Both the position numbers and the translations under genes were made by a program. Source: a virus (Duplodnaviria > Caudoviricetes). From it: a stretch of 50,726 nt of DNA. Positions 1 through 50,726 of this stretch are shown one piece after another. The stretch spans positions 1-50,726 of the IMG/VR virus record IMGVR_UViG_3300037234_000187; one strand, given 5' to 3'. Below the pieces are notes generated by a model. That model saw only the letters and a program-made list of their open reading frames with translations, had not been told where the DNA came from and searched no databases. How positions within the stretch are numbered: position 1 is the stretch's first letter; every line of letters begins with the position of its first letter.

Positions 1-80
1 ATTTGTTGTTTTTTATTTAGATAAATATTCAATTAGTTTCTCCAGTTTTTAAATGCCTAACGGCATAGCCAATTAACAAA

Positions 81-137
81 CGCTAACAACACCTAAAAAC
101 AAGCCTACGGCCTGTGTTTAGCTGCCAAGCGTTAGGG
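81..137 (+). repeat. attC-like site 1 (57 bp)
   Basis: CGCTAAC aacacc taaaaacaagcc tac ggcctgtgttta gctgccaagc GTTAGGG; R''/R' boxes plus internal palindrome; 84-134 identical to 635-685. Confidence 0.85.
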
Positions 138-320
138 TTAATAACCCTGCCAATGCCAACCATCTGGTTCTTTTCCTGTTGTATGATACACCCAGTAGGC
201 TTTTAATGTGTTTCTATAGGTTTCATCGTCATCCTGCGTAAACACCCAATCTAAAGTAACTAATGGTATTTCAGTCAAAAAGAAGAAAATCCCCGCAAAA
301 AATCTTATTTTCTTTCTCAT
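138..320 (-). CDS. Cassette-encoded hypothetical protein with N-terminal hydrophobic segment
   Basis: 60 aa; RBS GAGG upstream; stop directly abuts the att site. Confidence 0.7.
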   Translation of the reverse strand: MRKKIRFFAGIFFFLTEIPLVTLDWVFTQDDDETYRNTLKAYWVYHTTGKEPDGWHWQGY

Positions 321-345
321 AAATTCCTCGTTAAAAATTTACTAA

Positions 346-425
346 CCCTAACAACACCTAAAAACAATTTGCCTCAATCCGATTATGGGGTACTGCAAAC
401 TGTGCCTAGCTGCCCAGCGTTATGT
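346..425 (+). repeat. attC-like site 2 (80 bp, longer central variable part)
   Basis: CCCTAAC aacacc taaaaacaatttgc...gcaaactgtgccta gctgcccagc GTTATGT. Confidence 0.85.
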
Positions 426-605
426 GCAATTCTGATTTAGTGCTTTGCATATTAATTCTGCATCTTCTTTTTCAAACGCTTCGCAAACTGGCTTTTTCCA
501 ATAATCACCATAAGTCTCCTTACCTTCTTTAGTGTCAACTACCGTATATTCAAAACAGCAATGGCTAGACGAACTTTCTTCTAATATTATATATCTTTCA
601 GTCAT
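420..605 (-). CDS. Cassette-encoded hypothetical protein (SHCCF...VCE..F...C.ALN motif, phage-like)
   Basis: 61 aa; its TAA stop lies inside the GTTA core of the att site; RBS AAGGT upstream. Confidence 0.75.
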   Translation of the reverse strand: MTERYIILEESSSSHCCFEYTVVDTKEGKETYGDYWKKPVCEAFEKEDAELICKALNQNCT

Positions 606-631
606 TGATTACCTTTATTTTAATGAACTGC

Positions 632-688
632 ACATAACAACACCTAAAAACAAGCCTACGGCCTGTGTTTAGCTGCCAAGCGTTATGG
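632..688 (+). repeat. attC-like site 3 (57 bp)
   Basis: ACATAAC...GTTATGG; 51-bp core identical to site 1. Confidence 0.85.
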
Positions 689-689
689 T

Positions 690-857
690 TTATTTCCCCA
701 ATGCTTTTAAACTACTAACAATAGGAACTAATGCCCTAAGTAGTTGCTTGTCTTTTTCTAAAGATTCCTTCAATTCTTTTGGGTAATGCTTATTTATTAC
801 AATTTCCCTTGCCATACAACGCAATCTATCTACGGCATCATCTACATCTATTTTCAT
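690..857 (-). CDS. Cassette-encoded hypothetical protein
   Basis: ORF 690..881; ATG at 857 preceded by GAGGA is the more likely start (55 aa). Confidence 0.7.
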   Translation of the reverse strand: MKIDVDDAVDRLRCMAREIVINKHYPKELKESLEKDKQLLRALVPIVSSLKALGK

Positions 858-882
858 AGTATCCTCAATTACGCCCAACAAA

Positions 883-930
883 CCATAACAGCACCTAAAA
901 ACAATACTTCGTACTGTTCCTAGGTATTAA
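883..930 (+). repeat. Truncated terminal attC-like site (R'' box and hairpin present, GTT box absent)
   Basis: CCATAAC agcacctaaaaacaatac ttc gtactgttcctaggt, then diverges into the thioredoxin 3' end. Confidence 0.7.
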
Positions 931-934
931 TATA

Positions 935-1201
935 CTAACTACTCATCGCTTTGGCAAGGTTTAAATAGGTTATCTTCTGTTGGGTACCGACTAGGTGTTG
1001 GTCTTCCCTACCATCTGCTTGAAAAACCACCACGGGTATTGAGCTTATACCGACCTCAGCTATCAGATCCTCGTACATTCCCGGGTGGTCGATGTCTACG
1101 TTGATGTAGTCTGCCCCAACCTCCTTGGACACAGACTGGAGCAAAGGCTCCACCATGTGACAGGGCTGGCACCACTCGGCACCTAATTTAATTATTTTCA
1201 T
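935..1201 (-). CDS. Thioredoxin
   Basis: GAEWCQPC active site, VDID, SIP motif. Confidence 0.92.
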   Translation of the reverse strand: MKIIKLGAEWCQPCHMVEPLLQSVSKEVGADYINVDIDHPGMYEDLIAEVGISSIPVVVFQADGREDQHLVGTQQKITYLNLAKAMSS

Positions 1202-2478
1202 GCTGTATATCCTTCAGCCATATCATTCGATGCGGCCCGTTTCCCTAATTGTTCGTCTTCGATTAATTTACTCAATGTCTCGGGGTCATTCTCATCCACA
1301 CCAAAATTCACCGCAGTGTATTTAGCCTCACCCACCTTAAGATTCTCAAGTGCGAGCTTGCAATTTTCTTGAACCTGTGCGGGGGCTGATCCTAGGTGCA
1401 TCATAGTGTAGTTTAAGTAATATGAGTCGAACATCTGGTGTTCCACCAAGAAGCTGTGTGTACCTTCCAGGCCCAGTTCATCATATTTTTTAATCAACCA
1501 CTTAGCATTCTTTTTACCCTTGGCCTTCTTCAACTCTTGGTCTAGTGTGTTCGGTCCATCCCATTTAATTTCCCCGAAGCGCATGATCTTCCCATCATTG
1601 ATTGTGACAGGTGGGATATTATCCGATGTGTCACCCATTAACATCTTGGCCAGAAAATGGATCTCAGCTATTCGCTGGTCCTTCCTAACCCAAGTCATAT
1701 TTGAGCAATCGAATCTAGAAACGAACAAACCGTTCAGCATTTCTTGATCCATATCTTGGTCAGTTGTGGCCATCACTACCGTCATTTCTGGATTAGCCTT
1801 AACGCAAGCATGGGCAATGTCATCAAATTCGGACCACTCAGCTTCTACAGTCGGTACACCAAAATGGTCTGCCAAATTATAGGTTAGCTTTCTGGCCATA
1901 TCTTTGAACTCACGGAATGGTGTGTAGAAATCACTTTCCCACTTATCCCGCCGTTGGCCCTTATATTTGATCAGTGCATAGATTTCTTCCCACTCTGGGC
2001 ATTCTGTGTAGAGATTTTTGAATACCGTTCCACCGCAGTGATCTATAAACCATTGTGGTGTGGCCCCATCTTGCCCGAATCCTACCCAGTTCTCCGTATC
2101 GTCTACATCCATGATTTTCTTTTCTGCAGTCTTCAGTGCCCGTTTAGTCCACCCCTTCTCGGCTAGTTTCTCGATGGCGATGAAGTGATTCCCAATATCG
2201 ATGTAGTATAGTGCCGAGTGGATATTTCGGTAGAACTTATAGTGGTTCTTTATGTGGTTTTCCATGAACGCACTACGCCACTCTTTAGAATCCAGCCCCA
2301 TGATAATCTTAGCACCTCGGAACCTGTGGATTAGGTAGTTCATTTTGTGGTACATATTGATGGCGAATTGCTTCGCCTCCAAATGTGTCGTGTTGGTCCC
2401 TTCATCTTTAGACTTCATACTGTACATGGCTTGATACCAAAATACAGACATGTCTAGTAGAAAAATTACGTTATTCAT
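1198..2478 (-). CDS. 5'-3' exonuclease / flap endonuclease (T4 RNase H / T5 D15-like)
   Basis: FLLDMS, KYKGQR, EFDDIA, TTDQDMDQ and H3TH motif LMGDTSDNIP; likely start ATG 2478 (ORF track 2577). Confidence 0.85.
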   Translation of the reverse strand: MNNVIFLLDMSVFWYQAMYSMKSKDEGTNTTHLEAKQFAINMYHKMNYLIHRFRGAKIIMGLDSKEWRSAFMENHIKNHYKFYRNIHSALYYIDIGNHFIAIEKLAEKGWTKRALKTAEKKIMDVDDTENWVGFGQDGATPQWFIDHCGGTVFKNLYTECPEWEEIYALIKYKGQRRDKWESDFYTPFREFKDMARKLTYNLADHFGVPTVEAEWSEFDDIAHACVKANPEMTVVMATTDQDMDQEMLNGLFVSRFDCSNMTWVRKDQRIAEIHFLAKMLMGDTSDNIPPVTINDGKIMRFGEIKWDGPNTLDQELKKAKGKKNAKWLIKKYDELGLEGTHSFLVEHQMFDSYYLNYTMMHLGSAPAQVQENCKLALENLKVGEAKYTAVNFGVDENDPETLSKLIEDEQLGKRAASNDMAEGYTA

Positions 2479-2479
2479 A

Positions 2480-2647
2480 TCAATACCACCCTTCGGTATT
2501 TCCAATCCACTTACCTGACTTGAGGCAGATGAACCCCCTGTCCAACACCTTGATAACCTTGTCTTGGCGTACACCACCTTCTTGGTTATTGACTAGCTGT
2601 CCCTCTTTTGGGAAGAACTTTTGCTGAGATTGCTCATTTGTATTCAT
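2480..2647 (-). CDS. Small hypothetical protein (MNTNEQSQQKFFPKEGQLV...EGWY, 55 aa)
   Basis: Read manually; fills the gap between two co-oriented genes; GGAG upstream. Confidence 0.5.
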   Translation of the reverse strand: MNTNEQSQQKFFPKEGQLVNNQEGGVRQDKVIKVLDRGFICLKSGKWIGNTEGWY

Positions 2648-3257
2648 CATTGACTCCTTTGAACACCAACTCTGGGTGATCTAATTGTTTCTTGAGTTCC
2701 TTACAGAATTCCTTCCAATTGTCCAATCTGTGATTCTCACGTTGACGTACAATGTTCTGAAGCGTCATGTATGAAACTTTCCATACACGCTTCTGTTGCA
2801 GGCTCTCCAGTAACCCCATCTTGGCAATTTTAATACCGCGAGCACCTTGGATATTATCTACAGCACATTTGAAGAACTCTGCAGATTGCTGCTGCATACG
2901 TACCAGCATGTCTAGGAAGTTTACTTCTACTTTACTTTCAGGTGTAAATGTTTCAAACTCCAATTTCTGCTTGTGCATTGTAGATTCACTCTGCTTGGTG
3001 GTCAGGCGGTATGTATCTGCCTCAGACCAGAAATAGCGTGTCTCATCCACGAGCAGCCAAACATCCATAGACTCTAGGAACTTGTTGTGACCGTTGCCTT
3101 TGAATGCTAGGGTTCGGGATACCTTGGCCATATCCATACATAGCTCATTGAAGTTGCTGAAGTCCGTGAAACTCATATTAGATGTTTTCCCGTGTGACAA
3201 CCCTAGGCCGTATAATGCCTCTAGGTGTCCACGTTCGCTGATTTTAACTACTGGCAT
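2634..3257 (-). CDS. Divergent ThyX-like (flavin-dependent thymidylate synthase fold) phage protein
   Basis: GHNKFL, RYFWSEADTYR, SESTMH, YMTLQNIVRQRENHRLDNWKEFC pattern typical of phage ThyX-like family; canonical RHR motif absent. Confidence 0.55.
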   Translation of the reverse strand: MPVVKISERGHLEALYGLGLSHGKTSNMSFTDFSNFNELCMDMAKVSRTLAFKGNGHNKFLESMDVWLLVDETRYFWSEADTYRLTTKQSESTMHKQKLEFETFTPESKVEVNFLDMLVRMQQQSAEFFKCAVDNIQGARGIKIAKMGLLESLQQKRVWKVSYMTLQNIVRQRENHRLDNWKEFCKELKKQLDHPELVFKGVNDEYK

Positions 3258-4471
3258 ACCAAGATTCCTTCAGTTATCAATACTTCATCTACTTCCACAT
3301 CTGCTACATTTCTATGTACACGGGAGGATAGGACTTGAATTCCACGGTCGTTGAACGCCTTAACTGCCTGTGCTTTGTGATCAACGGACATATGTTCTGT
3401 CCTATCCATACGTACCACCTTTAGAACAGCTTTTGCTACCTTATTAGCCACTAGTGCACAACAGACCAATGATATGACAGAGTTGCCAGACTGCTCCAGA
3501 GGTAGACCGTTGTAAAGTACATCACCATCCCCGAAATCAAGACCAGGAAGAGGCATACCAGCTGCCTCAATAGCGACTCTTTTTTCCTCAGTAATATCTT
3601 GGACGGACTCGTTCGCTCCGAACCAATCACGATACGCTTCATCTGAAGTTTCTTTTCTGGTTTCCCATGATACATATTCTGCCGCCTTTGCGTTAGTTTC
3701 TTTGGCATTATCCAATTGTGTGGCCATTTCAGTTGTGCCCACGAGTTCTTGGGTAGCCAGCCAAGCATCTGAATCGACTATGAATTTTTCTTGCTTTTCT
3801 AGTTCAAGTTTAAGCTTCATTACCGCTTCGGATGCACTAGATACGTTGGTCTTAGTTGCGAGGATTACGGAGTTAGCCTCTTCCGCAGCATTGTACTGAT
3901 TGCTCAGTTCCAGAATGTCGATCTCTTTAACCTGGTCTGGTTCGGCCCCTACTTGTTTCTCAGCGAAATCCTTGGTAGTGTTTTTCTGAGTACGTAGTTC
4001 ACGGGCATCTTTCAATCGGGAATTGATGTCATTAATATCCACACCTTCTTGGAAGTTCACACATTCCTGAAGGGCTTCAAGTCGGGCTAGTGGTTTCATA
4101 TCCGCAATATCTTGTGGATTCTTTGCTAGGGATTCAAACCACTTCTTAAACGCAGCAGCTGTGATTTTAGTGCCATCGTCCGTGGTGATCTTGATTGTAC
4201 TGGTCTTAGCCGTGATTGTACGCTCCGCGAATACTTTCTTACCATTGATGGGGTCTTTAAGTATTACACGTAGTTTGGCCTTACCCTGTCCCTTCTTAAT
4301 GGGGTCTGAGGCAGTTTGTACAATTTCCCACAGTAGTGAGATCAAAGTAGTCTTACCCCCGTCAGGCATACCTACGACGTGTAGGTTGTTGCCACGGATC
4401 TGAAGATTAAGCGACTCGAAAATACGGTAGTTCTCGGCCTCAATCTTATCAATTACATATTGGTTTTCCAT
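3248..4471 (-). CDS. SMC/SbcC/RecF-like ABC ATPase with coiled coil
   Basis: N-terminal IEAENYR, Walker A GMPDGGKTT, long coiled coil, signature-like LEQSG and Walker B VRMD. Confidence 0.75.
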   Translation of the reverse strand: MENQYVIDKIEAENYRIFESLNLQIRGNNLHVVGMPDGGKTTLISLLWEIVQTASDPIKKGQGKAKLRVILKDPINGKKVFAERTITAKTSTIKITTDDGTKITAAAFKKWFESLAKNPQDIADMKPLARLEALQECVNFQEGVDINDINSRLKDARELRTQKNTTKDFAEKQVGAEPDQVKEIDILELSNQYNAAEEANSVILATKTNVSSASEAVMKLKLELEKQEKFIVDSDAWLATQELVGTTEMATQLDNAKETNAKAAEYVSWETRKETSDEAYRDWFGANESVQDITEEKRVAIEAAGMPLPGLDFGDGDVLYNGLPLEQSGNSVISLVCCALVANKVAKAVLKVVRMDRTEHMSVDHKAQAVKAFNDRGIQVLSSRVHRNVADVEVDEVLITEGILVCQ

Positions 4472-4481
4472 TTTATTGTTC

Positions 4482-4958
4482 CTAGTTTAAGTGTTTTGCG
4501 ATTACGCTTTCGATGTCTGGTGCCATAAAGTCGGCAGGTTTCAGAACTTTACCTTCATCACTAATTGCAAATGGTTTACCATCCGAATCAAGTTTAGATA
4601 GGTTGGCACGGGCTACTTCAGAGAAACACTCATCGAAAGGAATGTTCTTCCGTGCGGCAGTATCCATGATGTAGTATGACGCATCCACCAAGGTATCGGC
4701 TTGTTCTGCGATTAACCTTAGGTCCACCCTATCACCAGTTGTCAGGTAATTGATATTGTCAGCCAGGTCTGCCATGAAAGCTACACGCTCTATGAAAGTA
4801 TGTGTAGTACATAGCAATTCCATCATTTCATCCATCACCATCTTAGTGATAAATTCTGTCTCAGCCTTGGTCATCACTGTCGGATTTAATGGGATAGCCC
4901 CACCCTTGGCCTCAACTGCTGCTTTGGAGAATGTCTTTACTTTATCGAAATTTGTCAT
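4482..4958 (-). CDS. MazG-like (PRA-PH/DR2231-type) nucleoside triphosphate pyrophosphohydrolase
   Basis: DEMMEL, EQADTLVD..Y, EVARANLSK, GKVLKP..F..P motifs. Confidence 0.85.
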   Translation of the reverse strand: MTNFDKVKTFSKAAVEAKGGAIPLNPTVMTKAETEFITKMVMDEMMELLCTTHTFIERVAFMADLADNINYLTTGDRVDLRLIAEQADTLVDASYYIMDTAARKNIPFDECFSEVARANLSKLDSDGKPFAISDEGKVLKPADFMAPDIESVIAKHLN

Positions 4959-4974
4959 CTCTATTGTTCCTTGT

Positions 4975-5235
4975 TTAATGTTGGTTTTCTAATTTCTCGT
5001 TAATGGCATCCGATATAAATTTGGCTACATCATCCTGAAATTTCTCAGCATTTTTAAACCCCTTACCACTAAATTTCCCAGAGTTGCTTAGGAATAGTTT
5101 TTGAATCCGTCCCCATCCCCTCATATCTAGGAGCATTTGTAAGCCTTCGGATTCTGTATCAGAGAAGAAGATACCCGAACCCTGATCGAATACCACCTTA
5201 CCTATGAAGGTTGTGATCTGTTTATTGTCTGACAT
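4975..5235 (-). CDS. Hypothetical phage protein
   Basis: 86 aa, own promoter and RBS; DMRGWGRIQ motif. Confidence 0.75.
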   Translation of the reverse strand: MSDNKQITTFIGKVVFDQGSGIFFSDTESEGLQMLLDMRGWGRIQKLFLSNSGKFSGKGFKNAEKFQDDVAKFISDAINEKLENQH

Positions 5236-5267
5236 GTATATATCCTTGTTTAATTTGACTTGTTTTA

Positions 5268-5296
5268 AATATATAACAAAACCCCCTGCATTGCAA
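5268..5296 (-). promoter_or_regulatory. Sigma70-like promoter
   Basis: TTGCAA-17-TATATT. Confidence 0.65.
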
Positions 5297-5303
5297 GGGG
5301 TTT
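5278..5303 (-). terminator. Rho-independent terminator hairpin overlapping the -35 box
   Basis: AAACCCC ttgc aat gcag GGGGTTTT downstream of ORF 5332..6093. Confidence 0.6.
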
Positions 5304-5331
5304 ATTGATTATTTTATTTATTGTTTGATTA

Positions 5332-6093
5332 TTAGCCGTTGAAGCCACCCATTCCAGACTGTGCTGGTGGTTCAGGTGGCCCACCCTGTGGCGTTGTCGG
5401 CTGGTTGAAAGCCTGAGCAGGTGGGGATTCTTGCTGTGGGGGTTGCTGTGCCTGTGGAGCCGCTTGCTGAACTGGAGCTTCTTGCTGTTGTTGGGCTGGA
5501 GCTTGTGCTACGATTACCCGTGGCCAGTCCTGTGCCCACAATTTACGTGGGGCTTCTTCACTCTTGTCCCACTTGCCAGTTTGATCATTCTTTTTACTAC
5601 CTTGGGCAATATCGAATTCAACGAAGAGTGCAGTTGCGCCATTTACAATAGACTGTAACAATCTGTTAAGAGTTGCATATCCTGGATCTACGTCAACATA
5701 TAGACTCCCATCCGGTGTCATCGGTAGGACCGAGAGATCAGCACCAGCCGCAGCTAGATCCGTGATCAATTCTAGGTTCATACCCTTGTTGACTTTTGGA
5801 TTTACATTACCATCTTTGAAAGTTGGATTGAATCCGTAGTAGGTTTTAAATGAACGACCTAATTCCAACACAATCTTGTTCATAATTTCGTTGTGTTCTG
5901 CTGGCCATTCAGTTGGAATAAATTCCGCTACCGTCTGGAAAGCTGTCTTGTCTCGGTTAAGACTTACGTGTAATTTTGTAAGCTTGGCTTTCACACCCTT
6001 ACAAATTGGCCACTTCACCTTTCTTGCTTCACGATCCGCTTCACGTTGTGTTGCATTTGCTTGGGCTTGTGCCCCGTATCCATTATCAGTCAT
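5332..6093 (-). CDS. Putative single-stranded DNA-binding protein
   Basis: Beta-rich N-terminal domain with long Q/P/A-rich tail ending GMGGFNG; located in replication/recombination operon (inference). Confidence 0.5.
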   Translation of the reverse strand: MTDNGYGAQAQANATQREADREARKVKWPICKGVKAKLTKLHVSLNRDKTAFQTVAEFIPTEWPAEHNEIMNKIVLELGRSFKTYYGFNPTFKDGNVNPKVNKGMNLELITDLAAAGADLSVLPMTPDGSLYVDVDPGYATLNRLLQSIVNGATALFVEFDIAQGSKKNDQTGKWDKSEEAPRKLWAQDWPRVIVAQAPAQQQQEAPVQQAAPQAQQPPQQESPPAQAFNQPTTPQGGPPEPPAQSGMGGFNG

Positions 6094-6104
6094 TATGACT
6101 CCTT

Positions 6105-7361
6105 TTAGATTGTTATCTGGAATATTGTTTTTTGTTCTTTTGTTTTGTCTACTGATTTTGAGTTATATGCTTCGAGCTTTTCTTCTATATCGTAGCTATC
6201 CTCATCGCAGTTTTGTAAATCGACACCAATGACCAGTCGATCAATTTTGCCGAAAACTATTAGGTTTTGACTAGCCCTTCCAGCTAGGTTAAGTTTCTTA
6301 TCTGAGTAGGCATTTGACCCAGCCAAAGAGGAAGATCTTGCCGACATGTCCCCATTGTGCATTGCATGAATGTGGCCAGCAATAATAAAGTCAATGATTA
6401 CCCTTAATTGTGTACTGATCCTACCTAGTGTTGATTGGGTATTCTTCTGGTTATTACTTTGTCCAGAGAAATCATGGGACATGAATACCTTCTGACTCCA
6501 ACCCTCACCGCCAATATCTACTACAGTCTCTACGGTATCGTAGGATATGAAGTTGATACCTTCAAGCTCACCTAGCACCTGATCCAACATAGCCATAATC
6601 ATAAAATCATAACTATTGGACAAAGAATGATCCCCGTAGGTCATCTCTTGATCTGATCTGGACTCATTACCCAGTACTGACACAATGTCCAGTTTGAAAT
6701 CATGTGCCAAATCTAATATCACCTGTTTCAATAGATGTACTGACAATATACAGGCTTTACCCCGATTATTTGCCTGGGAAAGTAACTCATCTAATCTGCG
6801 GTCCGAGTTTAGTAAATCACCCGTAACGGCCAAGACCACTTTCGTTATTCCGTATGCCTTAAAGATACGCTTGGCATGTTTGACGAATTTCTTCAATCTA
6901 CGTGCGGCTACCTTGAAGTCATATTTATTGTAAGGTAGGTCAATCAATTCATTAAAGTGTGGATCGGTAATCTGTAACAGTCCAATGAACTCACCATCTT
7001 TCTTAACTATGGTGGGCTTGAACTTCTTACCAAGGATCTTACCGTATTTCTTGAGCTCCTTGTCGATGTTGATTCCCAACTCTTCAATGGCATTCTCTTC
7101 ACGGGCTTGGCTACGGAAACCTTTACGCTCGATACGCTGTAGGTCTTGGGACTTCTGTAGGCTCTTCCCTAGTCTAACATTTGCAGTTAGGATGTCGCTG
7201 AAATCTTCTATGGAAATCATGTTCTGTTTCCGACACTCTCTAATGTATCGCTTTACTGAGCTTACCGATATATTCAATTGGGACGCTGCCTTAGCATAAT
7301 CCCAGTCACATTTATCCGCTACATTTAATATTTCCTGTAGCCTCTGCGGTGTTATCCTCAA
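6105..7361 (-). CDS. HTH + calcineurin-like metallophosphoesterase
   Basis: N-terminal HTH (YAKAASQLNISVSSVKRY); TDPH, GDLL, LGNE, SH, GHIH motifs. Confidence 0.85.
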   Translation of the reverse strand: MRITPQRLQEILNVADKCDWDYAKAASQLNISVSSVKRYIRECRKQNMISIEDFSDILTANVRLGKSLQKSQDLQRIERKGFRSQAREENAIEELGINIDKELKKYGKILGKKFKPTIVKKDGEFIGLLQITDPHFNELIDLPYNKYDFKVAARRLKKFVKHAKRIFKAYGITKVVLAVTGDLLNSDRRLDELLSQANNRGKACILSVHLLKQVILDLAHDFKLDIVSVLGNESRSDQEMTYGDHSLSNSYDFMIMAMLDQVLGELEGINFISYDTVETVVDIGGEGWSQKVFMSHDFSGQSNNQKNTQSTLGRISTQLRVIIDFIIAGHIHAMHNGDMSARSSSLAGSNAYSDKKLNLAGRASQNLIVFGKIDRLVIGVDLQNCDEDSYDIEEKLEAYNSKSVDKTKEQKTIFQITI

Positions 7362-7539
7362 TTTGAACTCCTAATTTAAAGGTTGTGCCAATTTTAATGT
7401 AAGCTAGGGGCGGTATACATTGCTTAATCTTCCTACCCTGGAAATGTACCATCCAATCCCAATTTGCGATCTTGGTCATGGATGTCGCACTAGGGAATAG
7501 TGTACGTATCGCAGTTTTGTGTAGTGCGGGTAGTCTCAC
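7312..7539 (-). CDS. Hypothetical protein
   Basis: GTG start overlapping the TGA of the upstream gene (GTGA); overlaps the next gene by 50 nt. Confidence 0.4.
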   Translation of the reverse strand: MRLPALHKTAIRTLFPSATSMTKIANWDWMVHFQGRKIKQCIPPLAYIKIGTTFKLGVQIEDNTAEATGNIKCSG

Positions 7540-7838
7540 TTTAACTCTCCATGGATCGCTTTTACGTACGTACCACGGCGGCCACTGGGCCAAAGAATAC
7601 GATTTCTCATCTTTCTGGCTTTCTTTTTCTTGGCTAGACATTTAGATTTGTCTCCAAAGAATACGTTCTCAAATGGATTGGCCTTGATTTCATTGAAGTT
7701 AGATCGTCTTCGCATCTTGATTAGGTTTCGGAACTCCTTGCGCCCAAGTTCTGGGGCTAGTTCGGCACCAAATGTGTAGGCCGATCCCAACATAGCCATA
7801 TCTGCGGCCATTGCGTGTTTGTGTTTGTTCTTTTTCAT
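7536..7838 (-). CDS. Basic hypothetical protein
   Basis: 100 aa, AAGGAG RBS, Lys/Arg-rich. Confidence 0.7.
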   Translation of the reverse strand: MKKNKHKHAMAADMAMLGSAYTFGAELAPELGRKEFRNLIKMRRRSNFNEIKANPFENVFFGDKSKCLAKKKKARKMRNRILWPSGRRGTYVKAIHGELK

Positions 7839-7862
7839 TTGTTCTCCTTTAAGTTTAATTAG

Positions 7863-7947
7863 TAGAGGATGTAGGATTCGAACCTACGGTGACTTTCGCC
7901 ACGCTTAGTTAGCAACCAAGTGCAATAAACCACTCTGCCAATCCTCT
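7863..7947 (-). tRNA. tRNA-Ser(GCT)
   Basis: AGAGGAT/ATCCTCT acceptor, D-arm, CTTGG-TTGCTAA-CTAAG anticodon arm, long variable arm, GTAGG-TTCGAAT-CCTAC T-arm; CCA not encoded. Confidence 0.9.
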
Positions 7948-8002
7948 GTGTTGGCCACCCACCGTGGTCCGCATTGTTAAGAGGCGTGGTGGGTGGACTT
8001 GT

Positions 8003-8332
8003 TTAATATGTACAGTTGTATACGAATTCCCGAACTGGGCTTTTGAGGTGAGTTAAGTTGAAGTTGGTGAATGTATGTCCCACCATTCCGCAGATTGCTA
8101 CTTTGTCTGTATCATTGGCATTTTTATGCTCCCGATACATCCGTGCAGCCTCCTGTCGTTTCCCTTCGACATAGCTTTGGGATTCCTCGAAGACTGTACG
8201 TTCAGCATTTTGCATAGCTTTACCTATTGTCTTCTTTTGGTGAACTCCTAGCCAACCTGCACCGTAAGACATCCCAATAGTTACAGTCAAAAATCCGATA
8301 AGTAATAGTATTCCGATTAGTGTGTTTTTCAT
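8003..8332 (-). CDS. Membrane-anchored hypothetical protein
   Basis: N-terminal TM helix; FEESQSYVEG motif; adjacent to lipoprotein gene. Confidence 0.8.
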   Translation of the reverse strand: MKNTLIGILLLIGFLTVTIGMSYGAGWLGVHQKKTIGKAMQNAERTVFEESQSYVEGKRQEAARMYREHKNANDTDKVAICGMVGHTFTNFNLTHLKSPVREFVYNCTY

Positions 8333-8340
8333 TCTAAATC

Positions 8341-8838
8341 CTAATGTAATGGGAAGGGGGATACAATAATTTCTGGCTCTACATACACTGGTCGTGCTTT
8401 GCCGGTCTTCGGATCAATTAATAGTAACCAAGTAGCTGATAATCCTTCTGGCATAAATAGCCCATTGGGTTCTGCTTGTGGCATCGAATGGTATCCGTAA
8501 CCAGATTGATACGTTCTCTTTTCTGGGTTACTAAATTGTGTAGAGTAAGGTAACCCGTATCCAATAGATTTACCCAGGAATTGCCCAACTTTACCCGTGT
8601 TGCGATTGAATAGATATGCGTAGCAGATTAAGTCTTCACTGTCACGTAGTTCAAGGATAGCCTTCATTGTTTTCTTCTCTTGGAAGTTTACAATTGCAGG
8701 GTATCCTATCTGTTTAACTGCTTCAGACATGGCCATCTCCGTCTTTCTCTGCATCTTTTTGTCTGCAGAGGCTTCGATTTTGCCGCAGCTTGACAAAGCC
8801 AGTATTGTGAGAGTTAGTAATAGTATTAATTTTTTCAT
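8341..8838 (-). CDS. Putative lipoprotein (conserved phage family)
   Basis: Signal peptide with lipobox LSSC; GYGLPYSTQFSNP, PQAEPNGLF.P, YVEP motifs. Confidence 0.8.
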   Translation of the reverse strand: MKKLILLLTLTILALSSCGKIEASADKKMQRKTEMAMSEAVKQIGYPAIVNFQEKKTMKAILELRDSEDLICYAYLFNRNTGKVGQFLGKSIGYGLPYSTQFSNPEKRTYQSGYGYHSMPQAEPNGLFMPEGLSATWLLLIDPKTGKARPVYVEPEIIVSPFPLH

Positions 8839-8871
8839 TTGTTTTGTTCCTTATTGTTTTGTTAATGTAAA

Positions 8872-8944
8872 TCCAGTAGCCGAGACTCGAACTCGAATTA
8901 TCGGCTTCACAGGCCGAGGTTCTAACCAATTGAACTACTACGGG
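8872..8944 (-). tRNA. tRNA-His(GTG), atypical
   Basis: GTTC/GAAC D-stem, TCGGC-CTGTGAA-GCCGA anticodon arm, TTCGAGT T-loop; one C-T mismatch in acceptor; no G-1, A73. Confidence 0.8.
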
Positions 8945-8952
8945 GTTGAAAT

Positions 8953-9171
8953 TTATAGCGTTACTTCGTCACTGATCTCTCGGAACCCATGCCATGATTC
9001 CGTGTCACCTTGAGATAATTCATAGGTTATCCCGTTCTCACGTAGGGTTATACTTGTCACCATTCTTTTCTTGTTGTCACCATCCGTCTTTAGATAAACT
9101 ATGTCATTCAGCTGGAACTGAAGTTGATAGACACCTGTGTTTAGAATGATGTCTGCGACACCTTTACTCAC
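8953..9171 (-). CDS. Hypothetical protein
   Basis: 72 aa; F.L.DIVYLKTD pattern (SH3/KOW-like). Confidence 0.7.
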   Translation of the reverse strand: MSKGVADIILNTGVYQLQFQLNDIVYLKTDGDNKKRMVTSITLRENGITYELSQGDTESWHGFREISDEVTL

Positions 9172-9391
9172 AAAGCTTCGCGAAGTTGTCTACGAACTTT
9201 TCAGCCTTACGCTTTTCTTCAGTAGCTGAGTCACGAATAATCGTGGCACTGTTAATGATACTTTCTTGGGCATCTGCGATGTTGGCATTTTGATCTGCCA
9301 CTTCTTGGAATTGACCTGTGAAACTGTCTACCAAGTCAGCTACTGTTTTTCGCTTGGCTGGTACATCTTCTGTGATTTTCTTTTTGAACAT
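9164..9391 (-). CDS. Hypothetical coiled-coil protein
   Basis: True start ATG 9391 (AGGAG RBS); upstream part of the ORF-track call overlaps tRNA-Gln. Confidence 0.75.
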   Translation of the reverse strand: MFKKKITEDVPAKRKTVADLVDSFTGQFQEVADQNANIADAQESIINSATIIRDSATEEKRKAEKFVDNFAKLCE

Positions 9392-9423
9392 CTCTGCTCT
9401 CCTTTGTTTGTTGTAAATTATAA

Positions 9424-9496
9424 CAGACCCCAGTGGGCTCGAACCACTGACCTGCAGAATCAAAATCTGCTGTTCTACCAACTGAACTAGAGGTCT
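9424..9496 (-). tRNA. tRNA-Gln(TTG)
   Basis: AGACCTC/GGGGTCT acceptor, GTTC/GAAC D-stem, GCAGA-TTTTGAT-TCTGC anticodon arm, AGTGG-TTCGAGC-CCACT T-arm. Confidence 0.9.
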
Positions 9497-9609
9497 ATAC
9501 TAGGTTTGACACGTCCTAGTTCGCTTATCATGTATCCATATCCTACTACCACCGGGTTGATATCGACAAACCTTATAGTGCTCAACTGCGTTTCTAGGTC
9601 AAGTTAAAT

Positions 9610-9798
9610 TTAATATACATCTCCATCCAGTGTAAGCGCGGCATACGTAGAAGGTATGTCACCTAGGCCACCACAGCTTTCGGTGAAGACACTGTTCAGG
9701 TGTCCCATTAGAGGATGGTTAATCCCTAGCTCACACCAGACGGAGTTGTACACTATTTCATACCAAATACCCAAGGGATTGGTAGGATATACTTCCAA
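9610..9798 (-). CDS. Small hypothetical protein
   Basis: Co-oriented ORF overlapping the end of the HNH gene; start uncertain. Confidence 0.35.
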   Translation of the reverse strand: MEVYPTNPLGIWYEIVYNSVWCELGINHPLMGHLNSVFTESCGGLGDIPSTYAALTLDGDVY

Positions 9799-10355
9799 TA
9801 GTGTTCCCCGCCTTGTCCCAGACTACCCCCTCGGCTGCTGAAGTTGCAAGCCGATTTAATGTTAGCAGATGAGATACCGAACGCACTAGCCGCATCACTT
9901 GGGGATGGGTACGTTTCAAGTCTTTCACCTTTCACATCATATCGCGCCACTGGGATGACGTTATGTGACGGGTGGGAGTATTTAAGTAATCGTTTACGTG
10001 TGCTCTCACACTCCCGTGTTGCCCAGAATAGATTATGTGTGCAATTATTCAAGGAGTTCCCATCCTTATGAATAACCACCATTCCCTCTTCTTTTGGACG
10101 TTCACCGTAAACCAGTGCCACTAAGTTGTGAACATAGTGTGTACTGTACTTACCATTTCTCCCACGTAGGCTAACCTTCACATGGGGGCAGTCTGTATCG
10201 ACCAATGCGTAAGGAACTTCACGAACTTCGCCTCTCCTATGATAGTCAACATTGAATATTTGTCCCAATTCTGACACAAAATACTGCGGAGCGATGGCTA
10301 AATCGGCCTGCTGTATGTTGCTCATAAAGATTGGGTGTAGAGTGCGTAATGTCAT
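9753..10355 (-). CDS. HNH homing endonuclease (NUMOD4-HNH-NUMOD1 type)
   Basis: YFVSELGQI, YVHNLVA, VIHKDGNSLNN..NLFW, C-terminal YPSPSDAA...NIKSAC. Confidence 0.88.
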   Translation of the reverse strand: MTLRTLHPIFMSNIQQADLAIAPQYFVSELGQIFNVDYHRRGEVREVPYALVDTDCPHVKVSLRGRNGKYSTHYVHNLVALVYGERPKEEGMVVIHKDGNSLNNCTHNLFWATRECESTRKRLLKYSHPSHNVIPVARYDVKGERLETYPSPSDAASAFGISSANIKSACNFSSRGGSLGQGGEHYWKYILPIPWVFGMK

Positions 10356-10376
10356 GTTTTCTCCTTTTCTATATCA

Positions 10377-10405
10377 AAGATACTCTATCTGGTTTCACTT
10401 GTCAA
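10377..10405 (-). promoter_or_regulatory. Sigma70-like promoter
   Basis: TTGACA-17-TATCTT upstream of HNH/tRNA cluster. Confidence 0.75.
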
Positions 10406-10423
10406 TAGTAAACGTGAAAATAA

Positions 10424-10687
10424 TTAAATAAAAATTGCAGACTCCCTAATCATTATGATATCTCTTGACTCACCTATCATCCACCTATCTGGTTTGTCTT
10501 GCCTGAATAGGTACTTACCTCCAGCGTATGTGCATCTACCGAATACCTCACCCGTATCGGACCATATATCATACATGGTTCCGATATCCAGTGTGGATGA
10601 CATCTTCTTCCAAGCTGTGGCTTCTATAAATGGCCCACTGGGCCATTCTATTTGAATCCACGGAACTACTACATCGTTCGGTATCAC
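10424..10687 (-). CDS. Hypothetical protein
   Basis: Likely GTG start overlapping the polymerase stop (GTGA), GGAGG RBS. Confidence 0.6.
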   Translation of the reverse strand: MIPNDVVVPWIQIEWPSGPFIEATAWKKMSSTLDIGTMYDIWSDTGEVFGRCTYAGGKYLFRQDKPDRWMIGESRDIIMIRESAIFI

Positions 10688-12960
10688 ACCACCCTCCCTT
10701 CTGTAGAGTAAATAGTATTTTTCATCGTTTCCATTTGATCCTCCAATGTCTCTCCAGACTTTAGGTATTTCTTCAACTTGTGGTAGAATCTGGCACCCTT
10801 GCCCTCGATCCATGTGTCTTCATGACTATGTAGGTCGATATCTAAACGTATGTCCAGCTTATCGCCAAGTACATTCCTTACGGCCTGCAGCATACATTCG
10901 GCCATATTGTCCCGTACCCATTCAACCTTATCGTCATCTGCCAGTGCGTACAGCGCATCATGTAGTGGGGAGATTAGATTAATACCTATGTTGTGGCAAA
11001 GTCTAACAGCCTCACGCATGATTACACCACCCGTACCTTGGGTTGGGAAGTTCTTTACGGACAATTCATTATCATTATCACCGAAAAGTGTCCAGCCATC
11101 CCAAAGGGTGTAGCATTTGTTCACCTTGTAGCTAACCATTATCTCTTTCAACCATTTCCAGTATCGGGGATATGTTCGTGAATGAAGTTGGATTAACCTC
11201 TTAGCTTCGGCGGGTGAAATAAGATATCCCATATCAGCAGTAAGCTTAATGGAAAGGTTAACATAACCCATACCGTATTGTAAGCCAAGAGTTGTAGACT
11301 TAAATAAATCTCTTTGGCGCGCATAGCTTTCAAATAGGTCATACTCTTCCATCTCCTTAGGGAAGAAACCACGAAGCTGTTGAATCCTAGTTTCGGATGG
11401 TCCGTGTTCGAATGTCTTTTCTGGCCACTGCTTTTTAAGTAATGGATCGAGTAACTTTTTGAAGTTCTTCACCTTCTTAGGGTCAGCACTATCTGGAACT
11501 GCCCCTGCTTTTTTGGCAAAATATAGGTACGGATCACCTGAACGGTATGCAGCCATCATATCTGGATCACCTGAGAGTATCGCAGCAATTGCGAATTCCT
11601 GTGAGGCATAATCAATCGCAATGATTGTTTTACCCTTTGGTGGCCGTATGAGGCATCTAAGCCATGCTGACATCGCTAAGATGAATCTTGATGCCTTGGG
11701 TGCGTTCCGACTAGTTTGCGTCCCATAGCTACCTAAAAACGTCCGTACGGAGTGATCAGAGCCAACCGAATCGAAGAAATCACCGTTAAGCTTAATTTTC
11801 TTCTCATCTGGTTGTTTGAACCATTTGATCTGGCTAATAAGCTTAGTGGTCTGCTTGTAGTGGTTAATCCCAGGGTATCCCACATACTTATCCAGTGTCT
11901 TCTCATCCGTCTTTACAGAGTTTCCATCGTGGTTCTTAGCCTTGGCTTCTGTTCTAGGCCAGTTCTCGAACACATCTTCACCTAAAGTGTGGAGGTATTC
12001 TACAAACTTATCGTACTTCTTGGTCCAACTACCTAGTAATTCTTTACCCTTTCGCTGTCGGACAAAGAACGGGAATACATTTTCGACCAAATCTTTGACC
12101 AAAGATTCCGATGCCATTTTCTCATTCTTCCTAAGGTTCCATGCAGCTTCATAGTCCAGTGGGCATCCTACCTGCTCCATCTTGGCAATTGAGGCTTGGA
12201 ATTCCCCACGCTTAAGCATTGAACCTACAATATGATCATGTGGCATTTTGGACTTAGCCTTGATTACATTATATTGGGCCAGAAGAAGATAGGGTAGTGG
12301 CATCACATCACTCGTACAGTAGTCCATAATATTCTTACGGTCTTTGAGTTCAAATGAGTCTGGATTGGAAATGATTAGATCCCGCATAGCCGTTTTGTGG
12401 CCTGTGTCCACACACACCCCTAAATGTAGACCTACCGCATCTGCCATTGATCCACCGATCTTATTATTGTCGTCACCAGCGTTCAGTTCTTTTACGAACT
12501 TAGGCTTTTTGGTGAAGATCTGGAATCCATTTACGAACTTCCTACCGTACATACAACTGTCATTCTTATTCTGACATTGTTTGTGATCCGCATATAGGTC
12601 AATCCACTCGAACTCATGGGGATTAAACCCCAAAGCCATCATAGCTCGTGCCTCTGCAGGTGTAGCGTATCCCACCATAATTGGGTTATCCGTCACGCGA
12701 CAGGATTCTAGGTAATCATAAAGTGTGTCCCAAGAGTTGGCCTCATCTAAATGTAGCCAAAATTCCCTAACATCTCCACTGGAGTCCATCGTGGAGCACG
12801 ATACTAAATTTAGTACCGGCTCGGAAGAAGAATTGAACTCAAAGTCAAGAAATAGTAGACATCTCTGAAAGAGAGTACTTAGTTCCTGTAAGAACTGTAG
12901 GTCCGGCTTCTTCTGTTTGAAGTTCTGGACCAGTATTTCTGGTTTCGGTATTGTCAGCAT
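10684..12960 (-). CDS. polA: DNA polymerase family A with 3'-5' exonuclease domain
   Basis: ExoI FLDFEF, ExoIII YCTSD, TQTSRN, motif A IDYASQE, motif B RDLFKSTTLGLQYG, NFPTQG, motif C LHDA. Confidence 0.95.
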   Translation of the reverse strand: MLTIPKPEILVQNFKQKKPDLQFLQELSTLFQRCLLFLDFEFNSSSEPVLNLVSCSTMDSSGDVREFWLHLDEANSWDTLYDYLESCRVTDNPIMVGYATPAEARAMMALGFNPHEFEWIDLYADHKQCQNKNDSCMYGRKFVNGFQIFTKKPKFVKELNAGDDNNKIGGSMADAVGLHLGVCVDTGHKTAMRDLIISNPDSFELKDRKNIMDYCTSDVMPLPYLLLAQYNVIKAKSKMPHDHIVGSMLKRGEFQASIAKMEQVGCPLDYEAAWNLRKNEKMASESLVKDLVENVFPFFVRQRKGKELLGSWTKKYDKFVEYLHTLGEDVFENWPRTEAKAKNHDGNSVKTDEKTLDKYVGYPGINHYKQTTKLISQIKWFKQPDEKKIKLNGDFFDSVGSDHSVRTFLGSYGTQTSRNAPKASRFILAMSAWLRCLIRPPKGKTIIAIDYASQEFAIAAILSGDPDMMAAYRSGDPYLYFAKKAGAVPDSADPKKVKNFKKLLDPLLKKQWPEKTFEHGPSETRIQQLRGFFPKEMEEYDLFESYARQRDLFKSTTLGLQYGMGYVNLSIKLTADMGYLISPAEAKRLIQLHSRTYPRYWKWLKEIMVSYKVNKCYTLWDGWTLFGDNDNELSVKNFPTQGTGGVIMREAVRLCHNIGINLISPLHDALYALADDDKVEWVRDNMAECMLQAVRNVLGDKLDIRLDIDLHSHEDTWIEGKGARFYHKLKKYLKSGETLEDQMETMKNTIYSTEGRVV

Positions 12961-13147
12961 CTACATCTCCTAGTATTTCATCAATTTTGTTTTGTGCCCA
13001 GTACAGTGTCTGGATCTGGTTCTCAAGCAATCCCTGGGCTTCTGGCCCCACTTTTCTCAACCTCTTGGCCTTGTGTAATCGTTCTTCACTGAGGGTAATT
13101 TTATCAGTGATGGCTCTCGATAATAGGCTAACCTTTTCTCTAATCAT
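12845..13147 (-). CDS. Hypothetical protein
   Basis: ATGA-coupled to upstream gene; C-terminus overlaps polymerase start. Confidence 0.55.
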   Translation of the reverse strand: MIREKVSLLSRAITDKITLSEERLHKAKRLRKVGPEAQGLLENQIQTLYWAQNKIDEILGDVDADNTETRNTGPELQTEEAGPTVLTGTKYSLSEMSTIS

Positions 13148-13356
13148 ACGTAACTCCTTACAGATTTAGCTAATTTTTGAAGTTTTCTATTCTTGTGCGC
13201 CCACTCATGTATAGATTCTAGCAATAGCTCATACTCTTCTTGTGATGGTAGTGGTAGTGGTAATCTTTTATCCATCTCTTTATGGACTAACCTAGTCCCT
13301 GCGTGGATTCTACGCTCGTATTTATTGAATCCGCTGTGTCTTTTTCCTCTAGCCAT
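13144..13356 (-). CDS. Hypothetical protein
   Basis: 70 aa, TAATG-coupled. Confidence 0.7.
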   Translation of the reverse strand: MARGKRHSGFNKYERRIHAGTRLVHKEMDKRLPLPLPSQEEYELLLESIHEWAHKNRKLQKLAKSVRSYV

Positions 13357-13682
13357 TATGAGCCCCTTGAATATGTGATTACACTATCGATTATCCCGTG
13401 TTCACCCATTACTCGCTTACAGTCATCACAGCAGTAAGTGTGCCCTATTAGGTATAGAGTAGCACCCTTGGCCTCTTCTCCAGCCTTTAGGCAAGCGTCT
13501 ACTTCGGCATGGTGCCCTTGCTTACAGACATTCTTGCAAAGTTCGTAACCTCTCCCCGACTTCATCCCAGCTCTAGGGCACTCGGTTAGTTGATTGTTGT
13601 GGATCTCATTGGTCCCGATTGACACCAAGATCCCGTCCTTCATTATTACGGCTACTGTTGATTGTTTTAGACAATTTATCAT
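13356..13682 (-). CDS. dCMP/cytidine deaminase family protein
   Basis: HAE...C(C)xxC zinc motif: HHAEVDAC, GATLY, YCCDDC. Confidence 0.88.
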   Translation of the reverse strand: MINCLKQSTVAVIMKDGILVSIGTNEIHNNQLTECPRAGMKSGRGYELCKNVCKQGHHAEVDACLKAGEEAKGATLYLIGHTYCCDDCKRVMGEHGIIDSVITYSRGS

Positions 13683-14596
13683 TAGTTCTCCTCGATTCCT
13701 TTAAATATGTGGGCGATTACATCTACGGTCCAGCCATCCCCTAGGATGCAGGCTGCCTCGTTTTTGGTTAGCCCGTCTGTATATCCAATAGGTACTGTCT
13801 GGCAGGCTTCTCTTTCGTGACTAGTCATATACCGTACACCGCCGTAGATACTCAAATCTACCTCAACTGCTAGTGCGTCAATCTCTTTAGCTGATTTCCC
13901 TTTGAAGTTTTCGTCGAAGTGTCTCTTTAATTGATTAAAGTGGTACTCAGATTTGAAGATCAGAGTGGTAAATCCAGTATTAAAATACCTGTGACACATT
14001 TTGATCGGGGTGGATAGTGGGCGTGAGTCACTTTCTAGTAACGTCCTAGCTTTATCCCTGTCCGAGAACCCATCAACTAGGAAATCGTTCAATTTCAAGC
14101 CCTTATCTACAGGTGTGCTGATGTTTGGAATGTTAGTCCAGTACAGTCGATGTCTTAGGTGGGGCGCAACTAGCTCCGAATTTATCACAACAGGTTCACA
14201 CCCAATGATCGAACTAACGAAGTCCTGATGTTCCTTCTTCATTCTAACATTCTCAAGTAGGAAGTATTTAGGTCTACAGGCTTTAAGCAATCTAACGTAC
14301 TCAAAGAATAGCCCACTCTTAACCCCATCTGTCCCGAGACGCTGCTTGTTAGCACCTGAGAAATCTTGACACGGGCTTCCACCGATAAGTAGATCTATCT
14401 TAGGTAGTTGCCATGCTCGTATCTTGGTAACGTCACCTAGTCTTTTATCCTTATCTTGAGGGTAGTTTCGGTCAGCCACTTTGATCGCATAGTCCTTGAT
14501 CTCAGCAGAGAAGTAGTTTCCCACTTCAATTCCTGCTTTCTCAAGTGCGATTCTCCCACACGACATCCCATCGAACAGACTTAGTACATCTAACAT
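13682..14596 (-). CDS. DNA (cytosine-5)-methyltransferase
   Basis: Motif I LSLFDG, motif IV GGSPCQ, motif VI LLENV, R.RLYWTN, C-terminal LGDGWTVDVIAHI. Confidence 0.95.
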   Translation of the reverse strand: MLDVLSLFDGMSCGRIALEKAGIEVGNYFSAEIKDYAIKVADRNYPQDKDKRLGDVTKIRAWQLPKIDLLIGGSPCQDFSGANKQRLGTDGVKSGLFFEYVRLLKACRPKYFLLENVRMKKEHQDFVSSIIGCEPVVINSELVAPHLRHRLYWTNIPNISTPVDKGLKLNDFLVDGFSDRDKARTLLESDSRPLSTPIKMCHRYFNTGFTTLIFKSEYHFNQLKRHFDENFKGKSAKEIDALAVEVDLSIYGGVRYMTSHEREACQTVPIGYTDGLTKNEAACILGDGWTVDVIAHIFKGIEEN

Positions 14597-14901
14597 ATTT
14601 CCTCCACATCCCCGTCACTGTTCACAAAATACTGAACGCGATCCATAAGTGAACGATCCATCTCTTTACCAATCAGTCCAGCTTTCTTGTCACAGTAAGC
14701 AACTTCGTCCAGATAGAATCCAATATCATCGGAGTCTTCCCAGTTCTTGAAGAGTACCACATCTACATCTGGATTACATATGATCTGCTCACCAACCTCT
14801 AGATAGTTCTCACCTATATTTACACCTGTTCCTAGAGTTATCACCAAAGCTTTCACTTTAGGTATAATCTCGTAGGATACTGCTATTTCTTTGTAATCCA
14901 T
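14590..14901 (-). CDS. Hypothetical protein
   Basis: 103 aa acidic, coupled to neighbours. Confidence 0.75.
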   Translation of the reverse strand: MDYKEIAVSYEIIPKVKALVITLGTGVNIGENYLEVGEQIICNPDVDVVLFKNWEDSDDIGFYLDEVAYCDKKAGLIGKEMDRSLMDRVQYFVNSDGDVEEIC

Positions 14902-16562
14902 TATTTGTCCCTCTCCTGAGCTAACAGGAAGTCATTAACTACTACATTTTCTGTAATTCTCTCCATTGTCAGCAATTTACTGGCAACGAGTCTAGCACCT
15001 TTGATCCCGTGCTTATTGTCGTATCTCCCCTCTGTGTAGTTCGGCACTTGGGTGGACATGAACTTCTTGAAGTCGGAATATCTGTGCTTTTCATTCCCAT
15101 ACAGTACTTTAAACACATCTTGTAATACGAATTTCGGTGTGACATATTCTGGGCCAAGTTCAAAGTACTCATCCAAAATGTGTTCATATTTCTCGGTATC
15201 TGGGGTGGTGATTGAATCGAACATTCTATCATCTACTTCTTTAGATACGATAATATTGTTTTGTGTCGGGCATAGTTTTCGGTAAGACGGGCCACAGGCG
15301 GCTAGGAATGCTGGCATCTCCGCAAGTAGTTTACCCTCGATCACATGTGCACTTGTTCCGTATGTAAATTGATCCGTGACCTCTTTCGGTAGGTTTTTAT
15401 TCCCAATTAATTCTTGAATCAATACACGGGATTTTTCATGTGTTTGGGTTACATCCAATTCAGGTTTATAGTTTGCACCCACTATCATTTTACAGTGGAC
15501 ACGCGCCATGAAGGGTGTTTGACCCTTAAACTCAATTGGTATGTTATCCCCACCCAGTGCTTGATGTACGATCCCTGTTCTAATTAGTGATGTGTTTTTA
15601 CAGTCAGGAACTGTGATCAGTCGTTTACCATAAATTTGACTACCGATAAATCTAGACTGGTTCGCTACCTTGTCATCAATCGATGTGGCCCCGTCCCGAA
15701 GGAAAGCTACGATGACATTGGTTATGGTTGATTTACCCGTCTGACCATTATCGTGCATCCAGTAAGCTTGTCTGGCCGTATTGTCTGCATCAAAGATTGA
15801 ATATATGTAGGCCATGAAAATCTCACGATCTTCGGGGTTGGGCATTCTAATATTCAGCCAATTAAACCATGTCGGGCAATCACCCTTTACCGCGTCCAAT
15901 ATGGATAGATCCGTGTAGACGAAAGCCGGTGTGTCAATATTATTGGTTATGATCTTAGGCGATTGAATTCTATAATGTATGCTGCCTAAGAAATACTCTG
16001 CAGTCTTCTTATAGTATTCAGCCAAAGTATATTGTGGGTATACTAGATTGTCACCAGATATTTTAGTATTCAGATCCCAGACTAATAATCCCACTTTACG
16101 CTTATGCTCATACCCTTCTCGAACCATTTGCATGTAGTGATGCTCCATGCAGTTGTAGGCATGGGGTGTTCCAGTCAGAGACACGAACATATCATCGGAG
16201 TTCTCCACTATACTATATACTTGGTTCTCATAGTTCTCGCGAAAATAAACCAGCTGCTTATTCTTTCGATCAGACAGGGCCCATCTAAAGTTAGCCAGTA
16301 GTTGATAATCTAAATTCGATAGTGCCTTCAAAGGCGTTGCCATTAAAGATTCATATATATAGTCTCCGGTACTGTCAAGTTTGGAACCGAACCAATCCTT
16401 AACAATTTTATGTGCGTCTTCGTATGTGGACTTCTGGTCCACCTCTTTAGTGATTAGTGAAGCGATGTCATCTATATGTATAGCCTTACGTCCGTTTGGC
16501 TTTTTATAGATCTCACCTTTCTTCACCTTATAGTTGTCGTCAAGATAGCTTGGTATTTGCAT
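14901..16562 (-). CDS. SF3 (D5/P4 alpha-like) replicative helicase
   Basis: CPTWFNWL, Walker A DNGQTGKST, GKRLITVPD, GGDNIPIEFKG, IVGAN motif C. Confidence 0.85.
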   Translation of the reverse strand: MQIPSYLDDNYKVKKGEIYKKPNGRKAIHIDDIASLITKEVDQKSTYEDAHKIVKDWFGSKLDSTGDYIYESLMATPLKALSNLDYQLLANFRWALSDRKNKQLVYFRENYENQVYSIVENSDDMFVSLTGTPHAYNCMEHHYMQMVREGYEHKRKVGLLVWDLNTKISGDNLVYPQYTLAEYYKKTAEYFLGSIHYRIQSPKIITNNIDTPAFVYTDLSILDAVKGDCPTWFNWLNIRMPNPEDREIFMAYIYSIFDADNTARQAYWMHDNGQTGKSTITNVIVAFLRDGATSIDDKVANQSRFIGSQIYGKRLITVPDCKNTSLIRTGIVHQALGGDNIPIEFKGQTPFMARVHCKMIVGANYKPELDVTQTHEKSRVLIQELIGNKNLPKEVTDQFTYGTSAHVIEGKLLAEMPAFLAACGPSYRKLCPTQNNIIVSKEVDDRMFDSITTPDTEKYEHILDEYFELGPEYVTPKFVLQDVFKVLYGNEKHRYSDFKKFMSTQVPNYTEGRYDNKHGIKGARLVASKLLTMERITENVVVNDFLLAQERDK

Positions 16563-16584
16563 AGTCTCCTCTGTGAATAATTAT

Positions 16585-16613
16585 AATTTAATCTAATGTG
16601 TTGTATTTGTCAA
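16585..16613 (-). promoter_or_regulatory. Sigma70-like promoter of replication operon
   Basis: TTGACA-17-TAAATT. Confidence 0.75.
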
Positions 16614-16876
16614 GCACTTTATTTGGGACCAATGCGCCAGGCAAATTTTGCCTCCCATAGAAATCCCACTTTTCAAAAAAGTTAAAAACTAACACTAAAC
16701 ACCAAAAATGAAGATAGATACCATACCATATTTACGATAATATGGCATATGATTATACTGACCACCCTCCCTTCATAGGATGGAAAAATTTCTAGACGTA
16801 GTTGAGTCTTCCGACTCTAGTGACATTGTGGCACTTTGTATAAGGGTTAATCAGTTATTAATTCTTACGTATCTCA

Positions 16877-16905
16877 AATGTATACTATTATATGAATAAT
16901 GTCAA
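16877..16905 (-). promoter_or_regulatory. Second leftward sigma70-like promoter
   Basis: TTGACA-17-TACATT. Confidence 0.5.
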
Positions 16906-16920
16906 AGGTTATTTTACCTC

Positions 16921-16949
16921 TTGACAAAATAATATTTAAAGTATATATT
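16921..16949 (+). promoter_or_regulatory. Rightward sigma70-like promoter
   Basis: TTGACA-17-TATATT, 26 nt upstream of ORF 16976. Confidence 0.8.
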
Positions 16950-16975
16950 GTAATCGAGTCAACAAAGGAGAAATT

Positions 16976-17503
16976 ATGAAACTAGAACCATCACTTACTG
17001 AAATACAGAACTACCTAGAGTCTAAACTTGCATCATGCATTCAACGGCGAGACGGCGCAGCAGATACACATGTTGCGGCAGCCAATGGTGGTCAGATATG
17101 TGTACTTAAAGAAATGATGAACTACCTTAAAGACCATGTGGTCGATATGCCGGTGATTGGCGACATCATGTACAATGATAAAACACTGGATGAAAACATA
17201 ATCACATGTACCGGACGTGTGAATGGGTACAAGGCACAGGTGGCTAGATATCAAAGATCACTAACTAAGGTCGCAAAGGAACTAGATAATCTAAAAGAGG
17301 AGAAGAAGGCACTAGAGGACATAGACAGTATTCCAATTTCAGATCACGCCTACCGTAGATACTTTGAAAGAGTACTGGGCTATGACATGAAACAGGTGGA
17401 CTCGGAGATCAAATCCAGGGTCGGTAGTAATGATAAGAGATTTAAAATTGCCATACGTAACCAAGAAATTAAAACGATAATAGTTAAATACCCTAAACAA
17501 TAA
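16976..17503 (+). CDS. Hypothetical protein with coiled coil and ISDHA..RY.ER motif
   Basis: 175 aa, AAGGAG RBS. Confidence 0.8.
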   Translation: MKLEPSLTEIQNYLESKLASCIQRRDGAADTHVAAANGGQICVLKEMMNYLKDHVVDMPVIGDIMYNDKTLDENIITCTGRVNGYKAQVARYQRSLTKVAKELDNLKEEKKALEDIDSIPISDHAYRRYFERVLGYDMKQVDSEIKSRVGSNDKRFKIAIRNQEIKTIIVKYPKQ

Positions 17504-17516
17504 CAAAGGAACAATA

Positions 17517-18044
17517 ATGACAGAATTCGATAAATTACTAAACATGGTGGACGAGGATAATACCAAATCCCGAGAAATCATGATCAAGAAGAACCACGAT
17601 TACAGTGGTGAAAACCCTGAAGACCCTATGGCGAACTTCAATGCCGTTGAAGGGTTACTGGGTGTCTCAGCTGAAGTTGGGCAGATGGTACGCATCCAGG
17701 ACAAAATGTCTAGGATAGGCAACTTCCTCAAGGCTGGTAATCTGAAGGTATCTGACGAGAGTGTGGAAGACACTATATTGGATGCCATCAACTACCTGAG
17801 ACTTCTGAAGTTCAGGATGTCACAGCGCAAACTAGATAAGCCAAAATCCAACCCACGGGAAGACGCAATGAAAGCGGTAACTGCTGCACAATCTATTGGC
17901 ATTCTTACATCCGCGGATGATGGAGCAGCAGACATCTCCCAAACTTACCCAGCCAGCACTAAGTTTAAATTCTGTGGAAATACTGGTTTGAAATTAACCC
18001 TATGTCCATGTAACGACTGTTTAAAACGATCAACTGGAGGTTAA
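17517..18044 (+). CDS. DUF1599 / nucleotide-modification-associated domain 1 (all-alpha NTP-PPase-like) protein
   Basis: KKNHDYS, NF, RIQDKMSRI, DESVEDTILDAINY; C-terminal C..C.C..C. Confidence 0.8.
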   Translation: MTEFDKLLNMVDEDNTKSREIMIKKNHDYSGENPEDPMANFNAVEGLLGVSAEVGQMVRIQDKMSRIGNFLKAGNLKVSDESVEDTILDAINYLRLLKFRMSQRKLDKPKSNPREDAMKAVTAAQSIGILTSADDGAADISQTYPASTKFKFCGNTGLKLTLCPCNDCLKRSTGG

Positions 18045-18046
18045 AG

Positions 18047-18940
18047 ATGCTATTTGATAAATTTCAACACATTAAGAAATGGGGCGACCCCATGGTAAAG
18101 AACGTGGAGCTAGGTGAGTGCCTAGTCTTCCCTAAGATCGATGGAACCAACGCTTCTGTCTGGTTGGGTAATGATATCACACTACGTGCGGGATCTCGTA
18201 CACGGGAACTGTCATTGGACAAGGACAATGCTGGATTTTACGCTTGGGCTCGTAGACAATCTCATTTGTTGGACTTCCTCATCGCCAATTCAGATATGAG
18301 ACTATTTGGTGAATGGCTCGTCCCACATTCCCTGAAATCCTACCGTGATGATGCTTGGAGAAACTTCTACGTGTTTGACGTTAAGGTTGGTGACACATAT
18401 CTACCTTATGAGGAGTATGCCCCACTTCTAGAGGCTGCTGGCATTGAATACATCATGCCGATTGCTACAATCAAGAACGGCAGCTACGAGCAGTTTGTAC
18501 ACCAATTGCAGCATAATACATATCTAATTCAGGACGGACAGGGTTCTGGTGAAGGTATTGTGATCAAGAACTACAAATTCCGTAACCGAAACATGGATCA
18601 GCAGTGGGCCAAGATCGTAACATCCGAGTTCAAAGAAAAGCATTTCCGTGCGATGGGTGCGAATGAGGTTGACGGTGCCAAGATGGTAGAAGAGACTATC
18701 ACCAAGGACTACTGCACACAAGCCCTATGTGAAAAGGTTAAGGCTAAGATCGAGCTAGACCGTGGTGAGTGGACTAAACGATGTATCCCGCAATTAATGT
18801 CCACAGTCTTATATGATATTATCAATGAAGACATGTGGGCCATACTGAAGGAGCATAAAAACCCTACAATCAACTTCGCCACACTTCGATATCTGGTACA
18901 GGCCCAGATCCGTGAACATTTACCTGAGGTATTTAGATGA
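18047..18940 (+). CDS. RNA ligase (Rnl2-like nucleotidyltransferase)
   Basis: Motif I KIDGTN, GSR, FGEW, FDV, EGIVIK, AKIV..EF.E. Confidence 0.88.
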   Translation: MLFDKFQHIKKWGDPMVKNVELGECLVFPKIDGTNASVWLGNDITLRAGSRTRELSLDKDNAGFYAWARRQSHLLDFLIANSDMRLFGEWLVPHSLKSYRDDAWRNFYVFDVKVGDTYLPYEEYAPLLEAAGIEYIMPIATIKNGSYEQFVHQLQHNTYLIQDGQGSGEGIVIKNYKFRNRNMDQQWAKIVTSEFKEKHFRAMGANEVDGAKMVEETITKDYCTQALCEKVKAKIELDRGEWTKRCIPQLMSTVLYDIINEDMWAILKEHKNPTINFATLRYLVQAQIREHLPEVFR

Positions 18941-19230
18941 TTAAAGTTATCCCAAATTATAGTATCATTGTCCCTTGCCACCATTGTGCCAGTAGAAACC
19001 AATTAGCAGACTACCGGAAATCTCAATGCACCGAATGTGGTCGAGATGTATTCCATGAAGGGCAAACGAATGAAATTAAGTCCAAGATTTGGGCTCTAAA
19101 TTTCACCAATTGGCTATTGTCACCCGTTGCATGGCTGGCATCTAAATTGGATAGCATTGAAGTCGTAAAAGGTGTAGCCTTCTACGAGTACCGTGACGGC
19201 AAGTTCAACGTGGACATTAGGCGTGTCTAG
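18937..19230 (+). CDS. Zinc-ribbon hypothetical protein
   Basis: CHHC...CTEC; ATGA coupling. Confidence 0.7.
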   Translation: MIKVIPNYSIIVPCHHCASRNQLADYRKSQCTECGRDVFHEGQTNEIKSKIWALNFTNWLLSPVAWLASKLDSIEVVKGVAFYEYRDGKFNVDIRRV

Positions 19231-19723
19231 GGTATTTACAATTTCAGACCTACATCTTGGCCACGGAAACGTGGCTAGGTTGAGAGGCTTTGAGAACGTG
19301 GAGTGCCAATTCATAATGTTACGTAGACATTGGAATGAAGCTGTACATCCTAAAGATCTAGTGTTGATCTTGGGTGACATCACTTTGGAGACTCCCGTGT
19401 TCTACGAAATGTTGGATCACCTGAATGGCCGTAAGAAAGTTGTGATGGGTAATCACGATAGCCCTAAACACTGTCGTAAGTTACTGGAGCATGTCGAGCA
19501 GGTTTGTGGTTCAATTGAATATAAGCGAGGAGTAATCCTAACCCATATCCCGATCCATGAATCGCAGATGGGAAGGTTCTGGCTGAATATCCACGGGCAC
19601 GTACACTCGGAAAGTCTAGATGATAATCGATATGTGAATGTAAGTGCTGAGGCTGTAGATTACACCCCAGTTGACATTCACCAATTAATTAAAAGGAGTA
19701 AAGATGATCGTAAGAATCTATAG
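19223..19723 (+). CDS. Calcineurin-like metallophosphoesterase
   Basis: SDLHLGH, LGD, GNHD, THIP, HGHVH; likely GTG start 19223. Confidence 0.92.
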   Translation: MSRVFTISDLHLGHGNVARLRGFENVECQFIMLRRHWNEAVHPKDLVLILGDITLETPVFYEMLDHLNGRKKVVMGNHDSPKHCRKLLEHVEQVCGSIEYKRGVILTHIPIHESQMGRFWLNIHGHVHSESLDDNRYVNVSAEAVDYTPVDIHQLIKRSKDDRKNL

Positions 19724-20090
19724 GGGATTACCTGGATCGGGCAAGACCACAGAAGCTAAGAAGAATTCTGGGTTCCATATCGAGGAAGATATGCTTCACA
19801 TTAAAAATGGGATATATACCTTCAGATCTGACAAGGTTAAAGATGCGCATGACTGGTGCCATAATCAATTTATGGCTGCATTGGCCAACAACATGGATGT
19901 ATCTATTTCCAATACGTTCACCCGTAGGTGGGAATTCGAGAGGTATATATATCTAGCAGAAAGGTGCGAGGCATCCGTAATCGTATACCGAATGACCGGG
20001 GAATATGGTAGCGTACACGGTGTACCCGATGACGTGTTTGCCAAGATGGAAGAGCGGTTCGAGGATTTTAAAGGGGAGATATTCATATGA
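19704..20090 (+). CDS. Polynucleotide kinase-like P-loop protein (AAA_33)
   Basis: RGLPGSGKTT, AHDWC, SNTFTRRWE, HGVP. Confidence 0.88.
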   Translation: MIVRIYRGLPGSGKTTEAKKNSGFHIEEDMLHIKNGIYTFRSDKVKDAHDWCHNQFMAALANNMDVSISNTFTRRWEFERYIYLAERCEASVIVYRMTGEYGSVHGVPDDVFAKMEERFEDFKGEIFI

Positions 20091-20314
20091 TAATGGATGC
20101 AGACTTCCACGGTGACGGTGGGACGTTACAAGCCATTGGCGGTGACTATACTGAATCTGAATTCCTTGAGTACGGTAAAGATTCACGTAAGATATCAAGA
20201 CAGATCATTATGACCATAGATGAGATGTCAGTCGCGGCTAAACTTAGCGGTGTTAGTAGATCCGAACTTATTAAACTGGTTACTCAGACTGCGGCTAGGT
20301 TGGGTATGAAGTGA
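20087..20314 (+). CDS. Small putative DNA-binding protein
   Basis: AKLSGVSRSELI resembles RHH/HTH. Confidence 0.55.
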   Translation: MIMDADFHGDGGTLQAIGGDYTESEFLEYGKDSRKISRQIIMTIDEMSVAAKLSGVSRSELIKLVTQTAARLGMK

Positions 20315-20760
20315 ACGGATTAAAAAATCGACTAAAAAAGAAGTCAACCAAGAAACCCCGTAATGATTTCGAGCATATCTACCAATGTAGGATCATGGTG
20401 TGGAGGGATTTAAACCTCCACAACTGGCCCAATCTCTGGTTACTACACTCGATACCAAATGGTGGTAAAAGATCGGTTACAACGGCTGTGAGCCTTAAAA
20501 ACGAGGGTGTCTTGTCTGGAGTATGTGATCTATTCTTACCAGTAGCTCGATGTGGGTATCACGGGCTCTACATAGAAATGAAGCACGATAAGGTGAAACC
20601 CAAGAGCGTTATCTCGGCAACACAGAAGAAATTCCTTGCAGCGACAGCAGAAGAGGGTTATCTTTCTAAAGTGTGCTACAACGATACACAAGCAATAAAC
20701 TTAATTGAGGAATATATAAGTGGAAAATATAATAAGAGAACTCCAGGTTACGAACTCTAA
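20311..20760 (+). CDS. VRR-NUC domain nuclease (putative resolvase)
   Basis: HSIPNGG, GVLSGVCDL, LYIEMK, SATQKKF, EGY. Confidence 0.9.
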   Translation: MNGLKNRLKKKSTKKPRNDFEHIYQCRIMVWRDLNLHNWPNLWLLHSIPNGGKRSVTTAVSLKNEGVLSGVCDLFLPVARCGYHGLYIEMKHDKVKPKSVISATQKKFLAATAEEGYLSKVCYNDTQAINLIEEYISGKYNKRTPGYEL

Positions 20761-22069
20761 AAATGAGAAACATGAAATTCTGGAAAAACACAAAGACAAC
20801 AAGTTGTTCCAAGAAATCCTAAAGGCTACTTACACTAAACAGATCACATATGGTGTAGGTCGATCCGTGCTGGATGCCGATCTGGATAAAGGCCCGTATG
20901 AATTGACATCCAATACTTGGGTACACGTACACCGACTATTGACTGCACTAAGTGGGGGATTGTCTGGAGGTGGTGCCGGTAATAAAGTACTAGAGGTTCT
21001 ACGCGCTTTCCGCAAAGATTCACAAGATATTGTACGTAATATACTACTTCGCGACCAGAAGTGCGGGATCTCGGCCAAGTCAATCAATAAGGTTTTTGGT
21101 AAGAATTTCATACCTGCAGTACCGTACATGGGATGTACACCATATTCCAAGAAGAAGGTGGACAATCTATTCGCAAAACATGATTACTTGATCTCTCAGG
21201 TGAAAATGGATGGGTTATTCTGTAATGCCGTTAATTCCAACAGTGGTGAGCTAAGTATGCAAACCAGACAGGGTACCGAATTCGGGCAGAACTTTATTGA
21301 TTACTTCAAAATCCTAGAGGATTGTCTGAGTGGATTAGTATTTAACGGTGAGTTCACTATACCTGGAATGGATCGGCAAACATCCAATGGATTGATTAAT
21401 AGTTATGTGAAGAATCCAGAACTACCCATAGTTCATAATATTGTCTACACTGTCTGGGATATACTAGATATCAATGAGTATGAATCAGGTCAGTCAGAGG
21501 TTAACTATGAATACCGATTAGGCGCGGTGCAGATCGAGCTAGGGAACATTCAGTCGAACAAGATTAAACTCATTGAGTCCAAATATGTACGAACAGTAGC
21601 CGAAGCCCACTCACATTTCGCAGAAATGGTTAAGCGTGGTGAAGAAGGTACTGTACTGAAAGCACCAGATGGTGAATGGGTTGATAAGAAACCAGTATGG
21701 CAGATCAAATTCAAACCTGAGGAATTTTATGACCTCAAGATAGTAGGATTCAATTATGGGAAGAAGGGAACTAAGAATGAGCATCGCATTTCCTCACTAC
21801 TTGTCACAGATGCCAATGAGTGTGTTACCGCCAGAGCCCAGGGACTCAAAGAAGGCCAGATGGAAGACATCACAGCCAACCAAGATTACTACATGGGGAA
21901 AGTTGCGATTATCAAGTGTAACGGCCTTAGCAGTGATCGAGACGGCAATTATTCACTTATGTCACCAGTGTATACGGGCCTGCACGAGTCTAAATCCGAG
22001 CCAAACACATTTGAAGAATGTAAAGAAATTCACGAAATGAATTTAGGTATTGACAATTTAGAGAAATAA
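20720..22069 (+). CDS. ATP-dependent DNA ligase
   Basis: T4-like N-terminal domain, KMDG, FNGEF, WD, EGTVLK, IKFK, OB-fold. Confidence 0.93.
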   Translation: MENIIRELQVTNSKNEKHEILEKHKDNKLFQEILKATYTKQITYGVGRSVLDADLDKGPYELTSNTWVHVHRLLTALSGGLSGGGAGNKVLEVLRAFRKDSQDIVRNILLRDQKCGISAKSINKVFGKNFIPAVPYMGCTPYSKKKVDNLFAKHDYLISQVKMDGLFCNAVNSNSGELSMQTRQGTEFGQNFIDYFKILEDCLSGLVFNGEFTIPGMDRQTSNGLINSYVKNPELPIVHNIVYTVWDILDINEYESGQSEVNYEYRLGAVQIELGNIQSNKIKLIESKYVRTVAEAHSHFAEMVKRGEEGTVLKAPDGEWVDKKPVWQIKFKPEEFYDLKIVGFNYGKKGTKNEHRISSLLVTDANECVTARAQGLKEGQMEDITANQDYYMGKVAIIKCNGLSSDRDGNYSLMSPVYTGLHESKSEPNTFEECKEIHEMNLGIDNLEK

Positions 22070-22078
22070 GAGTATATT
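22050..22078 (+). promoter_or_regulatory. Sigma70-like promoter at ligase 3' end
   Basis: TTGACA-17-TATATT. Confidence 0.7.
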
Positions 22079-22080
22079 GA

Positions 22081-22181
22081 AGTAGTACCGAAGAGTGCTC
22101 TCTCACTCCGGTAGTACTTACAATATAAAATCATTTTGAAACCACCTACTGCTCATCTGGGGCTTGGGTGGTTTTTTTTTT
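22081..22181 (+). ncRNA. Candidate ~100-nt small RNA
   Basis: Promoter, then hairpin TACCG-aa-GAGTG ctctct CACTC-CGGTA, then terminator; no ORF. Confidence 0.45.
22139..22181 (+). terminator. Rho-independent terminator between convergent operons
   Basis: AAACCACCT...GGGTGGTTT followed by a T run. Confidence 0.85.
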
Positions 22182-22183
22182 AT

Positions 22184-22603
22184 CTATTTGAGCTCAAAAT
22201 GGCACAGATCATCGAAACTTTGATCAGTGAGTATTTCACCATCACCATCCCAGTTACCACCCCACCTAATTTCCACACCTAATTGCTTTCCGGCAGCTAT
22301 GATAAACCCAGCCACCATCGACAGGTTACACAGATCGTATGCCAGCTTAGGTTTTCGTGGCACACATATTGCTATGTCAACGGCCTTTGATGGGTTGTAG
22401 TTATGTTTACCCTTCTTATGGAATCCGTCAATCTTAGATCTACCCTGGTCGAAGAGGGCTTTTTGCCTCTCTGCCGATCTATGGGACTCAGTGATCTTAA
22501 AATCTACAGGGGACCAAGATAATGCCAGATTAAGAACACGCACTAAATCAAAGTGTGTAGACTTTAGATATATCTTAGATCTATTTCCCCATTTATGAGC
22601 CAT
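22184..22603 (-). CDS. Endolysin, M15 family L-Ala-D-Glu peptidase
   Basis: RSAERQKALF, KH.....AVD, IRWGGNW, DLCHFE. Confidence 0.92.
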   Translation of the reverse strand: MAHKWGNRSKIYLKSTHFDLVRVLNLALSWSPVDFKITESHRSAERQKALFDQGRSKIDGFHKKGKHNYNPSKAVDIAICVPRKPKLAYDLCNLSMVAGFIIAAGKQLGVEIRWGGNWDGDGEILTDQSFDDLCHFELK

Positions 22604-23379
22604 TATAATAGTACCGCAGTTTTGAGTACTACATACGTCACCTGAATATCCTCAATACTGAAATTAACCCCGATATCCGAGACAATAATATTAAAGATAC
22701 CAGTCCCTGTAACAGAGTGGACATCACTATTCCCATATGTGGCAGTTACTTCATCTGCTGCGTTATTCACTGCCAGTGCGACAGGGGCTATACTTGTCCC
22801 ATCCTCATCGGAAGACAACACAGCACCCGAATTTACACCATTGGTGTGGATTGTAGCACTAAGCATAACCTGTACAAGAGATCCAAAAGGTAGTCCTGAA
22901 TTCCAAGAAAGGGCGGGGATTAGCCCAGCACCTGTATATGGTCCAGCCTCACTCAATCTCTTAATATCATCGATAACTTCGGTAGCATTGAGCTTGGATT
23001 TGGTTACAGCCCCATCCTCAATCTTACTCTGGGTGACGGATGTAGACTGTAACTTACTCTCAGATACTGAAAAATCCTCAATCTCATTGGTCGTGACTGC
23101 ACCACTGGCAAGTTGTGGAGTATCTACCGAGTTATCGGAAAGAGCACTATTGCCAATAGCAGCAGATTCAAAAATAGCTACGGCCATCTGATTGAAAGGA
23201 TCTGTCCCAGAGGATGATGCTGGAACCATACTAGCCTTAGCCAGAATATTCTCACACTCTTTAATCCAAGATGTGGACCATTCGCCCATCATAGTGGACC
23301 CAGGGGCTCCTGAGGTTTCAGCTTGGGTGCGAAAGTACTTAGGATCTGCGCCCATATTCGGGCCTTCGTTATAATGCAT
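22603..23379 (-). CDS. Putative short tail fibre / virion protein
   Basis: N-terminal fibre-like segment; ~10-aa repeats (AVTTNEIEDF, SVSESKLQST, SVTQSKIEDG, AVTKSKL). Confidence 0.6.
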   Translation of the reverse strand: MHYNEGPNMGADPKYFRTQAETSGAPGSTMMGEWSTSWIKECENILAKASMVPASSSGTDPFNQMAVAIFESAAIGNSALSDNSVDTPQLASGAVTTNEIEDFSVSESKLQSTSVTQSKIEDGAVTKSKLNATEVIDDIKRLSEAGPYTGAGLIPALSWNSGLPFGSLVQVMLSATIHTNGVNSGAVLSSDEDGTSIAPVALAVNNAADEVTATYGNSDVHSVTGTGIFNIIVSDIGVNFSIEDIQVTYVVLKTAVLL

Positions 23380-23534
23380 TATTCTTCCTTAGTTTCAACG
23401 GGTGGGAAACATTTAACATGTGCAGCCTTCAAACCTGTGGCCATAAACTGGTGTTCTTTCCCAGTAAGTTGCACACGCTCGCTCAATAGATTATTCAGCG
23501 ACTCAAACCATGCTTGTAATTCTTTATCTTCCAT
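23379..23534 (-). CDS. Small hypothetical protein
   Basis: ATG 23534 with AAGGAG RBS. Confidence 0.6.
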   Translation of the reverse strand: MEDKELQAWFESLNNLLSERVQLTGKEHQFMATGLKAAHVKCFPPVETKEE

Positions 23535-23565
23535 TATGAACTCCTTTGTTCCGAATAATATAAAT

Positions 23566-23823
23566 CTAGTCTGAACTACGGATACTCTCACCAGCTTCGA
23601 TGAATGCTTTCCCTAGATCAGAATTCTGCCATCCGTCCTTCTGCAATCGGATCAAAGCCTTAGTGAAAGCGAACCCGAACTTAATACCTAACTCGATTAA
23701 TAAACCTTTCATATTAGGCTCCTCTGCTTTAGGCACGATGGCCTCTGTTAACTCTTTCTCCAACCTAGTTTCTAATCTAGCTTGAACCCTTCTCTTTAGG
23801 AATTTCCCAAATCTTGTTTTCAT
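23566..23823 (-). CDS. Hypothetical protein
   Basis: ATG 23823 with AAGGAGG RBS. Confidence 0.65.
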   Translation of the reverse strand: MKTRFGKFLKRRVQARLETRLEKELTEAIVPKAEEPNMKGLLIELGIKFGFAFTKALIRLQKDGWQNSDLGKAFIEAGESIRSSD

Positions 23824-23833
23824 ATCTTCCTCC

Positions 23834-26503
23834 TTAAAATTCACTTAGCCTTAATGCCTTAATATCTACCGTAATAACGCCAACACCTGTTTGACTTATT
23901 TCAAAAACCCCATTTCCCGATATGGCTTGATTAGCTATTACAAACATACCTGCACCCATTTGATTTGCTAATGTGTATGAATCATTAGTACCAACAGTAA
24001 CTAAAAGTGTTACCGCTTGGCTTGTTGCTCCATTTGCAGATAGAGTTACATTATAAACCCCATTAGCCCACCCACTAAAGTTATACTTTACATTTGAAGG
24101 GGTTGATGTATCAATTGAGAATATATTTTTAGCTACTACAAGATCATCAAAGCAAGTTACCTGCTCTGTAAAATCAGCAGTCGTGCCTGTTAGTGCCCCT
24201 TGAAATTCAGCAACCCCTGTAAATACATGCCCAGTTGCGTGACTAATTGTATGCCTAGCATCTTCATCATTATCTGAGTTATATGCCCTTAGACTAAGGT
24301 CTTGCCCGTCACGGGCTGTGTGGATCGCTCCACCAGAATCTATATATAAAGATTGAAATAATGTCGTGTAGTTCTCATGCCCGACACTGCAAGCTACTGA
24401 ACTACTAGGCCATTCTCCAGCCATGAAATTACCAGCTTTTACATAGCCAACCATGTCAAGATTACCATCCATGGTTTCAGTGCCAGAATTGGTAGATCGA
24501 ACGTAGCTATCTAAATCCGTAGCAGTGGCGTAAAAACTTGGTAACTCACCACCTAATTTGTCAGAATCAAGCGAATCGTCTGCTTTTGCATGTAATCCAA
24601 GATAATTAGCGTTAGCGTATGATAGTGTAACCCCATCTTGTGCTAGTGTTGGATCAGCAAAATCTACCTTCCCAGTAAATGAAGCAATTGTACCAGATAT
24701 TTTACTAGCTGCATTAATATTTCCAGAGCCAGCTATTAAGCTAATGTCTCTATTTAAGTATGAGACTATTCTTACATCATTATCGGCTAGATTTGATCCA
24801 ATATATCCGTAATCGGTTGCGCCTTGATTGAATTGGATGTAATTATTTGCAGCAGTTCCACCAGCTCCGATCCGTAGAGCTTCGCCAACCTTACTAGCCG
24901 ATAACATCCCGACCATAGTTTGAGCAGTTGCGGAGGTTTTTGAAACGTAATTACCAGAAACCTCAGAATCTAATTCACCAATTGCTGCCTGAACATCCGT
25001 ACTTGATATAGTGCCAACGGGTGTAAAACTTACATTGGTTGCCGTTGTTTGCGCTGGGGCTGGAACACCCGCAAAGCTTGCACGACTTCCGTAGATAGGG
25101 GTTATCTGCTCTAGTTCAAAATAACTAGTGACCGCTTTAATCGTAACCCTTGCAACAGGTATGAACTCAGCGACTGCCTGATTTAGATCGGCCTTATTTA
25201 ATAATAAAAAATCCTCTAAATGGGCACCAGATGCCGTATTGTAGCTTGCCTGTGGCTGCCACCACATCCATCTGACCTTCTGACCTTCAGCCTCAGCCGT
25301 AGCTGGGATGGCCATTAAGTAAAGATTAGCGTAATTCTGATTACCAATGTTAGACCACACACCTGTTGTCGGGTCTTGGTATTGGGCAGATGTTCCACTT
25401 AGGTGGACGATTTCTAACTCATTTTTAGCAATGCCGACCTCTGTAGCATTAGCTAATTCAATATGGGAATACGGTCCACCAGCTGCCAGAGCAGTAACCA
25501 GTGTCTCAATGTCCTCGTCTTTTAGTATAACTTGGGTAGCACCTGGCCGCCTATCTGCTTCGGTTGAGCTATCCAAGACATACCCATTAACCGTTCCACC
25601 GTCTAGTGTCTTAGTTGATCTAAAAGTACCGTTAAGGGTGTGTATGTCCTCATGTGTGTTCCATTCAATCAACCCATGCACTTCACGTAATGAGATGTAG
25701 TCAGTGGAAGACCAGTATTTTGCCCCAAATATCATTACATCCCAAAACTCCCAAATAGTATTAGACCAAGTGAAATTAATACCATCGGTAGAGTACAGTA
25801 ACCACAGTTCAGGTGTGTCGTCATGTGCAGTGGATGTCCACGAAGTTCCTAAATCTGTGTAATTACCTTTCCAAAAATACCTTAGTCGCGTAGGGTGGGT
25901 TATTGTAACTGTTCGGGCTACTGCATCGTAGGTGACAGTAATATTTGCATTATCTTCCCAGCCTGTGCGTTCTTTAGATGCGTCCCATCCCTTCTGTAGT
26001 TCCGTAAGTTGTGCATATCTACCGTCACCGAATAGTCTATTCACGGCACCACCATCAGCTAGGGCATCAGGTACAATCACCTCAGTGCCAGATAGGATGA
26101 TAGGTGTCGTACTTGAAACTATAAGTGGGTTCACCTTCCCTAAGTACGAACCAGACATGGCCTTAATGTAGCCACGTACCACACTAGCATTGTCTTTGAA
26201 CGTGAAGTCAATGTCTTGACCAGCTAATTTGTTGTAGCCTACGGACAATGTTTCACCAGCACTCAGGTTCTTGTCAACCTTAAGACTACCACGGGCTATC
26301 TGTTCTCCAGTGTTATTCAGATCATAGAATCTACCGAAATCTAATTCTGTGAGTACACGATACCCTTTCTCATATATCTCCCAAAAGTCCACGGGTTTAA
26401 ACGTATCTTTAGTACCGATACGGCTACCATTATTTATAAATAACTTAGACGCTTCCTGAATATCCGTCCAGTAGACATCTAATTGAAAATCACCTGCTGC
26501 CAT
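23834..26503 (-). CDS. Tail fibre / receptor-binding protein
   Basis: 889 aa G/S/T/A-rich, downstream of baseplate genes; DSDKLGG, STDVQAAIGELD fibre motifs. Confidence 0.8.
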   Translation of the reverse strand: MAAGDFQLDVYWTDIQEASKLFINNGSRIGTKDTFKPVDFWEIYEKGYRVLTELDFGRFYDLNNTGEQIARGSLKVDKNLSAGETLSVGYNKLAGQDIDFTFKDNASVVRGYIKAMSGSYLGKVNPLIVSSTTPIILSGTEVIVPDALADGGAVNRLFGDGRYAQLTELQKGWDASKERTGWEDNANITVTYDAVARTVTITHPTRLRYFWKGNYTDLGTSWTSTAHDDTPELWLLYSTDGINFTWSNTIWEFWDVMIFGAKYWSSTDYISLREVHGLIEWNTHEDIHTLNGTFRSTKTLDGGTVNGYVLDSSTEADRRPGATQVILKDEDIETLVTALAAGGPYSHIELANATEVGIAKNELEIVHLSGTSAQYQDPTTGVWSNIGNQNYANLYLMAIPATAEAEGQKVRWMWWQPQASYNTASGAHLEDFLLLNKADLNQAVAEFIPVARVTIKAVTSYFELEQITPIYGSRASFAGVPAPAQTTATNVSFTPVGTISSTDVQAAIGELDSEVSGNYVSKTSATAQTMVGMLSASKVGEALRIGAGGTAANNYIQFNQGATDYGYIGSNLADNDVRIVSYLNRDISLIAGSGNINAASKISGTIASFTGKVDFADPTLAQDGVTLSYANANYLGLHAKADDSLDSDKLGGELPSFYATATDLDSYVRSTNSGTETMDGNLDMVGYVKAGNFMAGEWPSSSVACSVGHENYTTLFQSLYIDSGGAIHTARDGQDLSLRAYNSDNDEDARHTISHATGHVFTGVAEFQGALTGTTADFTEQVTCFDDLVVAKNIFSIDTSTPSNVKYNFSGWANGVYNVTLSANGATSQAVTLLVTVGTNDSYTLANQMGAGMFVIANQAISGNGVFEISQTGVGVITVDIKALRLSEF

Positions 26504-26504
26504 A

Positions 26505-27251
26505 TTATGGTCCTGTTACTGCTCGTACACCGCTTGCGTCCTCACCATACAATCCAGTCAGATCAATAGCGTAGGGGGACAACTCACCGGCAAATATTAA
26601 AATAACATGGGCTGGCTTAATCTGCAACATACGTGCAACCATAGCCTCGCCCGAAACTGCCCAAGCTTCAGTAGCTGTTCCATCAATTTCCACAAGTGCA
26701 TACCTATTCCACACACCTAACTGGTTCAAACCAGTGTTACCCGAATCCACCCCTAGTTGGTTAAGCCCATCGTTACTTGAATCTACACCAAGCTCAAATC
26801 CGTAGTATTCAAAAACATCGGTAGATACCACAATGGTCCAACCCATATTAGCACCCTGCTCCACTAGATAGTCATCCGTGATGTAAATCTGCTCCCCGAA
26901 AATATGATCCCACACTATCTCCCGTTTCTGGGCATCTGTAAGTGCTGGATTAGCATGGTACTGTAGTACATTACCTGATAAAGTATTCCATCTAGGGAAG
27001 TTCTCAGATGTGATCGGGTTGACGTACTCATATGTTTTCAGTGCATAATTCTCTAAAAGATACAACTCCTGTGCGAACGTAGCCAAGAGCCTGGAGAACA
27101 CACTACCTGAGTTATCGGCCCAATTCAATATTAGGGCAGATATATCTACATCCCAAAACCTACCCTTGGGTAGTAGACCCTTGAGCATGATGAGGTAGTC
27201 CTTGGGGGTATGTCGCTCTTTTACGACTATATCATCAATACTAGGTGCCAT
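26505..27251 (-). CDS. Baseplate wedge protein (Mu gp48 / YmfQ-like)
   Basis: LKGLLPKGRFW, IKPAHV; follows baseplate J. Confidence 0.8.
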   Translation of the reverse strand: MAPSIDDIVVKERHTPKDYLIMLKGLLPKGRFWDVDISALILNWADNSGSVFSRLLATFAQELYLLENYALKTYEYVNPITSENFPRWNTLSGNVLQYHANPALTDAQKREIVWDHIFGEQIYITDDYLVEQGANMGWTIVVSTDVFEYYGFELGVDSSNDGLNQLGVDSGNTGLNQLGVWNRYALVEIDGTATEAWAVSGEAMVARMLQIKPAHVILIFAGELSPYAIDLTGLYGEDASGVRAVTGP

Positions 27252-28381
27252 TATAATAGCTCCTCAACGTCCACAGAAAATATAGAGTAAGCCTGGCCAT
27301 ATTGGATAGCTGGCGGTGGGTTAGGATTAGATGCTGGCGGTAAATTCTGATTCACATCATAATTCTTACCATCGGAGTGTCTAATTATCCAGCTAATGAT
27401 GTAGTCACCATCGGACCCTACCGCAGACGATATCGCATCCCGTATAGATGAAATTTTTACAATACCATTAGGTTCAGCCTCATCAATAAATAGTTGTGTA
27501 ATATTCTGAGATATGGACGTGGCTGCATCATCTGAATATGGTGTGATCTTAGTCACAATTGTCATCTCGATTGGGTCAATATCCAACACATCAGTATTGG
27601 CACCTACAACCTCTTTGACATCCAGTGCAGCAACTACTACGGCTTTAACCGTAGGATTTACCACTGATTTATCCACGCCAGCGATTATAGCGGCGGCTGT
27701 ACCTGGACCTTGGTAGTCTTCAGCGGGTAGAATCCACGCATACTCAACACCTTCCACGTCTAAACACTGTTGACTTAAATCGGGGACCGATCCTGAGGAT
27801 GGGCGATTGGCCCACCTATTTTCCACTCTACCACGTAGAGCTTCTTCAGTTTCCTCATCAGCACCACCAACTGGGCTGGATATGAAAGGAGCAGAAGTCT
27901 CAAATTGACCAGATACATCATCTACAAATAATAGCTCAGACGTATCCACATTACCACTAACACCATCTACGGACGCTTCGACATCAGCGTAAACGGACTC
28001 ACCAGCAGGCACTACCACATCTCGGGTGGTTACAAACTCAATTCCATCGGGATCTTCAAGACTAGTACCTACGTATACTGTACCACCACCTGCGACTAAT
28101 CCAGTAACCGATACTGTACCACGGGAAGGGCTGGCAGATTTAAGCCCAACACCCCAAGTAACTGCCAGGCGTTTGAGCCAATCTAATGCCGCTGTGTCGG
28201 GCATAAAGTTATTAGGTATTAACGCTATAAATAAGTATACAAGGTGTACGGCACCTGCGAACACATAGGCCATAACGGTTAGAAACGCCCTGGAGAAAAT
28301 ACCAGTATCTCCGGTTAGGCGAGTGTCCATATCAGCTTTGATACGGTTATAGATTGTAAGAAGTGATGGTACGTTTTCCAT
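27251..28381 (-). CDS. Baseplate J-like protein (Mu gp47)
   Basis: MPDTA..WL, GVSGN, GGADEETEEALRGR, GPGT. Confidence 0.92.
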   Translation of the reverse strand: MENVPSLLTIYNRIKADMDTRLTGDTGIFSRAFLTVMAYVFAGAVHLVYLFIALIPNNFMPDTAALDWLKRLAVTWGVGLKSASPSRGTVSVTGLVAGGGTVYVGTSLEDPDGIEFVTTRDVVVPAGESVYADVEASVDGVSGNVDTSELLFVDDVSGQFETSAPFISSPVGGADEETEEALRGRVENRWANRPSSGSVPDLSQQCLDVEGVEYAWILPAEDYQGPGTAAAIIAGVDKSVVNPTVKAVVVAALDVKEVVGANTDVLDIDPIEMTIVTKITPYSDDAATSISQNITQLFIDEAEPNGIVKISSIRDAISSAVGSDGDYIISWIIRHSDGKNYDVNQNLPPASNPNPPPAIQYGQAYSIFSVDVEELL

Positions 28382-28385
28382 ATTT

Positions 28386-28835
28386 TTATCCCTTTGTCAT
28401 GCTATCCCAATTTAAACTATATTCCTTGTTTAGTGACCCACCATCGATTCGCTCAATGGTTATATCCAGCACTAGTGTACCAGCTACTGCACTCGATGCG
28501 ACTATCACATCATCCGCTGCACCTTCTTCAATCATCCATATTAATGACTCGTAAGCATACTCTCTCGCTAGGTTTAAAGTATCCCTCGTTAACTTGGCAC
28601 GTTCCAGTAGCCACAACTTAGACCCGAGTGAAACCCCAAGAAGTACATCACCGAAAAACCCACGATTTTGTGCACCTGGTGGTAATTGGTCATCACTATC
28701 TGCACGGGCATCCGTAAGCAGTGAAATAGTAACTGCGGTCCAAATACCCTCATCATTCTTTAGGTCATTGTCGAGCATGGTTAAAACACCAAGCCCATCT
28801 ACACCCTGTAAAAATTCTACATCACCTTCTAACAT
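28386..28835 (-). CDS. Baseplate protein, Mu gp46 family
   Basis: TAVTISLLTDARA, RGFFGD, GSKLWLLERAKLT, AREYA.E.L.W. Confidence 0.92.
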   Translation of the reverse strand: MLEGDVEFLQGVDGLGVLTMLDNDLKNDEGIWTAVTISLLTDARADSDDQLPPGAQNRGFFGDVLLGVSLGSKLWLLERAKLTRDTLNLAREYAYESLIWMIEEGAADDVIVASSAVAGTLVLDITIERIDGGSLNKEYSLNWDSMTKG

Positions 28836-29207
28836 CTAATTGCTCCTTACCTTTGTCTGACCTGCAGACGATATCACAGCTTTGAATGTAATATCTTTAC
28901 TATCGAATGGGCTCACCGTATTGGTCACGGTAGCTGTGATTGTCTCAGATTCATCGTTCTCCCTGAGTACCAAACTTCCTTCGGCTTTAGATTTGGTAGA
29001 GGTGGCTGGGTAATTTGCCGTAAATGGCCCTGCACCCACATAGTTACCTTCAGTAACGACTGTAGCCGAAACAGTAGATCCATCTATGTGTACCCCACTC
29101 CCAGAAGCCTTAACCTTAATCGATGGCACATCTGTCAACAATAAGATCGCCGTGATACTAGGCGTATCCGTAGACATAATTAACCCACTAACTGCAACCC
29201 ATTCCAT
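28836..29207 (-). CDS. Baseplate-associated protein (possible spike tip)
   Basis: Position after spike gene; KSKAEG..VLR, SAGQTKV. Confidence 0.6.
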   Translation of the reverse strand: MEWVAVSGLIMSTDTPSITAILLLTDVPSIKVKASGSGVHIDGSTVSATVVTEGNYVGAGPFTANYPATSTKSKAEGSLVLRENDESETITATVTNTVSPFDSKDITFKAVISSAGQTKVRSN

Positions 29208-29596
29208 TAAGCCAGTACCTCTAAATTACCATTCAATACGATAGAAGCCCCTTGACTACCATCAATATTTATGGACCCATCTTCTTTCAGATAGATCTTA
29301 GATCCGTTCTTGTCGTACAGGCAGACTTCACCTTCTTTTAGGGCTTTTACACGATACTGACCACCATCCATAGCGATGATCACGTATCTGTCCACGTTAC
29401 CGCCAATATTTACACCAACGGAGGGTGCATCACTTGGTGGGTTGGAGGATAAACCATAGTTCTGGATTCTCTCCATACCTTCACGGGAAGACCCATTAAC
29501 CCCAGAGCCATTGATAAGCTGGATGTCATTGGAGTCATCAACACTGGTGCTGGTGAACTCTTGGATCATATTATATAATCTAGTTAGTATGTTCAT
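29207..29596 (-). CDS. Baseplate spike / assembly protein V (Mu gp45-like), short
   Basis: ERIQNYGLSSNPP, LKEGEVCLYD..G..I.L. Confidence 0.9.
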   Translation of the reverse strand: MNILTRLYNMIQEFTSTSVDDSNDIQLINGSGVNGSSREGMERIQNYGLSSNPPSDAPSVGVNIGGNVDRYVIIAMDGGQYRVKALKEGEVCLYDKNGSKIYLKEDGSINIDGSQGASIVLNGNLEVLA

Positions 29597-30765
29597 TTTT
29601 TCTTTTTCTTCTTCTTAATGTCCACTACCGACCCAGGGGACGGTTTGTATGTTCTGCGATCCACTAGGACTACCGATGACTTTCTACCCGAATTAGTGTC
29701 CGAGAAGGTTACCTCCGATATCATATAGTTATCGAGTGATTTCCATTTATCTACTGCTAAGGTAGCTATGGAATTGATTTGGAACGGCCTGTACACACTC
29801 GCCTGCCGTTCTAATTTTGTGAACCATCCAGGTACGGACACTGTAAACGAGGCAGATTGACCATTACGGACTTGCGCCTCCCAGTTGACCCTATCCTGGA
29901 CCACAGCCTTGGATACATTACTCTCAATCTGAAACACTTTAGGTCGATATCTCTTTACATTAAGGTCTTTAGCTTTGGCATTCAATGTGGTTGTACCTTT
30001 CCCCCACTTCTGACCTTTCCCTGAAACTTGACCATAGCAGGTGTAGTCCGAAAATTTATAATTATCACTGCGTGTCCGACTAACCGAGTACAGGTTTACC
30101 CCATATGTGAAATGTACACCCGGTGATTGATCCCACTGAGCATTCTCTAATAATAGATTTCCGAATTGATCAGACAATAGCATCACACCACGGGCTTTAG
30201 CTGCACGGGATAAAATAGCTGCAGGTGTCTCATCTGGACGCGCCACAAATTCTTTAAATGGTTGACTATGTTGCGCAGCTGTTCCAGTTACGAAGATATC
30301 GAAAGGCTTACATAAATCTTGTGCAATTTTATATAGTGTGGCATTTCGCCACTCATACCTAGGTACATCCACCGAGCATTGGGTTAGGTCGATTGTCTTA
30401 TCTGCTGCGGCTACGGACATTGTCCAGCCACCCTCCGTGATATTGTCACTCACACCTACAACCCACCCAGTCATCATAGGTGCTTCAGCTTTTTGTGAGA
30501 ATTGGGCTGTTCCATCGAATGGAGCTAGTGGATCAGTTTTAAACGAGTCTTCACTAATTACGGATACCTGAAAACTAGCACCATCGACAATATCGAAGGT
30601 GTTTTCACGATTGTTATCGCCCACTGCAATATTAAGACTGGCAGTACCTACTAGACTATCCATAGATCTGGTGATCTCTAAACTGGTCCATTCCCTAAAT
30701 ACAGAACCATCTATGGTTACAATTACATCGGAGTTATTGGGGAAAAATTCTTCATACATTGACAA
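29593..30765 (-). CDS. Baseplate hub protein (Mu gp44 / gpP)
   Basis: W....ITRSMD, DKTIDLTQCS, PDET...L.R.A, GVNL, KFSDY, RYRP, WEA..R. Confidence 0.9.
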   Translation of the reverse strand: MSMYEEFFPNNSDVIVTIDGSVFREWTSLEITRSMDSLVGTASLNIAVGDNNRENTFDIVDGASFQVSVISEDSFKTDPLAPFDGTAQFSQKAEAPMMTGWVVGVSDNITEGGWTMSVAAADKTIDLTQCSVDVPRYEWRNATLYKIAQDLCKPFDIFVTGTAAQHSQPFKEFVARPDETPAAILSRAAKARGVMLLSDQFGNLLLENAQWDQSPGVHFTYGVNLYSVSRTRSDNYKFSDYTCYGQVSGKGQKWGKGTTTLNAKAKDLNVKRYRPKVFQIESNVSKAVVQDRVNWEAQVRNGQSASFTVSVPGWFTKLERQASVYRPFQINSIATLAVDKWKSLDNYMISEVTFSDTNSGRKSSVVLVDRRTYKPSPGSVVDIKKKKKKK

Positions 30766-31921
30766 GCACCCTCAGTTCAACACCTGCGGCTAGAAACCCA
30801 GGATAGTCAATTTTGTTGGAGGCTACAATATTGGCAATTGGATCGATATTACCATATATCCCGTAGGTGTAGTCTAGAATATTTGATACATTTAATGGGG
30901 CCACGTTCTTCTGTTGGGACAAACGGATACTTACCAAATCTAAATGTTCATTCACGGCATATCGTGCGTCACGTATGGATGAAGTAGTTTGGACAGAAGT
31001 ATTGTCATTACCCTCAAGTTCAGCCAAGGTATCATTAATTGTAGTTCGCGTACTGTCAGCCTCTGCTGTAGTCAAGAATGACATCTGGGTAACTACACCA
31101 ACAGCAGCAGAAGCCGCTATGAAGGTCTGGAAATCTTGGATAGCCTTAGCTAATGACCATCTAGGGTCCGAATATTTTTTAGATAATTCAATTAGCTCAT
31201 TGAATCTGTTTCGTATTTGATCTGGGCTGAGTTGAGACAGTCTCTCCTCAGTAGATCCGAAATCCATTAGGTTGATGATCGACCCTATAATATCTTCAAT
31301 AGTGTACTTTAGCTCAATACCTTTACCGATAGAGTTGTATATTTCCCTCTTAAACTCTTCAGCATCTGCTACCGTTTGTCGAACCTTGCGAACTTGGTCA
31401 ATACCATTATTAAATACTTTCTGGGCATCACGAATATACTGGGCTGGTTTTTTATCACGGGTGTAGATATCATTAAGATTGTCAGTTGCAGAACTAATCA
31501 TGGCCTTTTTAGCACCCTGAACTTTAGCCTCAGCCGAAATAGCTCTCCATGTAGTAATCGTTCTTTCTTCAGTTAAAGTAATGGAGAATGTCAACATCCC
31601 GCCATCCACAGAAGTGTTTGTGAAAGTGTACTGTCCAGCACGGGCTGAATAGATACCCTTAAACGGATGATTGAAGGTTCCTGGGCCTTTACGGTCAAAA
31701 GCTTTTTGAAGCTTGTCCCACTGGTCTAGATAGTCATCACCGACCAAATACCCACTAATCTGCCAAGAGTTATACATTTTCCCAACATCTTCATTCACCA
31801 CAGCATCCCTACCGGGCATCAAATGGTTGTTAACCCTTCGGCCACCTCCATCCTGAATGTCCGTGAAGAAGAACCTTACTTTCCTAAATGATGCTGATTT
31901 TATCTCGTCTTTCCAACTCAT
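30752..31921 (-). CDS. DNA circularization protein N-like tail protein (Mu gp43)
   Basis: ASFRKVRFF, GGRR...H..PGRD...ED.G, GPGT..HP..G; start ATG 31921. Confidence 0.9.
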   Translation of the reverse strand: MSWKDEIKSASFRKVRFFFTDIQDGGGRRVNNHLMPGRDAVVNEDVGKMYNSWQISGYLVGDDYLDQWDKLQKAFDRKGPGTFNHPFKGIYSARAGQYTFTNTSVDGGMLTFSITLTEERTITTWRAISAEAKVQGAKKAMISSATDNLNDIYTRDKKPAQYIRDAQKVFNNGIDQVRKVRQTVADAEEFKREIYNSIGKGIELKYTIEDIIGSIINLMDFGSTEERLSQLSPDQIRNRFNELIELSKKYSDPRWSLAKAIQDFQTFIAASAAVGVVTQMSFLTTAEADSTRTTINDTLAELEGNDNTSVQTTSSIRDARYAVNEHLDLVSIRLSQQKNVAPLNVSNILDYTYGIYGNIDPIANIVASNKIDYPGFLAAGVELRVLVNV

Positions 31922-31922
31922 A

Positions 31923-33902
31923 CTAATTTCCAGATGTTGCGAGGTTTTTACCCCCAGAATTATCGACAAATGCCTGCTTTACTGTGCCTGAATTTGGGTC
32001 CACAATGATATTGATATTGAGTCCAGTTAGATCTAACATGGAATTAGCATTACCCATAGGTAATCCAAGTGCTCTCATTTTGGCAAATTCTTCTTCACGC
32101 CCTACCCTAGTATACTGTTGTGTACCCTCTGTTCTGGCCCATTGACCTGTATTCATAGATCTAAGGTCGGCAGCCTCACCCTCGGTCATTTCGGCTGCTC
32201 CCGGAAGTGCACTAGTGGCACTACGTAATATTCCCATAGCTCGTGGATTTGAGAATAGATTATATCCCGTAGACCCACGTACATCAAATACACTTTTAGC
32301 TGCCTTAGATGTCTCTCTAGCTACAGAACCTGCTCTAGTTTCAGCGAAGTACTTTTTGAATATCTCAGGGTTCTCTTGTACCCTCTTACGCATCAACTCT
32401 TCGTCTCTAAGATACATACCCGCAGCTTTTGCGTTATGCTCTAAGTTCATACCACCCTCAACCACATCGGCTAGGGTCTTGACGGATACTGCTGCTGCTG
32501 CCAATGGCACTACTAATCCAAGTGCAGATGCAAGTATAGATGTAAAACCACCAGCTATTCCACTAACACTAGCGGCAGTGGATGCAAAGGCCGCATCTTT
32601 GGCAAACAGGCCCAAAATGTATGCAGATTCACTAGCACCCTTCAGTACCATAAATGCTGTACCTAGTCCCATTATCGAACTAGTCAATGTACCAATAGCC
32701 CATGCTGCCAATGGCATAGCCATCAGTAACGGTATCAATGTACCAACAGTCTTCATAAACATTGGGGACGAAGCGTTAAATGAACGTATACCTTTTGTAA
32801 ATACGTGAAGGGCTCCAGTAATCCCAGCGAACATGCCACCAGCACCCATTAGCTCTAGGCTAAGTGCTTCGATAGCGGAAACAAAGTCCATAGTAGTACC
32901 GACACCATTACTACGCATGATCTTATCCATCGCATTCAATGAGTCAACACCGGCCCCCATCAACATCTTAGATAGTTCGTGGGTGGCTTCTTTGCCTTCG
33001 GTTAATGCTCTAGATAAAACGGTAGCACCGGCAATAGCCCGCATTCCGAAAATGTTTTTAAGTGCTGCGAGTGTTTCTTGTTGTGTCTTACCCTTACTGG
33101 CACTGAAAAAGTCTTTCAGTATCTCCCCAGGATGGCGCATATTACCACCCATATCGGCTACTTCCACCCCAAAGTCCTTCAAATAACCACTAGCTTTCTT
33201 TGTGGGTGCAGCTAGTCGTAGCATCATGTTCTTTAGAACAGTAGCACCTCGAGTGCCCTGAATACCTGCGTTACCTAGTAAACCAGTAAAGAGTGCAGTA
33301 TCGCGTAGGCTTAGTCCATACATTTTGGCAACAGGCGCAGCCATTGCAAAAGTCTTAGCAACCTGAGCTAGATTTACATTAGTTTTGGCTGTGACCATAG
33401 CTAGAACACCAGCTATTTCTCCAGTCTCTCCCGCCTCTTTACCATAGGCTTTCATGATATTGGAAACCCAGTCGGCGGTTTCACCCAATCCAGAGGATGT
33501 AGCTGTCGCTAGTTTTAGAGTCGGCTCGATAGCCGCAAAGATTTCGCCAGTATTGAAACCAGCTTGAGCTAAGTAACCCATACCCTGTGCAACAGCCCGG
33601 GCTGAGTGGACGGTAGTGCCACCAAGTTCTTTAGCTTTCATACGTAGTTCATCAATTGATTTACCACGTTTGGTGGATTTAGCCTCCACCATATTCATAA
33701 ATTTATTAAAATCTAGGGCTGTTTTGAACATAGCCCCAGTCATCATGGCCATAGGGAGTGTGAACCCCATAGTCATGGCTCTACCCTTATTGGATAGATT
33801 TTTGGCAGATGAGTTGACCTTGTTGGTCATTCTGCCGTAAGTGGTGGAGAATTTATCCACGGCCATAATAGCGACTTTAATTGGTGGCATACCGATGGCC
33901 AT
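31923..33902 (-). CDS. Tail tape measure protein (TP901 family)
   Basis: LRMKAKELGGTT..SA, LAQAGF, LGNAGIQGTRGAT.LK. Confidence 0.93.
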   Translation of the reverse strand: MAIGMPPIKVAIMAVDKFSTTYGRMTNKVNSSAKNLSNKGRAMTMGFTLPMAMMTGAMFKTALDFNKFMNMVEAKSTKRGKSIDELRMKAKELGGTTVHSARAVAQGMGYLAQAGFNTGEIFAAIEPTLKLATATSSGLGETADWVSNIMKAYGKEAGETGEIAGVLAMVTAKTNVNLAQVAKTFAMAAPVAKMYGLSLRDTALFTGLLGNAGIQGTRGATVLKNMMLRLAAPTKKASGYLKDFGVEVADMGGNMRHPGEILKDFFSASKGKTQQETLAALKNIFGMRAIAGATVLSRALTEGKEATHELSKMLMGAGVDSLNAMDKIMRSNGVGTTMDFVSAIEALSLELMGAGGMFAGITGALHVFTKGIRSFNASSPMFMKTVGTLIPLLMAMPLAAWAIGTLTSSIMGLGTAFMVLKGASESAYILGLFAKDAAFASTAASVSGIAGGFTSILASALGLVVPLAAAAVSVKTLADVVEGGMNLEHNAKAAGMYLRDEELMRKRVQENPEIFKKYFAETRAGSVARETSKAAKSVFDVRGSTGYNLFSNPRAMGILRSATSALPGAAEMTEGEAADLRSMNTGQWARTEGTQQYTRVGREEEFAKMRALGLPMGNANSMLDLTGLNINIIVDPNSGTVKQAFVDNSGGKNLATSGN

Positions 33903-33911
33903 GGGACTCTC

Positions 33912-34073
33912 CTATTTTGATTTATATCGTTTTCGCAGTACAGTGGTGGCAGCTTTTGCCCACCTACGTAGTTCTGGCGCGGTTAAACTTCCAAGGACAC
34001 TGGGTGTCCAATTGTAAGCCTCTGCAATTATTTCTTGGGCTAATTCCCAGTCCCCCGGCCATTTACTAAAAAA
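33912..34073 (-). CDS. -1 frameshift extension of tail chaperone (gpE+E'/gpGT type)
   Basis: Slippery T TTT TTA at 34073-34067; -1 frame reads SKWPGDWELAQEIIAEAYNWTPSVLGSLTAPELRRWAKAA...K* (P2 GpE'-like W.PS.L....EL..W). Confidence 0.8.
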   Translation of the reverse strand, partial: FFSKWPGDWELAQEIIAEAYNWTPSVLGSLTAPELRRWAKAATTVLRKRYKSK

Positions 34074-34399
34074 TACATGGTGATACCAATAGCCTGTTCG
34101 AAGTCTTCAAATGCGATCTTCTCAATCAAAGCTATAGGGGTTCCCGTCATGTGCGAAATCAATGGTTTCCAGTACTTTTTAGGGTATTTGCCCATATTAC
34201 CCAGGAAGTCCAGTGGCAAGTCTTCGGTAGCTAGGGAGGTCAATGCACTTTTGTACACTAATGAGTCCTTAAGTACGGTGTCACCTTTCGCATTCATAAG
34301 TGGTGTACTTAATGGCTGCACATGCCCTATTTTGAAGTCTTGGGCATTGAACGCCTCAAACGCCTCTTCTAACTGTTCGTCTGTTATTTCTTCAGTCAT
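34040..34399 (-). CDS. Tail assembly chaperone
   Basis: Between tube and TMP; LISHMTG.P...IEKI..EDF. Confidence 0.85.
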   Translation of the reverse strand: MTEEITDEQLEEAFEAFNAQDFKIGHVQPLSTPLMNAKGDTVLKDSLVYKSALTSLATEDLPLDFLGNMGKYPKKYWKPLISHMTGTPIALIEKIAFEDFEQAIGITMYFLVNGRGTGN

Positions 34400-34426
34400 C
34401 TTTGTTCCTTTGTAACTGAGGTGAAT

Positions 34427-34451
34427 AAACCCCGACTAATTGCCGGGGTTA
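34427..34451 (-). terminator. Terminator after tail tube gene
   Basis: AACCCCGG caattag TCGGGGTTTATT. Confidence 0.65.
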
Positions 34452-34461
34452 AGTATTTTGA

Positions 34462-34827
34462 TTAGGCTACCCAATCTCCAGAAGATCCCTGATACTCGAA
34501 ATCCATAGTACCTTCTGCTGACATGTAGTTACCATCAGCCGCAAAGTCTGAGTCATTCATTACGAATACACGACCGTCTGGCTGAGTTACCGTGATCTGA
34601 GCACCACGGATATTTACGATATCTCGCTCAATGTCCACATCTTCTGTGATTCGGAATGAACCTTTCACATAAGGTGGCTCAAATTCTTCCTTAGAGCCTT
34701 GTGGTTCACCGTTAGGGCCGATAAGCTTAGTAGCTTTACCGCCCGTACCCTTACAATCTACATCACCGGTCACGGGCATTTTCGTACCGTTGATGTCTAG
34801 TTCCCAATTACCTGCAATTCTTGCCAT
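34462..34827 (-). CDS. Tail tube protein (Mu gpM-like)
   Basis: MARIAG...INGT, G.KE...PY..G; follows sheath. Confidence 0.85.
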   Translation of the reverse strand: MARIAGNWELDINGTKMPVTGDVDCKGTGGKATKLIGPNGEPQGSKEEFEPPYVKGSFRITEDVDIERDIVNIRGAQITVTQPDGRVFVMNDSDFAADGNYMSAEGTMDFEYQGSSGDWVA

Positions 34828-36296
34828 TATCCAACTCCTTGAAGTTTGAAGCCCAAGTTAGCACTTGCCACGATCAATTGGTTAACGAGATCTGGAGGTA
34901 AGAACCAGTTTAAGCGATTTGGATTACTTAGATCACGTTCACAGCGAACATCATCTTTAAACTGTTGAAGATTCTCTACGATACCTTCACCTTCTAATTC
35001 TTTGAACCAAGCTACAGCTAGTGCTTTACCCTTTCGAGGTGTGATAACTTTACCGCCAGAACGAATCTGTTCGGTACTGTTAGCCAATTTAGCACGGGCA
35101 TATTGATCTAAAACCTTAGAACGGAAAGTAAAACGTAAGTACAATAATGTCCAAAGTGTGTTCTGCAAGCGATAGATATCACTAGCACCATTTGAATCAT
35201 TTTTTAAATACATGGTTACTGCATTTTCAGTACGTACACCGACATCGTCCGTATATGTAGAGATACCGAATTGGCCCATTTCATTACGGTCTGCGAAAGA
35301 TCTAACATCTTCAGTAGATAGTACTGCGATACCGACTAGTGGCATACGGTGTAATGGAGTGGCTACATCATTCACAGATAGTGTACTGTTGATGGTAGCA
35401 GAGGCTTCAGCAGCGGCAAATTCTGAAATAGTATTCAAACGTGCGTTATAGTCACCAAAGTTCACCAATTTACTATTACGTGCAGCAGCTGTAGAAATTA
35501 CTTTCAACTCAGATTTAGATCCACGATCTCCTGTGAAGTAGTATGTATCTTTTTGAACATCTACAGACCATTGAGTATCTAGCCAGATCTGAAGATCAGT
35601 CAAGAATGTATTGTCCGAGAAAGGTCCAGAGATTACTTCGTACCAGCGTTCACCGATTCCAGCTGTAAATTCAGCAGCGGTTACAACACCAGTACCTACA
35701 GAATATACGATACCTGTGATTGAGAACCCGGCAGGGGTAGTCTCACCAGCAGAGTAGTTGAAGCGGAAATCCATGTCACCTACGCCGAGGCCAAGTTCTT
35801 TGGAAGTCAAAGTCAATATACCAACACCGCCAACAGCCGAAGCTTGAGCGTAGGCATCTGCAGTAACTAGTGCAGCTAGTGCCGCAAGAGCTTCGTCAAT
35901 AGTATCATCTACAGCAACAGGTGTAGCATATCGGACATTGTTCAAATATCCAACTAATTCCCCAGAGGATGTAGCCGTACCCGTAGCCGATACTACAGTA
36001 GCCGATGCAGTACCAGCAGGTGCCGCAGCGAAGATCATATCCAATGGAATAGTGGAACTATTAAGCCTATGCTTAATGGCAGCAGGGTATGCTGCAGATC
36101 CAGCACCAGCTAAAGCGATCACTTCATCGGGGTCTGAGATTTCATATACTTTACCGGCATCGGCTGTGCCGCCTGCCAGTTTTTGCCCGATGATTAACGC
36201 GCGTGCAGGTACTTTTGAAAGACCAGCCGTGTTATTAGTATCATCGAAGTCAACCCCCACAAATGGGGATGTTACATTAGTTGGGACTCCAGCCAT
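34827..36296 (-). CDS. Contractile tail sheath protein (Mu gpL-like)
   Basis: ALIIGQKL, AGAGS, AVTMY, YLRFTFR, ITP, RDLSNPNRLN...PPDLVNQL. Confidence 0.95.
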   Translation of the reverse strand: MAGVPTNVTSPFVGVDFDDTNNTAGLSKVPARALIIGQKLAGGTADAGKVYEISDPDEVIALAGAGSAAYPAAIKHRLNSSTIPLDMIFAAAPAGTASATVVSATGTATSSGELVGYLNNVRYATPVAVDDTIDEALAALAALVTADAYAQASAVGGVGILTLTSKELGLGVGDMDFRFNYSAGETTPAGFSITGIVYSVGTGVVTAAEFTAGIGERWYEVISGPFSDNTFLTDLQIWLDTQWSVDVQKDTYYFTGDRGSKSELKVISTAAARNSKLVNFGDYNARLNTISEFAAAEASATINSTLSVNDVATPLHRMPLVGIAVLSTEDVRSFADRNEMGQFGISTYTDDVGVRTENAVTMYLKNDSNGASDIYRLQNTLWTLLYLRFTFRSKVLDQYARAKLANSTEQIRSGGKVITPRKGKALAVAWFKELEGEGIVENLQQFKDDVRCERDLSNPNRLNWFLPPDLVNQLIVASANLGFKLQGVG

Positions 36297-36345
36297 GTAA
36301 TTACTCCTTCTTTTGGTTTACTGTAAATTTAGATCAAAGATTCAA

Positions 36346-36933
36346 TTACGACTCTAGATCCCCTTTCGCTTCGATTAAGACTAATGATTGGTCTTCATGG
36401 TCTACAATCTCGGCTATGTATGTTTCAAAGTCTTCGTACCTGTATTCAAGCACCCGTTCTTCGTTGTACGGTATTTTGTAAGACATGGTGTAGGATAATG
36501 GCCTTGCCTGCCCCTCACCTGAATAAATTGCTACCGTCCCCTGGTAAAATACCCCAGAAGATAAACCCTGTGACGGGAAACCATTTGGATCAAAATCTGG
36601 TAGACCTTTCATTAGGTAGATGTCATCCGTTATCACATTTTGTATCTTGTACTTGATGTCATCTATGAAATCTTCAGGTGATGCGCCGTCAGTAATGGTG
36701 TTTTCTGTAATAGCTATGGATATGTCATAATTGAGCCCAAAATCTTGCTCATCAGTATTTCCCATTCCTGAAGGTGTTTCATTCTCTTCAGTTTTGAATT
36801 GGATGAATACTGCTGGATAATACTTCTCATCAATGTTTATAGCCTTACCGAGTACGATGTAGCGAACTGTGTCACCAATCTCACCCTGCAGCATACTGAC
36901 TAGATAATTTCTTATAAATTTTGGATAGTTCAC
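36346..36933 (-). CDS. Putative tail terminator / completion protein
   Basis: IRNYLVSML, YPAVFI; position before sheath. Confidence 0.6.
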   Translation of the reverse strand: MNYPKFIRNYLVSMLQGEIGDTVRYIVLGKAINIDEKYYPAVFIQFKTEENETPSGMGNTDEQDFGLNYDISIAITENTITDGASPEDFIDDIKYKIQNVITDDIYLMKGLPDFDPNGFPSQGLSSGVFYQGTVAIYSGEGQARPLSYTMSYKIPYNEERVLEYRYEDFETYIAEIVDHEDQSLVLIEAKGDLES

Positions 36934-37355
36934 TAGTCTTTAAATTCCTTCAAATACAGGATAGTAACCCCGTATGAATGCTCCCAGTTATCGATGGAAT
37001 ACTTTTTGGCGTTTAGTATCGCAGTATCATCCCTACTGATCTCATGTTTAAACTGTTTCGTTCTCATTTGAACGTATACTAGATCATTTATATTTTGACC
37101 TAGACCACCACCAATATCTTGGAGTATGGTTTTTGTATCATCTAGGCAAGAGTATGTCTGTAACACATTGTCACGATCCGTATCGTGCAAGTAGAACATA
37201 TTCTGTGCAAAATCAACCTGACCATTTGGGATAAAAACATTATCCAGGTCATCTTCCATTATCTGTAAAAAAACCCCCAAGGTATTTACTCGGACCGTTG
37301 CTGATCCGGTAAATCCCGTTGGAGGTAGGAACAAAGGAGACACTATTTGAGTCAT
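36933..37355 (-). CDS. Putative head-tail joining protein
   Basis: Position; C-terminal RDD...I....Y.I......GVTILYL. Confidence 0.55.
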   Translation of the reverse strand: MTQIVSPLFLPPTGFTGSATVRVNTLGVFLQIMEDDLDNVFIPNGQVDFAQNMFYLHDTDRDNVLQTYSCLDDTKTILQDIGGGLGQNINDLVYVQMRTKQFKHEISRDDTAILNAKKYSIDNWEHSYGVTILYLKEFKD

Positions 37356-37747
37356 TAGTACCCCACGATACCTAACGCATCCCAGTCCACTACCACTTCT
37401 TCATCTTGGACAGTGGTGATCGCTGCGATGTCGTGAACAGATATCAGAGTACATGCCTCTTTAGTTTTGGCATCCAGTGCCACTACTATAAGATCTGCAT
37501 TCCTTTCGGCTACAACTTTCTGAAAAGTACTGTCCCCAGCCTTGAGGGCAGTACCGTCTAGACTTTTTGAGTCAATAGGTGTATCTGACAAAATGGCAGA
37601 ATCGGGAATAAATGCTAGGGACTCATCGACTTCCAGGTCCGGCGTGTAGAATGTACTATCCACCAACACCGCCATAATGTCACCAGCTATCAAATCGACA
37701 TTACCCGACATTAATTGCTGTGTTCCTTTCGTATATTTCCCACTCAT
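37355..37747 (-). CDS. Putative virion structural protein
   Basis: Y....L..G.VDL....I...LVD...YTP...W...GI pattern; in head-neck region. Confidence 0.6.
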   Translation of the reverse strand: MSGKYTKGTQQLMSGNVDLIAGDIMAVLVDSTFYTPDLEVDESLAFIPDSAILSDTPIDSKSLDGTALKAGDSTFQKVVAERNADLIVVALDAKTKEACTLISVHDIAAITTVQDEEVVVDWDALGIVGY

Positions 37748-37750
37748 CTA

Positions 37751-38113
37751 TTAATCCTCAAACCCTTCAACTGCTTTTAAGATGTCATCAGCAGATTTCT
37801 CGGCGATACCCTTAAGAGCGATAAGGTCTTCTCGTGATACTTTTTTGATTTTAGCTACTGTGTCTAGACCAGCTTTGAAGAGAACTTTCTCGACAGAAGA
37901 TGTGATGTCTAGCATTTCTTGTAGGTCTTCGATGATCTCGTCTTCTTCCAAATCTGCTTCAACGAAATCTACGATAATTGCATGTCCTTTGCTCGCTAGT
38001 TCCTTAGCAAGAGCAGAGTCCAGAGTCAGTTTCGACCCTGGGCGATACAATTTACGTTCGAAGCGAAGCGAATGAATCGCCTCAACTTCTAATGTGTCTT
38101 GTAGTTCTGCCAT
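37751..38113 (-). CDS. Helix-hairpin-helix domain protein after the capsid gene
   Basis: LFKAGLDTV...SREDLIALKGIAEKSADDIL; N-terminal Y.PG..L.L....A..L...G motif. Confidence 0.75.
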   Translation of the reverse strand: MAELQDTLEVEAIHSLRFERKLYRPGSKLTLDSALAKELASKGHAIIVDFVEADLEEDEIIEDLQEMLDITSSVEKVLFKAGLDTVAKIKKVSREDLIALKGIAEKSADDILKAVEGFED

Positions 38114-38118
38114 TATGA

Positions 38119-39171
38119 TTATGCCCCTTCAGTCTTGATAACTGAAACTGAGTTAGGTTCGTACATGCCGATCAAAGGAGAGGACTCCAAAGAAATGAAC
38201 ATAGACTTACCGCGCTTAGCAACGTCAGACATTGGGAATCTCTTACCAACGAAGTTACCAGTTTTGAAGTTCTCGATCATACCGTAATGCATCTTCCAGT
38301 TTGCACCAGATTGATAGAAAATACAAGTATTCGCAGAAACTACTGAGTGGTACGTTCCACCTTGGTCGCGATATTTGCCATTGTAAGAGTACACTTCGGC
38401 AGAAAGTCCAACACCTTCAACGTTACCCAAGTAAGTTAACTTACCTGACTGCGAGTTAGAGATCTTAATAGAACCGTCATGTACACGAAGTTTGTCTTTG
38501 TTAGCCAAAATCCCAGTGTTTTTCAAGAAGTTCTTAGCAGCTAGTGGGTCTAGCAATACTGTGTTGTAGTCATATCCGTATGTACGGCCATCATCTGCCA
38601 AGTCTTCCAACTGACCGATAATATCGGAACTTACGTCTGACCATTTGTCACCAGCCACAGTATTTAGTACTGTCAACTCAGACTTACGGCCGAAATCAAC
38701 CACGAAATCAACCCCATCACCAGCTACGGTAACTTTGCCTGTTTCAAGTGCTTCGCTGATTTGTAGCTCTTCCGCTTTGTCAAAGCGCATGTTAAGACTC
38801 ATAAAGCCTTTAGCTACTTTACGCTGCATACGAGAAGCCATAGTACCTTCATAGATAGTCTCACCAAAGGCGCGATCTACGAAATCTGAAGGTGTGTAAT
38901 TCTTTTCTTCGTACAAATAAGGAGTAGCGTGACGAACTGTGTCGAAACCCTGATCACCGATAATGTGTGGTCCACCCTTACGAGAAACGTAAGTAGCTAC
39001 ACCATTGTCAAGTTCTTCTTCATCGTACTCGATGAACTCTTTATCTGAAAATTCTTCACCGCGAACGAACATTTGACGTAGTGGCATATCATCTTGTTTA
39101 GTGATGGCAACTACGGGTAAAAGTTCAATCGGAGTGTATTCTGTAAATTGGTCAACTGCTGTTTTAGCCAT
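38119..39171 (-). CDS. Major capsid protein (lambda gpE family)
   Basis: F.....F..E.IEYD, VATYVS, EELQ..EAL.TGK, VDFGR, KWSD. Confidence 0.92.
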   Translation of the reverse strand: MAKTAVDQFTEYTPIELLPVVAITKQDDMPLRQMFVRGEEFSDKEFIEYDEEELDNGVATYVSRKGGPHIIGDQGFDTVRHATPYLYEEKNYTPSDFVDRAFGETIYEGTMASRMQRKVAKGFMSLNMRFDKAEELQISEALETGKVTVAGDGVDFVVDFGRKSELTVLNTVAGDKWSDVSSDIIGQLEDLADDGRTYGYDYNTVLLDPLAAKNFLKNTGILANKDKLRVHDGSIKISNSQSGKLTYLGNVEGVGLSAEVYSYNGKYRDQGGTYHSVVSANTCIFYQSGANWKMHYGMIENFKTGNFVGKRFPMSDVAKRGKSMFISLESSPLIGMYEPNSVSVIKTEGA

Positions 39172-39184
39172 TGTCAATTGCTCC

Positions 39185-39586
39185 TTAAGGTGTTAAAAGT
39201 GTTACAGGGTATAGATTCTTGTCTTCCATTGCAACTTTCACACCAGCCGTAGCTATTGTGTCAGTTCCACCGAATTTCAATTGGCTTGCGTCAAAAGATC
39301 CAGTCTTAGCAATTACGATAGACGCATCAGCCGCTTGTGAGTCAGCCGTGGCTAACAATACCGCGCGAGGTACTTCACTACCGTCCGAAGCAGTAGAATC
39401 ACTTGCGGTATATTTACCGGATGCTGTGATAATACCCAAAACTGTACCAGCTTCGGAAACTGCAGCAGTTCCTGTAATTAGTGTACCCACACCGGGGGTT
39501 ACGCCGATAACCCCGTCAAGTACTAACTTTACCGGGTTGTACGTGGTACGTACTGTATCATTTGGAATATATCCTGGGATTCCCAT
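39185..39586 (-). CDS. Head decoration protein (lambda gpD family)
   Basis: GTVLGIITASGKY, SDGSEVPRAVL, GSF. Confidence 0.9.
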   Translation of the reverse strand: MGIPGYIPNDTVRTTYNPVKLVLDGVIGVTPGVGTLITGTAAVSEAGTVLGIITASGKYTASDSTASDGSEVPRAVLLATADSQAADASIVIAKTGSFDASQLKFGGTDTIATAGVKVAMEDKNLYPVTLLTP

Positions 39587-39981
39587 TATTTACCCTCCTT
39601 AGGCATTAATTCTGTAGCGGCAGCTAACAGTCCAGCAGCACTTTCTTTGCGTTCTTTAGCTTCGATATCGCCGTCATCAACTTCGATAGAACCAGCCGCA
39701 GGTAGGTCACCAGCCAATTCCGTGGCATCTGCTTTAATAGCTTGAGCGGGCTTGGCAGTTTCTTTAGCAACCGCAGCCAATACCAAAGCGGATACAGAGC
39801 CAACGTCTTCATCTGCTGAAAATTTCTTTTCATTGATAACGCTTGCTACTACGTCCTTGATAGCTTGCGGGTGACCAACAAAAGCATCGCCGATTCCCTC
39901 AATAGCCTTAATGTTAGCGTAAACTACTTCTTGTGCAGAAAGAGTTCCACCTTCATCTGGCTTTGTGTTTTGTTCTGACAT
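39586..39981 (-). CDS. Nested in-frame scaffold protein (Nu3-like)
   Basis: Internal ATG (MSEQNTK) preceded by strong RBS ACAGGAG. Confidence 0.65.
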   Translation of the reverse strand: MSEQNTKPDEGGTLSAQEVVYANIKAIEGIGDAFVGHPQAIKDVVASVINEKKFSADEDVGSVSALVLAAVAKETAKPAQAIKADATELAGDLPAAGSIEVDDGDIEAKERKESAAGLLAAATELMPKEGK

Positions 39982-40854
39982 ATTTTCTCCTGTCATGTTG
40001 AACATTTGATTAGGTCCGTTGGACCCTTCCTGTCTAGGTTCTTTATTGAGCTCGGCCAATATAGTCCCAAAACTTGCTGTAGAATCAATCATTCCAAGGT
40101 CTTTAGCCTTAGATGCGATGATCATTCCACCTTTCCCAAAGTTATCCAATACTTGTTCTTTTGTAACTCCACGGCCAGTCGATACGTTTTCGATAAACAC
40201 GTCAGCTAGGTCATTTACCATAACTTGTGCTTCGGCCTTACCTTCCTCTGTCTCAACGCTCATGCGCTTCTTAGGTGATTGAGCCGATACGATTTCGATA
40301 GTGTTATCACCATCCTCGCCCTGTTTCTCATAAACCATTACCGCGCCAATTGAGCCAACTTGGGCTGTGGGTGCTAGTACGATCTGGCCTGCTTGGGATG
40401 CAATCCAGTACCCAGCCGAAGCTGCCATACCGTAAACATAGGCCGTTACGGGTTTTTCGCTATTCGCGATAAGCGAAGCAAAGTCATATAGCCCAGTGAC
40501 CGCGCCACCAGGCGTATCCATATACAGTACAATCTCAGAGATGTTGGGATCTTCCGACATTGAGATAAAGTCTCGTGTCAGTGCTTGGTAGTCAGCCACT
40601 CCCGATACATTCGAGAACATTGTAGCCTTAGGGATCAATGGGCCATCAATTGCCAAAATCCCTACGTTACCGATCACATCCACATCTCCAGATACCTCAC
40701 CCTCTCCAGGTAAAGCCATGTGGAATTTCTCTCTATCGTCTTCTGAAAGTTGATACCCTTTCAGAACTTCAACTACAGTGGCATACGCAGTGGGCGTAAT
40801 CGCCCAAGGTGCCTTTTTAAGTTCTGCCATAGCTAATTTATGTTCTATTGTCAT
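39586..40854 (-). CDS. Head maturation protease S49 / scaffold fusion (lambda gpC-like)
   Basis: PWAI, DTPGG, AASAGYWIAS, VGSIG; likely start 40854. Confidence 0.93.
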   Translation of the reverse strand: MTIEHKLAMAELKKAPWAITPTAYATVVEVLKGYQLSEDDREKFHMALPGEGEVSGDVDVIGNVGILAIDGPLIPKATMFSNVSGVADYQALTRDFISMSEDPNISEIVLYMDTPGGAVTGLYDFASLIANSEKPVTAYVYGMAASAGYWIASQAGQIVLAPTAQVGSIGAVMVYEKQGEDGDNTIEIVSAQSPKKRMSVETEEGKAEAQVMVNDLADVFIENVSTGRGVTKEQVLDNFGKGGMIIASKAKDLGMIDSTASFGTILAELNKEPRQEGSNGPNQMFNMTGENMSEQNTKPDEGGTLSAQEVVYANIKAIEGIGDAFVGHPQAIKDVVASVINEKKFSADEDVGSVSALVLAAVAKETAKPAQAIKADATELAGDLPAAGSIEVDDGDIEAKERKESAAGLLAAATELMPKEGK

Positions 40855-40855
40855 T

Positions 40856-42493
40856 TTATCCCCATGTTTGACCACCGGGCTTGATTGGGTCTTTGCCGGT
40901 TGGTCCTTCTACTTCTTCTGCATCGTCTACTAACTCAACTGGAGCCATTCCTAATTCTTTCATCAGATCTCTTTCCTCTGAAAGCTGAACCATGGCGTTA
41001 TCCCAGCGTTCACCCCAGATGGATGTGAATTCTTTGGAATGTGTAGTCAGGCCATTCTGTAATCTGATCACTGAAGCCTTAGCTTCTTTCTGTGGATCGA
41101 TCATACCGTTAGCTGGTCCAACCCAAAATGCTCTTGCCCAAGCCTTACGTGTGATTAGATCTGTAAGGAATCCGGGTGCGTCTATTCGCCCTTTAACTAC
41201 CTCTTCTTCCAAGAACATTTCAAACGCAGGCTGGACAAAGTTTCTAGTAAACCATAATCTAAATTTTCTAATTGTTTTTTCGGCCTCTTGTAGTGCAGCA
41301 CGGGATGCCGAATAAGAAGAGTCGAATTGGCGCATTACCTGCTCATAAGAAAGGTCGAGAGCAGAACAAACTTCTCTAGCCATAGAGTCATGAAAATCAG
41401 TATACATGTTGTTCGCTCTGCGAGGATCAGCGATCGATATGTCCTTGTCCTCATCCAACTCAACAATAGTACCGGGGCCAATATTGTATTCGAGTTCATG
41501 TCCTTGCTCCTTAGCTTCTTGTGTTTGCTCACCAAGTTCGTCCGTAGATGTACCACCGTCAAAATCAGCCTCTTCTGGTGTGAATGGCTCATTTAAGCCC
41601 ATACCTACGCCGCTTGTGTCCTTCACAAATACCGTGAACATTGAAGTTACAACAGCAGATTGGATCTCTGCCTCGGTGTGCGTAGCTACGGATTTTAGTG
41701 TATCTACAATAGTTGTAAGCCAAGGCATTGTGCGCCTTTGACCTGGTCTACCGAATGGTAGCATGATGTGGTGGACATTCTGTCTACCATTGGTCCCATA
41801 CTTAGCAATACGCTTAGTCTCAATACCTGTGGGTCTTCCATAGGCATTGGCATCATTCGCGCCTGGGTATGAATCAGCTACATGTATAGCTGAAAACTGA
41901 CCTTGTGCATTGAACTCGATACCATTTATAATGTCTTTAGTGCCGTACTCCGATCCCACTGGATCTCGGATTAGGTCGGCTTCAATAACCTGTATGCAAG
42001 TTTCCCAAGGCCATAGACCTGGACGGGCTTGTTTCTTCCAAGGGAATGCAGCAAATATATCGCCGGACTCTAAGATCGATCTGAATACAATAGACTGTAG
42101 ATCATAGAAATTTCGCTGGCCACGGGCATCACATCGTGTGTCCAATGACCAGGCATCGAATCTACGCTCAACTTCTTCTGACCAAGTCTTGGCTACTTCT
42201 TTGGTAATGCCTAAAAATTTAAAGTCTGGAACTGATTGGGGGATTAAACCCGGACCAATTGTATTGGTGGTGTGTGTAGATAGAATCGCATTAGCCAATG
42301 GGGTGTTCATCGCGAGGTCGCGAGAGTCACCACGGGCTGGATCTAATTTACCGCGAACATCTGCATTTGGGGAGTTGGCTGTATTTCTCCAACCCTTCAT
42401 GGACTTCTTACCGCCACGACTGGTGTCGTAACCTACCATTGATTGCTTAGGTTGGGCACCGGTGAATTCGTAAAACTTTTCCCTAAAACCCAT
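40856..42493 (-). CDS. Portal protein, lambda family
   Basis: SRDLAMN, IGPG, IEAD, NGIEF, RPGQRR, SSYSASRAAL, IDPQKE. Confidence 0.96.
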   Translation of the reverse strand: MGFREKFYEFTGAQPKQSMVGYDTSRGGKKSMKGWRNTANSPNADVRGKLDPARGDSRDLAMNTPLANAILSTHTTNTIGPGLIPQSVPDFKFLGITKEVAKTWSEEVERRFDAWSLDTRCDARGQRNFYDLQSIVFRSILESGDIFAAFPWKKQARPGLWPWETCIQVIEADLIRDPVGSEYGTKDIINGIEFNAQGQFSAIHVADSYPGANDANAYGRPTGIETKRIAKYGTNGRQNVHHIMLPFGRPGQRRTMPWLTTIVDTLKSVATHTEAEIQSAVVTSMFTVFVKDTSGVGMGLNEPFTPEEADFDGGTSTDELGEQTQEAKEQGHELEYNIGPGTIVELDEDKDISIADPRRANNMYTDFHDSMAREVCSALDLSYEQVMRQFDSSYSASRAALQEAEKTIRKFRLWFTRNFVQPAFEMFLEEEVVKGRIDAPGFLTDLITRKAWARAFWVGPANGMIDPQKEAKASVIRLQNGLTTHSKEFTSIWGERWDNAMVQLSEERDLMKELGMAPVELVDDAEEVEGPTGKDPIKPGGQTWG

Positions 42494-42720
42494 TATCGGC
42501 TCCTGTACACGGCTGTCTTAACGCGAATACCGCCACCATATCGTAATATTTCTTTCTCTATCTTAGACAATGCGTCCTGTAATTCACCCATATCGGCCAT
42601 GGTAAACTTACGTGTACCGATTTCATACTCTTGGGCACCATCAAGAATCTTCTCGATAGCTGCGTTGTATTTTCCCCACAGCTTATCTTTCTGAGTTAAC
42701 ATTTGTGCTTTAGTTGGCAT
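42493..42720 (-). CDS. gpW-like head completion protein
   Basis: Y.AA..KIL.GAQEY.IGTR..T.AD..EL; start ATG 42720 with AAGGAG. Confidence 0.85.
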   Translation of the reverse strand: MPTKAQMLTQKDKLWGKYNAAIEKILDGAQEYEIGTRKFTMADMGELQDALSKIEKEILRYGGGIRVKTAVYRSR

Positions 42721-42739
42721 TGTGCTCCTTAAAATAATA

Positions 42740-42813
42740 TCTACATGGATGGACTCGAACCACCGATTTCCTGGCCCCAAACCAGGCGACTTACCAGACT
42801 AGCCTACACGTAG
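42740..42813 (-). tRNA. tRNA-Pro(TGG)
   Basis: CTACGTG/CATGTAG acceptor, CCTGG-TTTGGGG-CCAGG anticodon arm, GGTGG-TTCGAGT-CCATC T-arm, A73. Confidence 0.9.
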
Positions 42814-42857
42814 TAATAGTTTAAAATGTATATACTGTTTCCGATTATACTATCAGA

Positions 42858-44972
42858 TCAGTATACGCCCCTAGACCTACGCTTGATGGTTTTCTTCTTT
42901 TTAACGACCTTTTTCTTAGATTGAGTTCGCCATGTTCCAGTAGGTTTGTCAGTATCTGGCACAGTGATATTTCTGGGGTTATTGTCAACGATTGAGGGTA
43001 TAACTGGGGTTTCAGTAACAACGTCATCGAATCCACCTTCACCTACACGGTTAATTAAATTTGGACCATAAAACATAAATGCTGCAAGTGCATACCCACG
43101 AATATCTAGTGGTTCATTTCTGGCACCATCTGGGCAATCCCACTTCATTTTCCCCTTTTCAACCTTAAGAGTCTCGGATACAATACCAGCAAAGTACTTT
43201 TTATCGTAGACATCTTTCTTAGGGAAATGGCAGTATCCACGGCCTGGTTCAGGCACCCGTAACATGCCGTATACGCGCTTTTTCATCTCATCCACGTAAG
43301 TGTATGGGGTGTATACCTTATACTCTTCATGCCTGCGCTTAGGTCTAAATACTAAGCCTTTACCCCAACCAGACATACCCATGGTTGGAAATACCCTATC
43401 AACTTCACGGTATCTGCAGAAATTCGATACTATGTGTGTCAGAAACCCAGCATCGATAAAGGTGCATTCTATGTCTAATTGAACACCATCGTCACGGGTA
43501 TACTTCGAATATATAAGCTCGTCTAGCTGTTTCCAGCATGTCTTCTTCCCGTTTGGTCCAAGACCTTGCTTATCTCCAGTCCACTCGGTATTACCCCAAA
43601 GTACATGATAACCGAGTGACCATGTCTCCCCGTCCAGTCCATGACCTAGGACTTCTGCTTCTAGTCTATCTTGCTGTACATCCACACCCATAGTGATACA
43701 GAGTACTTCATCGGGAACTTCGTAGTCCTCTTTCCTGGCCATTAGCCAGTTAAAGTCAATATCTTGTCCGGCAGCGTTATACGTCTCACCCAGAATTTGA
43801 TTTACGAATGTCTGCAACAGGGCTTTATCGCCTGAGTCCTTGTACAGCCAGAAATCCGATACACAGCTACCCCATGATTTGAAACCTAACGGTGAGTACA
43901 GTGAACTTATCTGAAATGATGGGATACCATAGTCACCCACTTCGTAGGGGGCTACTGGTTCTTCGTAATCTTCGTGGTTCTTAGTGGACATCCAGATACC
44001 TTTCTCCAACATCCACGTCTTCTCATGCTCTTCAATTTCCTGACCACAGTGGGTGCAAACTAGATGAACCCATTTTGGCTCACCTAATGTGTCTCTCTCA
44101 CGGGAGAACTGTATGAAGTACCCAGAGCCCTTAGCGTTATCATAATCTTCGCTCCACTTAATTACATCATAGGTACCATCTCTGTCAGCGTTTGGATTAC
44201 AGTGGGGGCACGGGACATAGTAATATTCTTCAGAGCCACGTACAAATCCTTTATTGTAGATCGTAGAGGTTTCGGTATATTTGGGTGTGGATATGCGTAA
44301 GAACTTCCGTAGTGGGAAATTATTCATACGCATTCTGATCATACCAATTGGGGAACCCTCACCGTCAATATCGGCATTGAATGAGTCTTCTTCATCTGCA
44401 ATGGCATTTTTGATAGGCTTGGATCGTAGGAAGGCACCTGAGTTGGCACCACCCATTACTATGAATCCACCTGGGTAGCCCTTTTCACTGGCTGAGTTGG
44501 TCTGGTTACCCGTACCGATTATATCTCGGGTACGTTCACATAGTTCAATATTTGGGGCTAGTCTTTGTTTGGAAAATTCTTCTGCCGAGTCGATTGTCTT
44601 CTGGCAGTACATGTATGGGCCTGGATCTCGATCCGCACCGTAGAGCATCCAATTGGTGGCAACCTCGGTTACACCTAATTGACACCCCTTAACTACCACA
44701 ACCTCTTTTGCCATGGAAGAGGGTGATAGGCATTTCATTATTCTACGAAGGAAGGGGAATCTAGATGTACGCCATATTCCGAACTCGGAAGATGATTGCT
44801 GCGGCAGTATTCGATATTTGTCAGACCAGTCATCCAGGTCCAGAAGTTCGGGAGGTTTAATGGCTTTCCTGAATACTTCCAGTAATTGATTCTTTTTGTC
44901 TAGATCTGAAAAAATCGGCACATCCGCTAATGTACCGATCTTAGATTTTGATTTTACGCCTCGTGTTCCCAT
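42858..44972 (-). CDS. terL: Terminase large subunit, lambda GpA family
   Basis: KGCQLGVTE Walker A, IADEED, ISTP, YYVPCPHC, SSLYSP, GVDVQ, RNEPLD. Confidence 0.97.
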   Translation of the reverse strand: MGTRGVKSKSKIGTLADVPIFSDLDKKNQLLEVFRKAIKPPELLDLDDWSDKYRILPQQSSSEFGIWRTSRFPFLRRIMKCLSPSSMAKEVVVVKGCQLGVTEVATNWMLYGADRDPGPYMYCQKTIDSAEEFSKQRLAPNIELCERTRDIIGTGNQTNSASEKGYPGGFIVMGGANSGAFLRSKPIKNAIADEEDSFNADIDGEGSPIGMIRMRMNNFPLRKFLRISTPKYTETSTIYNKGFVRGSEEYYYVPCPHCNPNADRDGTYDVIKWSEDYDNAKGSGYFIQFSRERDTLGEPKWVHLVCTHCGQEIEEHEKTWMLEKGIWMSTKNHEDYEEPVAPYEVGDYGIPSFQISSLYSPLGFKSWGSCVSDFWLYKDSGDKALLQTFVNQILGETYNAAGQDIDFNWLMARKEDYEVPDEVLCITMGVDVQQDRLEAEVLGHGLDGETWSLGYHVLWGNTEWTGDKQGLGPNGKKTCWKQLDELIYSKYTRDDGVQLDIECTFIDAGFLTHIVSNFCRYREVDRVFPTMGMSGWGKGLVFRPKRRHEEYKVYTPYTYVDEMKKRVYGMLRVPEPGRGYCHFPKKDVYDKKYFAGIVSETLKVEKGKMKWDCPDGARNEPLDIRGYALAAFMFYGPNLINRVGEGGFDDVVTETPVIPSIVDNNPRNITVPDTDKPTGTWRTQSKKKVVKKKKTIKRRSRGVY

Positions 44973-45009
44973 GTTCGTAAATATACTACATGGGAACTAA
45001 TCGGGGCTT

Positions 45010-45426
45010 TTAGGCTGGTCGGTATCCTTCAAACGCATCCGATGGCCATGTATATCCACCAGCGTTCCACATCCCATCGGACCCAGCACTCGATATTTCT
45101 AGTACTGTGTCACACAGTGGGGTCATACCTGACCCAGACCAACCGTTAGGTATTTTCGGATTACCTATGCTGTTTAACCCATATACCCTTAGTAGTTCTC
45201 CGAACGACTTAACCCTAACTGTATCCCCTATCTTGATCTCAGAGAAGGTAGCCATCTTTGGATCACCAGTCTTATCGACCTTAGTTACTACCAGATTACC
45301 CAGTGCTAGGATCTTCTTCTTGGCGGCCTTGGTGATTGTGTAGCCCGAGTAGTCCTTCAGAATTGCCGCTAGGATCTCTTCAGCAGATAAGGTGGTATTT
45401 ACTGTTGTGGTTGTTTTAGGCATCAT
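45010..45426 (-). CDS. Hypothetical protein
   Basis: 138 aa; C-terminal KIGDTVRVKS domain. Confidence 0.7.
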   Translation of the reverse strand: MMPKTTTTVNTTLSAEEILAAILKDYSGYTITKAAKKKILALGNLVVTKVDKTGDPKMATFSEIKIGDTVRVKSFGELLRVYGLNSIGNPKIPNGWSGSGMTPLCDTVLEISSAGSDGMWNAGGYTWPSDAFEGYRPA

Positions 45427-45746
45427 GCACCTCCAGGCATCATGCGCTCTAGTGCATCGGGTGAGCGTTGAAGTGCTTTCATGGCGATATCTAAGTAGAA
45501 TGCCCGAACCACTTTTTGGGAGATGTGATCCGTTGGGTAGAGTACACCATCAGCCGACATCGACATACGTGCGTTCACGGATAGTTTACCAATCTTTTCT
45601 CCCAGAGCTTCCATGTCGATACCGACACCATTTGCAGCAGCCAATCCGTCTTCAGAAACTACCATTTGAAACGCGATAAAAGCATCACATTTTTCGATAC
45701 CTTCGATGGCTGATTTCTTGGCTTCTTTCATATTATTTACTGACAT
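45423..45746 (-). CDS. Hypothetical protein
   Basis: 107 aa, AAGGA RBS, own promoter. Confidence 0.75.
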   Translation of the reverse strand: MSVNNMKEAKKSAIEGIEKCDAFIAFQMVVSEDGLAAANGVGIDMEALGEKIGKLSVNARMSMSADGVLYPTDHISQKVVRAFYLDIAMKALQRSPDALERMMPGGA

Positions 45747-45778
45747 AGTTTTGTTCCTTTTGTTGAATGTCTATTCCA

Positions 45779-45807
45779 AATATAATCTATCCGATTTCTA
45801 TTGTCAA
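45779..45807 (-). promoter_or_regulatory. Sigma70-like promoter
   Basis: TTGACA-17-TATATT. Confidence 0.75.
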
Positions 45808-45960
45808 GTACTATTACCACTCTCCACGTTAAAACACTCTTTATTTCTTCTTATTAATATTTAAGTTATAATTAGTAGTAGTATAAATAATATAGTGAAT
45901 GAAAAAGGGCATTCTAGCTAGGAGAGTGGTAATTGGGTGTTTAGCCTAAAATTCCTCAAA

Positions 45961-46253
45961 AAGTGCCGATCTGAGCTTACATTATCCATGTTTGTCGAAA
46001 ATAAACTGGTTTTCGCCTATGTGAGATTGAGACCCAGTCTCCGCGTGTCACAAGTATGTCACAAGAGATTGAGACGTTGTGTCAGAGACACGTTCAAATT
46101 ATTTTCGCCAGCTTTTGACCTTTTTTAGGGTGATACAGTGTTTTCTGTGGTTCTGTGTTCCAAAGTGCGAAATTCGTAAAAGTGTAAAACTCAAAAAACT
46201 AAATAAGTGCTGATCTGAGCTTACATTGTTAACATTTATTGAAAATAAACTGG
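45961..46253. repeat. Imperfect 49-bp direct repeat (45961-46009 and 46205-46253) in non-coding region
   Basis: AAGTGCyGATCTGAGCTTACATT-13nt-GAAAATAAACTGG twice, 244 bp apart. Confidence 0.85.
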
Positions 46254-46404
46254 GATTTTATCATTTAGACCACCCTAAATGCGAAAGTGTGGAAATGGAT
46301 TAGGATGGAGTCTCAATTTGAGAACTTTTCAGAATTTAAGTAGCCTCAAAAACCCTAAAAGTGGCCAAATTGAGCCCCAACCAAAGCCGTTTGCTAAATT
46401 TTTA

Positions 46405-47049
46405 TCATTTAGCCGTGTCTAAATGCGAATCTGGGACATCTGGTGTATTTGCGTCAATGTAGTCCTCAATACCCGATAAATTCTCCAAAATCTTAGCGAA
46501 TTCTTCGTCCAATATTTGGTCACATTTATGGTTAGTATTTGCCGCCGAAAGTAGGGGTGACATACGTGGTTTTGCGGAGGCCATTGACTGTTTAATTCGA
46601 CCAGCTAAATCCGATAATAATGACACGATATCTTCTACAGGGGCCACCTCATTCTGTAGGACTTGGAGCTCCAAAACCTTCTTCTTGGCGTTGGTTTCAG
46701 AGAGCAGAGTGTCCCAATCTTTTTTGGTTTTCTCCTCAGTTCCGTCTGGTTTGTAATCCTCCGGAAGACCCTTTTCTACATTCTCGAACCACTGAGGTCT
46801 TTCACCGTAGGGTCGATTTCTGAGGTACTTCATTAATTCATCGTTGTGGATATATAGCTTCTTGGCCTTAGTATTTGGAGCTACTACCCAGCGTAAATTC
46901 TCTAGGTCAAACTTACCATCCCTACGCATATTGGACACATTCTGCTTGGCGCAGTCGGATCTCTCAGCAAACATAGGTCGGGAAATATACCCAGCAGGTA
47001 CTCGGGTGATTACCGAGATACCTTCATGTTGTGGTGGTTTCTTAGCCAT
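46405..47049 (-). CDS. Terminase small subunit (Nu1-like)
   Basis: N-terminal wHTH-like ISRPMFAER...KQNVS....GK, coiled coil, P.R..P.L C-terminal pattern; upstream of GpA. Confidence 0.65.
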   Translation of the reverse strand: MAKKPPQHEGISVITRVPAGYISRPMFAERSDCAKQNVSNMRRDGKFDLENLRWVVAPNTKAKKLYIHNDELMKYLRNRPYGERPQWFENVEKGLPEDYKPDGTEEKTKKDWDTLLSETNAKKKVLELQVLQNEVAPVEDIVSLLSDLAGRIKQSMASAKPRMSPLLSAANTNHKCDQILDEEFAKILENLSGIEDYIDANTPDVPDSHLDTAK

Positions 47050-47055
47050 TATAGT

Positions 47056-47649
47056 TTAATTCCCTTTTGGTTTCTGGATAGGAGGTGGAACAAATCTCCA
47101 AAAATACCCATACGCCGATTTTATTTTCAAGTGGCAACATGCAGATATACTTTTATTCGCATGTTTAGATAGTTTCATTTGTTTAGCCGCTTCACTAGCA
47201 CTGGGAAACTCAACAAAATCACCACTACATATCTCTATTCCTAATACTGGTTTTCTTTCTTGATTACTGGTACTTAATCCAGTGGAAAACGCATGTTTTA
47301 TATTATCAGAGCAAGAGCACCATTCTAAGTTTTCAGTAAAATTATCAGATTTTACCCCATTAATATGGTTCACTTGTGGAAGATTTTCATTATTGTTTAG
47401 AAAAGTTTCTGCCACTAATCTATGTACCGAATATTTCTTCTTCTTACCCGACACCCCTAATCCTAGACAAATCCTACTATACCCTTTTCTACATGAATCT
47501 TGCTTTAATATCCTACCAGTTCTCTCATTGCGAACTCTGCCTTTGTTGGATATTCCATATTTACCTATAAACCCAGATATAGGCATGAAAAATTCTGGCT
47601 TTCGTCCAGTCTCGGCCCCATCTTTCCCGCTTAGTGTGGTGGTTTTCAT
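47056..47649 (-). CDS. HNH endonuclease (NUMOD4-HNH-NUMOD1 type)
   Basis: YGISNKGRVR, VHRLVAETFL, QVNHINGVKSDN...NLEWC, FPSASEAA, AYGYFWRF. Confidence 0.93.
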   Translation of the reverse strand: MKTTTLSGKDGAETGRKPEFFMPISGFIGKYGISNKGRVRNERTGRILKQDSCRKGYSRICLGLGVSGKKKKYSVHRLVAETFLNNNENLPQVNHINGVKSDNFTENLEWCSCSDNIKHAFSTGLSTSNQERKPVLGIEICSGDFVEFPSASEAAKQMKLSKHANKSISACCHLKIKSAYGYFWRFVPPPIQKPKGN

Positions 47650-47813
47650 TTCCAAGAGTCCCCGACTTTCATCATTTTTATTCTAGGCTTAGGTTGGCCA
47701 GATAGGCACCAAGATTGAGCCAACGCTGTTACTCTTCCCAAACCTTCTACCACTACAATGGTCCCACATTTAGGTTTATTTTCAAGACCATCTCCCCTTT
47801 GAGTAATTTTCAT
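47646..47813 (-). CDS. Small hypothetical protein (MKITQRGDG...GDSWK, 55 aa)
   Basis: Read manually; ATGA-coupled at both ends. Confidence 0.55.
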   Translation of the reverse strand: MKITQRGDGLENKPKCGTIVVVEGLGRVTALAQSWCLSGQPKPRIKMMKVGDSWK

Positions 47814-48025
47814 TTTAAATCCTTTGGTGATTTAAAGTCCAATCGAATAACCATCGATTCCATACCATCCACATGGATAGTCTGTTCTTCGAGGTATCGT
47901 ATTTTAGCTTCCTTTACAGCTTGTAGGACTTCGTCTAATTTCAGGAGTTCCTGTTTTCGCTTCTTATATTTACAGGAATACTGCATTTTCGCAATCTTAG
48001 CCATAAATAGCAATTCCTCGTACAA
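47810..48025 (-). CDS. Hypothetical protein
   Basis: Co-oriented; likely start at second Met (GAGGA RBS). Confidence 0.6.
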   Translation of the reverse strand: MYEELLFMAKIAKMQYSCKYKKRKQELLKLDEVLQAVKEAKIRYLEEQTIHVDGMESMVIRLDFKSPKDLK

Positions 48026-48455
48026 TGGCCAATATAATCGCAGAAACTGCCACTAATGATCCAAATATGAATAATCCGAACTTAATTAGGCTTCTTTTGA
48101 ATTTTCTAGCCCAATTTGTGTAACTTATCCTCATAAATGAGACATTAGTTCTCGAGTAAAGATGATACGTACCATCTCCATGTTGTACAATAAATAGGCT
48201 CCCGTATGACCAACCCGTGAATATTTTACGTTTTGGGCCATCTAGTAGCTTACAACCCGAATCTAGGATTGGGGAGGTCTTCACCTCTACTGGTTTGTAA
48301 TCTGCGGGTAAAATTGTCTCGGCCCCAGCCTTACCTAGACCTTGCATGATCCATCGATCAATATCCGTATCTTTACGTAATGTACCCACGATTACTTGGT
48401 GGCCACTCAGGCCATGGGCAAATAGGGGCTTCTTGGCAATTGACATCATAGACAT
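47997..48455 (-). CDS. Hypothetical protein with C-terminal TM segment
   Basis: 152 aa; hydrophobic FGLFIFGSLVAVSAIILAIV. Confidence 0.65.
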   Translation of the reverse strand: MSMMSIAKKPLFAHGLSGHQVIVGTLRKDTDIDRWIMQGLGKAGAETILPADYKPVEVKTSPILDSGCKLLDGPKRKIFTGWSYGSLFIVQHGDGTYHLYSRTNVSFMRISYTNWARKFKRSLIKFGLFIFGSLVAVSAIILAIVRGIAIYG

Positions 48456-48697
48456 TTCTCCTGTTCTTCGGACGGGTCTAGCTTAAATACGGATGTAATC
48501 ACTATGTCACTACCGTCACCGCCATCAAGTAGGGTACATACTCTACTGATTTTATCCTCACTAAATCTATCACCAACAAATACACTGTGGCCCAATTGAC
48601 CATCACGGCATTGATAGGACACTAACCACCTATTCAAGTACCGTTCCGGTAATACTGCAGCATTGTTGGCTTCTTCTGTTAATTCTTTGTAGTTCAC
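48446..48697 (-). CDS. Hypothetical protein
   Basis: 83 aa, AGGAG RBS, GTGA coupling. Confidence 0.7.
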   Translation of the reverse strand: MNYKELTEEANNAAVLPERYLNRWLVSYQCRDGQLGHSVFVGDRFSEDKISRVCTLLDGGDGSDIVITSVFKLDPSEEQEKCL

Positions 48698-48867
48698 ACT
48701 AAATAACTCCTAAATTCTTCTGGCCATGGGCAGCCAGTCTTCTTATGTTTATATCTGCCGTTAAGATGTAGCCTCCCACATAAACTAGATCCTTCACGGC
48801 CAAAAGTCAAGATATTTATGAGGAAACTTAATTTGTGCCCGAATAGTTTATCAACCTTCATTAGCAT
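48694..48867 (-). CDS. Hypothetical protein
   Basis: TAATG-coupled start at 48867. Confidence 0.55.
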   Translation of the reverse strand: MLMKVDKLFGHKLSFLINILTFGREGSSLCGRLHLNGRYKHKKTGCPWPEEFRSYLV

Positions 48868-49277
48868 TAGAATAACCACCCCACTACACCAATCATTGTG
48901 GAGAGCATGCCTACGGCCACTGACCACTTGAAATACTTCGAGCTGTTGTCCGAGATTAGCTTGTACTTCTCGACCAACTCTTGGGCACGACCGATCTGTG
49001 ACTGGAAATGCTTGTAGGCTTCAGACTTGGAGTACATTTTAAGTTTATCGAATCTACTCATATCCGAGTTGTACCAAATTAGCCCAAACACTTGATTACA
49101 TACCATACCCTCTTCCATGGCTTCTGTGATCAAATCACATTTCACATCTAGAGATTTGTCATTCAGATCGATGTAGACTTGTAGCTTATCCTTCTCAACA
49201 TCGAGTAACTTATCAAAGTTCTTCTCGATATCCCTCAGACGGTCAAGCTCTTCTAGTGGGATTGTTGCACTTCTCAT
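48867..49277 (-). CDS. Hypothetical protein with C-terminal TM anchor
   Basis: Coiled coil then hydrophobic tail; GGAGG RBS. Confidence 0.75.
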   Translation of the reverse strand: MRSATIPLEELDRLRDIEKNFDKLLDVEKDKLQVYIDLNDKSLDVKCDLITEAMEEGMVCNQVFGLIWYNSDMSRFDKLKMYSKSEAYKHFQSQIGRAQELVEKYKLISDNSSKYFKWSVAVGMLSTMIGVVGWLF

Positions 49278-49891
49278 ACTGGAACCTCCGTGGATTTCCA
49301 GGCTTTATCTGTGGGTCTATCTTTATATTTATCAACCAGTTCAGCCACGAATACAATTCCACATACTTTAATTTGGTCGGTATTTGGATTCACACCCTCA
49401 ACTACGTGCGTATAGTCACCCACACCCATAACTACCAACTTATCTGGAATCTCTACCCACTTCCCTGCCAACTCCTCAGCGGTCATTCGGCGTGTTTGGG
49501 GTTCTCGACAATCCCATACGCGCTCATTGGAATTGAAAGTGTAGCTTCTACCACAGTCACAATTGAATGGGAGTAGATGTGTGTCGAAATGATGTACACC
49601 ACACTTACAGTTGAATTTCCAGCTGACCGTGACTTCACGTTTCATGTCTTCGCGATAGGGTGACACATCACTGGCTAGGAAGTAATCACCATGAACATCA
49701 CCTTCAATCTCAGATAGCATTATTTCAGGGTAATCCCCTACAGGTTTCGTTAGTACAACGTACAGGTACGGTTGATTGAGAACCTTGGCACCCCTCCACA
49801 CAACGCTAGAGTTCAACCCCTTGACACGTCCATCTGCTGTCTTTCGATGCGGTACTACTTTCATTCCCAATTTAATATCACTGTGTTCCAT
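49274..49891 (-). CDS. Hypothetical protein with zinc-ribbon
   Basis: CKC...CDC; start ATG 49891 after GAGGAG. Confidence 0.75.
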   Translation of the reverse strand: MEHSDIKLGMKVVPHRKTADGRVKGLNSSVVWRGAKVLNQPYLYVVLTKPVGDYPEIMLSEIEGDVHGDYFLASDVSPYREDMKREVTVSWKFNCKCGVHHFDTHLLPFNCDCGRSYTFNSNERVWDCREPQTRRMTAEELAGKWVEIPDKLVVMGVGDYTHVVEGVNPNTDQIKVCGIVFVAELVDKYKDRPTDKAWKSTEVPV

Positions 49892-49893
49892 AA

Positions 49894-50316
49894 TTACTCC
49901 TCTAAAGTTTTCACTGCTAATTTCGCCCACTCCGGCCACACACCAACGTATAGTTCATAATTGTCCCACACCCTGCCGTATCTAGTACCCTGCCAGCAGA
50001 AGTTCTTTTTGTCGGCACTATTGTAGAAACCTAGTAATTTGGCAGCCGTGTCTTTATTGTCCCAACACCAGACTAGATCCTTGTCGCGTAAACCGATACC
50101 CTCTTCTTTGGGTACTTCAAATGGCCTCCAGAATAGTACGGGATTGATGAAATCTTCATGTACTCTACCGTCTAATTGGTATGACCCCGAACTCTCATCA
50201 TCGAAAACCACATTGATAGGTGTTCTGGGGTTAAGATCAACATTATCGATTACACCCCAACCGATCATCATGTCCCAAACTTTGTCACCGACTCTTGCAC
50301 TTGCAAACTTTTCCAT
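49894..50316 (-). CDS. Hypothetical phage protein
   Basis: F..A.VGDKVW....GWGVI, KDLVWCWDN motifs; GAGGAG RBS. Confidence 0.8.
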   Translation of the reverse strand: MEKFASARVGDKVWDMMIGWGVIDNVDLNPRTPINVVFDDESSGSYQLDGRVHEDFINPVLFWRPFEVPKEEGIGLRDKDLVWCWDNKDTAAKLLGFYNSADKKNFCWQGTRYGRVWDNYELYVGVWPEWAKLAVKTLEE

Positions 50317-50334
50317 AATTACTCCTCGACCCTA

Positions 50335-50583
50335 TTAAGTGGGTGGGTTGTCTAGTTGTAGGTTCACGACAATGTTACGCCAGAAAGTGTCACCTTCGGG
50401 GGAAGATTCCCAGATGAATACTCCGCCCAATCCAGCCTCTACGATGGCATCTATATTACACCCCTCGGTATCCAATCTATTTTGGATTTCCCGATCCAAC
50501 CCAGCTAGTGCTTTGGCCTTATCTTCGTACGTGATACTACTTAGTGACTCAATCTGTTTGTAAAGTTCTGTATTTTTAGGCAT
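50335..50583 (-). CDS. Hypothetical protein
   Basis: FIWESSPEGDTFW motif; AAGGAGG RBS. Confidence 0.75.
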   Translation of the reverse strand: MPKNTELYKQIESLSSITYEDKAKALAGLDREIQNRLDTEGCNIDAIVEAGLGGVFIWESSPEGDTFWRNIVVNLQLDNPPT

Positions 50584-50614
50584 TCTAGCCTCCTTTTAAT
50601 TTTGACTTGTTTCA

Positions 50615-50643
50615 AATATAGTCAAAACCTGCACGAAATGCAA
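50615..50643 (-). promoter_or_regulatory. Sigma70-like early promoter
   Basis: TTGCAT-17-TATATT; downstream sequence shared with promoter at 5268. Confidence 0.7.
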
Positions 50644-50726
50644 GGACTTTGTTGAAATTTAATCATAAAGGGGTAAAAGCCGTTTTCGAATTGCGCAAAT
50701 TGGGGAGCTGGTGACTTGCCGTTACC

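What the first reader, a model, noticed from the sequence alone, without database searches (positions are those of the whole stretch)
81..930. Phage-borne integron-like gene cassette array
Seen: four related imperfect palindromes (81-137, 346-425, 632-688, 883-930) alternate strictly with single small promoterless ORFs. Each cassette is closed by its own perfect 10-bp inverted repeat, different for each: GTTAGGGTTA/TAACCCTAAC, GTTATGTGCA/TGCACATAAC, GTTATGGTTT/AAACCATAAC. Within any one palindrome the two outer boxes do not match beyond TAAC/GTTA. Established: this is the footprint of integron cassettes inserted by recombination at G|TT, where R' pairs with the R'' of the same cassette. Inference: this phage acquires and shuffles accessory genes as cassettes, using its own tyrosine recombinase outside the window or the host integron integrase. 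Integron arrays are described mainly from chromosomes and plasmids, so a cassette platform in a self-replicating tailed phage would be a little-described system.
Basis: partly seen in the sequence, partly recalled or inferred. Interest (0 to 1): 0.92.

Follow-up and report, generated by a model that had tools for sequence, protein, structure and literature searches.

The report
Integron-like gene cassette array in phage
A phage genome from a sediment sample ends its replication genes with a row of tiny genes, each boxed between folded DNA repeats that look and behave like the cassette sites of bacterial integrons, a kind of array already reported in a few phages but here in an unusual form.

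Summary
Four copies of one repeat (81-137, 346-425, 632-688, and a half copy at 883-930) alternate with three small minus-strand genes. Each gene is flanked by its own 13-14 nt inverted repeat that starts at the shared GTTA/TAAC core.

A covariance model I built from 44 attC sites lying beside integron integrases puts the three full sites as the top three hits of the genome, at 11.8-14.7 bits. Genuine out-of-family attC sites score 10.8-32.6 bits, the published phage TJE1 array 10.6-19.2, and other phage DNA 9.8 at most. Contigs of one sequencing run show extra site variants and different neighbours, breaking at site edges. They also show that the window's left end is only an assembly break.

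My best reading (0.55) is an attC-like cassette array without an integrase, a CALIN. It is not canonical. It has no extrahelical-base bulges, the gene-sense strand folds best, and two of the three cassette genes are ordinary phage genes elsewhere. No tyrosine, serine or Y1 recombinase is in the 50.7 kb. Phage CALINs were described in 2023 (PMC9892861), so I rate this a new variant of a known kind.

The parts
1..80 (-). Start of a further cassette ('cassette 0'), which runs off the window's left end. It begins with TTAGCGTTTGTT on the minus strand, directly after site 1.
   Evidence: Sequence. A Logan contig of run X1 covers 1-113 and goes on 1268 nt beyond position 1 at the phage's depth (11.7 against 12.5), so the window's end is an assembly break.
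81..137 (.). Site 1, a full attC-like imperfect palindrome. Its core is identical to that of site 3.
   Evidence: R2 model: 14.7 bits, E 0.23, + strand, best hit of the genome. The minus strand folds at -13.8 kcal/mol (z -3.1) against -9.8 for the plus strand. Its hairpin plus T run is flagged as terminator-like on the minus strand.
138..320 (-). Cassette gene 1, 60 aa, with a hydrophobic N-terminus. No homolog was found.
   Evidence: No Pfam or PHROG family. No tblastn match in 50,697 phage records at E <= 0.1. Only itself turns up in the 5.8-billion protein set, on 2 contigs.
131..144 (.). Left arm of the cassette-1 inverted repeat. Its partner is 339-352.
   Evidence: (I2: 14 nt, 93%).
339..352 (.). 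Right arm of the cassette-1 inverted repeat.
   Evidence: (I2).
346..425 (.). Site 2, a full attC-like site with a longer and different middle hairpin (9-bp stem, 22-nt loop).
   Evidence: R2 model: 11.8 bits, E 1.1, + strand.
420..605 (-). Cassette gene 2, 61 aa, a member of a family of small phage proteins. Its stop codon lies inside the TAAC box of site 2.
   Evidence: phrog_19733 (E 5e-14) and phrog_34012. tblastn finds 38 phage records at 42-52% identity, from phages of Pseudomonas, Burkholderia, Bordetella, Serratia and others. In the 3 records inspected the homolog sits among adjacent or overlapping annotated genes with no annotated repeat features; I did not read the flanking DNA.
419..432 (.). 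Left arm of the cassette-2 inverted repeat. Its partner is 625-638.
   Evidence: (I3: 14 nt, 93%).
625..638 (.). Right arm of the cassette-2 inverted repeat.
   Evidence: (I3).
632..688 (.). Site 3, a full attC-like site.
   Evidence: R2 model: 11.8 bits, E 1.1, + strand. Minus strand -12.7 kcal/mol (z -2.7) against -7.6 for the plus strand. Terminator-like on the minus strand.
690..857 (-). Cassette gene 3, 55 aa from the ATG at 857 (Shine-Dalgarno GAGGA upstream). The mechanical ORF runs to a TTG at 881.
   Evidence: The identical 55-aa protein is on record on 3 contigs. Four relatives, 76-84% identical in alignment A5, lie on contigs of 568-4294 nt. A 52% homolog in viral contig L203 lies in a packed operon, and nothing scored with R2 in that record.
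682..694 (.). Left arm of the cassette-3 inverted repeat. Its partner is 877-889.
   Evidence: (I7: 13 nt, 92%).
877..889 (.). Right arm of the cassette-3 inverted repeat.
   Evidence: (I7).
883..930 (.). Site 4, a half site next to the conserved backbone. It has the TAAC box, the left box and a hairpin of its own (15 pairs on the minus strand, 3 of them G.T), but no AGCGTTA box. On the minus strand it keeps exactly the half that ends in G|TTATGG, so it may be attI-like.
   Evidence: A low-depth contig of run X1 carries a copy of 884-923 (3 differences) with a different left flank.
929..957 (-). Sigma-70-like promoter match (TTGCCA, 17 nt, TATATT; 10 of 12) at the end of the thioredoxin gene, pointing into the array.
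   Evidence: This is a consensus match only: 3 such matches in 3 kb against 7.4 expected from shuffles.
935..1201 (-). Thioredoxin-like gene, the last backbone gene before the array.
   Evidence: PF00085, E 4e-10; phrog_22.

Best explanation
This is an integron-like array of single-gene cassettes at the far end of the minus-strand replication-gene block of a tailed phage. The phage has a lambda-type large terminase, and no integrase was found.

The cassettes are separated by attC-like sites. Each site is an imperfect palindrome with invariant TAAC and GTTA cores, two conserved inner boxes and a variable hairpin.

Each cassette carries its own 13-14 nt extension of the outer stem. That extension is split between the two sites that flank the gene. 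This is what remains when a circular cassette with one complete folded site is inserted by a single site-specific crossover inside the conserved core.

I infer that a tyrosine recombinase supplied in trans inserts and excises the cassettes. It could be the host's integron integrase, or a gene in the unassembled part of the genome.

I also infer that the array is read on the minus strand: backbone, promoter-like site, half site 4 as an attI-like entry point, then gene plus site, gene plus site. The hairpin followed by a T run in each site would then damp transcription from cassette to cassette.

Shown: the repeats, the cassette-specific inverted repeats, the strand-specific fold, the score under a general attC model, the variants in one run, and the lack of a recombinase in the 50.7 kb.

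Inferred: recombination itself, the enzyme, the crossover edge and the direction of the array.
For: 1. Cassette-specific inverted repeats. Three pairs of 13-14 nt, one mismatch each, start at GTTA/TAAC and flank each ORF. They are the only such pairs in the genome; 200 shuffles give a mean of 0.27.

2. General attC model. I took seeds from arrays beside TIGR02249 integrases in 19 genomes. Model R1 found 105 matches at E <= 1 in 297,540 bases: 104 in the array loci, 1 in the window, and 0 in four other phage loci. Model R2 was built from the 44 matches at E <= 1e-4. With filters off, R2 returned 7 matches at E <= 10 in the window. The top three are exactly 81-137 (14.7 bits), 346-425 (11.8) and 632-688 (11.8), and the next best is 9.8.

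3. Benchmarks for R2:
- 90,276 bases of seven unrelated viral loci: 2 matches, best 9.8 bits.
- Integrase-adjacent arrays not used in training: L200 10.8-16.0, L202 14.2-21.7, L194 17.5-32.6 bits.
- Phage TJE1, whose CALIN sites IntI1 recombines (PMC9892861): 19.2, 14.2 and 10.6 bits in the first 1.5 kb.

4. Fold. On the minus strand 85 of 96 cells pair (88.5%). With the partner slid by 1-3 columns, 37-56% pair. Two pairs of the variable hairpin show changes on both sides.

5. Layout as in cassettes. The stop codons lie 0-4 nt from, or inside, the TAAC box. The leaders are 31, 32 and 31 nt long and each has a Shine-Dalgarno motif (my count).

6. Contigs of run X1:
- A 2.8x contig leaves the main path at 900/901, carries another hairpin, rejoins at 668-687 and continues into a different flank after GTTATG.
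- Another 2.8x contig has a site-4-like copy behind a different flank.
- A further variant leaves at 370/371.
- A 1964-nt contig at depth 9 ends in a copy of 644-686 with 4 differences.

7. The identical ORF3 protein is on record on 3 contigs. ORF1 and the exonuclease are each on 2.

8. The repeat is confined to the array.
Against: 1. The model scores are marginal one by one (E 0.23 to 1.1). The three sites are copies of one family, so they count as about one independent hit. The match rests on the two ends (CUAACAA ... CAaGCGUUAG), and the middle is skipped as an insert.

2. There are no single-base bulges where canonical attC sites carry extrahelical bases. The stem has 1x1 mismatches, plus a 4-nt bulge (CTTG) on the 5' arm of the minus strand.

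3. The orientation cues conflict:
- The model reads the + strand as the top strand, which would make all three genes antisense to their sites.
- In that reading the excess of unpaired bases lies on the opposite arm. Among 40 genuine sites with a single-hairpin fold, the excess is positive in 33, zero in 5 and negative in 2.

4. No integrase or other site-specific recombinase was found in the record.

5. The same site family was not found elsewhere:
- 0 hits to a two-part pattern in IMG/VR.
- 2 matches inside coding sequence, by my reading of the sequence, in the JGI metagenome contigs.
- Only single 17-28 nt matches in 30 of 400 genomes of one class.

6. The strong bias for G.T pairs on the gene-sense strand (18 of 96 cells) and the T run after the hairpin fit selection on the mRNA. 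That alone needs no recombination.

7. The run X1 variants come from one run, which may be the source sample, and from short low-depth contigs.

8. The two viral records that hold homologs of window genes (41% exonuclease; 52% ORF3) have no R2 hit.
Confidence: 0.55

Rival explanations
1. The repeats are phage-native regulatory elements: terminator or attenuator hairpins on the mRNA, like the stem-loop half of the PeSLs of T4-type phages. Genes are shuffled by homologous recombination between the roughly 50-nt repeats, with no dedicated recombinase. The phage's own exonucleases and ATPase would supply the recombination functions.
For: - The hairpin plus TTTTT at sites 1 and 3 is called terminator-like on the gene strand.
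- The gene-sense strand folds best, with 18 of 96 cells paired as G.U.
- Cassette genes 2 and 3 belong to phage gene families.
- The phage encodes a 5'-3' exonuclease, an SbcD-like exonuclease (phrog_284) and an AAA ATPase near the array.
- No site-specific recombinase was found.
- The run X1 variant that leaves the main path at 900/901, inside a site and between the left box and the hairpin, is what exchange within a conserved box would give.
- PeSL-mediated shuffling and mini-circles are documented (PMC2839356 and PMC4122927, abstracts read).
Against: - Homologous exchange between repeats does not explain why each gene's two flanks are complementary to each other over 13-14 nt. This holds in 3 of 3 cassettes.
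- No sigma-70-like promoter lies inside any site, whereas PeSLs are promoter plus stem-loop.
- The repeat occurs only in this array, not scattered through variable regions of the genome.
- The ends of the sites resemble attC ends well enough to be the top hits of a general attC model.
Confidence: 0.25
2. The sites are folded recombination sites of another, non-integron system. The enzyme would be unidentified: host Xer-type recombinases acting on hairpin or dif-like sites, a hairpin-dependent HUH enzyme, or an unrecognised phage protein. In this reading the likeness to attC ends is convergent.
For: - The defining extrahelical bases of attC are missing, and the arm asymmetry and gene orientation do not fit the canonical site.
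- The outer stem of the reconstructed cassette site is 13-14 bp, longer than the 7-bp R box of attC (the canonical length is recalled).
- No integrase is in the record.
- Many phage proteins here have no family. Among them, 5 of the 10 proteins of 45010-50583 have neither a Pfam hit nor a hit in the PHROG scans run on some of them.
Against: - No Y1 HUH or serine recombinase was found.
- No positive evidence points to any particular alternative enzyme.
- The TAAC/GTTA cores and the neighbouring bases are those of attC.
Confidence: 0.12
3. The array is not phage DNA. It would be a piece of a bacterial chromosomal integron next to a prophage end, or a mis-join of the assembly.
For: - The array lies at the very end of the contig.
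- IMG/VR classes the record as linear, without end repeats.
- The sequence left of position 1 was not seen.
Against: - Depth is even across the array and the backbone in run X1: 11.7, 12 and 12.5 for the three contigs that tile 1-3000.
- Cassette genes 2 and 3 have homologs inside other phage genomes.
- No integrase or other lysogeny gene was found.
- GC content is 41% over 1-2000 against 39-46% elsewhere.
- CheckV completeness is 95%.
Confidence: 0.05
4. The pattern is a tandem duplication of one unit (site plus small gene) that has since diverged.
For: Start-to-start spacing is regular at 265, 286 and 251 nt, and sites 1 and 3 are identical.
Against: - The three ORFs share no similarity. Only ORF2 hits a PHROG family, and ORF1 and ORF3 have different homolog sets.
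- The flanks are inverted, not direct, repeats.
Confidence: 0.03

Closest known systems
Clusters of attC sites lacking an integrase (CALINs) in virulent phages, e.g. Tetrasphaera phage TJE1 (Qi et al. 2023, PMC9892861)
   Same: Both are short arrays of small ORFs separated by attC-type palindromes in a tailed phage without intI, placed at the edge of a gene module. Under my home-made attC model the TJE1 sites score 10.6-19.2 bits and the window's sites 11.8-14.7.
   Different: In TJE1 the model's top strand is the coding strand; here it is the opposite strand. Here the sites are near-identical copies of one family, as in sedentary chromosomal arrays. At least two cassette genes are ordinary phage genes elsewhere. 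The TJE1 sites have been shown to recombine with IntI1; these have not been tested. I could not see the published coordinates of the TJE1 sites, because the supplements are closed.
attC sites and cassette arrays of bacterial integrons, especially sedentary chromosomal integrons
   Same: Shared features: TAAC/GTTA inverse-core and core boxes; an imperfect palindrome with a variable terminal hairpin; an outer box complementary to the start of the same cassette rather than to the neighbour; one promoterless gene per cassette; a stop codon at the site; high similarity among sites of one array.
   Different: - No extrahelical-base bulges.
- Extra unpaired bases lie on the other arm if the + strand is the top strand.
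- The cassette's own outer stem is 13-14 bp.
- The gene-sense strand is the better folder by 2-5 kcal/mol. In 34 of 44 genuine sites the antisense (bottom) strand is the better one, by a mean of 1.1.
- No intI or recognisable attI is present.
- The replicon is a phage.
PeSL mobile regulatory cassettes of T4-type phages (PMC2839356, PMC4122927; abstracts read)
   Same: Conserved short stem-loop repeats flank small non-essential phage ORFs in a variable region, and are proposed to drive gain, loss and exchange of those ORFs, including through small circles.
   Different: PeSLs combine a strong early promoter with the stem-loop, are spread over many regions of the genome, and act through homologous recombination. 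Here no promoter lies in the sites, the repeat is confined to one array, and each gene has its own complementary flanks.
pdif modules of Acinetobacter plasmids (recalled; no call or paper consulted)
   Same: Small gene modules are bounded by short recombinase-binding palindromes and moved by host recombinases supplied in trans.
   Different: As I recall them, pdif sites are 28-nt sites in alternating orientation without a long hairpin. Here the sites are direct repeats of 57-80 nt. This was not tested.

Membership tests
Integron attC site | Inverse core RYYYAAC at one end and core GTTRRRY at the other | tested here: met
   TAAC and GTTA are invariant in the three full sites. The 7-mers fit in 5-6 of 7 positions: CGCTAAC, CCCTAAC, ACATAAC, CCATAAC; GTTAGGG, GTTATGT, GTTATGG (the consensus is quoted in PMC9892861).
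Integron attC site | Imperfect palindrome that folds as a single strand into an R stem, an L stem and a variable terminal structure | tested here: met
   Minus-strand folds of -13.8 and -12.7 kcal/mol, with z -3.1 and -2.7. 88.5% of cells pair, against 37-56% when the partner is slid, and the inner hairpin pairs are replaced on both sides. Site 2 alone is not better than shuffles (z 0.16).
Integron attC site | Extrahelical bases on the R''-L'' arm of the recombined (bottom) strand | tested here: not met
   There are no single-base bulges, only 1x1 mismatches and a 4-nt bulge. With the + strand as top, the excess of unpaired bases lies on the arm opposite to that of 33 of 40 genuine sites.
Integron attC site | The outer box is complementary to the first bases of its own cassette, not to those of the next cassette | tested here: met
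   This holds in 3 of 3 cassettes over 13-14 nt with one mismatch. They are the only such pairs in the genome, and shuffles give a mean of 0.27.
Integron attC site | Recognised by an attC covariance model | tested here: inconclusive
   The models of IntegronFinder and HattCI are not on hand. With a home-made model from 44 integrase-adjacent sites, the window's sites score 14.7, 11.8 and 11.8 bits (E 0.23-1.1). They are the top 3 of the genome, lie within the range of held-out genuine sites (10.8-32.6) and of TJE1 (10.6-19.2), and lie above phage background (9.8 at most in 90 kb). Only the ends align.
Integron attC site | The cassette ORF lies on the top strand, upstream of its site | tested here: inconclusive
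   By the model's orientation (+ = top) all 3 ORFs are antisense. By layout (stop at the TAAC box, 31-32 nt leaders) they are in the canonical place if the minus strand is top.
Integron attC site | Recombined by an integron integrase at G|TT | not testable with these tools
   This needs an attC x attI assay, or junction reads from raw data. Contigs of run X1 show break points at site edges only, to within the shared bases.
Complete integron | An intI gene with attI and a Pc promoter next to the array | tested here: not met
   No TIGR02249 or PF00589 match at E <= 1 in six frames of the 50,726 bases. The controls rang in 14 of 14 genomes. At least 1268 nt left of the array were not seen.
CALIN (cluster of attC sites lacking an integrase) | Two or more attC sites close together without intI | tested here: inconclusive
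   Three full sites and a half site lie within 850 nt, with no intI. The result depends on the attC call above. PMC9892861 required at least 2 predicted sites within 3 kb, and a score of at least 20 bits with its own model, which I could not run.
PeSL regulatory cassette | A strong sigma-70-type early promoter joined to a terminator stem-loop, repeated through the variable regions | tested here: not met
   Terminator-like hairpins are present at sites 1 and 3. There is no promoter-like match inside any site, and only one lies upstream of site 4. The repeat is found only in this array.

The most novel reading that the evidence does not exclude
This is a cassette platform that belongs to the phage world rather than a stray piece of a bacterial integron. 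It has a promoter-proximal half site next to the thioredoxin gene that serves as an attI-like entry point. Genes from the phage gene pool are inserted there as circles, each carrying a folded site whose sense strand, not its antisense strand, is the structured one and which lacks extrahelical bases. The enzyme is not a canonical IntI: either a host recombinase of another kind or an unrecognised phage protein. Strains in one sediment sample would already differ in their first cassettes.
Probability: 0.2. Interest if true: 0.85.

Novelty: new variant of a known kind. Interest (0 to 1): 0.6.

Why it matters
Phage-borne attC clusters were first reported in 2023. They were read as a route by which bacterial integron cassettes travel on phages.

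This array points the other way. Two of its three cassette genes are small phage genes that sit as ordinary operon genes in other phages. The sites are a tight family of their own with non-canonical structure.

If the sites recombine, tailed phages would have a cassette mechanism for swapping their many small accessory genes. That gene class includes host take-over and anti-defence functions, whose rapid turnover is usually put down to illegitimate or homologous recombination.

The case is also practical. The repeats break assemblies, so such arrays will be under-represented in viral contig collections, and they score near the threshold of general attC models.

Tried and rejected
**Searches for the same repeat elsewhere**
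- An 18-mer of the left box gave 19 single matches in IMG/VR. It gave 120 or more single matches in the species genomes. BLAST of the four sites against the 139 loci fetched up to then showed matches of 26 nt at most, confined to the part of the sites that holds the scanned 18-mer.
- A two-part pattern gave 0 hits in IMG/VR.
- The same pattern gave 2 hits in the metagenome contigs. By my reading of the sequence both lie inside coding sequence and are chance.
- BLAST of site 1 against 400 genomes of one class gave only 17-28 nt matches, at most 2 per genome. The host and its attC type therefore remain unknown.

**Rfam**
- Nothing meaningful in 1-1300. The best match was 18.8 bits against a gathering score of 92.

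**Relatives**
- No near match of 1-6000 in 50,697 phage records.
- The exonuclease has no tblastn hit there and no close relative in IMG/VR.
- A profile of 7 sequences found one viral contig at 41% identity. There a C5 methyltransferase follows the exonuclease and the contig ends.
- That record and the one holding the 52% ORF3 homolog have no R2 hit. The tool notes that an empty answer of this kind shows little.

**Other points**
- ORF1 and ORF3 have no tblastn match in the phage records.
- I rejected tandem duplication because the genes are unrelated.
- I rejected a MITE with target-site duplication because the flanks are inverted across the gene, not direct around the repeat.
- I rejected an invertible shufflon because each inverted-repeat pair is unique.
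- My first attempt at an RNAalifold structure on the MAFFT alignment of 13 seed sites captured the R stem and little of the L stem. I used it as it stood, so models R1 and R2 weigh the site ends most.
- The run X1 depth figures are per contig and say nothing about copy number beyond the rough doubling at the shared cores.
- The supplements of PMC9892861 (site coordinates) are closed and may bear on the TJE1 comparison.
Full report
**What the window is**

The 50,726 bases are a whole IMG/VR virus record. It is classed as linear, and CheckV puts it at about 95% complete.

It is a tailed phage. The identified genes are:

| Gene or function | Position (strand) |
|---|---|
| Lambda-type large terminase | 42858-44972 (-) |
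| Small terminase | 46405-47049 (-) |
| Portal | 40856-42493 (-) |
| Major head protein | 38119-39177 (-) |
| DNA polymerase | 10684-12960 (-) |
| Primase | 14901-16562 (-) |
| C5 methyltransferase | 13682-14596 (-) |
| RNA ligase, phosphoesterase, kinase, DNA ligase block | + strand |
| HNH endonucleases (two) | 9753-10355, 47056-47655 |
| tRNA genes (four) | see 'noticed in passing' |

The finding lies at the downstream end of the minus-strand replication block. That block runs, in transcription order: primase, polymerase, SbcD-like exonuclease, ATPase, MazG-like protein, ThyX-like protein, 5'-3' exonuclease, thioredoxin.

**The observation**

- The left box TAACARCACCTAAAAAC occurs four times, at 84, 349, 635 and 886. 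Nowhere else does it occur with fewer than 3 mismatches. Shuffles expect 0.37 matches.
- Sites 1 and 3 are identical from TAAC to GTTA.
- Site 2 keeps both boxes but has a longer hairpin.
- Site 4 keeps the TAAC box, the left box and a hairpin of its own, but has no right box.
- Between the sites lie three minus-strand ORFs of 60, 61 and 55 aa.
- Each ORF is bracketed by an inverted repeat of 14, 14 and 13 nt that begins at the shared GTTA/TAAC and differs for each ORF.
- These are the only three such pairs in the genome. The mean over 200 dinucleotide shuffles is 0.27.
- In all three pairs the single mismatch is at position 11 and is a G.T pair on the minus strand (my reading).

**The fold**

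The minus strand, which is the sense strand of the genes, folds much better than the plus strand.

| Site | Minus strand (kcal/mol) | Plus strand (kcal/mol) |
|---|---|---|
| 1 | -13.8 | -9.8 |
| 3 | -12.7 | -7.6 |
| 2 | -8.0 | -4.9 |

On an alignment of the four sites, 85 of 96 cells of the hand-drawn structure pair. Eighteen of them pair as G.T or G.U, which would be A.C on the other strand. One G.T pair in the hairpin is kept in 4 of 4 sites. Two inner hairpin pairs are replaced on both sides. When the partners are slid, pairing drops to 37-56%. With only four sequences the shuffle control is weak (54 of 500 shuffles reach the observed cells with a change on both sides).

On the minus strand the hairpin of sites 1 and 3 is followed by TTTTT and is scored terminator-like.

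**Is it attC-like?**

No attC model is among the tools, so I made one.

1. A search for the integron integrase family (TIGR02249) in 401 genomes of one class found 148 genomes over the cut-off.
2. I fetched 12 kb on the array side of 20 of these integrases. I found candidate sites with a simple fold filter in 19 of the 20 stretches (one was only 1.3 kb and was left out) and picked 38 by eye.
3. I aligned the 13 sites of at most 66 nt and built model R1.
4. R1 found 105 matches at E <= 1 in 297,540 bases. Of these, 104 were in the array loci, one was in the window (81-137, 15.0 bits), and none was in four other phage loci.
5. I built R2 from the 44 matches at E <= 1e-4, all on the expected strand and none from the window.

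With filters off, R2 gives 7 matches at E <= 10 in the window. The first three are 81-137 (14.7 bits, E 0.23), 346-425 and 632-688 (11.8 bits, E 1.1 each), all on the + strand. The next best is 9.8 bits.

Benchmarks for R2:

| Test set | Result |
|---|---|
| Seven unrelated viral loci, 90,276 bases | best 9.8 bits |
| Held-out array L200 | 10.8-16.0 bits |
| Held-out array L202 | 14.2-21.7 bits |
| Held-out array L194 | 17.5-32.6 bits |
| Phage TJE1, first 1.5 kb | 19.2, 14.2, 10.6 bits around orf1-orf3, plus one 16-nt match at 15.8 bits |

The TJE1 array is published, and IntI1 recombined its two tested sites (PMC9892861, section 3.4 read).

So the window's sites score like genuine sites of a family the model has not seen, and above phage background. 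Two cautions apply. The three sites are copies of one family. And only their ends align: CUAACAA at one end and CAaGCGUUAG at the other.

**Where it departs from attC**

- Genuine sites in my set carry single-base bulges on the 5' arm of the top strand. The excess of unpaired bases there is positive in 33 of 40 single-hairpin folds, zero in 5 and negative in 2.
- The window's sites have no such bulges. They have two 1x1 mismatches and a 4-nt bulge.
- If the + strand is the top strand, as the model says, that bulge is on the wrong arm and all three genes are antisense to their sites.
- If the minus strand is the top strand, the asymmetry and the gene layout are canonical. The stop codon lies 4, 0 and 3 nt from the TAAC box, and the leaders are 31, 32 and 31 nt long with a Shine-Dalgarno motif (my count). 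But then the sequences next to the cores read like a canonical bottom strand, and the top strand is the better folder. That is the minority case, 10 of 44.

I could not resolve this conflict.

Three things favour reading the array on the minus strand:

1. The gene layout just described.
2. Site 4 next to the backbone keeps exactly the half that ends in G|TTATGG on that strand and lacks the other half. This is what an entry site needs.
3. That half is the best conserved part of all four sites.

**Evidence from a sequencing run**

One public run (X1) holds 99% of the sampled words of 1-3000. It is labelled a marine sediment metagenome, is kept as contigs, and may be the source of the record. Laid on 1-3000, its contigs break at the repeats, as expected of a de Bruijn assembly.

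- **The backbone.** Three contigs at depth 11.7-12.5 tile the stretch. The first runs 1268 nt beyond position 1. The window's left end is therefore an assembly break, and the sequence after site 1 (which begins TTAGCGTTTGTT on the minus strand) is probably a further cassette. The protein search likewise reports a contig of 51,958 nt with the identical exonuclease.
- **The variants.**
  - A 151-nt contig at depth 2.8 follows the window up to 900, has 25 other letters in place of the hairpin, rejoins at 668-687, and then continues for 81 nt into sequence unlike the window after GTTATG.
  - A second 151-nt contig at depth 2.8 has a copy of 884-923 with 3 differences, preceded by 110 nt unlike the window.
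  - A third contig leaves the window at 370/371, with another hairpin and another right box.
  - A 1964-nt contig at depth 9 ends in a copy of 644-686 with 4 differences.

In short, the family has more members than the four in the window. In the same sample the same site is found next to different neighbours, with the differences starting at the edges of the sites or of their boxes.

It comes only from short contigs of a single run that may be the source, so I count it as suggestive. It also fits the count of contigs on record for the identical proteins: 3 for ORF3, and 2 each for ORF1 and the exonuclease.

**The cassette genes**

- ORF2 belongs to phrog_19733/34012. It has 38 tblastn matches at 42-52% identity in phages of Pseudomonas, Burkholderia, Bordetella, Achromobacter, Serratia and others. 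In the three records I opened, it lies among adjacent or overlapping annotated genes with no annotated repeat features; I did not read the flanking DNA.
- ORF3 has four relatives, 76-84% identical in alignment A5, on short contigs. It also has a 52% homolog in a viral contig, where start and stop codons overlap those of its neighbours.
- ORF1 has no relative.

At least two of the three cassettes therefore hold genes of the phage pool, not known bacterial cassette genes.

**The enzyme**

Six-frame searches of the record found no tyrosine recombinase, integron integrase, serine recombinase or Y1 transposase at E <= 1. The controls rang in 10 to 14 of 14 known genomes.

Pfam and PHROG scans of 48 distinct proteins (58 protein scans in six calls) found none either. 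I did not scan every structural protein.

The enzyme is thus either the host's or encoded in the unseen part. This is inference.

**Verdict**

The best reading is an attC-like cassette array without an integrase. That is a phage CALIN, a kind first described in 2023, here in a non-canonical form.

The main rival is a phage-native terminator repeat that shuffles genes by homologous recombination, as PeSLs do. It explains the strand bias and the T runs. It does not explain the cassette-specific complementary flanks.

The rest goes to another folded-site system, a host flank, or tandem duplication.

Noticed in passing
window 1 (left end): The window's left end is an assembly break, not a genome end. 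A contig of run X1 at the phage's depth continues 1268 nt beyond position 1, and a 51,958-nt contig with the identical exonuclease is on record.
   Followed up: partly
window 55-68: A small perfect palindrome, ATGCC-TAAC-GGCAT, lies inside the leader of the cut-off cassette left of site 1. It carries the same TAAC/GTTA tetramer as the site cores.
   Followed up: no
window 16976-22069 (+): The only plus-strand block encodes an RNA ligase (18047-18940), a metallophosphoesterase (19193-19723), an AAA_33 kinase-like protein (19704-20090), a VRR-NUC nuclease (20311-20760) and an ATP-dependent DNA ligase (20720-22069). This looks like an RNA or tRNA repair set.
   Followed up: no
window 7862-7947, 8872-8944, 9423-9497, 42740-42813: Four tRNA genes (Ser-GCT, His-GTG, Gln-TTG, Pro-TGG), all on the minus strand.
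   Followed up: no
window 9753-10355 and 47056-47655: Two HNH endonucleases with NUMOD motifs. One lies directly upstream of the small terminase gene (46405-47049), a placement known from cos-type phages (that link is recalled).
   Followed up: no
L140 11254-12069: In the only relative found through the exonuclease (41% identity), the gene after the exonuclease is a C5 cytosine methyltransferase cut by the contig end. There is no thioredoxin and no array, so the region downstream of the exonuclease varies in this lineage.
   Followed up: partly
genomes: 148 of 401 genomes sampled from one class carry an integron integrase over the NCBIfam cut-off. This share looked high to me. Four of the 401 genomes are marked unpublished.
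   Followed up: no
L212 (Tetrasphaera phage TJE1) 244-1519: My model's hits in TJE1 all lie in the first 1.5 kb, just after the annotated terminator palindrome at 49197-49217 of the circular record. The published array is thus also placed at a module edge behind a terminator (PMC9892861, section 3.4).
   Followed up: partly

Follow-up and report, generated by a model that had tools for sequence, protein, structure and literature searches.

Strand selection is generally taken to set the orientation of integron cassettes, which lets the promoter of the platform read them, and triplets that are complementary across the gene are their classic signature. "Cassettes in a phage" are not new in themselves, since virulent phages with attC clusters have been published (PMC9892861). 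In the part of that paper open to us, Qi et al. 2023 assign to Polaribacter phage P12002L an integrase-less integron-type cassette array (CALIN) with two methyltransferases, and report IntI1-mediated recombination of one of its attC sites. The phages are taken singly there, with "divergent directions" noted for P12002L, and the same part of the text describes neither a common family of sites nor a reversed polarity. A second precedent comes from the PeSLs of T4-like phages (PMC4122927 and PMC2839356, in their accessible parts), in which short conserved intergenic stem-loops flank small accessory genes in plastic regions.

Here, we compare these systems with a locus at the start of IMG/VR record IMGVR_UViG_3300037234_000187. 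The window is the whole of this 50,726-nt viral record, the completeness of which is rated 95%. Its sites resemble the virulent-phage CALINs in that they are attC-like, lie between small or methyltransferase genes of a phage that looks virulent, and have no integrase with them, and P12002L, one of the CALIN phages of Qi et al., itself has two members of the same family by our site model, R1. They resemble PeSLs as short conserved intergenic stem-loops beside small accessory genes, and as repeats found at the ends of indels between related phages. We found no paper on a reversed-polarity phage attC family in the literature searched, the coverage of which stopped short of subscription journals.

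The array in the window

Positions 81 to 925 hold four attC-like imperfect hairpins on the + strand, three complete and one truncated beside a thioredoxin gene. Between them lie three small genes, encoded on the minus strand where a long phage operon of the same direction has its distal end. With four sites in 850 nt, one of them truncated, and no PF00589 (tyrosine recombinase) match in the 50.7-kb record, the locus is what is expected of a CALIN. The array is unlike a complete integron, as it has no intI, attI, or Pc; the record encodes no tyrosine recombinase, and the array abuts thioredoxin. The 15-mer AACACCTAAAAACAA occurs four times in the array, with 0-1 mismatch and always on the + strand, and is absent from the rest of the 50.7 kb.

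Site c1 (81..137, + strand; R1 52 bits, E 1.6e-09) is complete and is laid out as CGCTAAC-AA-CACCTAAAAACAAGCC-TAC-GGCCTGTGTTTAGCTG-CCAAGC-GTTAGGG. To its left we place the probable start of a fourth cassette gene (1..35, - strand), predicted from a TTG 7 nt behind GGAGAAAC and a frame that stays open to the left end of the window. To its right is gene A (138..320, - strand), which encodes 60 aa behind the RBS GAGGA and has no family match. Site c2 (346..425, + strand; R1 41.4 bits, E 8.4e-07), also complete, runs from CCCTAAC to GTTATGT around a 40-nt variable loop, and gene B takes its TAA stop codon from the GTTA of this site (419-422). This gene (420..605, - strand; 61 aa) belongs to a phage protein family whose function is not known (phrog_19733, E 5.2e-14; phrog_34012, E 3.4e-11). 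The third complete site, c3 (632..688, + strand; R1 54.4 bits, E 3.9e-10), runs from ACATAAC to GTTATGG and is followed by gene C (690..857, - strand; no family match), of 55 aa when its start is taken as the ATG at 857 behind GAGGA (862-866), instead of the TTG at 881 given in the ORF list.

Site c4 (883..925, + strand) was assigned from the sequence and is absent from the output of the R1 search. Of the family structure it retains CCATAAC, the left arm, the L box, and the loop, up to ...CCTAG. Beyond this point it diverges, backbone stands in the place of the right arm, and the invariant AGCTGC-spacer-GTTA arm is thus lost. The first-pass annotation ended the locus at 889, which cuts this site. 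Thioredoxin (935..1201, - strand; Pfam PF00085, E 4e-10; phrog_22) is the last backbone gene before the array.

Sites c1 and c3 are 94% identical across 64 nt, and the arms that face each other across a gene (131-144/339-352 and 419-432/625-638) are matched at 13/14 positions each. In c1-c3 the TAAC...GTTA core fits the attC R''/R' boxes, and the outer triplets fit RYYY/RRRY loosely (CGCTAAC, GTTATGT).

One contig from a DNA run that is possibly the source (X1) extends 1268 nt past position 1. In this run contigs break at c1 and c3, where depth is 2-3x that of the flanks, and three loose ends at 370, 687, and 884 have other neighbours, which may stem from other phages; we take these observations as a hint.

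All three genes lie on the - strand, co-directional with thioredoxin and the genes upstream of it, and each of them follows a Shine-Dalgarno-like motif, just as the first-pass annotation had it. Its further statement that no promoter is visible was not quite right. A sigma-70 consensus scan gives one match upstream of gene C (TTGCCA-17-TATATT, 10/12, at 929..957 on the - strand, read 957->929), which overlaps the end of thioredoxin. It is a consensus match only, the single one in 2.7 kb, which is below the 6.3 expected from shuffles, and the same scan finds no promoter-like match inside any site.

The cassette genes would be expressed by read-through from the phage operon, each without a promoter of its own and transcribed together with the genes before it. 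Simple read-through sits badly with c1 (115->99) and c3 (666->650), since on the sense (-) strand both resemble intrinsic terminators, with a 7-bp stem plus T5; the two hairpins may attenuate transcription of the operon. No U-run stands behind the stem in the family consensus. PeSLs pair an early promoter with a terminator stem-loop and act in homologous exchange; unlike them, the window sites have a terminator-like hairpin only in c1 and c3 and a promoter in none.

A phage-borne family of sites

The sites of the window belong to a large, sequence-homogeneous, phage-borne family that P12002L shares with over 120 uncultivated viral contigs. A first motif scan of viral contigs gave 65 stretches, and a second pattern gave at least 120, with 98 of those listed being new loci. 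Among the matches listed, R1 finds 147 sites at E<=1e-3 within these 98 loci, and no locus among the 98 has sites on more than one strand. TAAC and GTTA are present in 146/146 sites examined. In P12002L, the two R1 matches (33.8 and 21.2 bits) lie between minus-strand methyltransferase genes. A 76-nt family member used as a query aligned at 78% over 88% of its length with one uncultured 642-kb record, its sole match in the phage collection.

Other searches marked the edges of the family. Window positions 1-6000 and 1-940 had no match in DNA searches against the phage collection, and the best Rfam scores for window 1-1300 were 18.8 and 17.3 bits, where the gathering scores are 92 and 100. In viral contigs AACACCTAAAAACAA had at least 117 matches, mostly due to chance, and the 15 matches to the TAGCTGCCMAGCGTTA motif were all unrelated. 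The window variant, searched as a gapped pattern in genome contigs, gave 22 matches, none with the remaining site (by rough arithmetic ~30 would arise by chance), and as a 19-mer in metagenome contigs it gave 42, with locus L194 as the sole relative. The exact family pattern had 0 matches in 4 genomes and in 401 sampled Bacteroidota genomes; because this is what the bacterial pattern scan covered, "phage-only" should be read as a provisional label. Two homologues of gene B (68-71% identity) have no R1 site alongside, a search for relatives by way of the exonuclease-like protein found none, and all TerL matches are below 38% identity.

A tyrosine recombinase is absent from 4/5 other whole records. 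The fifth, of 169 kb (G002), has a methyltransferase cassette array with an Xer/IntI-like tyrosine recombinase at its end. This enzyme was considered as the cognate one and dropped, because neither of the two relatives it has elsewhere is near an R1 site; it scores 206 bits with NF040815 (cut-off 220) and 154.8 with TIGR02249 (cut-off 265).

The structure in R1 was hand-written, and RNAalifold on the + strand alignment gave almost no structure. On the alignment fitted to the model, 10/11 L-box pairs have changes on both sides, and compensated cells number 206 as against 51 in shuffles, with 0/500 shuffles as high. An L box and a variable loop are present and covarying, the two arms differ in spacer length (1-2 vs 5-6 nt), and the consensus has one true bulge, an A on the sense strand. 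In 30/43 adjacent pairs of sites, the triplets next to the TAAC/GTTA core on either side of the gene are fully complementary to each other. Within one site, the same triplets are complementary in 5/86 cases, and for random pairs the figure is 6.7%.

Taking the complete integron of Shewanella phage vB_SspM_M16-3 (MZ568829) as a control, the family shares with attC sites and cassettes an imperfect inverted repeat built around a conserved AAC...GTT core, together with an L box, a variable loop and, less clearly, an unpaired spacer. It also shares triplets that pair across the gene (a feature that sets it apart from PeSLs), a stop codon that is often in the core, arrays of small, promoterless, co-oriented genes, and one strand that is stabler, with G:T wobbles. 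Unlike attC sites, the family has no G/T single-base bulges at the canonical spacing, its spacer is very asymmetric (1-2 vs 5-6 nt), and its arms are nearly invariant over hundreds of sites from different phages.

Strand asymmetry and gene direction

The first-pass annotation described a classical top-strand look on the + strand and, on the - strand, the G-T wobbles expected of a recombining bottom strand. Both descriptions hold. In all three complete copies the + strand reads TAACAA...(C)AAGCGTTA or CCAGCGTTA, which agrees with the gene-sense strands of the M16-3 control (TAACAAGG...GGCGTTA), and G:T pairs number 3 on the - strand and 0-1 on the + strand (c2 and c3 were scored; the core of c1 is that of c3). 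When both strands are folded as ssDNA, the - strand is the more stable in 4/4 copies (-15.0/-11.1, -8.1/-4.9, -12.7/-7.6, and -6.3/-4.7 kcal/mol, - vs + strand), and shuffles are beaten only by the - strands of c1 (z -3.46) and c3 (z -2.53). The geometry of the extrahelical bases is not canonical: attC sites canonically have extrahelical G and T bulges 6 bp apart on the L'' arm of the bottom strand (PMC5027507, in its accessible part), and the window sites instead show 1x1 mismatches (G/G and C/T) at a distance of 5 bp, plus a 4-nt bulge, with a true single-base bulge in no copy.

The same asymmetry runs through the family. The sense strand is more stable in 183/183 unique sites (mean ddG -5.36 kcal/mol; 2.62 G:T pairs vs 0.13), which have their conserved arms in common and so are not independent. 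The control, an integron with a divergent intI, is the reverse, with the antisense strand folding better in 8/8 sites, and 263 attC sites have this same bottom (antisense) strand direction in the accessible part of Nivina 2016 (PMC5027507). In a survey of homologous arrays, such as the first-pass annotation had proposed, coding frames run opposite to the TAACA...CGTTA strand in 296 of 359 flanks, along it in 50, and tie in 13; with ORFs of at least 60 aa, 173 are opposite and 15 the same. By canonical attC criteria the stabler, G:T-rich strand is antisense to the gene. Here the asymmetry sits on the sense strand, and genes running opposite to site polarity, first suspected in this one array, are the rule across the family.

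G:U pairs on the sense strand would also arise from selection on an mRNA hairpin.

Where two sites share the left flank and differ on the right, the centre of the hairpin is identical in 11/18 pairs and differs in 6/18 (5 groups). With the right flank shared, it is identical in 0 of 3-4 pairs. Judged from these sequence comparisons, family centres tend to travel with the gene whose start adjoins them, that is, the downstream gene and not the upstream one; in the control integron the centre, judged by eye, stays with the upstream gene. The linkage is loose, because identical centres also lie beside many unrelated flanks (97 pairs, the left flank being the same in only 10).

In 3/3 independent indels the left flank and the centre are preserved and the boundary is a GTTA, as read on the non-coding strand; 2/3 have no hairpin of their own at the far end. 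The position of the breakpoint varies: four sites with the same left flank and centre have the spacers AAACC, AAACC, ATCAC, and CTACC, and one family site is chimeric inside the L' arm.

Competing readings and what the family may mean

We favour a reversed gene-versus-site polarity, to which we would give about an even chance, because of the triplet signature, the 183/183 sense-strand folds, the linkage of centre to gene, and the GTTA-bounded indels; from these sequence features we infer the recombining strand itself. With the same balance of belief and doubt, 81-925 can be described as part of a CALIN that is distal in its operon and has this reversed polarity. Its unit would be a small gene between two half-sites of an imperfect hairpin, each site being ordered as yyyTAAC, a short spacer, an L box with a C/C mismatch, a variable loop, an L box, a 5-6-nt spacer, and GTTArrr. 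The coding strand would then hold the traits of a bottom strand, namely the stabler fold, the G:T wobbles, the 3'-arm bulge of the consensus, and the longer 5'-arm spacer. Phages would gain and lose modules of a hairpin plus its downstream gene when the folded sense strand recombines in its GTTA arm, the enzyme may be a host integron integrase or a further recombinase, and homologous exchange in the conserved arms would probably contribute as well.

The more conventional account keeps the canonical polarity. The + strand would be the recombining bottom strand, each gene would be followed by its own attC, and the strand asymmetry would come from, for example, RNA folding. Nearly all known cassettes have the top-strand sense, and the layout along the gene is that of the control integron: a stop codon in or just before TAAC (exactly the TAA of TAAC in 54/174 sites), the site, GTTA, and then a short UTR of 20-60 nt before the next gene. 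Read as a bottom strand, the + strand has a 3' arm with a 5-nt spacer and a mismatch at canonical position 16, like canonical bottom strands in the accessible part of PMC5027507; in the sense strand the 3'-arm spacer is only 1-2 nt, where attC sites usually have 5-6 by the same source. The AT skew of the + strand (+0.13) and the purine-rich loops seen in some types of centre also point against reversed polarity. Beyond c1 and c3, the adjoining 3' ends of genes A and C are similar as well, with a sharp edge of identity at TAAC, and five groups have the same left flank with a different centre. Against all this, the + strand is the less stable in every one of the 183 sites and is almost without G:T pairs, the reverse of the control and of the rule in the literature. 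Its 5' arm holds the only true bulge of the consensus, the centre is kept in none of the right-same pairs as against 11 of the 18 left-same ones, and GTTA on the + strand bounds all three indels. We therefore hold canonical polarity to be quite improbable.

PeSL-like mRNA hairpins are a rather stronger rival, although we still think them unlikely. They would be attenuators, processing sites, or 5' regulators, their modules shuffled by homologous recombination in the 11-16-nt arms, and no integron-type ssDNA recombination would take place. Such hairpins would account for the uniform stability of the sense strand with its G:U-compatible wobbles, for centres that go with the downstream gene, for several breakpoint positions inside conserved arms together with a chimeric site, and for the missing far-end hairpins. 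The rarity of tyrosine recombinases in these records, the 0/401 result in sampled Bacteroidota genomes, and the terminator-like c1 and c3 suit them too, and the T4-like phages offer a precedent for repeat-mediated module exchange (PMC4122927, in its accessible part). What speaks against them above all is that triplets are complementary across the gene and hardly ever within the site, which is predicted by a circular cassette with crossover in the R box, and not by an RNA hairpin or a recombination hotspot. In addition, the sigma-70 consensus scan found no promoter in the sites, the consensus stem lacks a U-run, and IntI1 is reported to recombine a site of P12002L, the only cultured carrier (PMC9892861, in the part open to us), which would count here if this site is one of the R1 matches. 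A chance or assembly artefact, that is, repeats without function, is the least credible reading and very nearly negligible: the record is metagenome-assembled and the contigs of the source-like run do break at c1 and c3, but the same architecture and covariation are found in more than 120 independent viral contigs and one cultured phage, and the family-wide covariation refutes chance for practical purposes.

Beyond the window, reversed polarity would allow for a pool of "hairpin-first" cassettes shared by marine phages, a wider proposal that we consider possible and put somewhat below an even chance. The pool would hold methyltransferases (anti-restriction) and many small genes whose function is not known. 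A site that folds from the coding (non-template) strand would always insert its gene in the sense of transcription, no Pc would be needed, and the work would be done by a host integrase in trans or by a new recombinase.

If a large pool of opposite polarity does exist in integrase-less phages, then either integrases or another enzyme service a second, phage-adapted class of cassettes, or attC-like hairpins have been co-opted for the exchange of modules. The matter bears on how attC-finding software should handle matches in phages, and the published "divergent directions" may reflect reversed polarity. Either way, the family would offer a testable handle on how virulent phages swap accessory genes such as methyltransferases, and on what determines the orientation of a cassette.

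Anatomy of the array

The window record (50,726 nt, linear, rated 95% complete) carries at its left end four attC-like repeats on the + strand, of which c1 (81-137), c2 (346-425) and c3 (632-688) are complete and c4 (883-925) is truncated. Between them lie three small genes on the - strand, A (138..320), B (420..605) and C (690..857); the - strand is the gene direction at both window ends. Relatives turned up for B alone, in PHROG families without an assigned function, and its stop codon is the TAA of the site's TAAC. A thioredoxin gene (935..1201; Pfam E 4e-10) and an exonuclease-like gene lie upstream of the array in the gene direction. The first-pass annotation had correctly described the repeats, the - strand ORFs and the - strand G:T wobbles, and we amend its coordinates as follows: 857 is the start of gene C, 688 the end of c3, and c4 runs past 889. 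It also gave each ORF a ribosome binding site and no visible promoter. A Shine-Dalgarno-like motif does precede each ORF; the second point needs one qualification, a sigma-70-like match (957->929) upstream of gene C.

The + strand of a complete site has the form yyyTAAC-AA-CACCTAAAAACA...loop...TGTGTTTAGCTG-CCAAGC-GTTArrr, and 14-nt inverted repeats bracket genes at 131-144/339-352 and 419-432/625-638 (13/14 matching in each). When both strands were folded as single-stranded DNA, the - strand was more stable in all four copies. Its fold holds G:T wobbles and, on the 5' arm, a 4-nt bulge; two 1x1 mismatches (G/G and C/T) are separated by 5 bp, and single-base bulges are absent from the window sites. 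On the sense strand, c1 and c3 look like terminators.

Several other features of the window should be recorded. A small hairpin, TGCCTAACGGCA (53-66), 15 nt beyond c1, matches the inverse-core consensus perfectly (GCCTAAC on +, GTTAGGC on -) and could be a relic or a secondary site. At 1-35 (-), another ORF apparently begins at a TTG behind GGAGAAAC and leaves the window. In sequencing run X1, a possible source of the window, a contig of 1381 nt extends 1268 nt beyond position 1, which makes it probable that the array continues past the left end. X1 contigs end at c1 and c3 (93-134 and 635-673), where depth is 2-3x that of the flanks, and loose ends at 370, 687 and 884 carry the same site arms with other sequences attached; variants within the population, or different phages bearing these sites, may account for them. 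Near the terminase genes, a 199-aa ORF (47056-47655, -) resembles an HNH-type homing endonuclease, its translation judged by eye.

A phage-borne site family

Motifs specific to the window variant found a sole relative, metagenome contig L194, an array of such sites among phage-type genes. Its minus-strand genes at 1-11427 are of the kind found in phage early regions (DUF3127, an N6_N4 methyltransferase, HTH proteins, an acyl-carrier-like protein and DUF3846); no fewer than six attC-like sites lie between them, and several junctions are decayed half-sites. A looser pattern reached 65 viral stretches, with clean sites from 36 loci, and a second pattern at least 120. The covariance model R1, built on 37 sites, returned 84 sites from 68 sources at E<=1. 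Among the matches listed for the second pattern, 98 loci were new; they yielded at least 147 sites at E<=1e-3, and no locus had them on both strands. In each of five records scanned over their full length, the sites cluster in one region, 3-6 per record.

The arms are near-invariant (TAACAGCACCT and AGCTGC-NNNNC-GTTA), and the L box and loop are variable. Compensatory change was seen in 10/11 L-box pairs; in an alignment that is fitted to the model, compensated cells numbered 206 versus 51 in shuffles, with 0/500 shuffles as high. The exact family pattern was absent from a sample of 401 Bacteroidota genomes.

The cultured Polaribacter phage P12002L gave two R1 matches (33.8 and 21.2 bits) between minus-strand methyltransferase genes. 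Qi et al. (2023, PMC9892861) report for this phage a CALIN, an attC cluster without integrase, with two methyltransferases, and show that IntI1 recombines one of its attC sites through the bottom and not the top strand; the sites of that study may or may not be our two matches.

Polarity of gene and site

Integron cassettes were defined by triplet complementarity across the gene. Here, the base triplets next to the core show full complementarity across the gene in 30/43 distinct adjacent-site pairs, versus 5/86 within a contiguous site and 6.7% in random pairs, which argues for units that are, or have been, circular, with the crossover inside the R box. At 139/174 sites, a long sense-strand ORF stops within 40 nt, and in 54/174 its stop is the TAA of TAAC.

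Five observations agree with reversed polarity. The orientation noticed in the window holds family-wide: genes lie opposite the TAACA...CGTTA strand for 173/188 ORFs and 296/359 flanks (50 same, 13 ties). The sense strand forms the more stable hairpin in 183/183 unique sites (ddG -5.36 kcal/mol; 2.62 G:T pairs versus 0.13), although these sites have conserved arms in common and are thus not independent observations. With the same folding script, the antisense strand was more stable in 8/8 scored sites (of 12) in our control, the complete integron of Shewanella phage vB_SspM_M16-3 with its divergent intI, in agreement with the bottom-strand rule of PMC5027507. Beside the R boxes, the + strand (TAACA..., ...GCGTTA) has the top-strand look claimed for it, matching the top strands of the control. 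Over 100 nt, site pairs with a common left flank (where the downstream gene starts) and differing right flank had identical centres in 11/18 cases (6-7 of about 12 independent groups), versus 0 of 3-4 pairs with a common right flank; in duplicated control cassettes, by contrast, the centre stays with the upstream gene (by eye). Finally, 3/3 independent indels between syntenic contigs keep the left flank together with the centre and have GTTA of the non-coding strand at their boundaries, that between L218 and L248 being a precise loss of gene plus hairpin.

Against reversal, canonical extrahelical bases are missing and the spacer is lopsided. Canonical polarity would fit a gene-direction layout that is indistinguishable from a normal array; with the + strand as bottom strand, a 5-nt spacer is followed by a mismatch at canonical position 16, and AT skew and some purine-rich loops also point that way. 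Set against the five observations, we consider it improbable. Breakpoints vary, moreover: one combination of left flank and centre recurs in four sites that have three spacers among them, and one site is chimeric inside the L' arm. Five groups share a left flank with differing centres, and identical centres are scattered over many unrelated genes. Modules swapped by homologous recombination, of the PeSL type (precedent in PMC4122927), are therefore also kept, as an unlikely but serious alternative. A hairpin acting at the mRNA level would also yield sense-strand wobbles and downstream-gene linkage. Weighing all this, we give reversed polarity of the family about even chances.

Two contig pairs differ by gene-sized indels (L245 versus L201, 646 nt; L310 versus L299, 1287 nt), with a full hairpin site at the start and a hairpin-less GTTA or AAACCGTTA at the end. 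This looks like recombination of a site with a secondary GTT-type site.

Enzyme, expression and standing of the array

No tyrosine recombinase is encoded in the 50.7-kb window, and no integrase was found in 4/5 other whole records. The fifth, G002, a 169-kb viral record, has one Xer/IntI-like tyrosine recombinase, scoring under family cut-offs, and its relatives do not adjoin sites; we rejected it as the cognate enzyme. It lies at 11677-12573 of stretch L266 (G002:104000-122000), after a methyltransferase array and in the same direction. There, and in L267, family sites split tandem methyltransferase-like ORFs, a reading from the single ORF scanned (NF008572, E 3e-31). From gene order, expression of the cassettes by read-through, as first proposed, would be plausible.

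Clusters of attC sites in virulent phages are already published; our literature search found no description of the common family or its reversed polarity. The observation itself is confirmed, and the proposal of a distinct phage-adapted cassette class stands in part. The window array is read here as a cassette array of integron type, integrase-less and, on the likeliest reading, of reversed gene-versus-site polarity, whose sites belong to a large family borne by phages.
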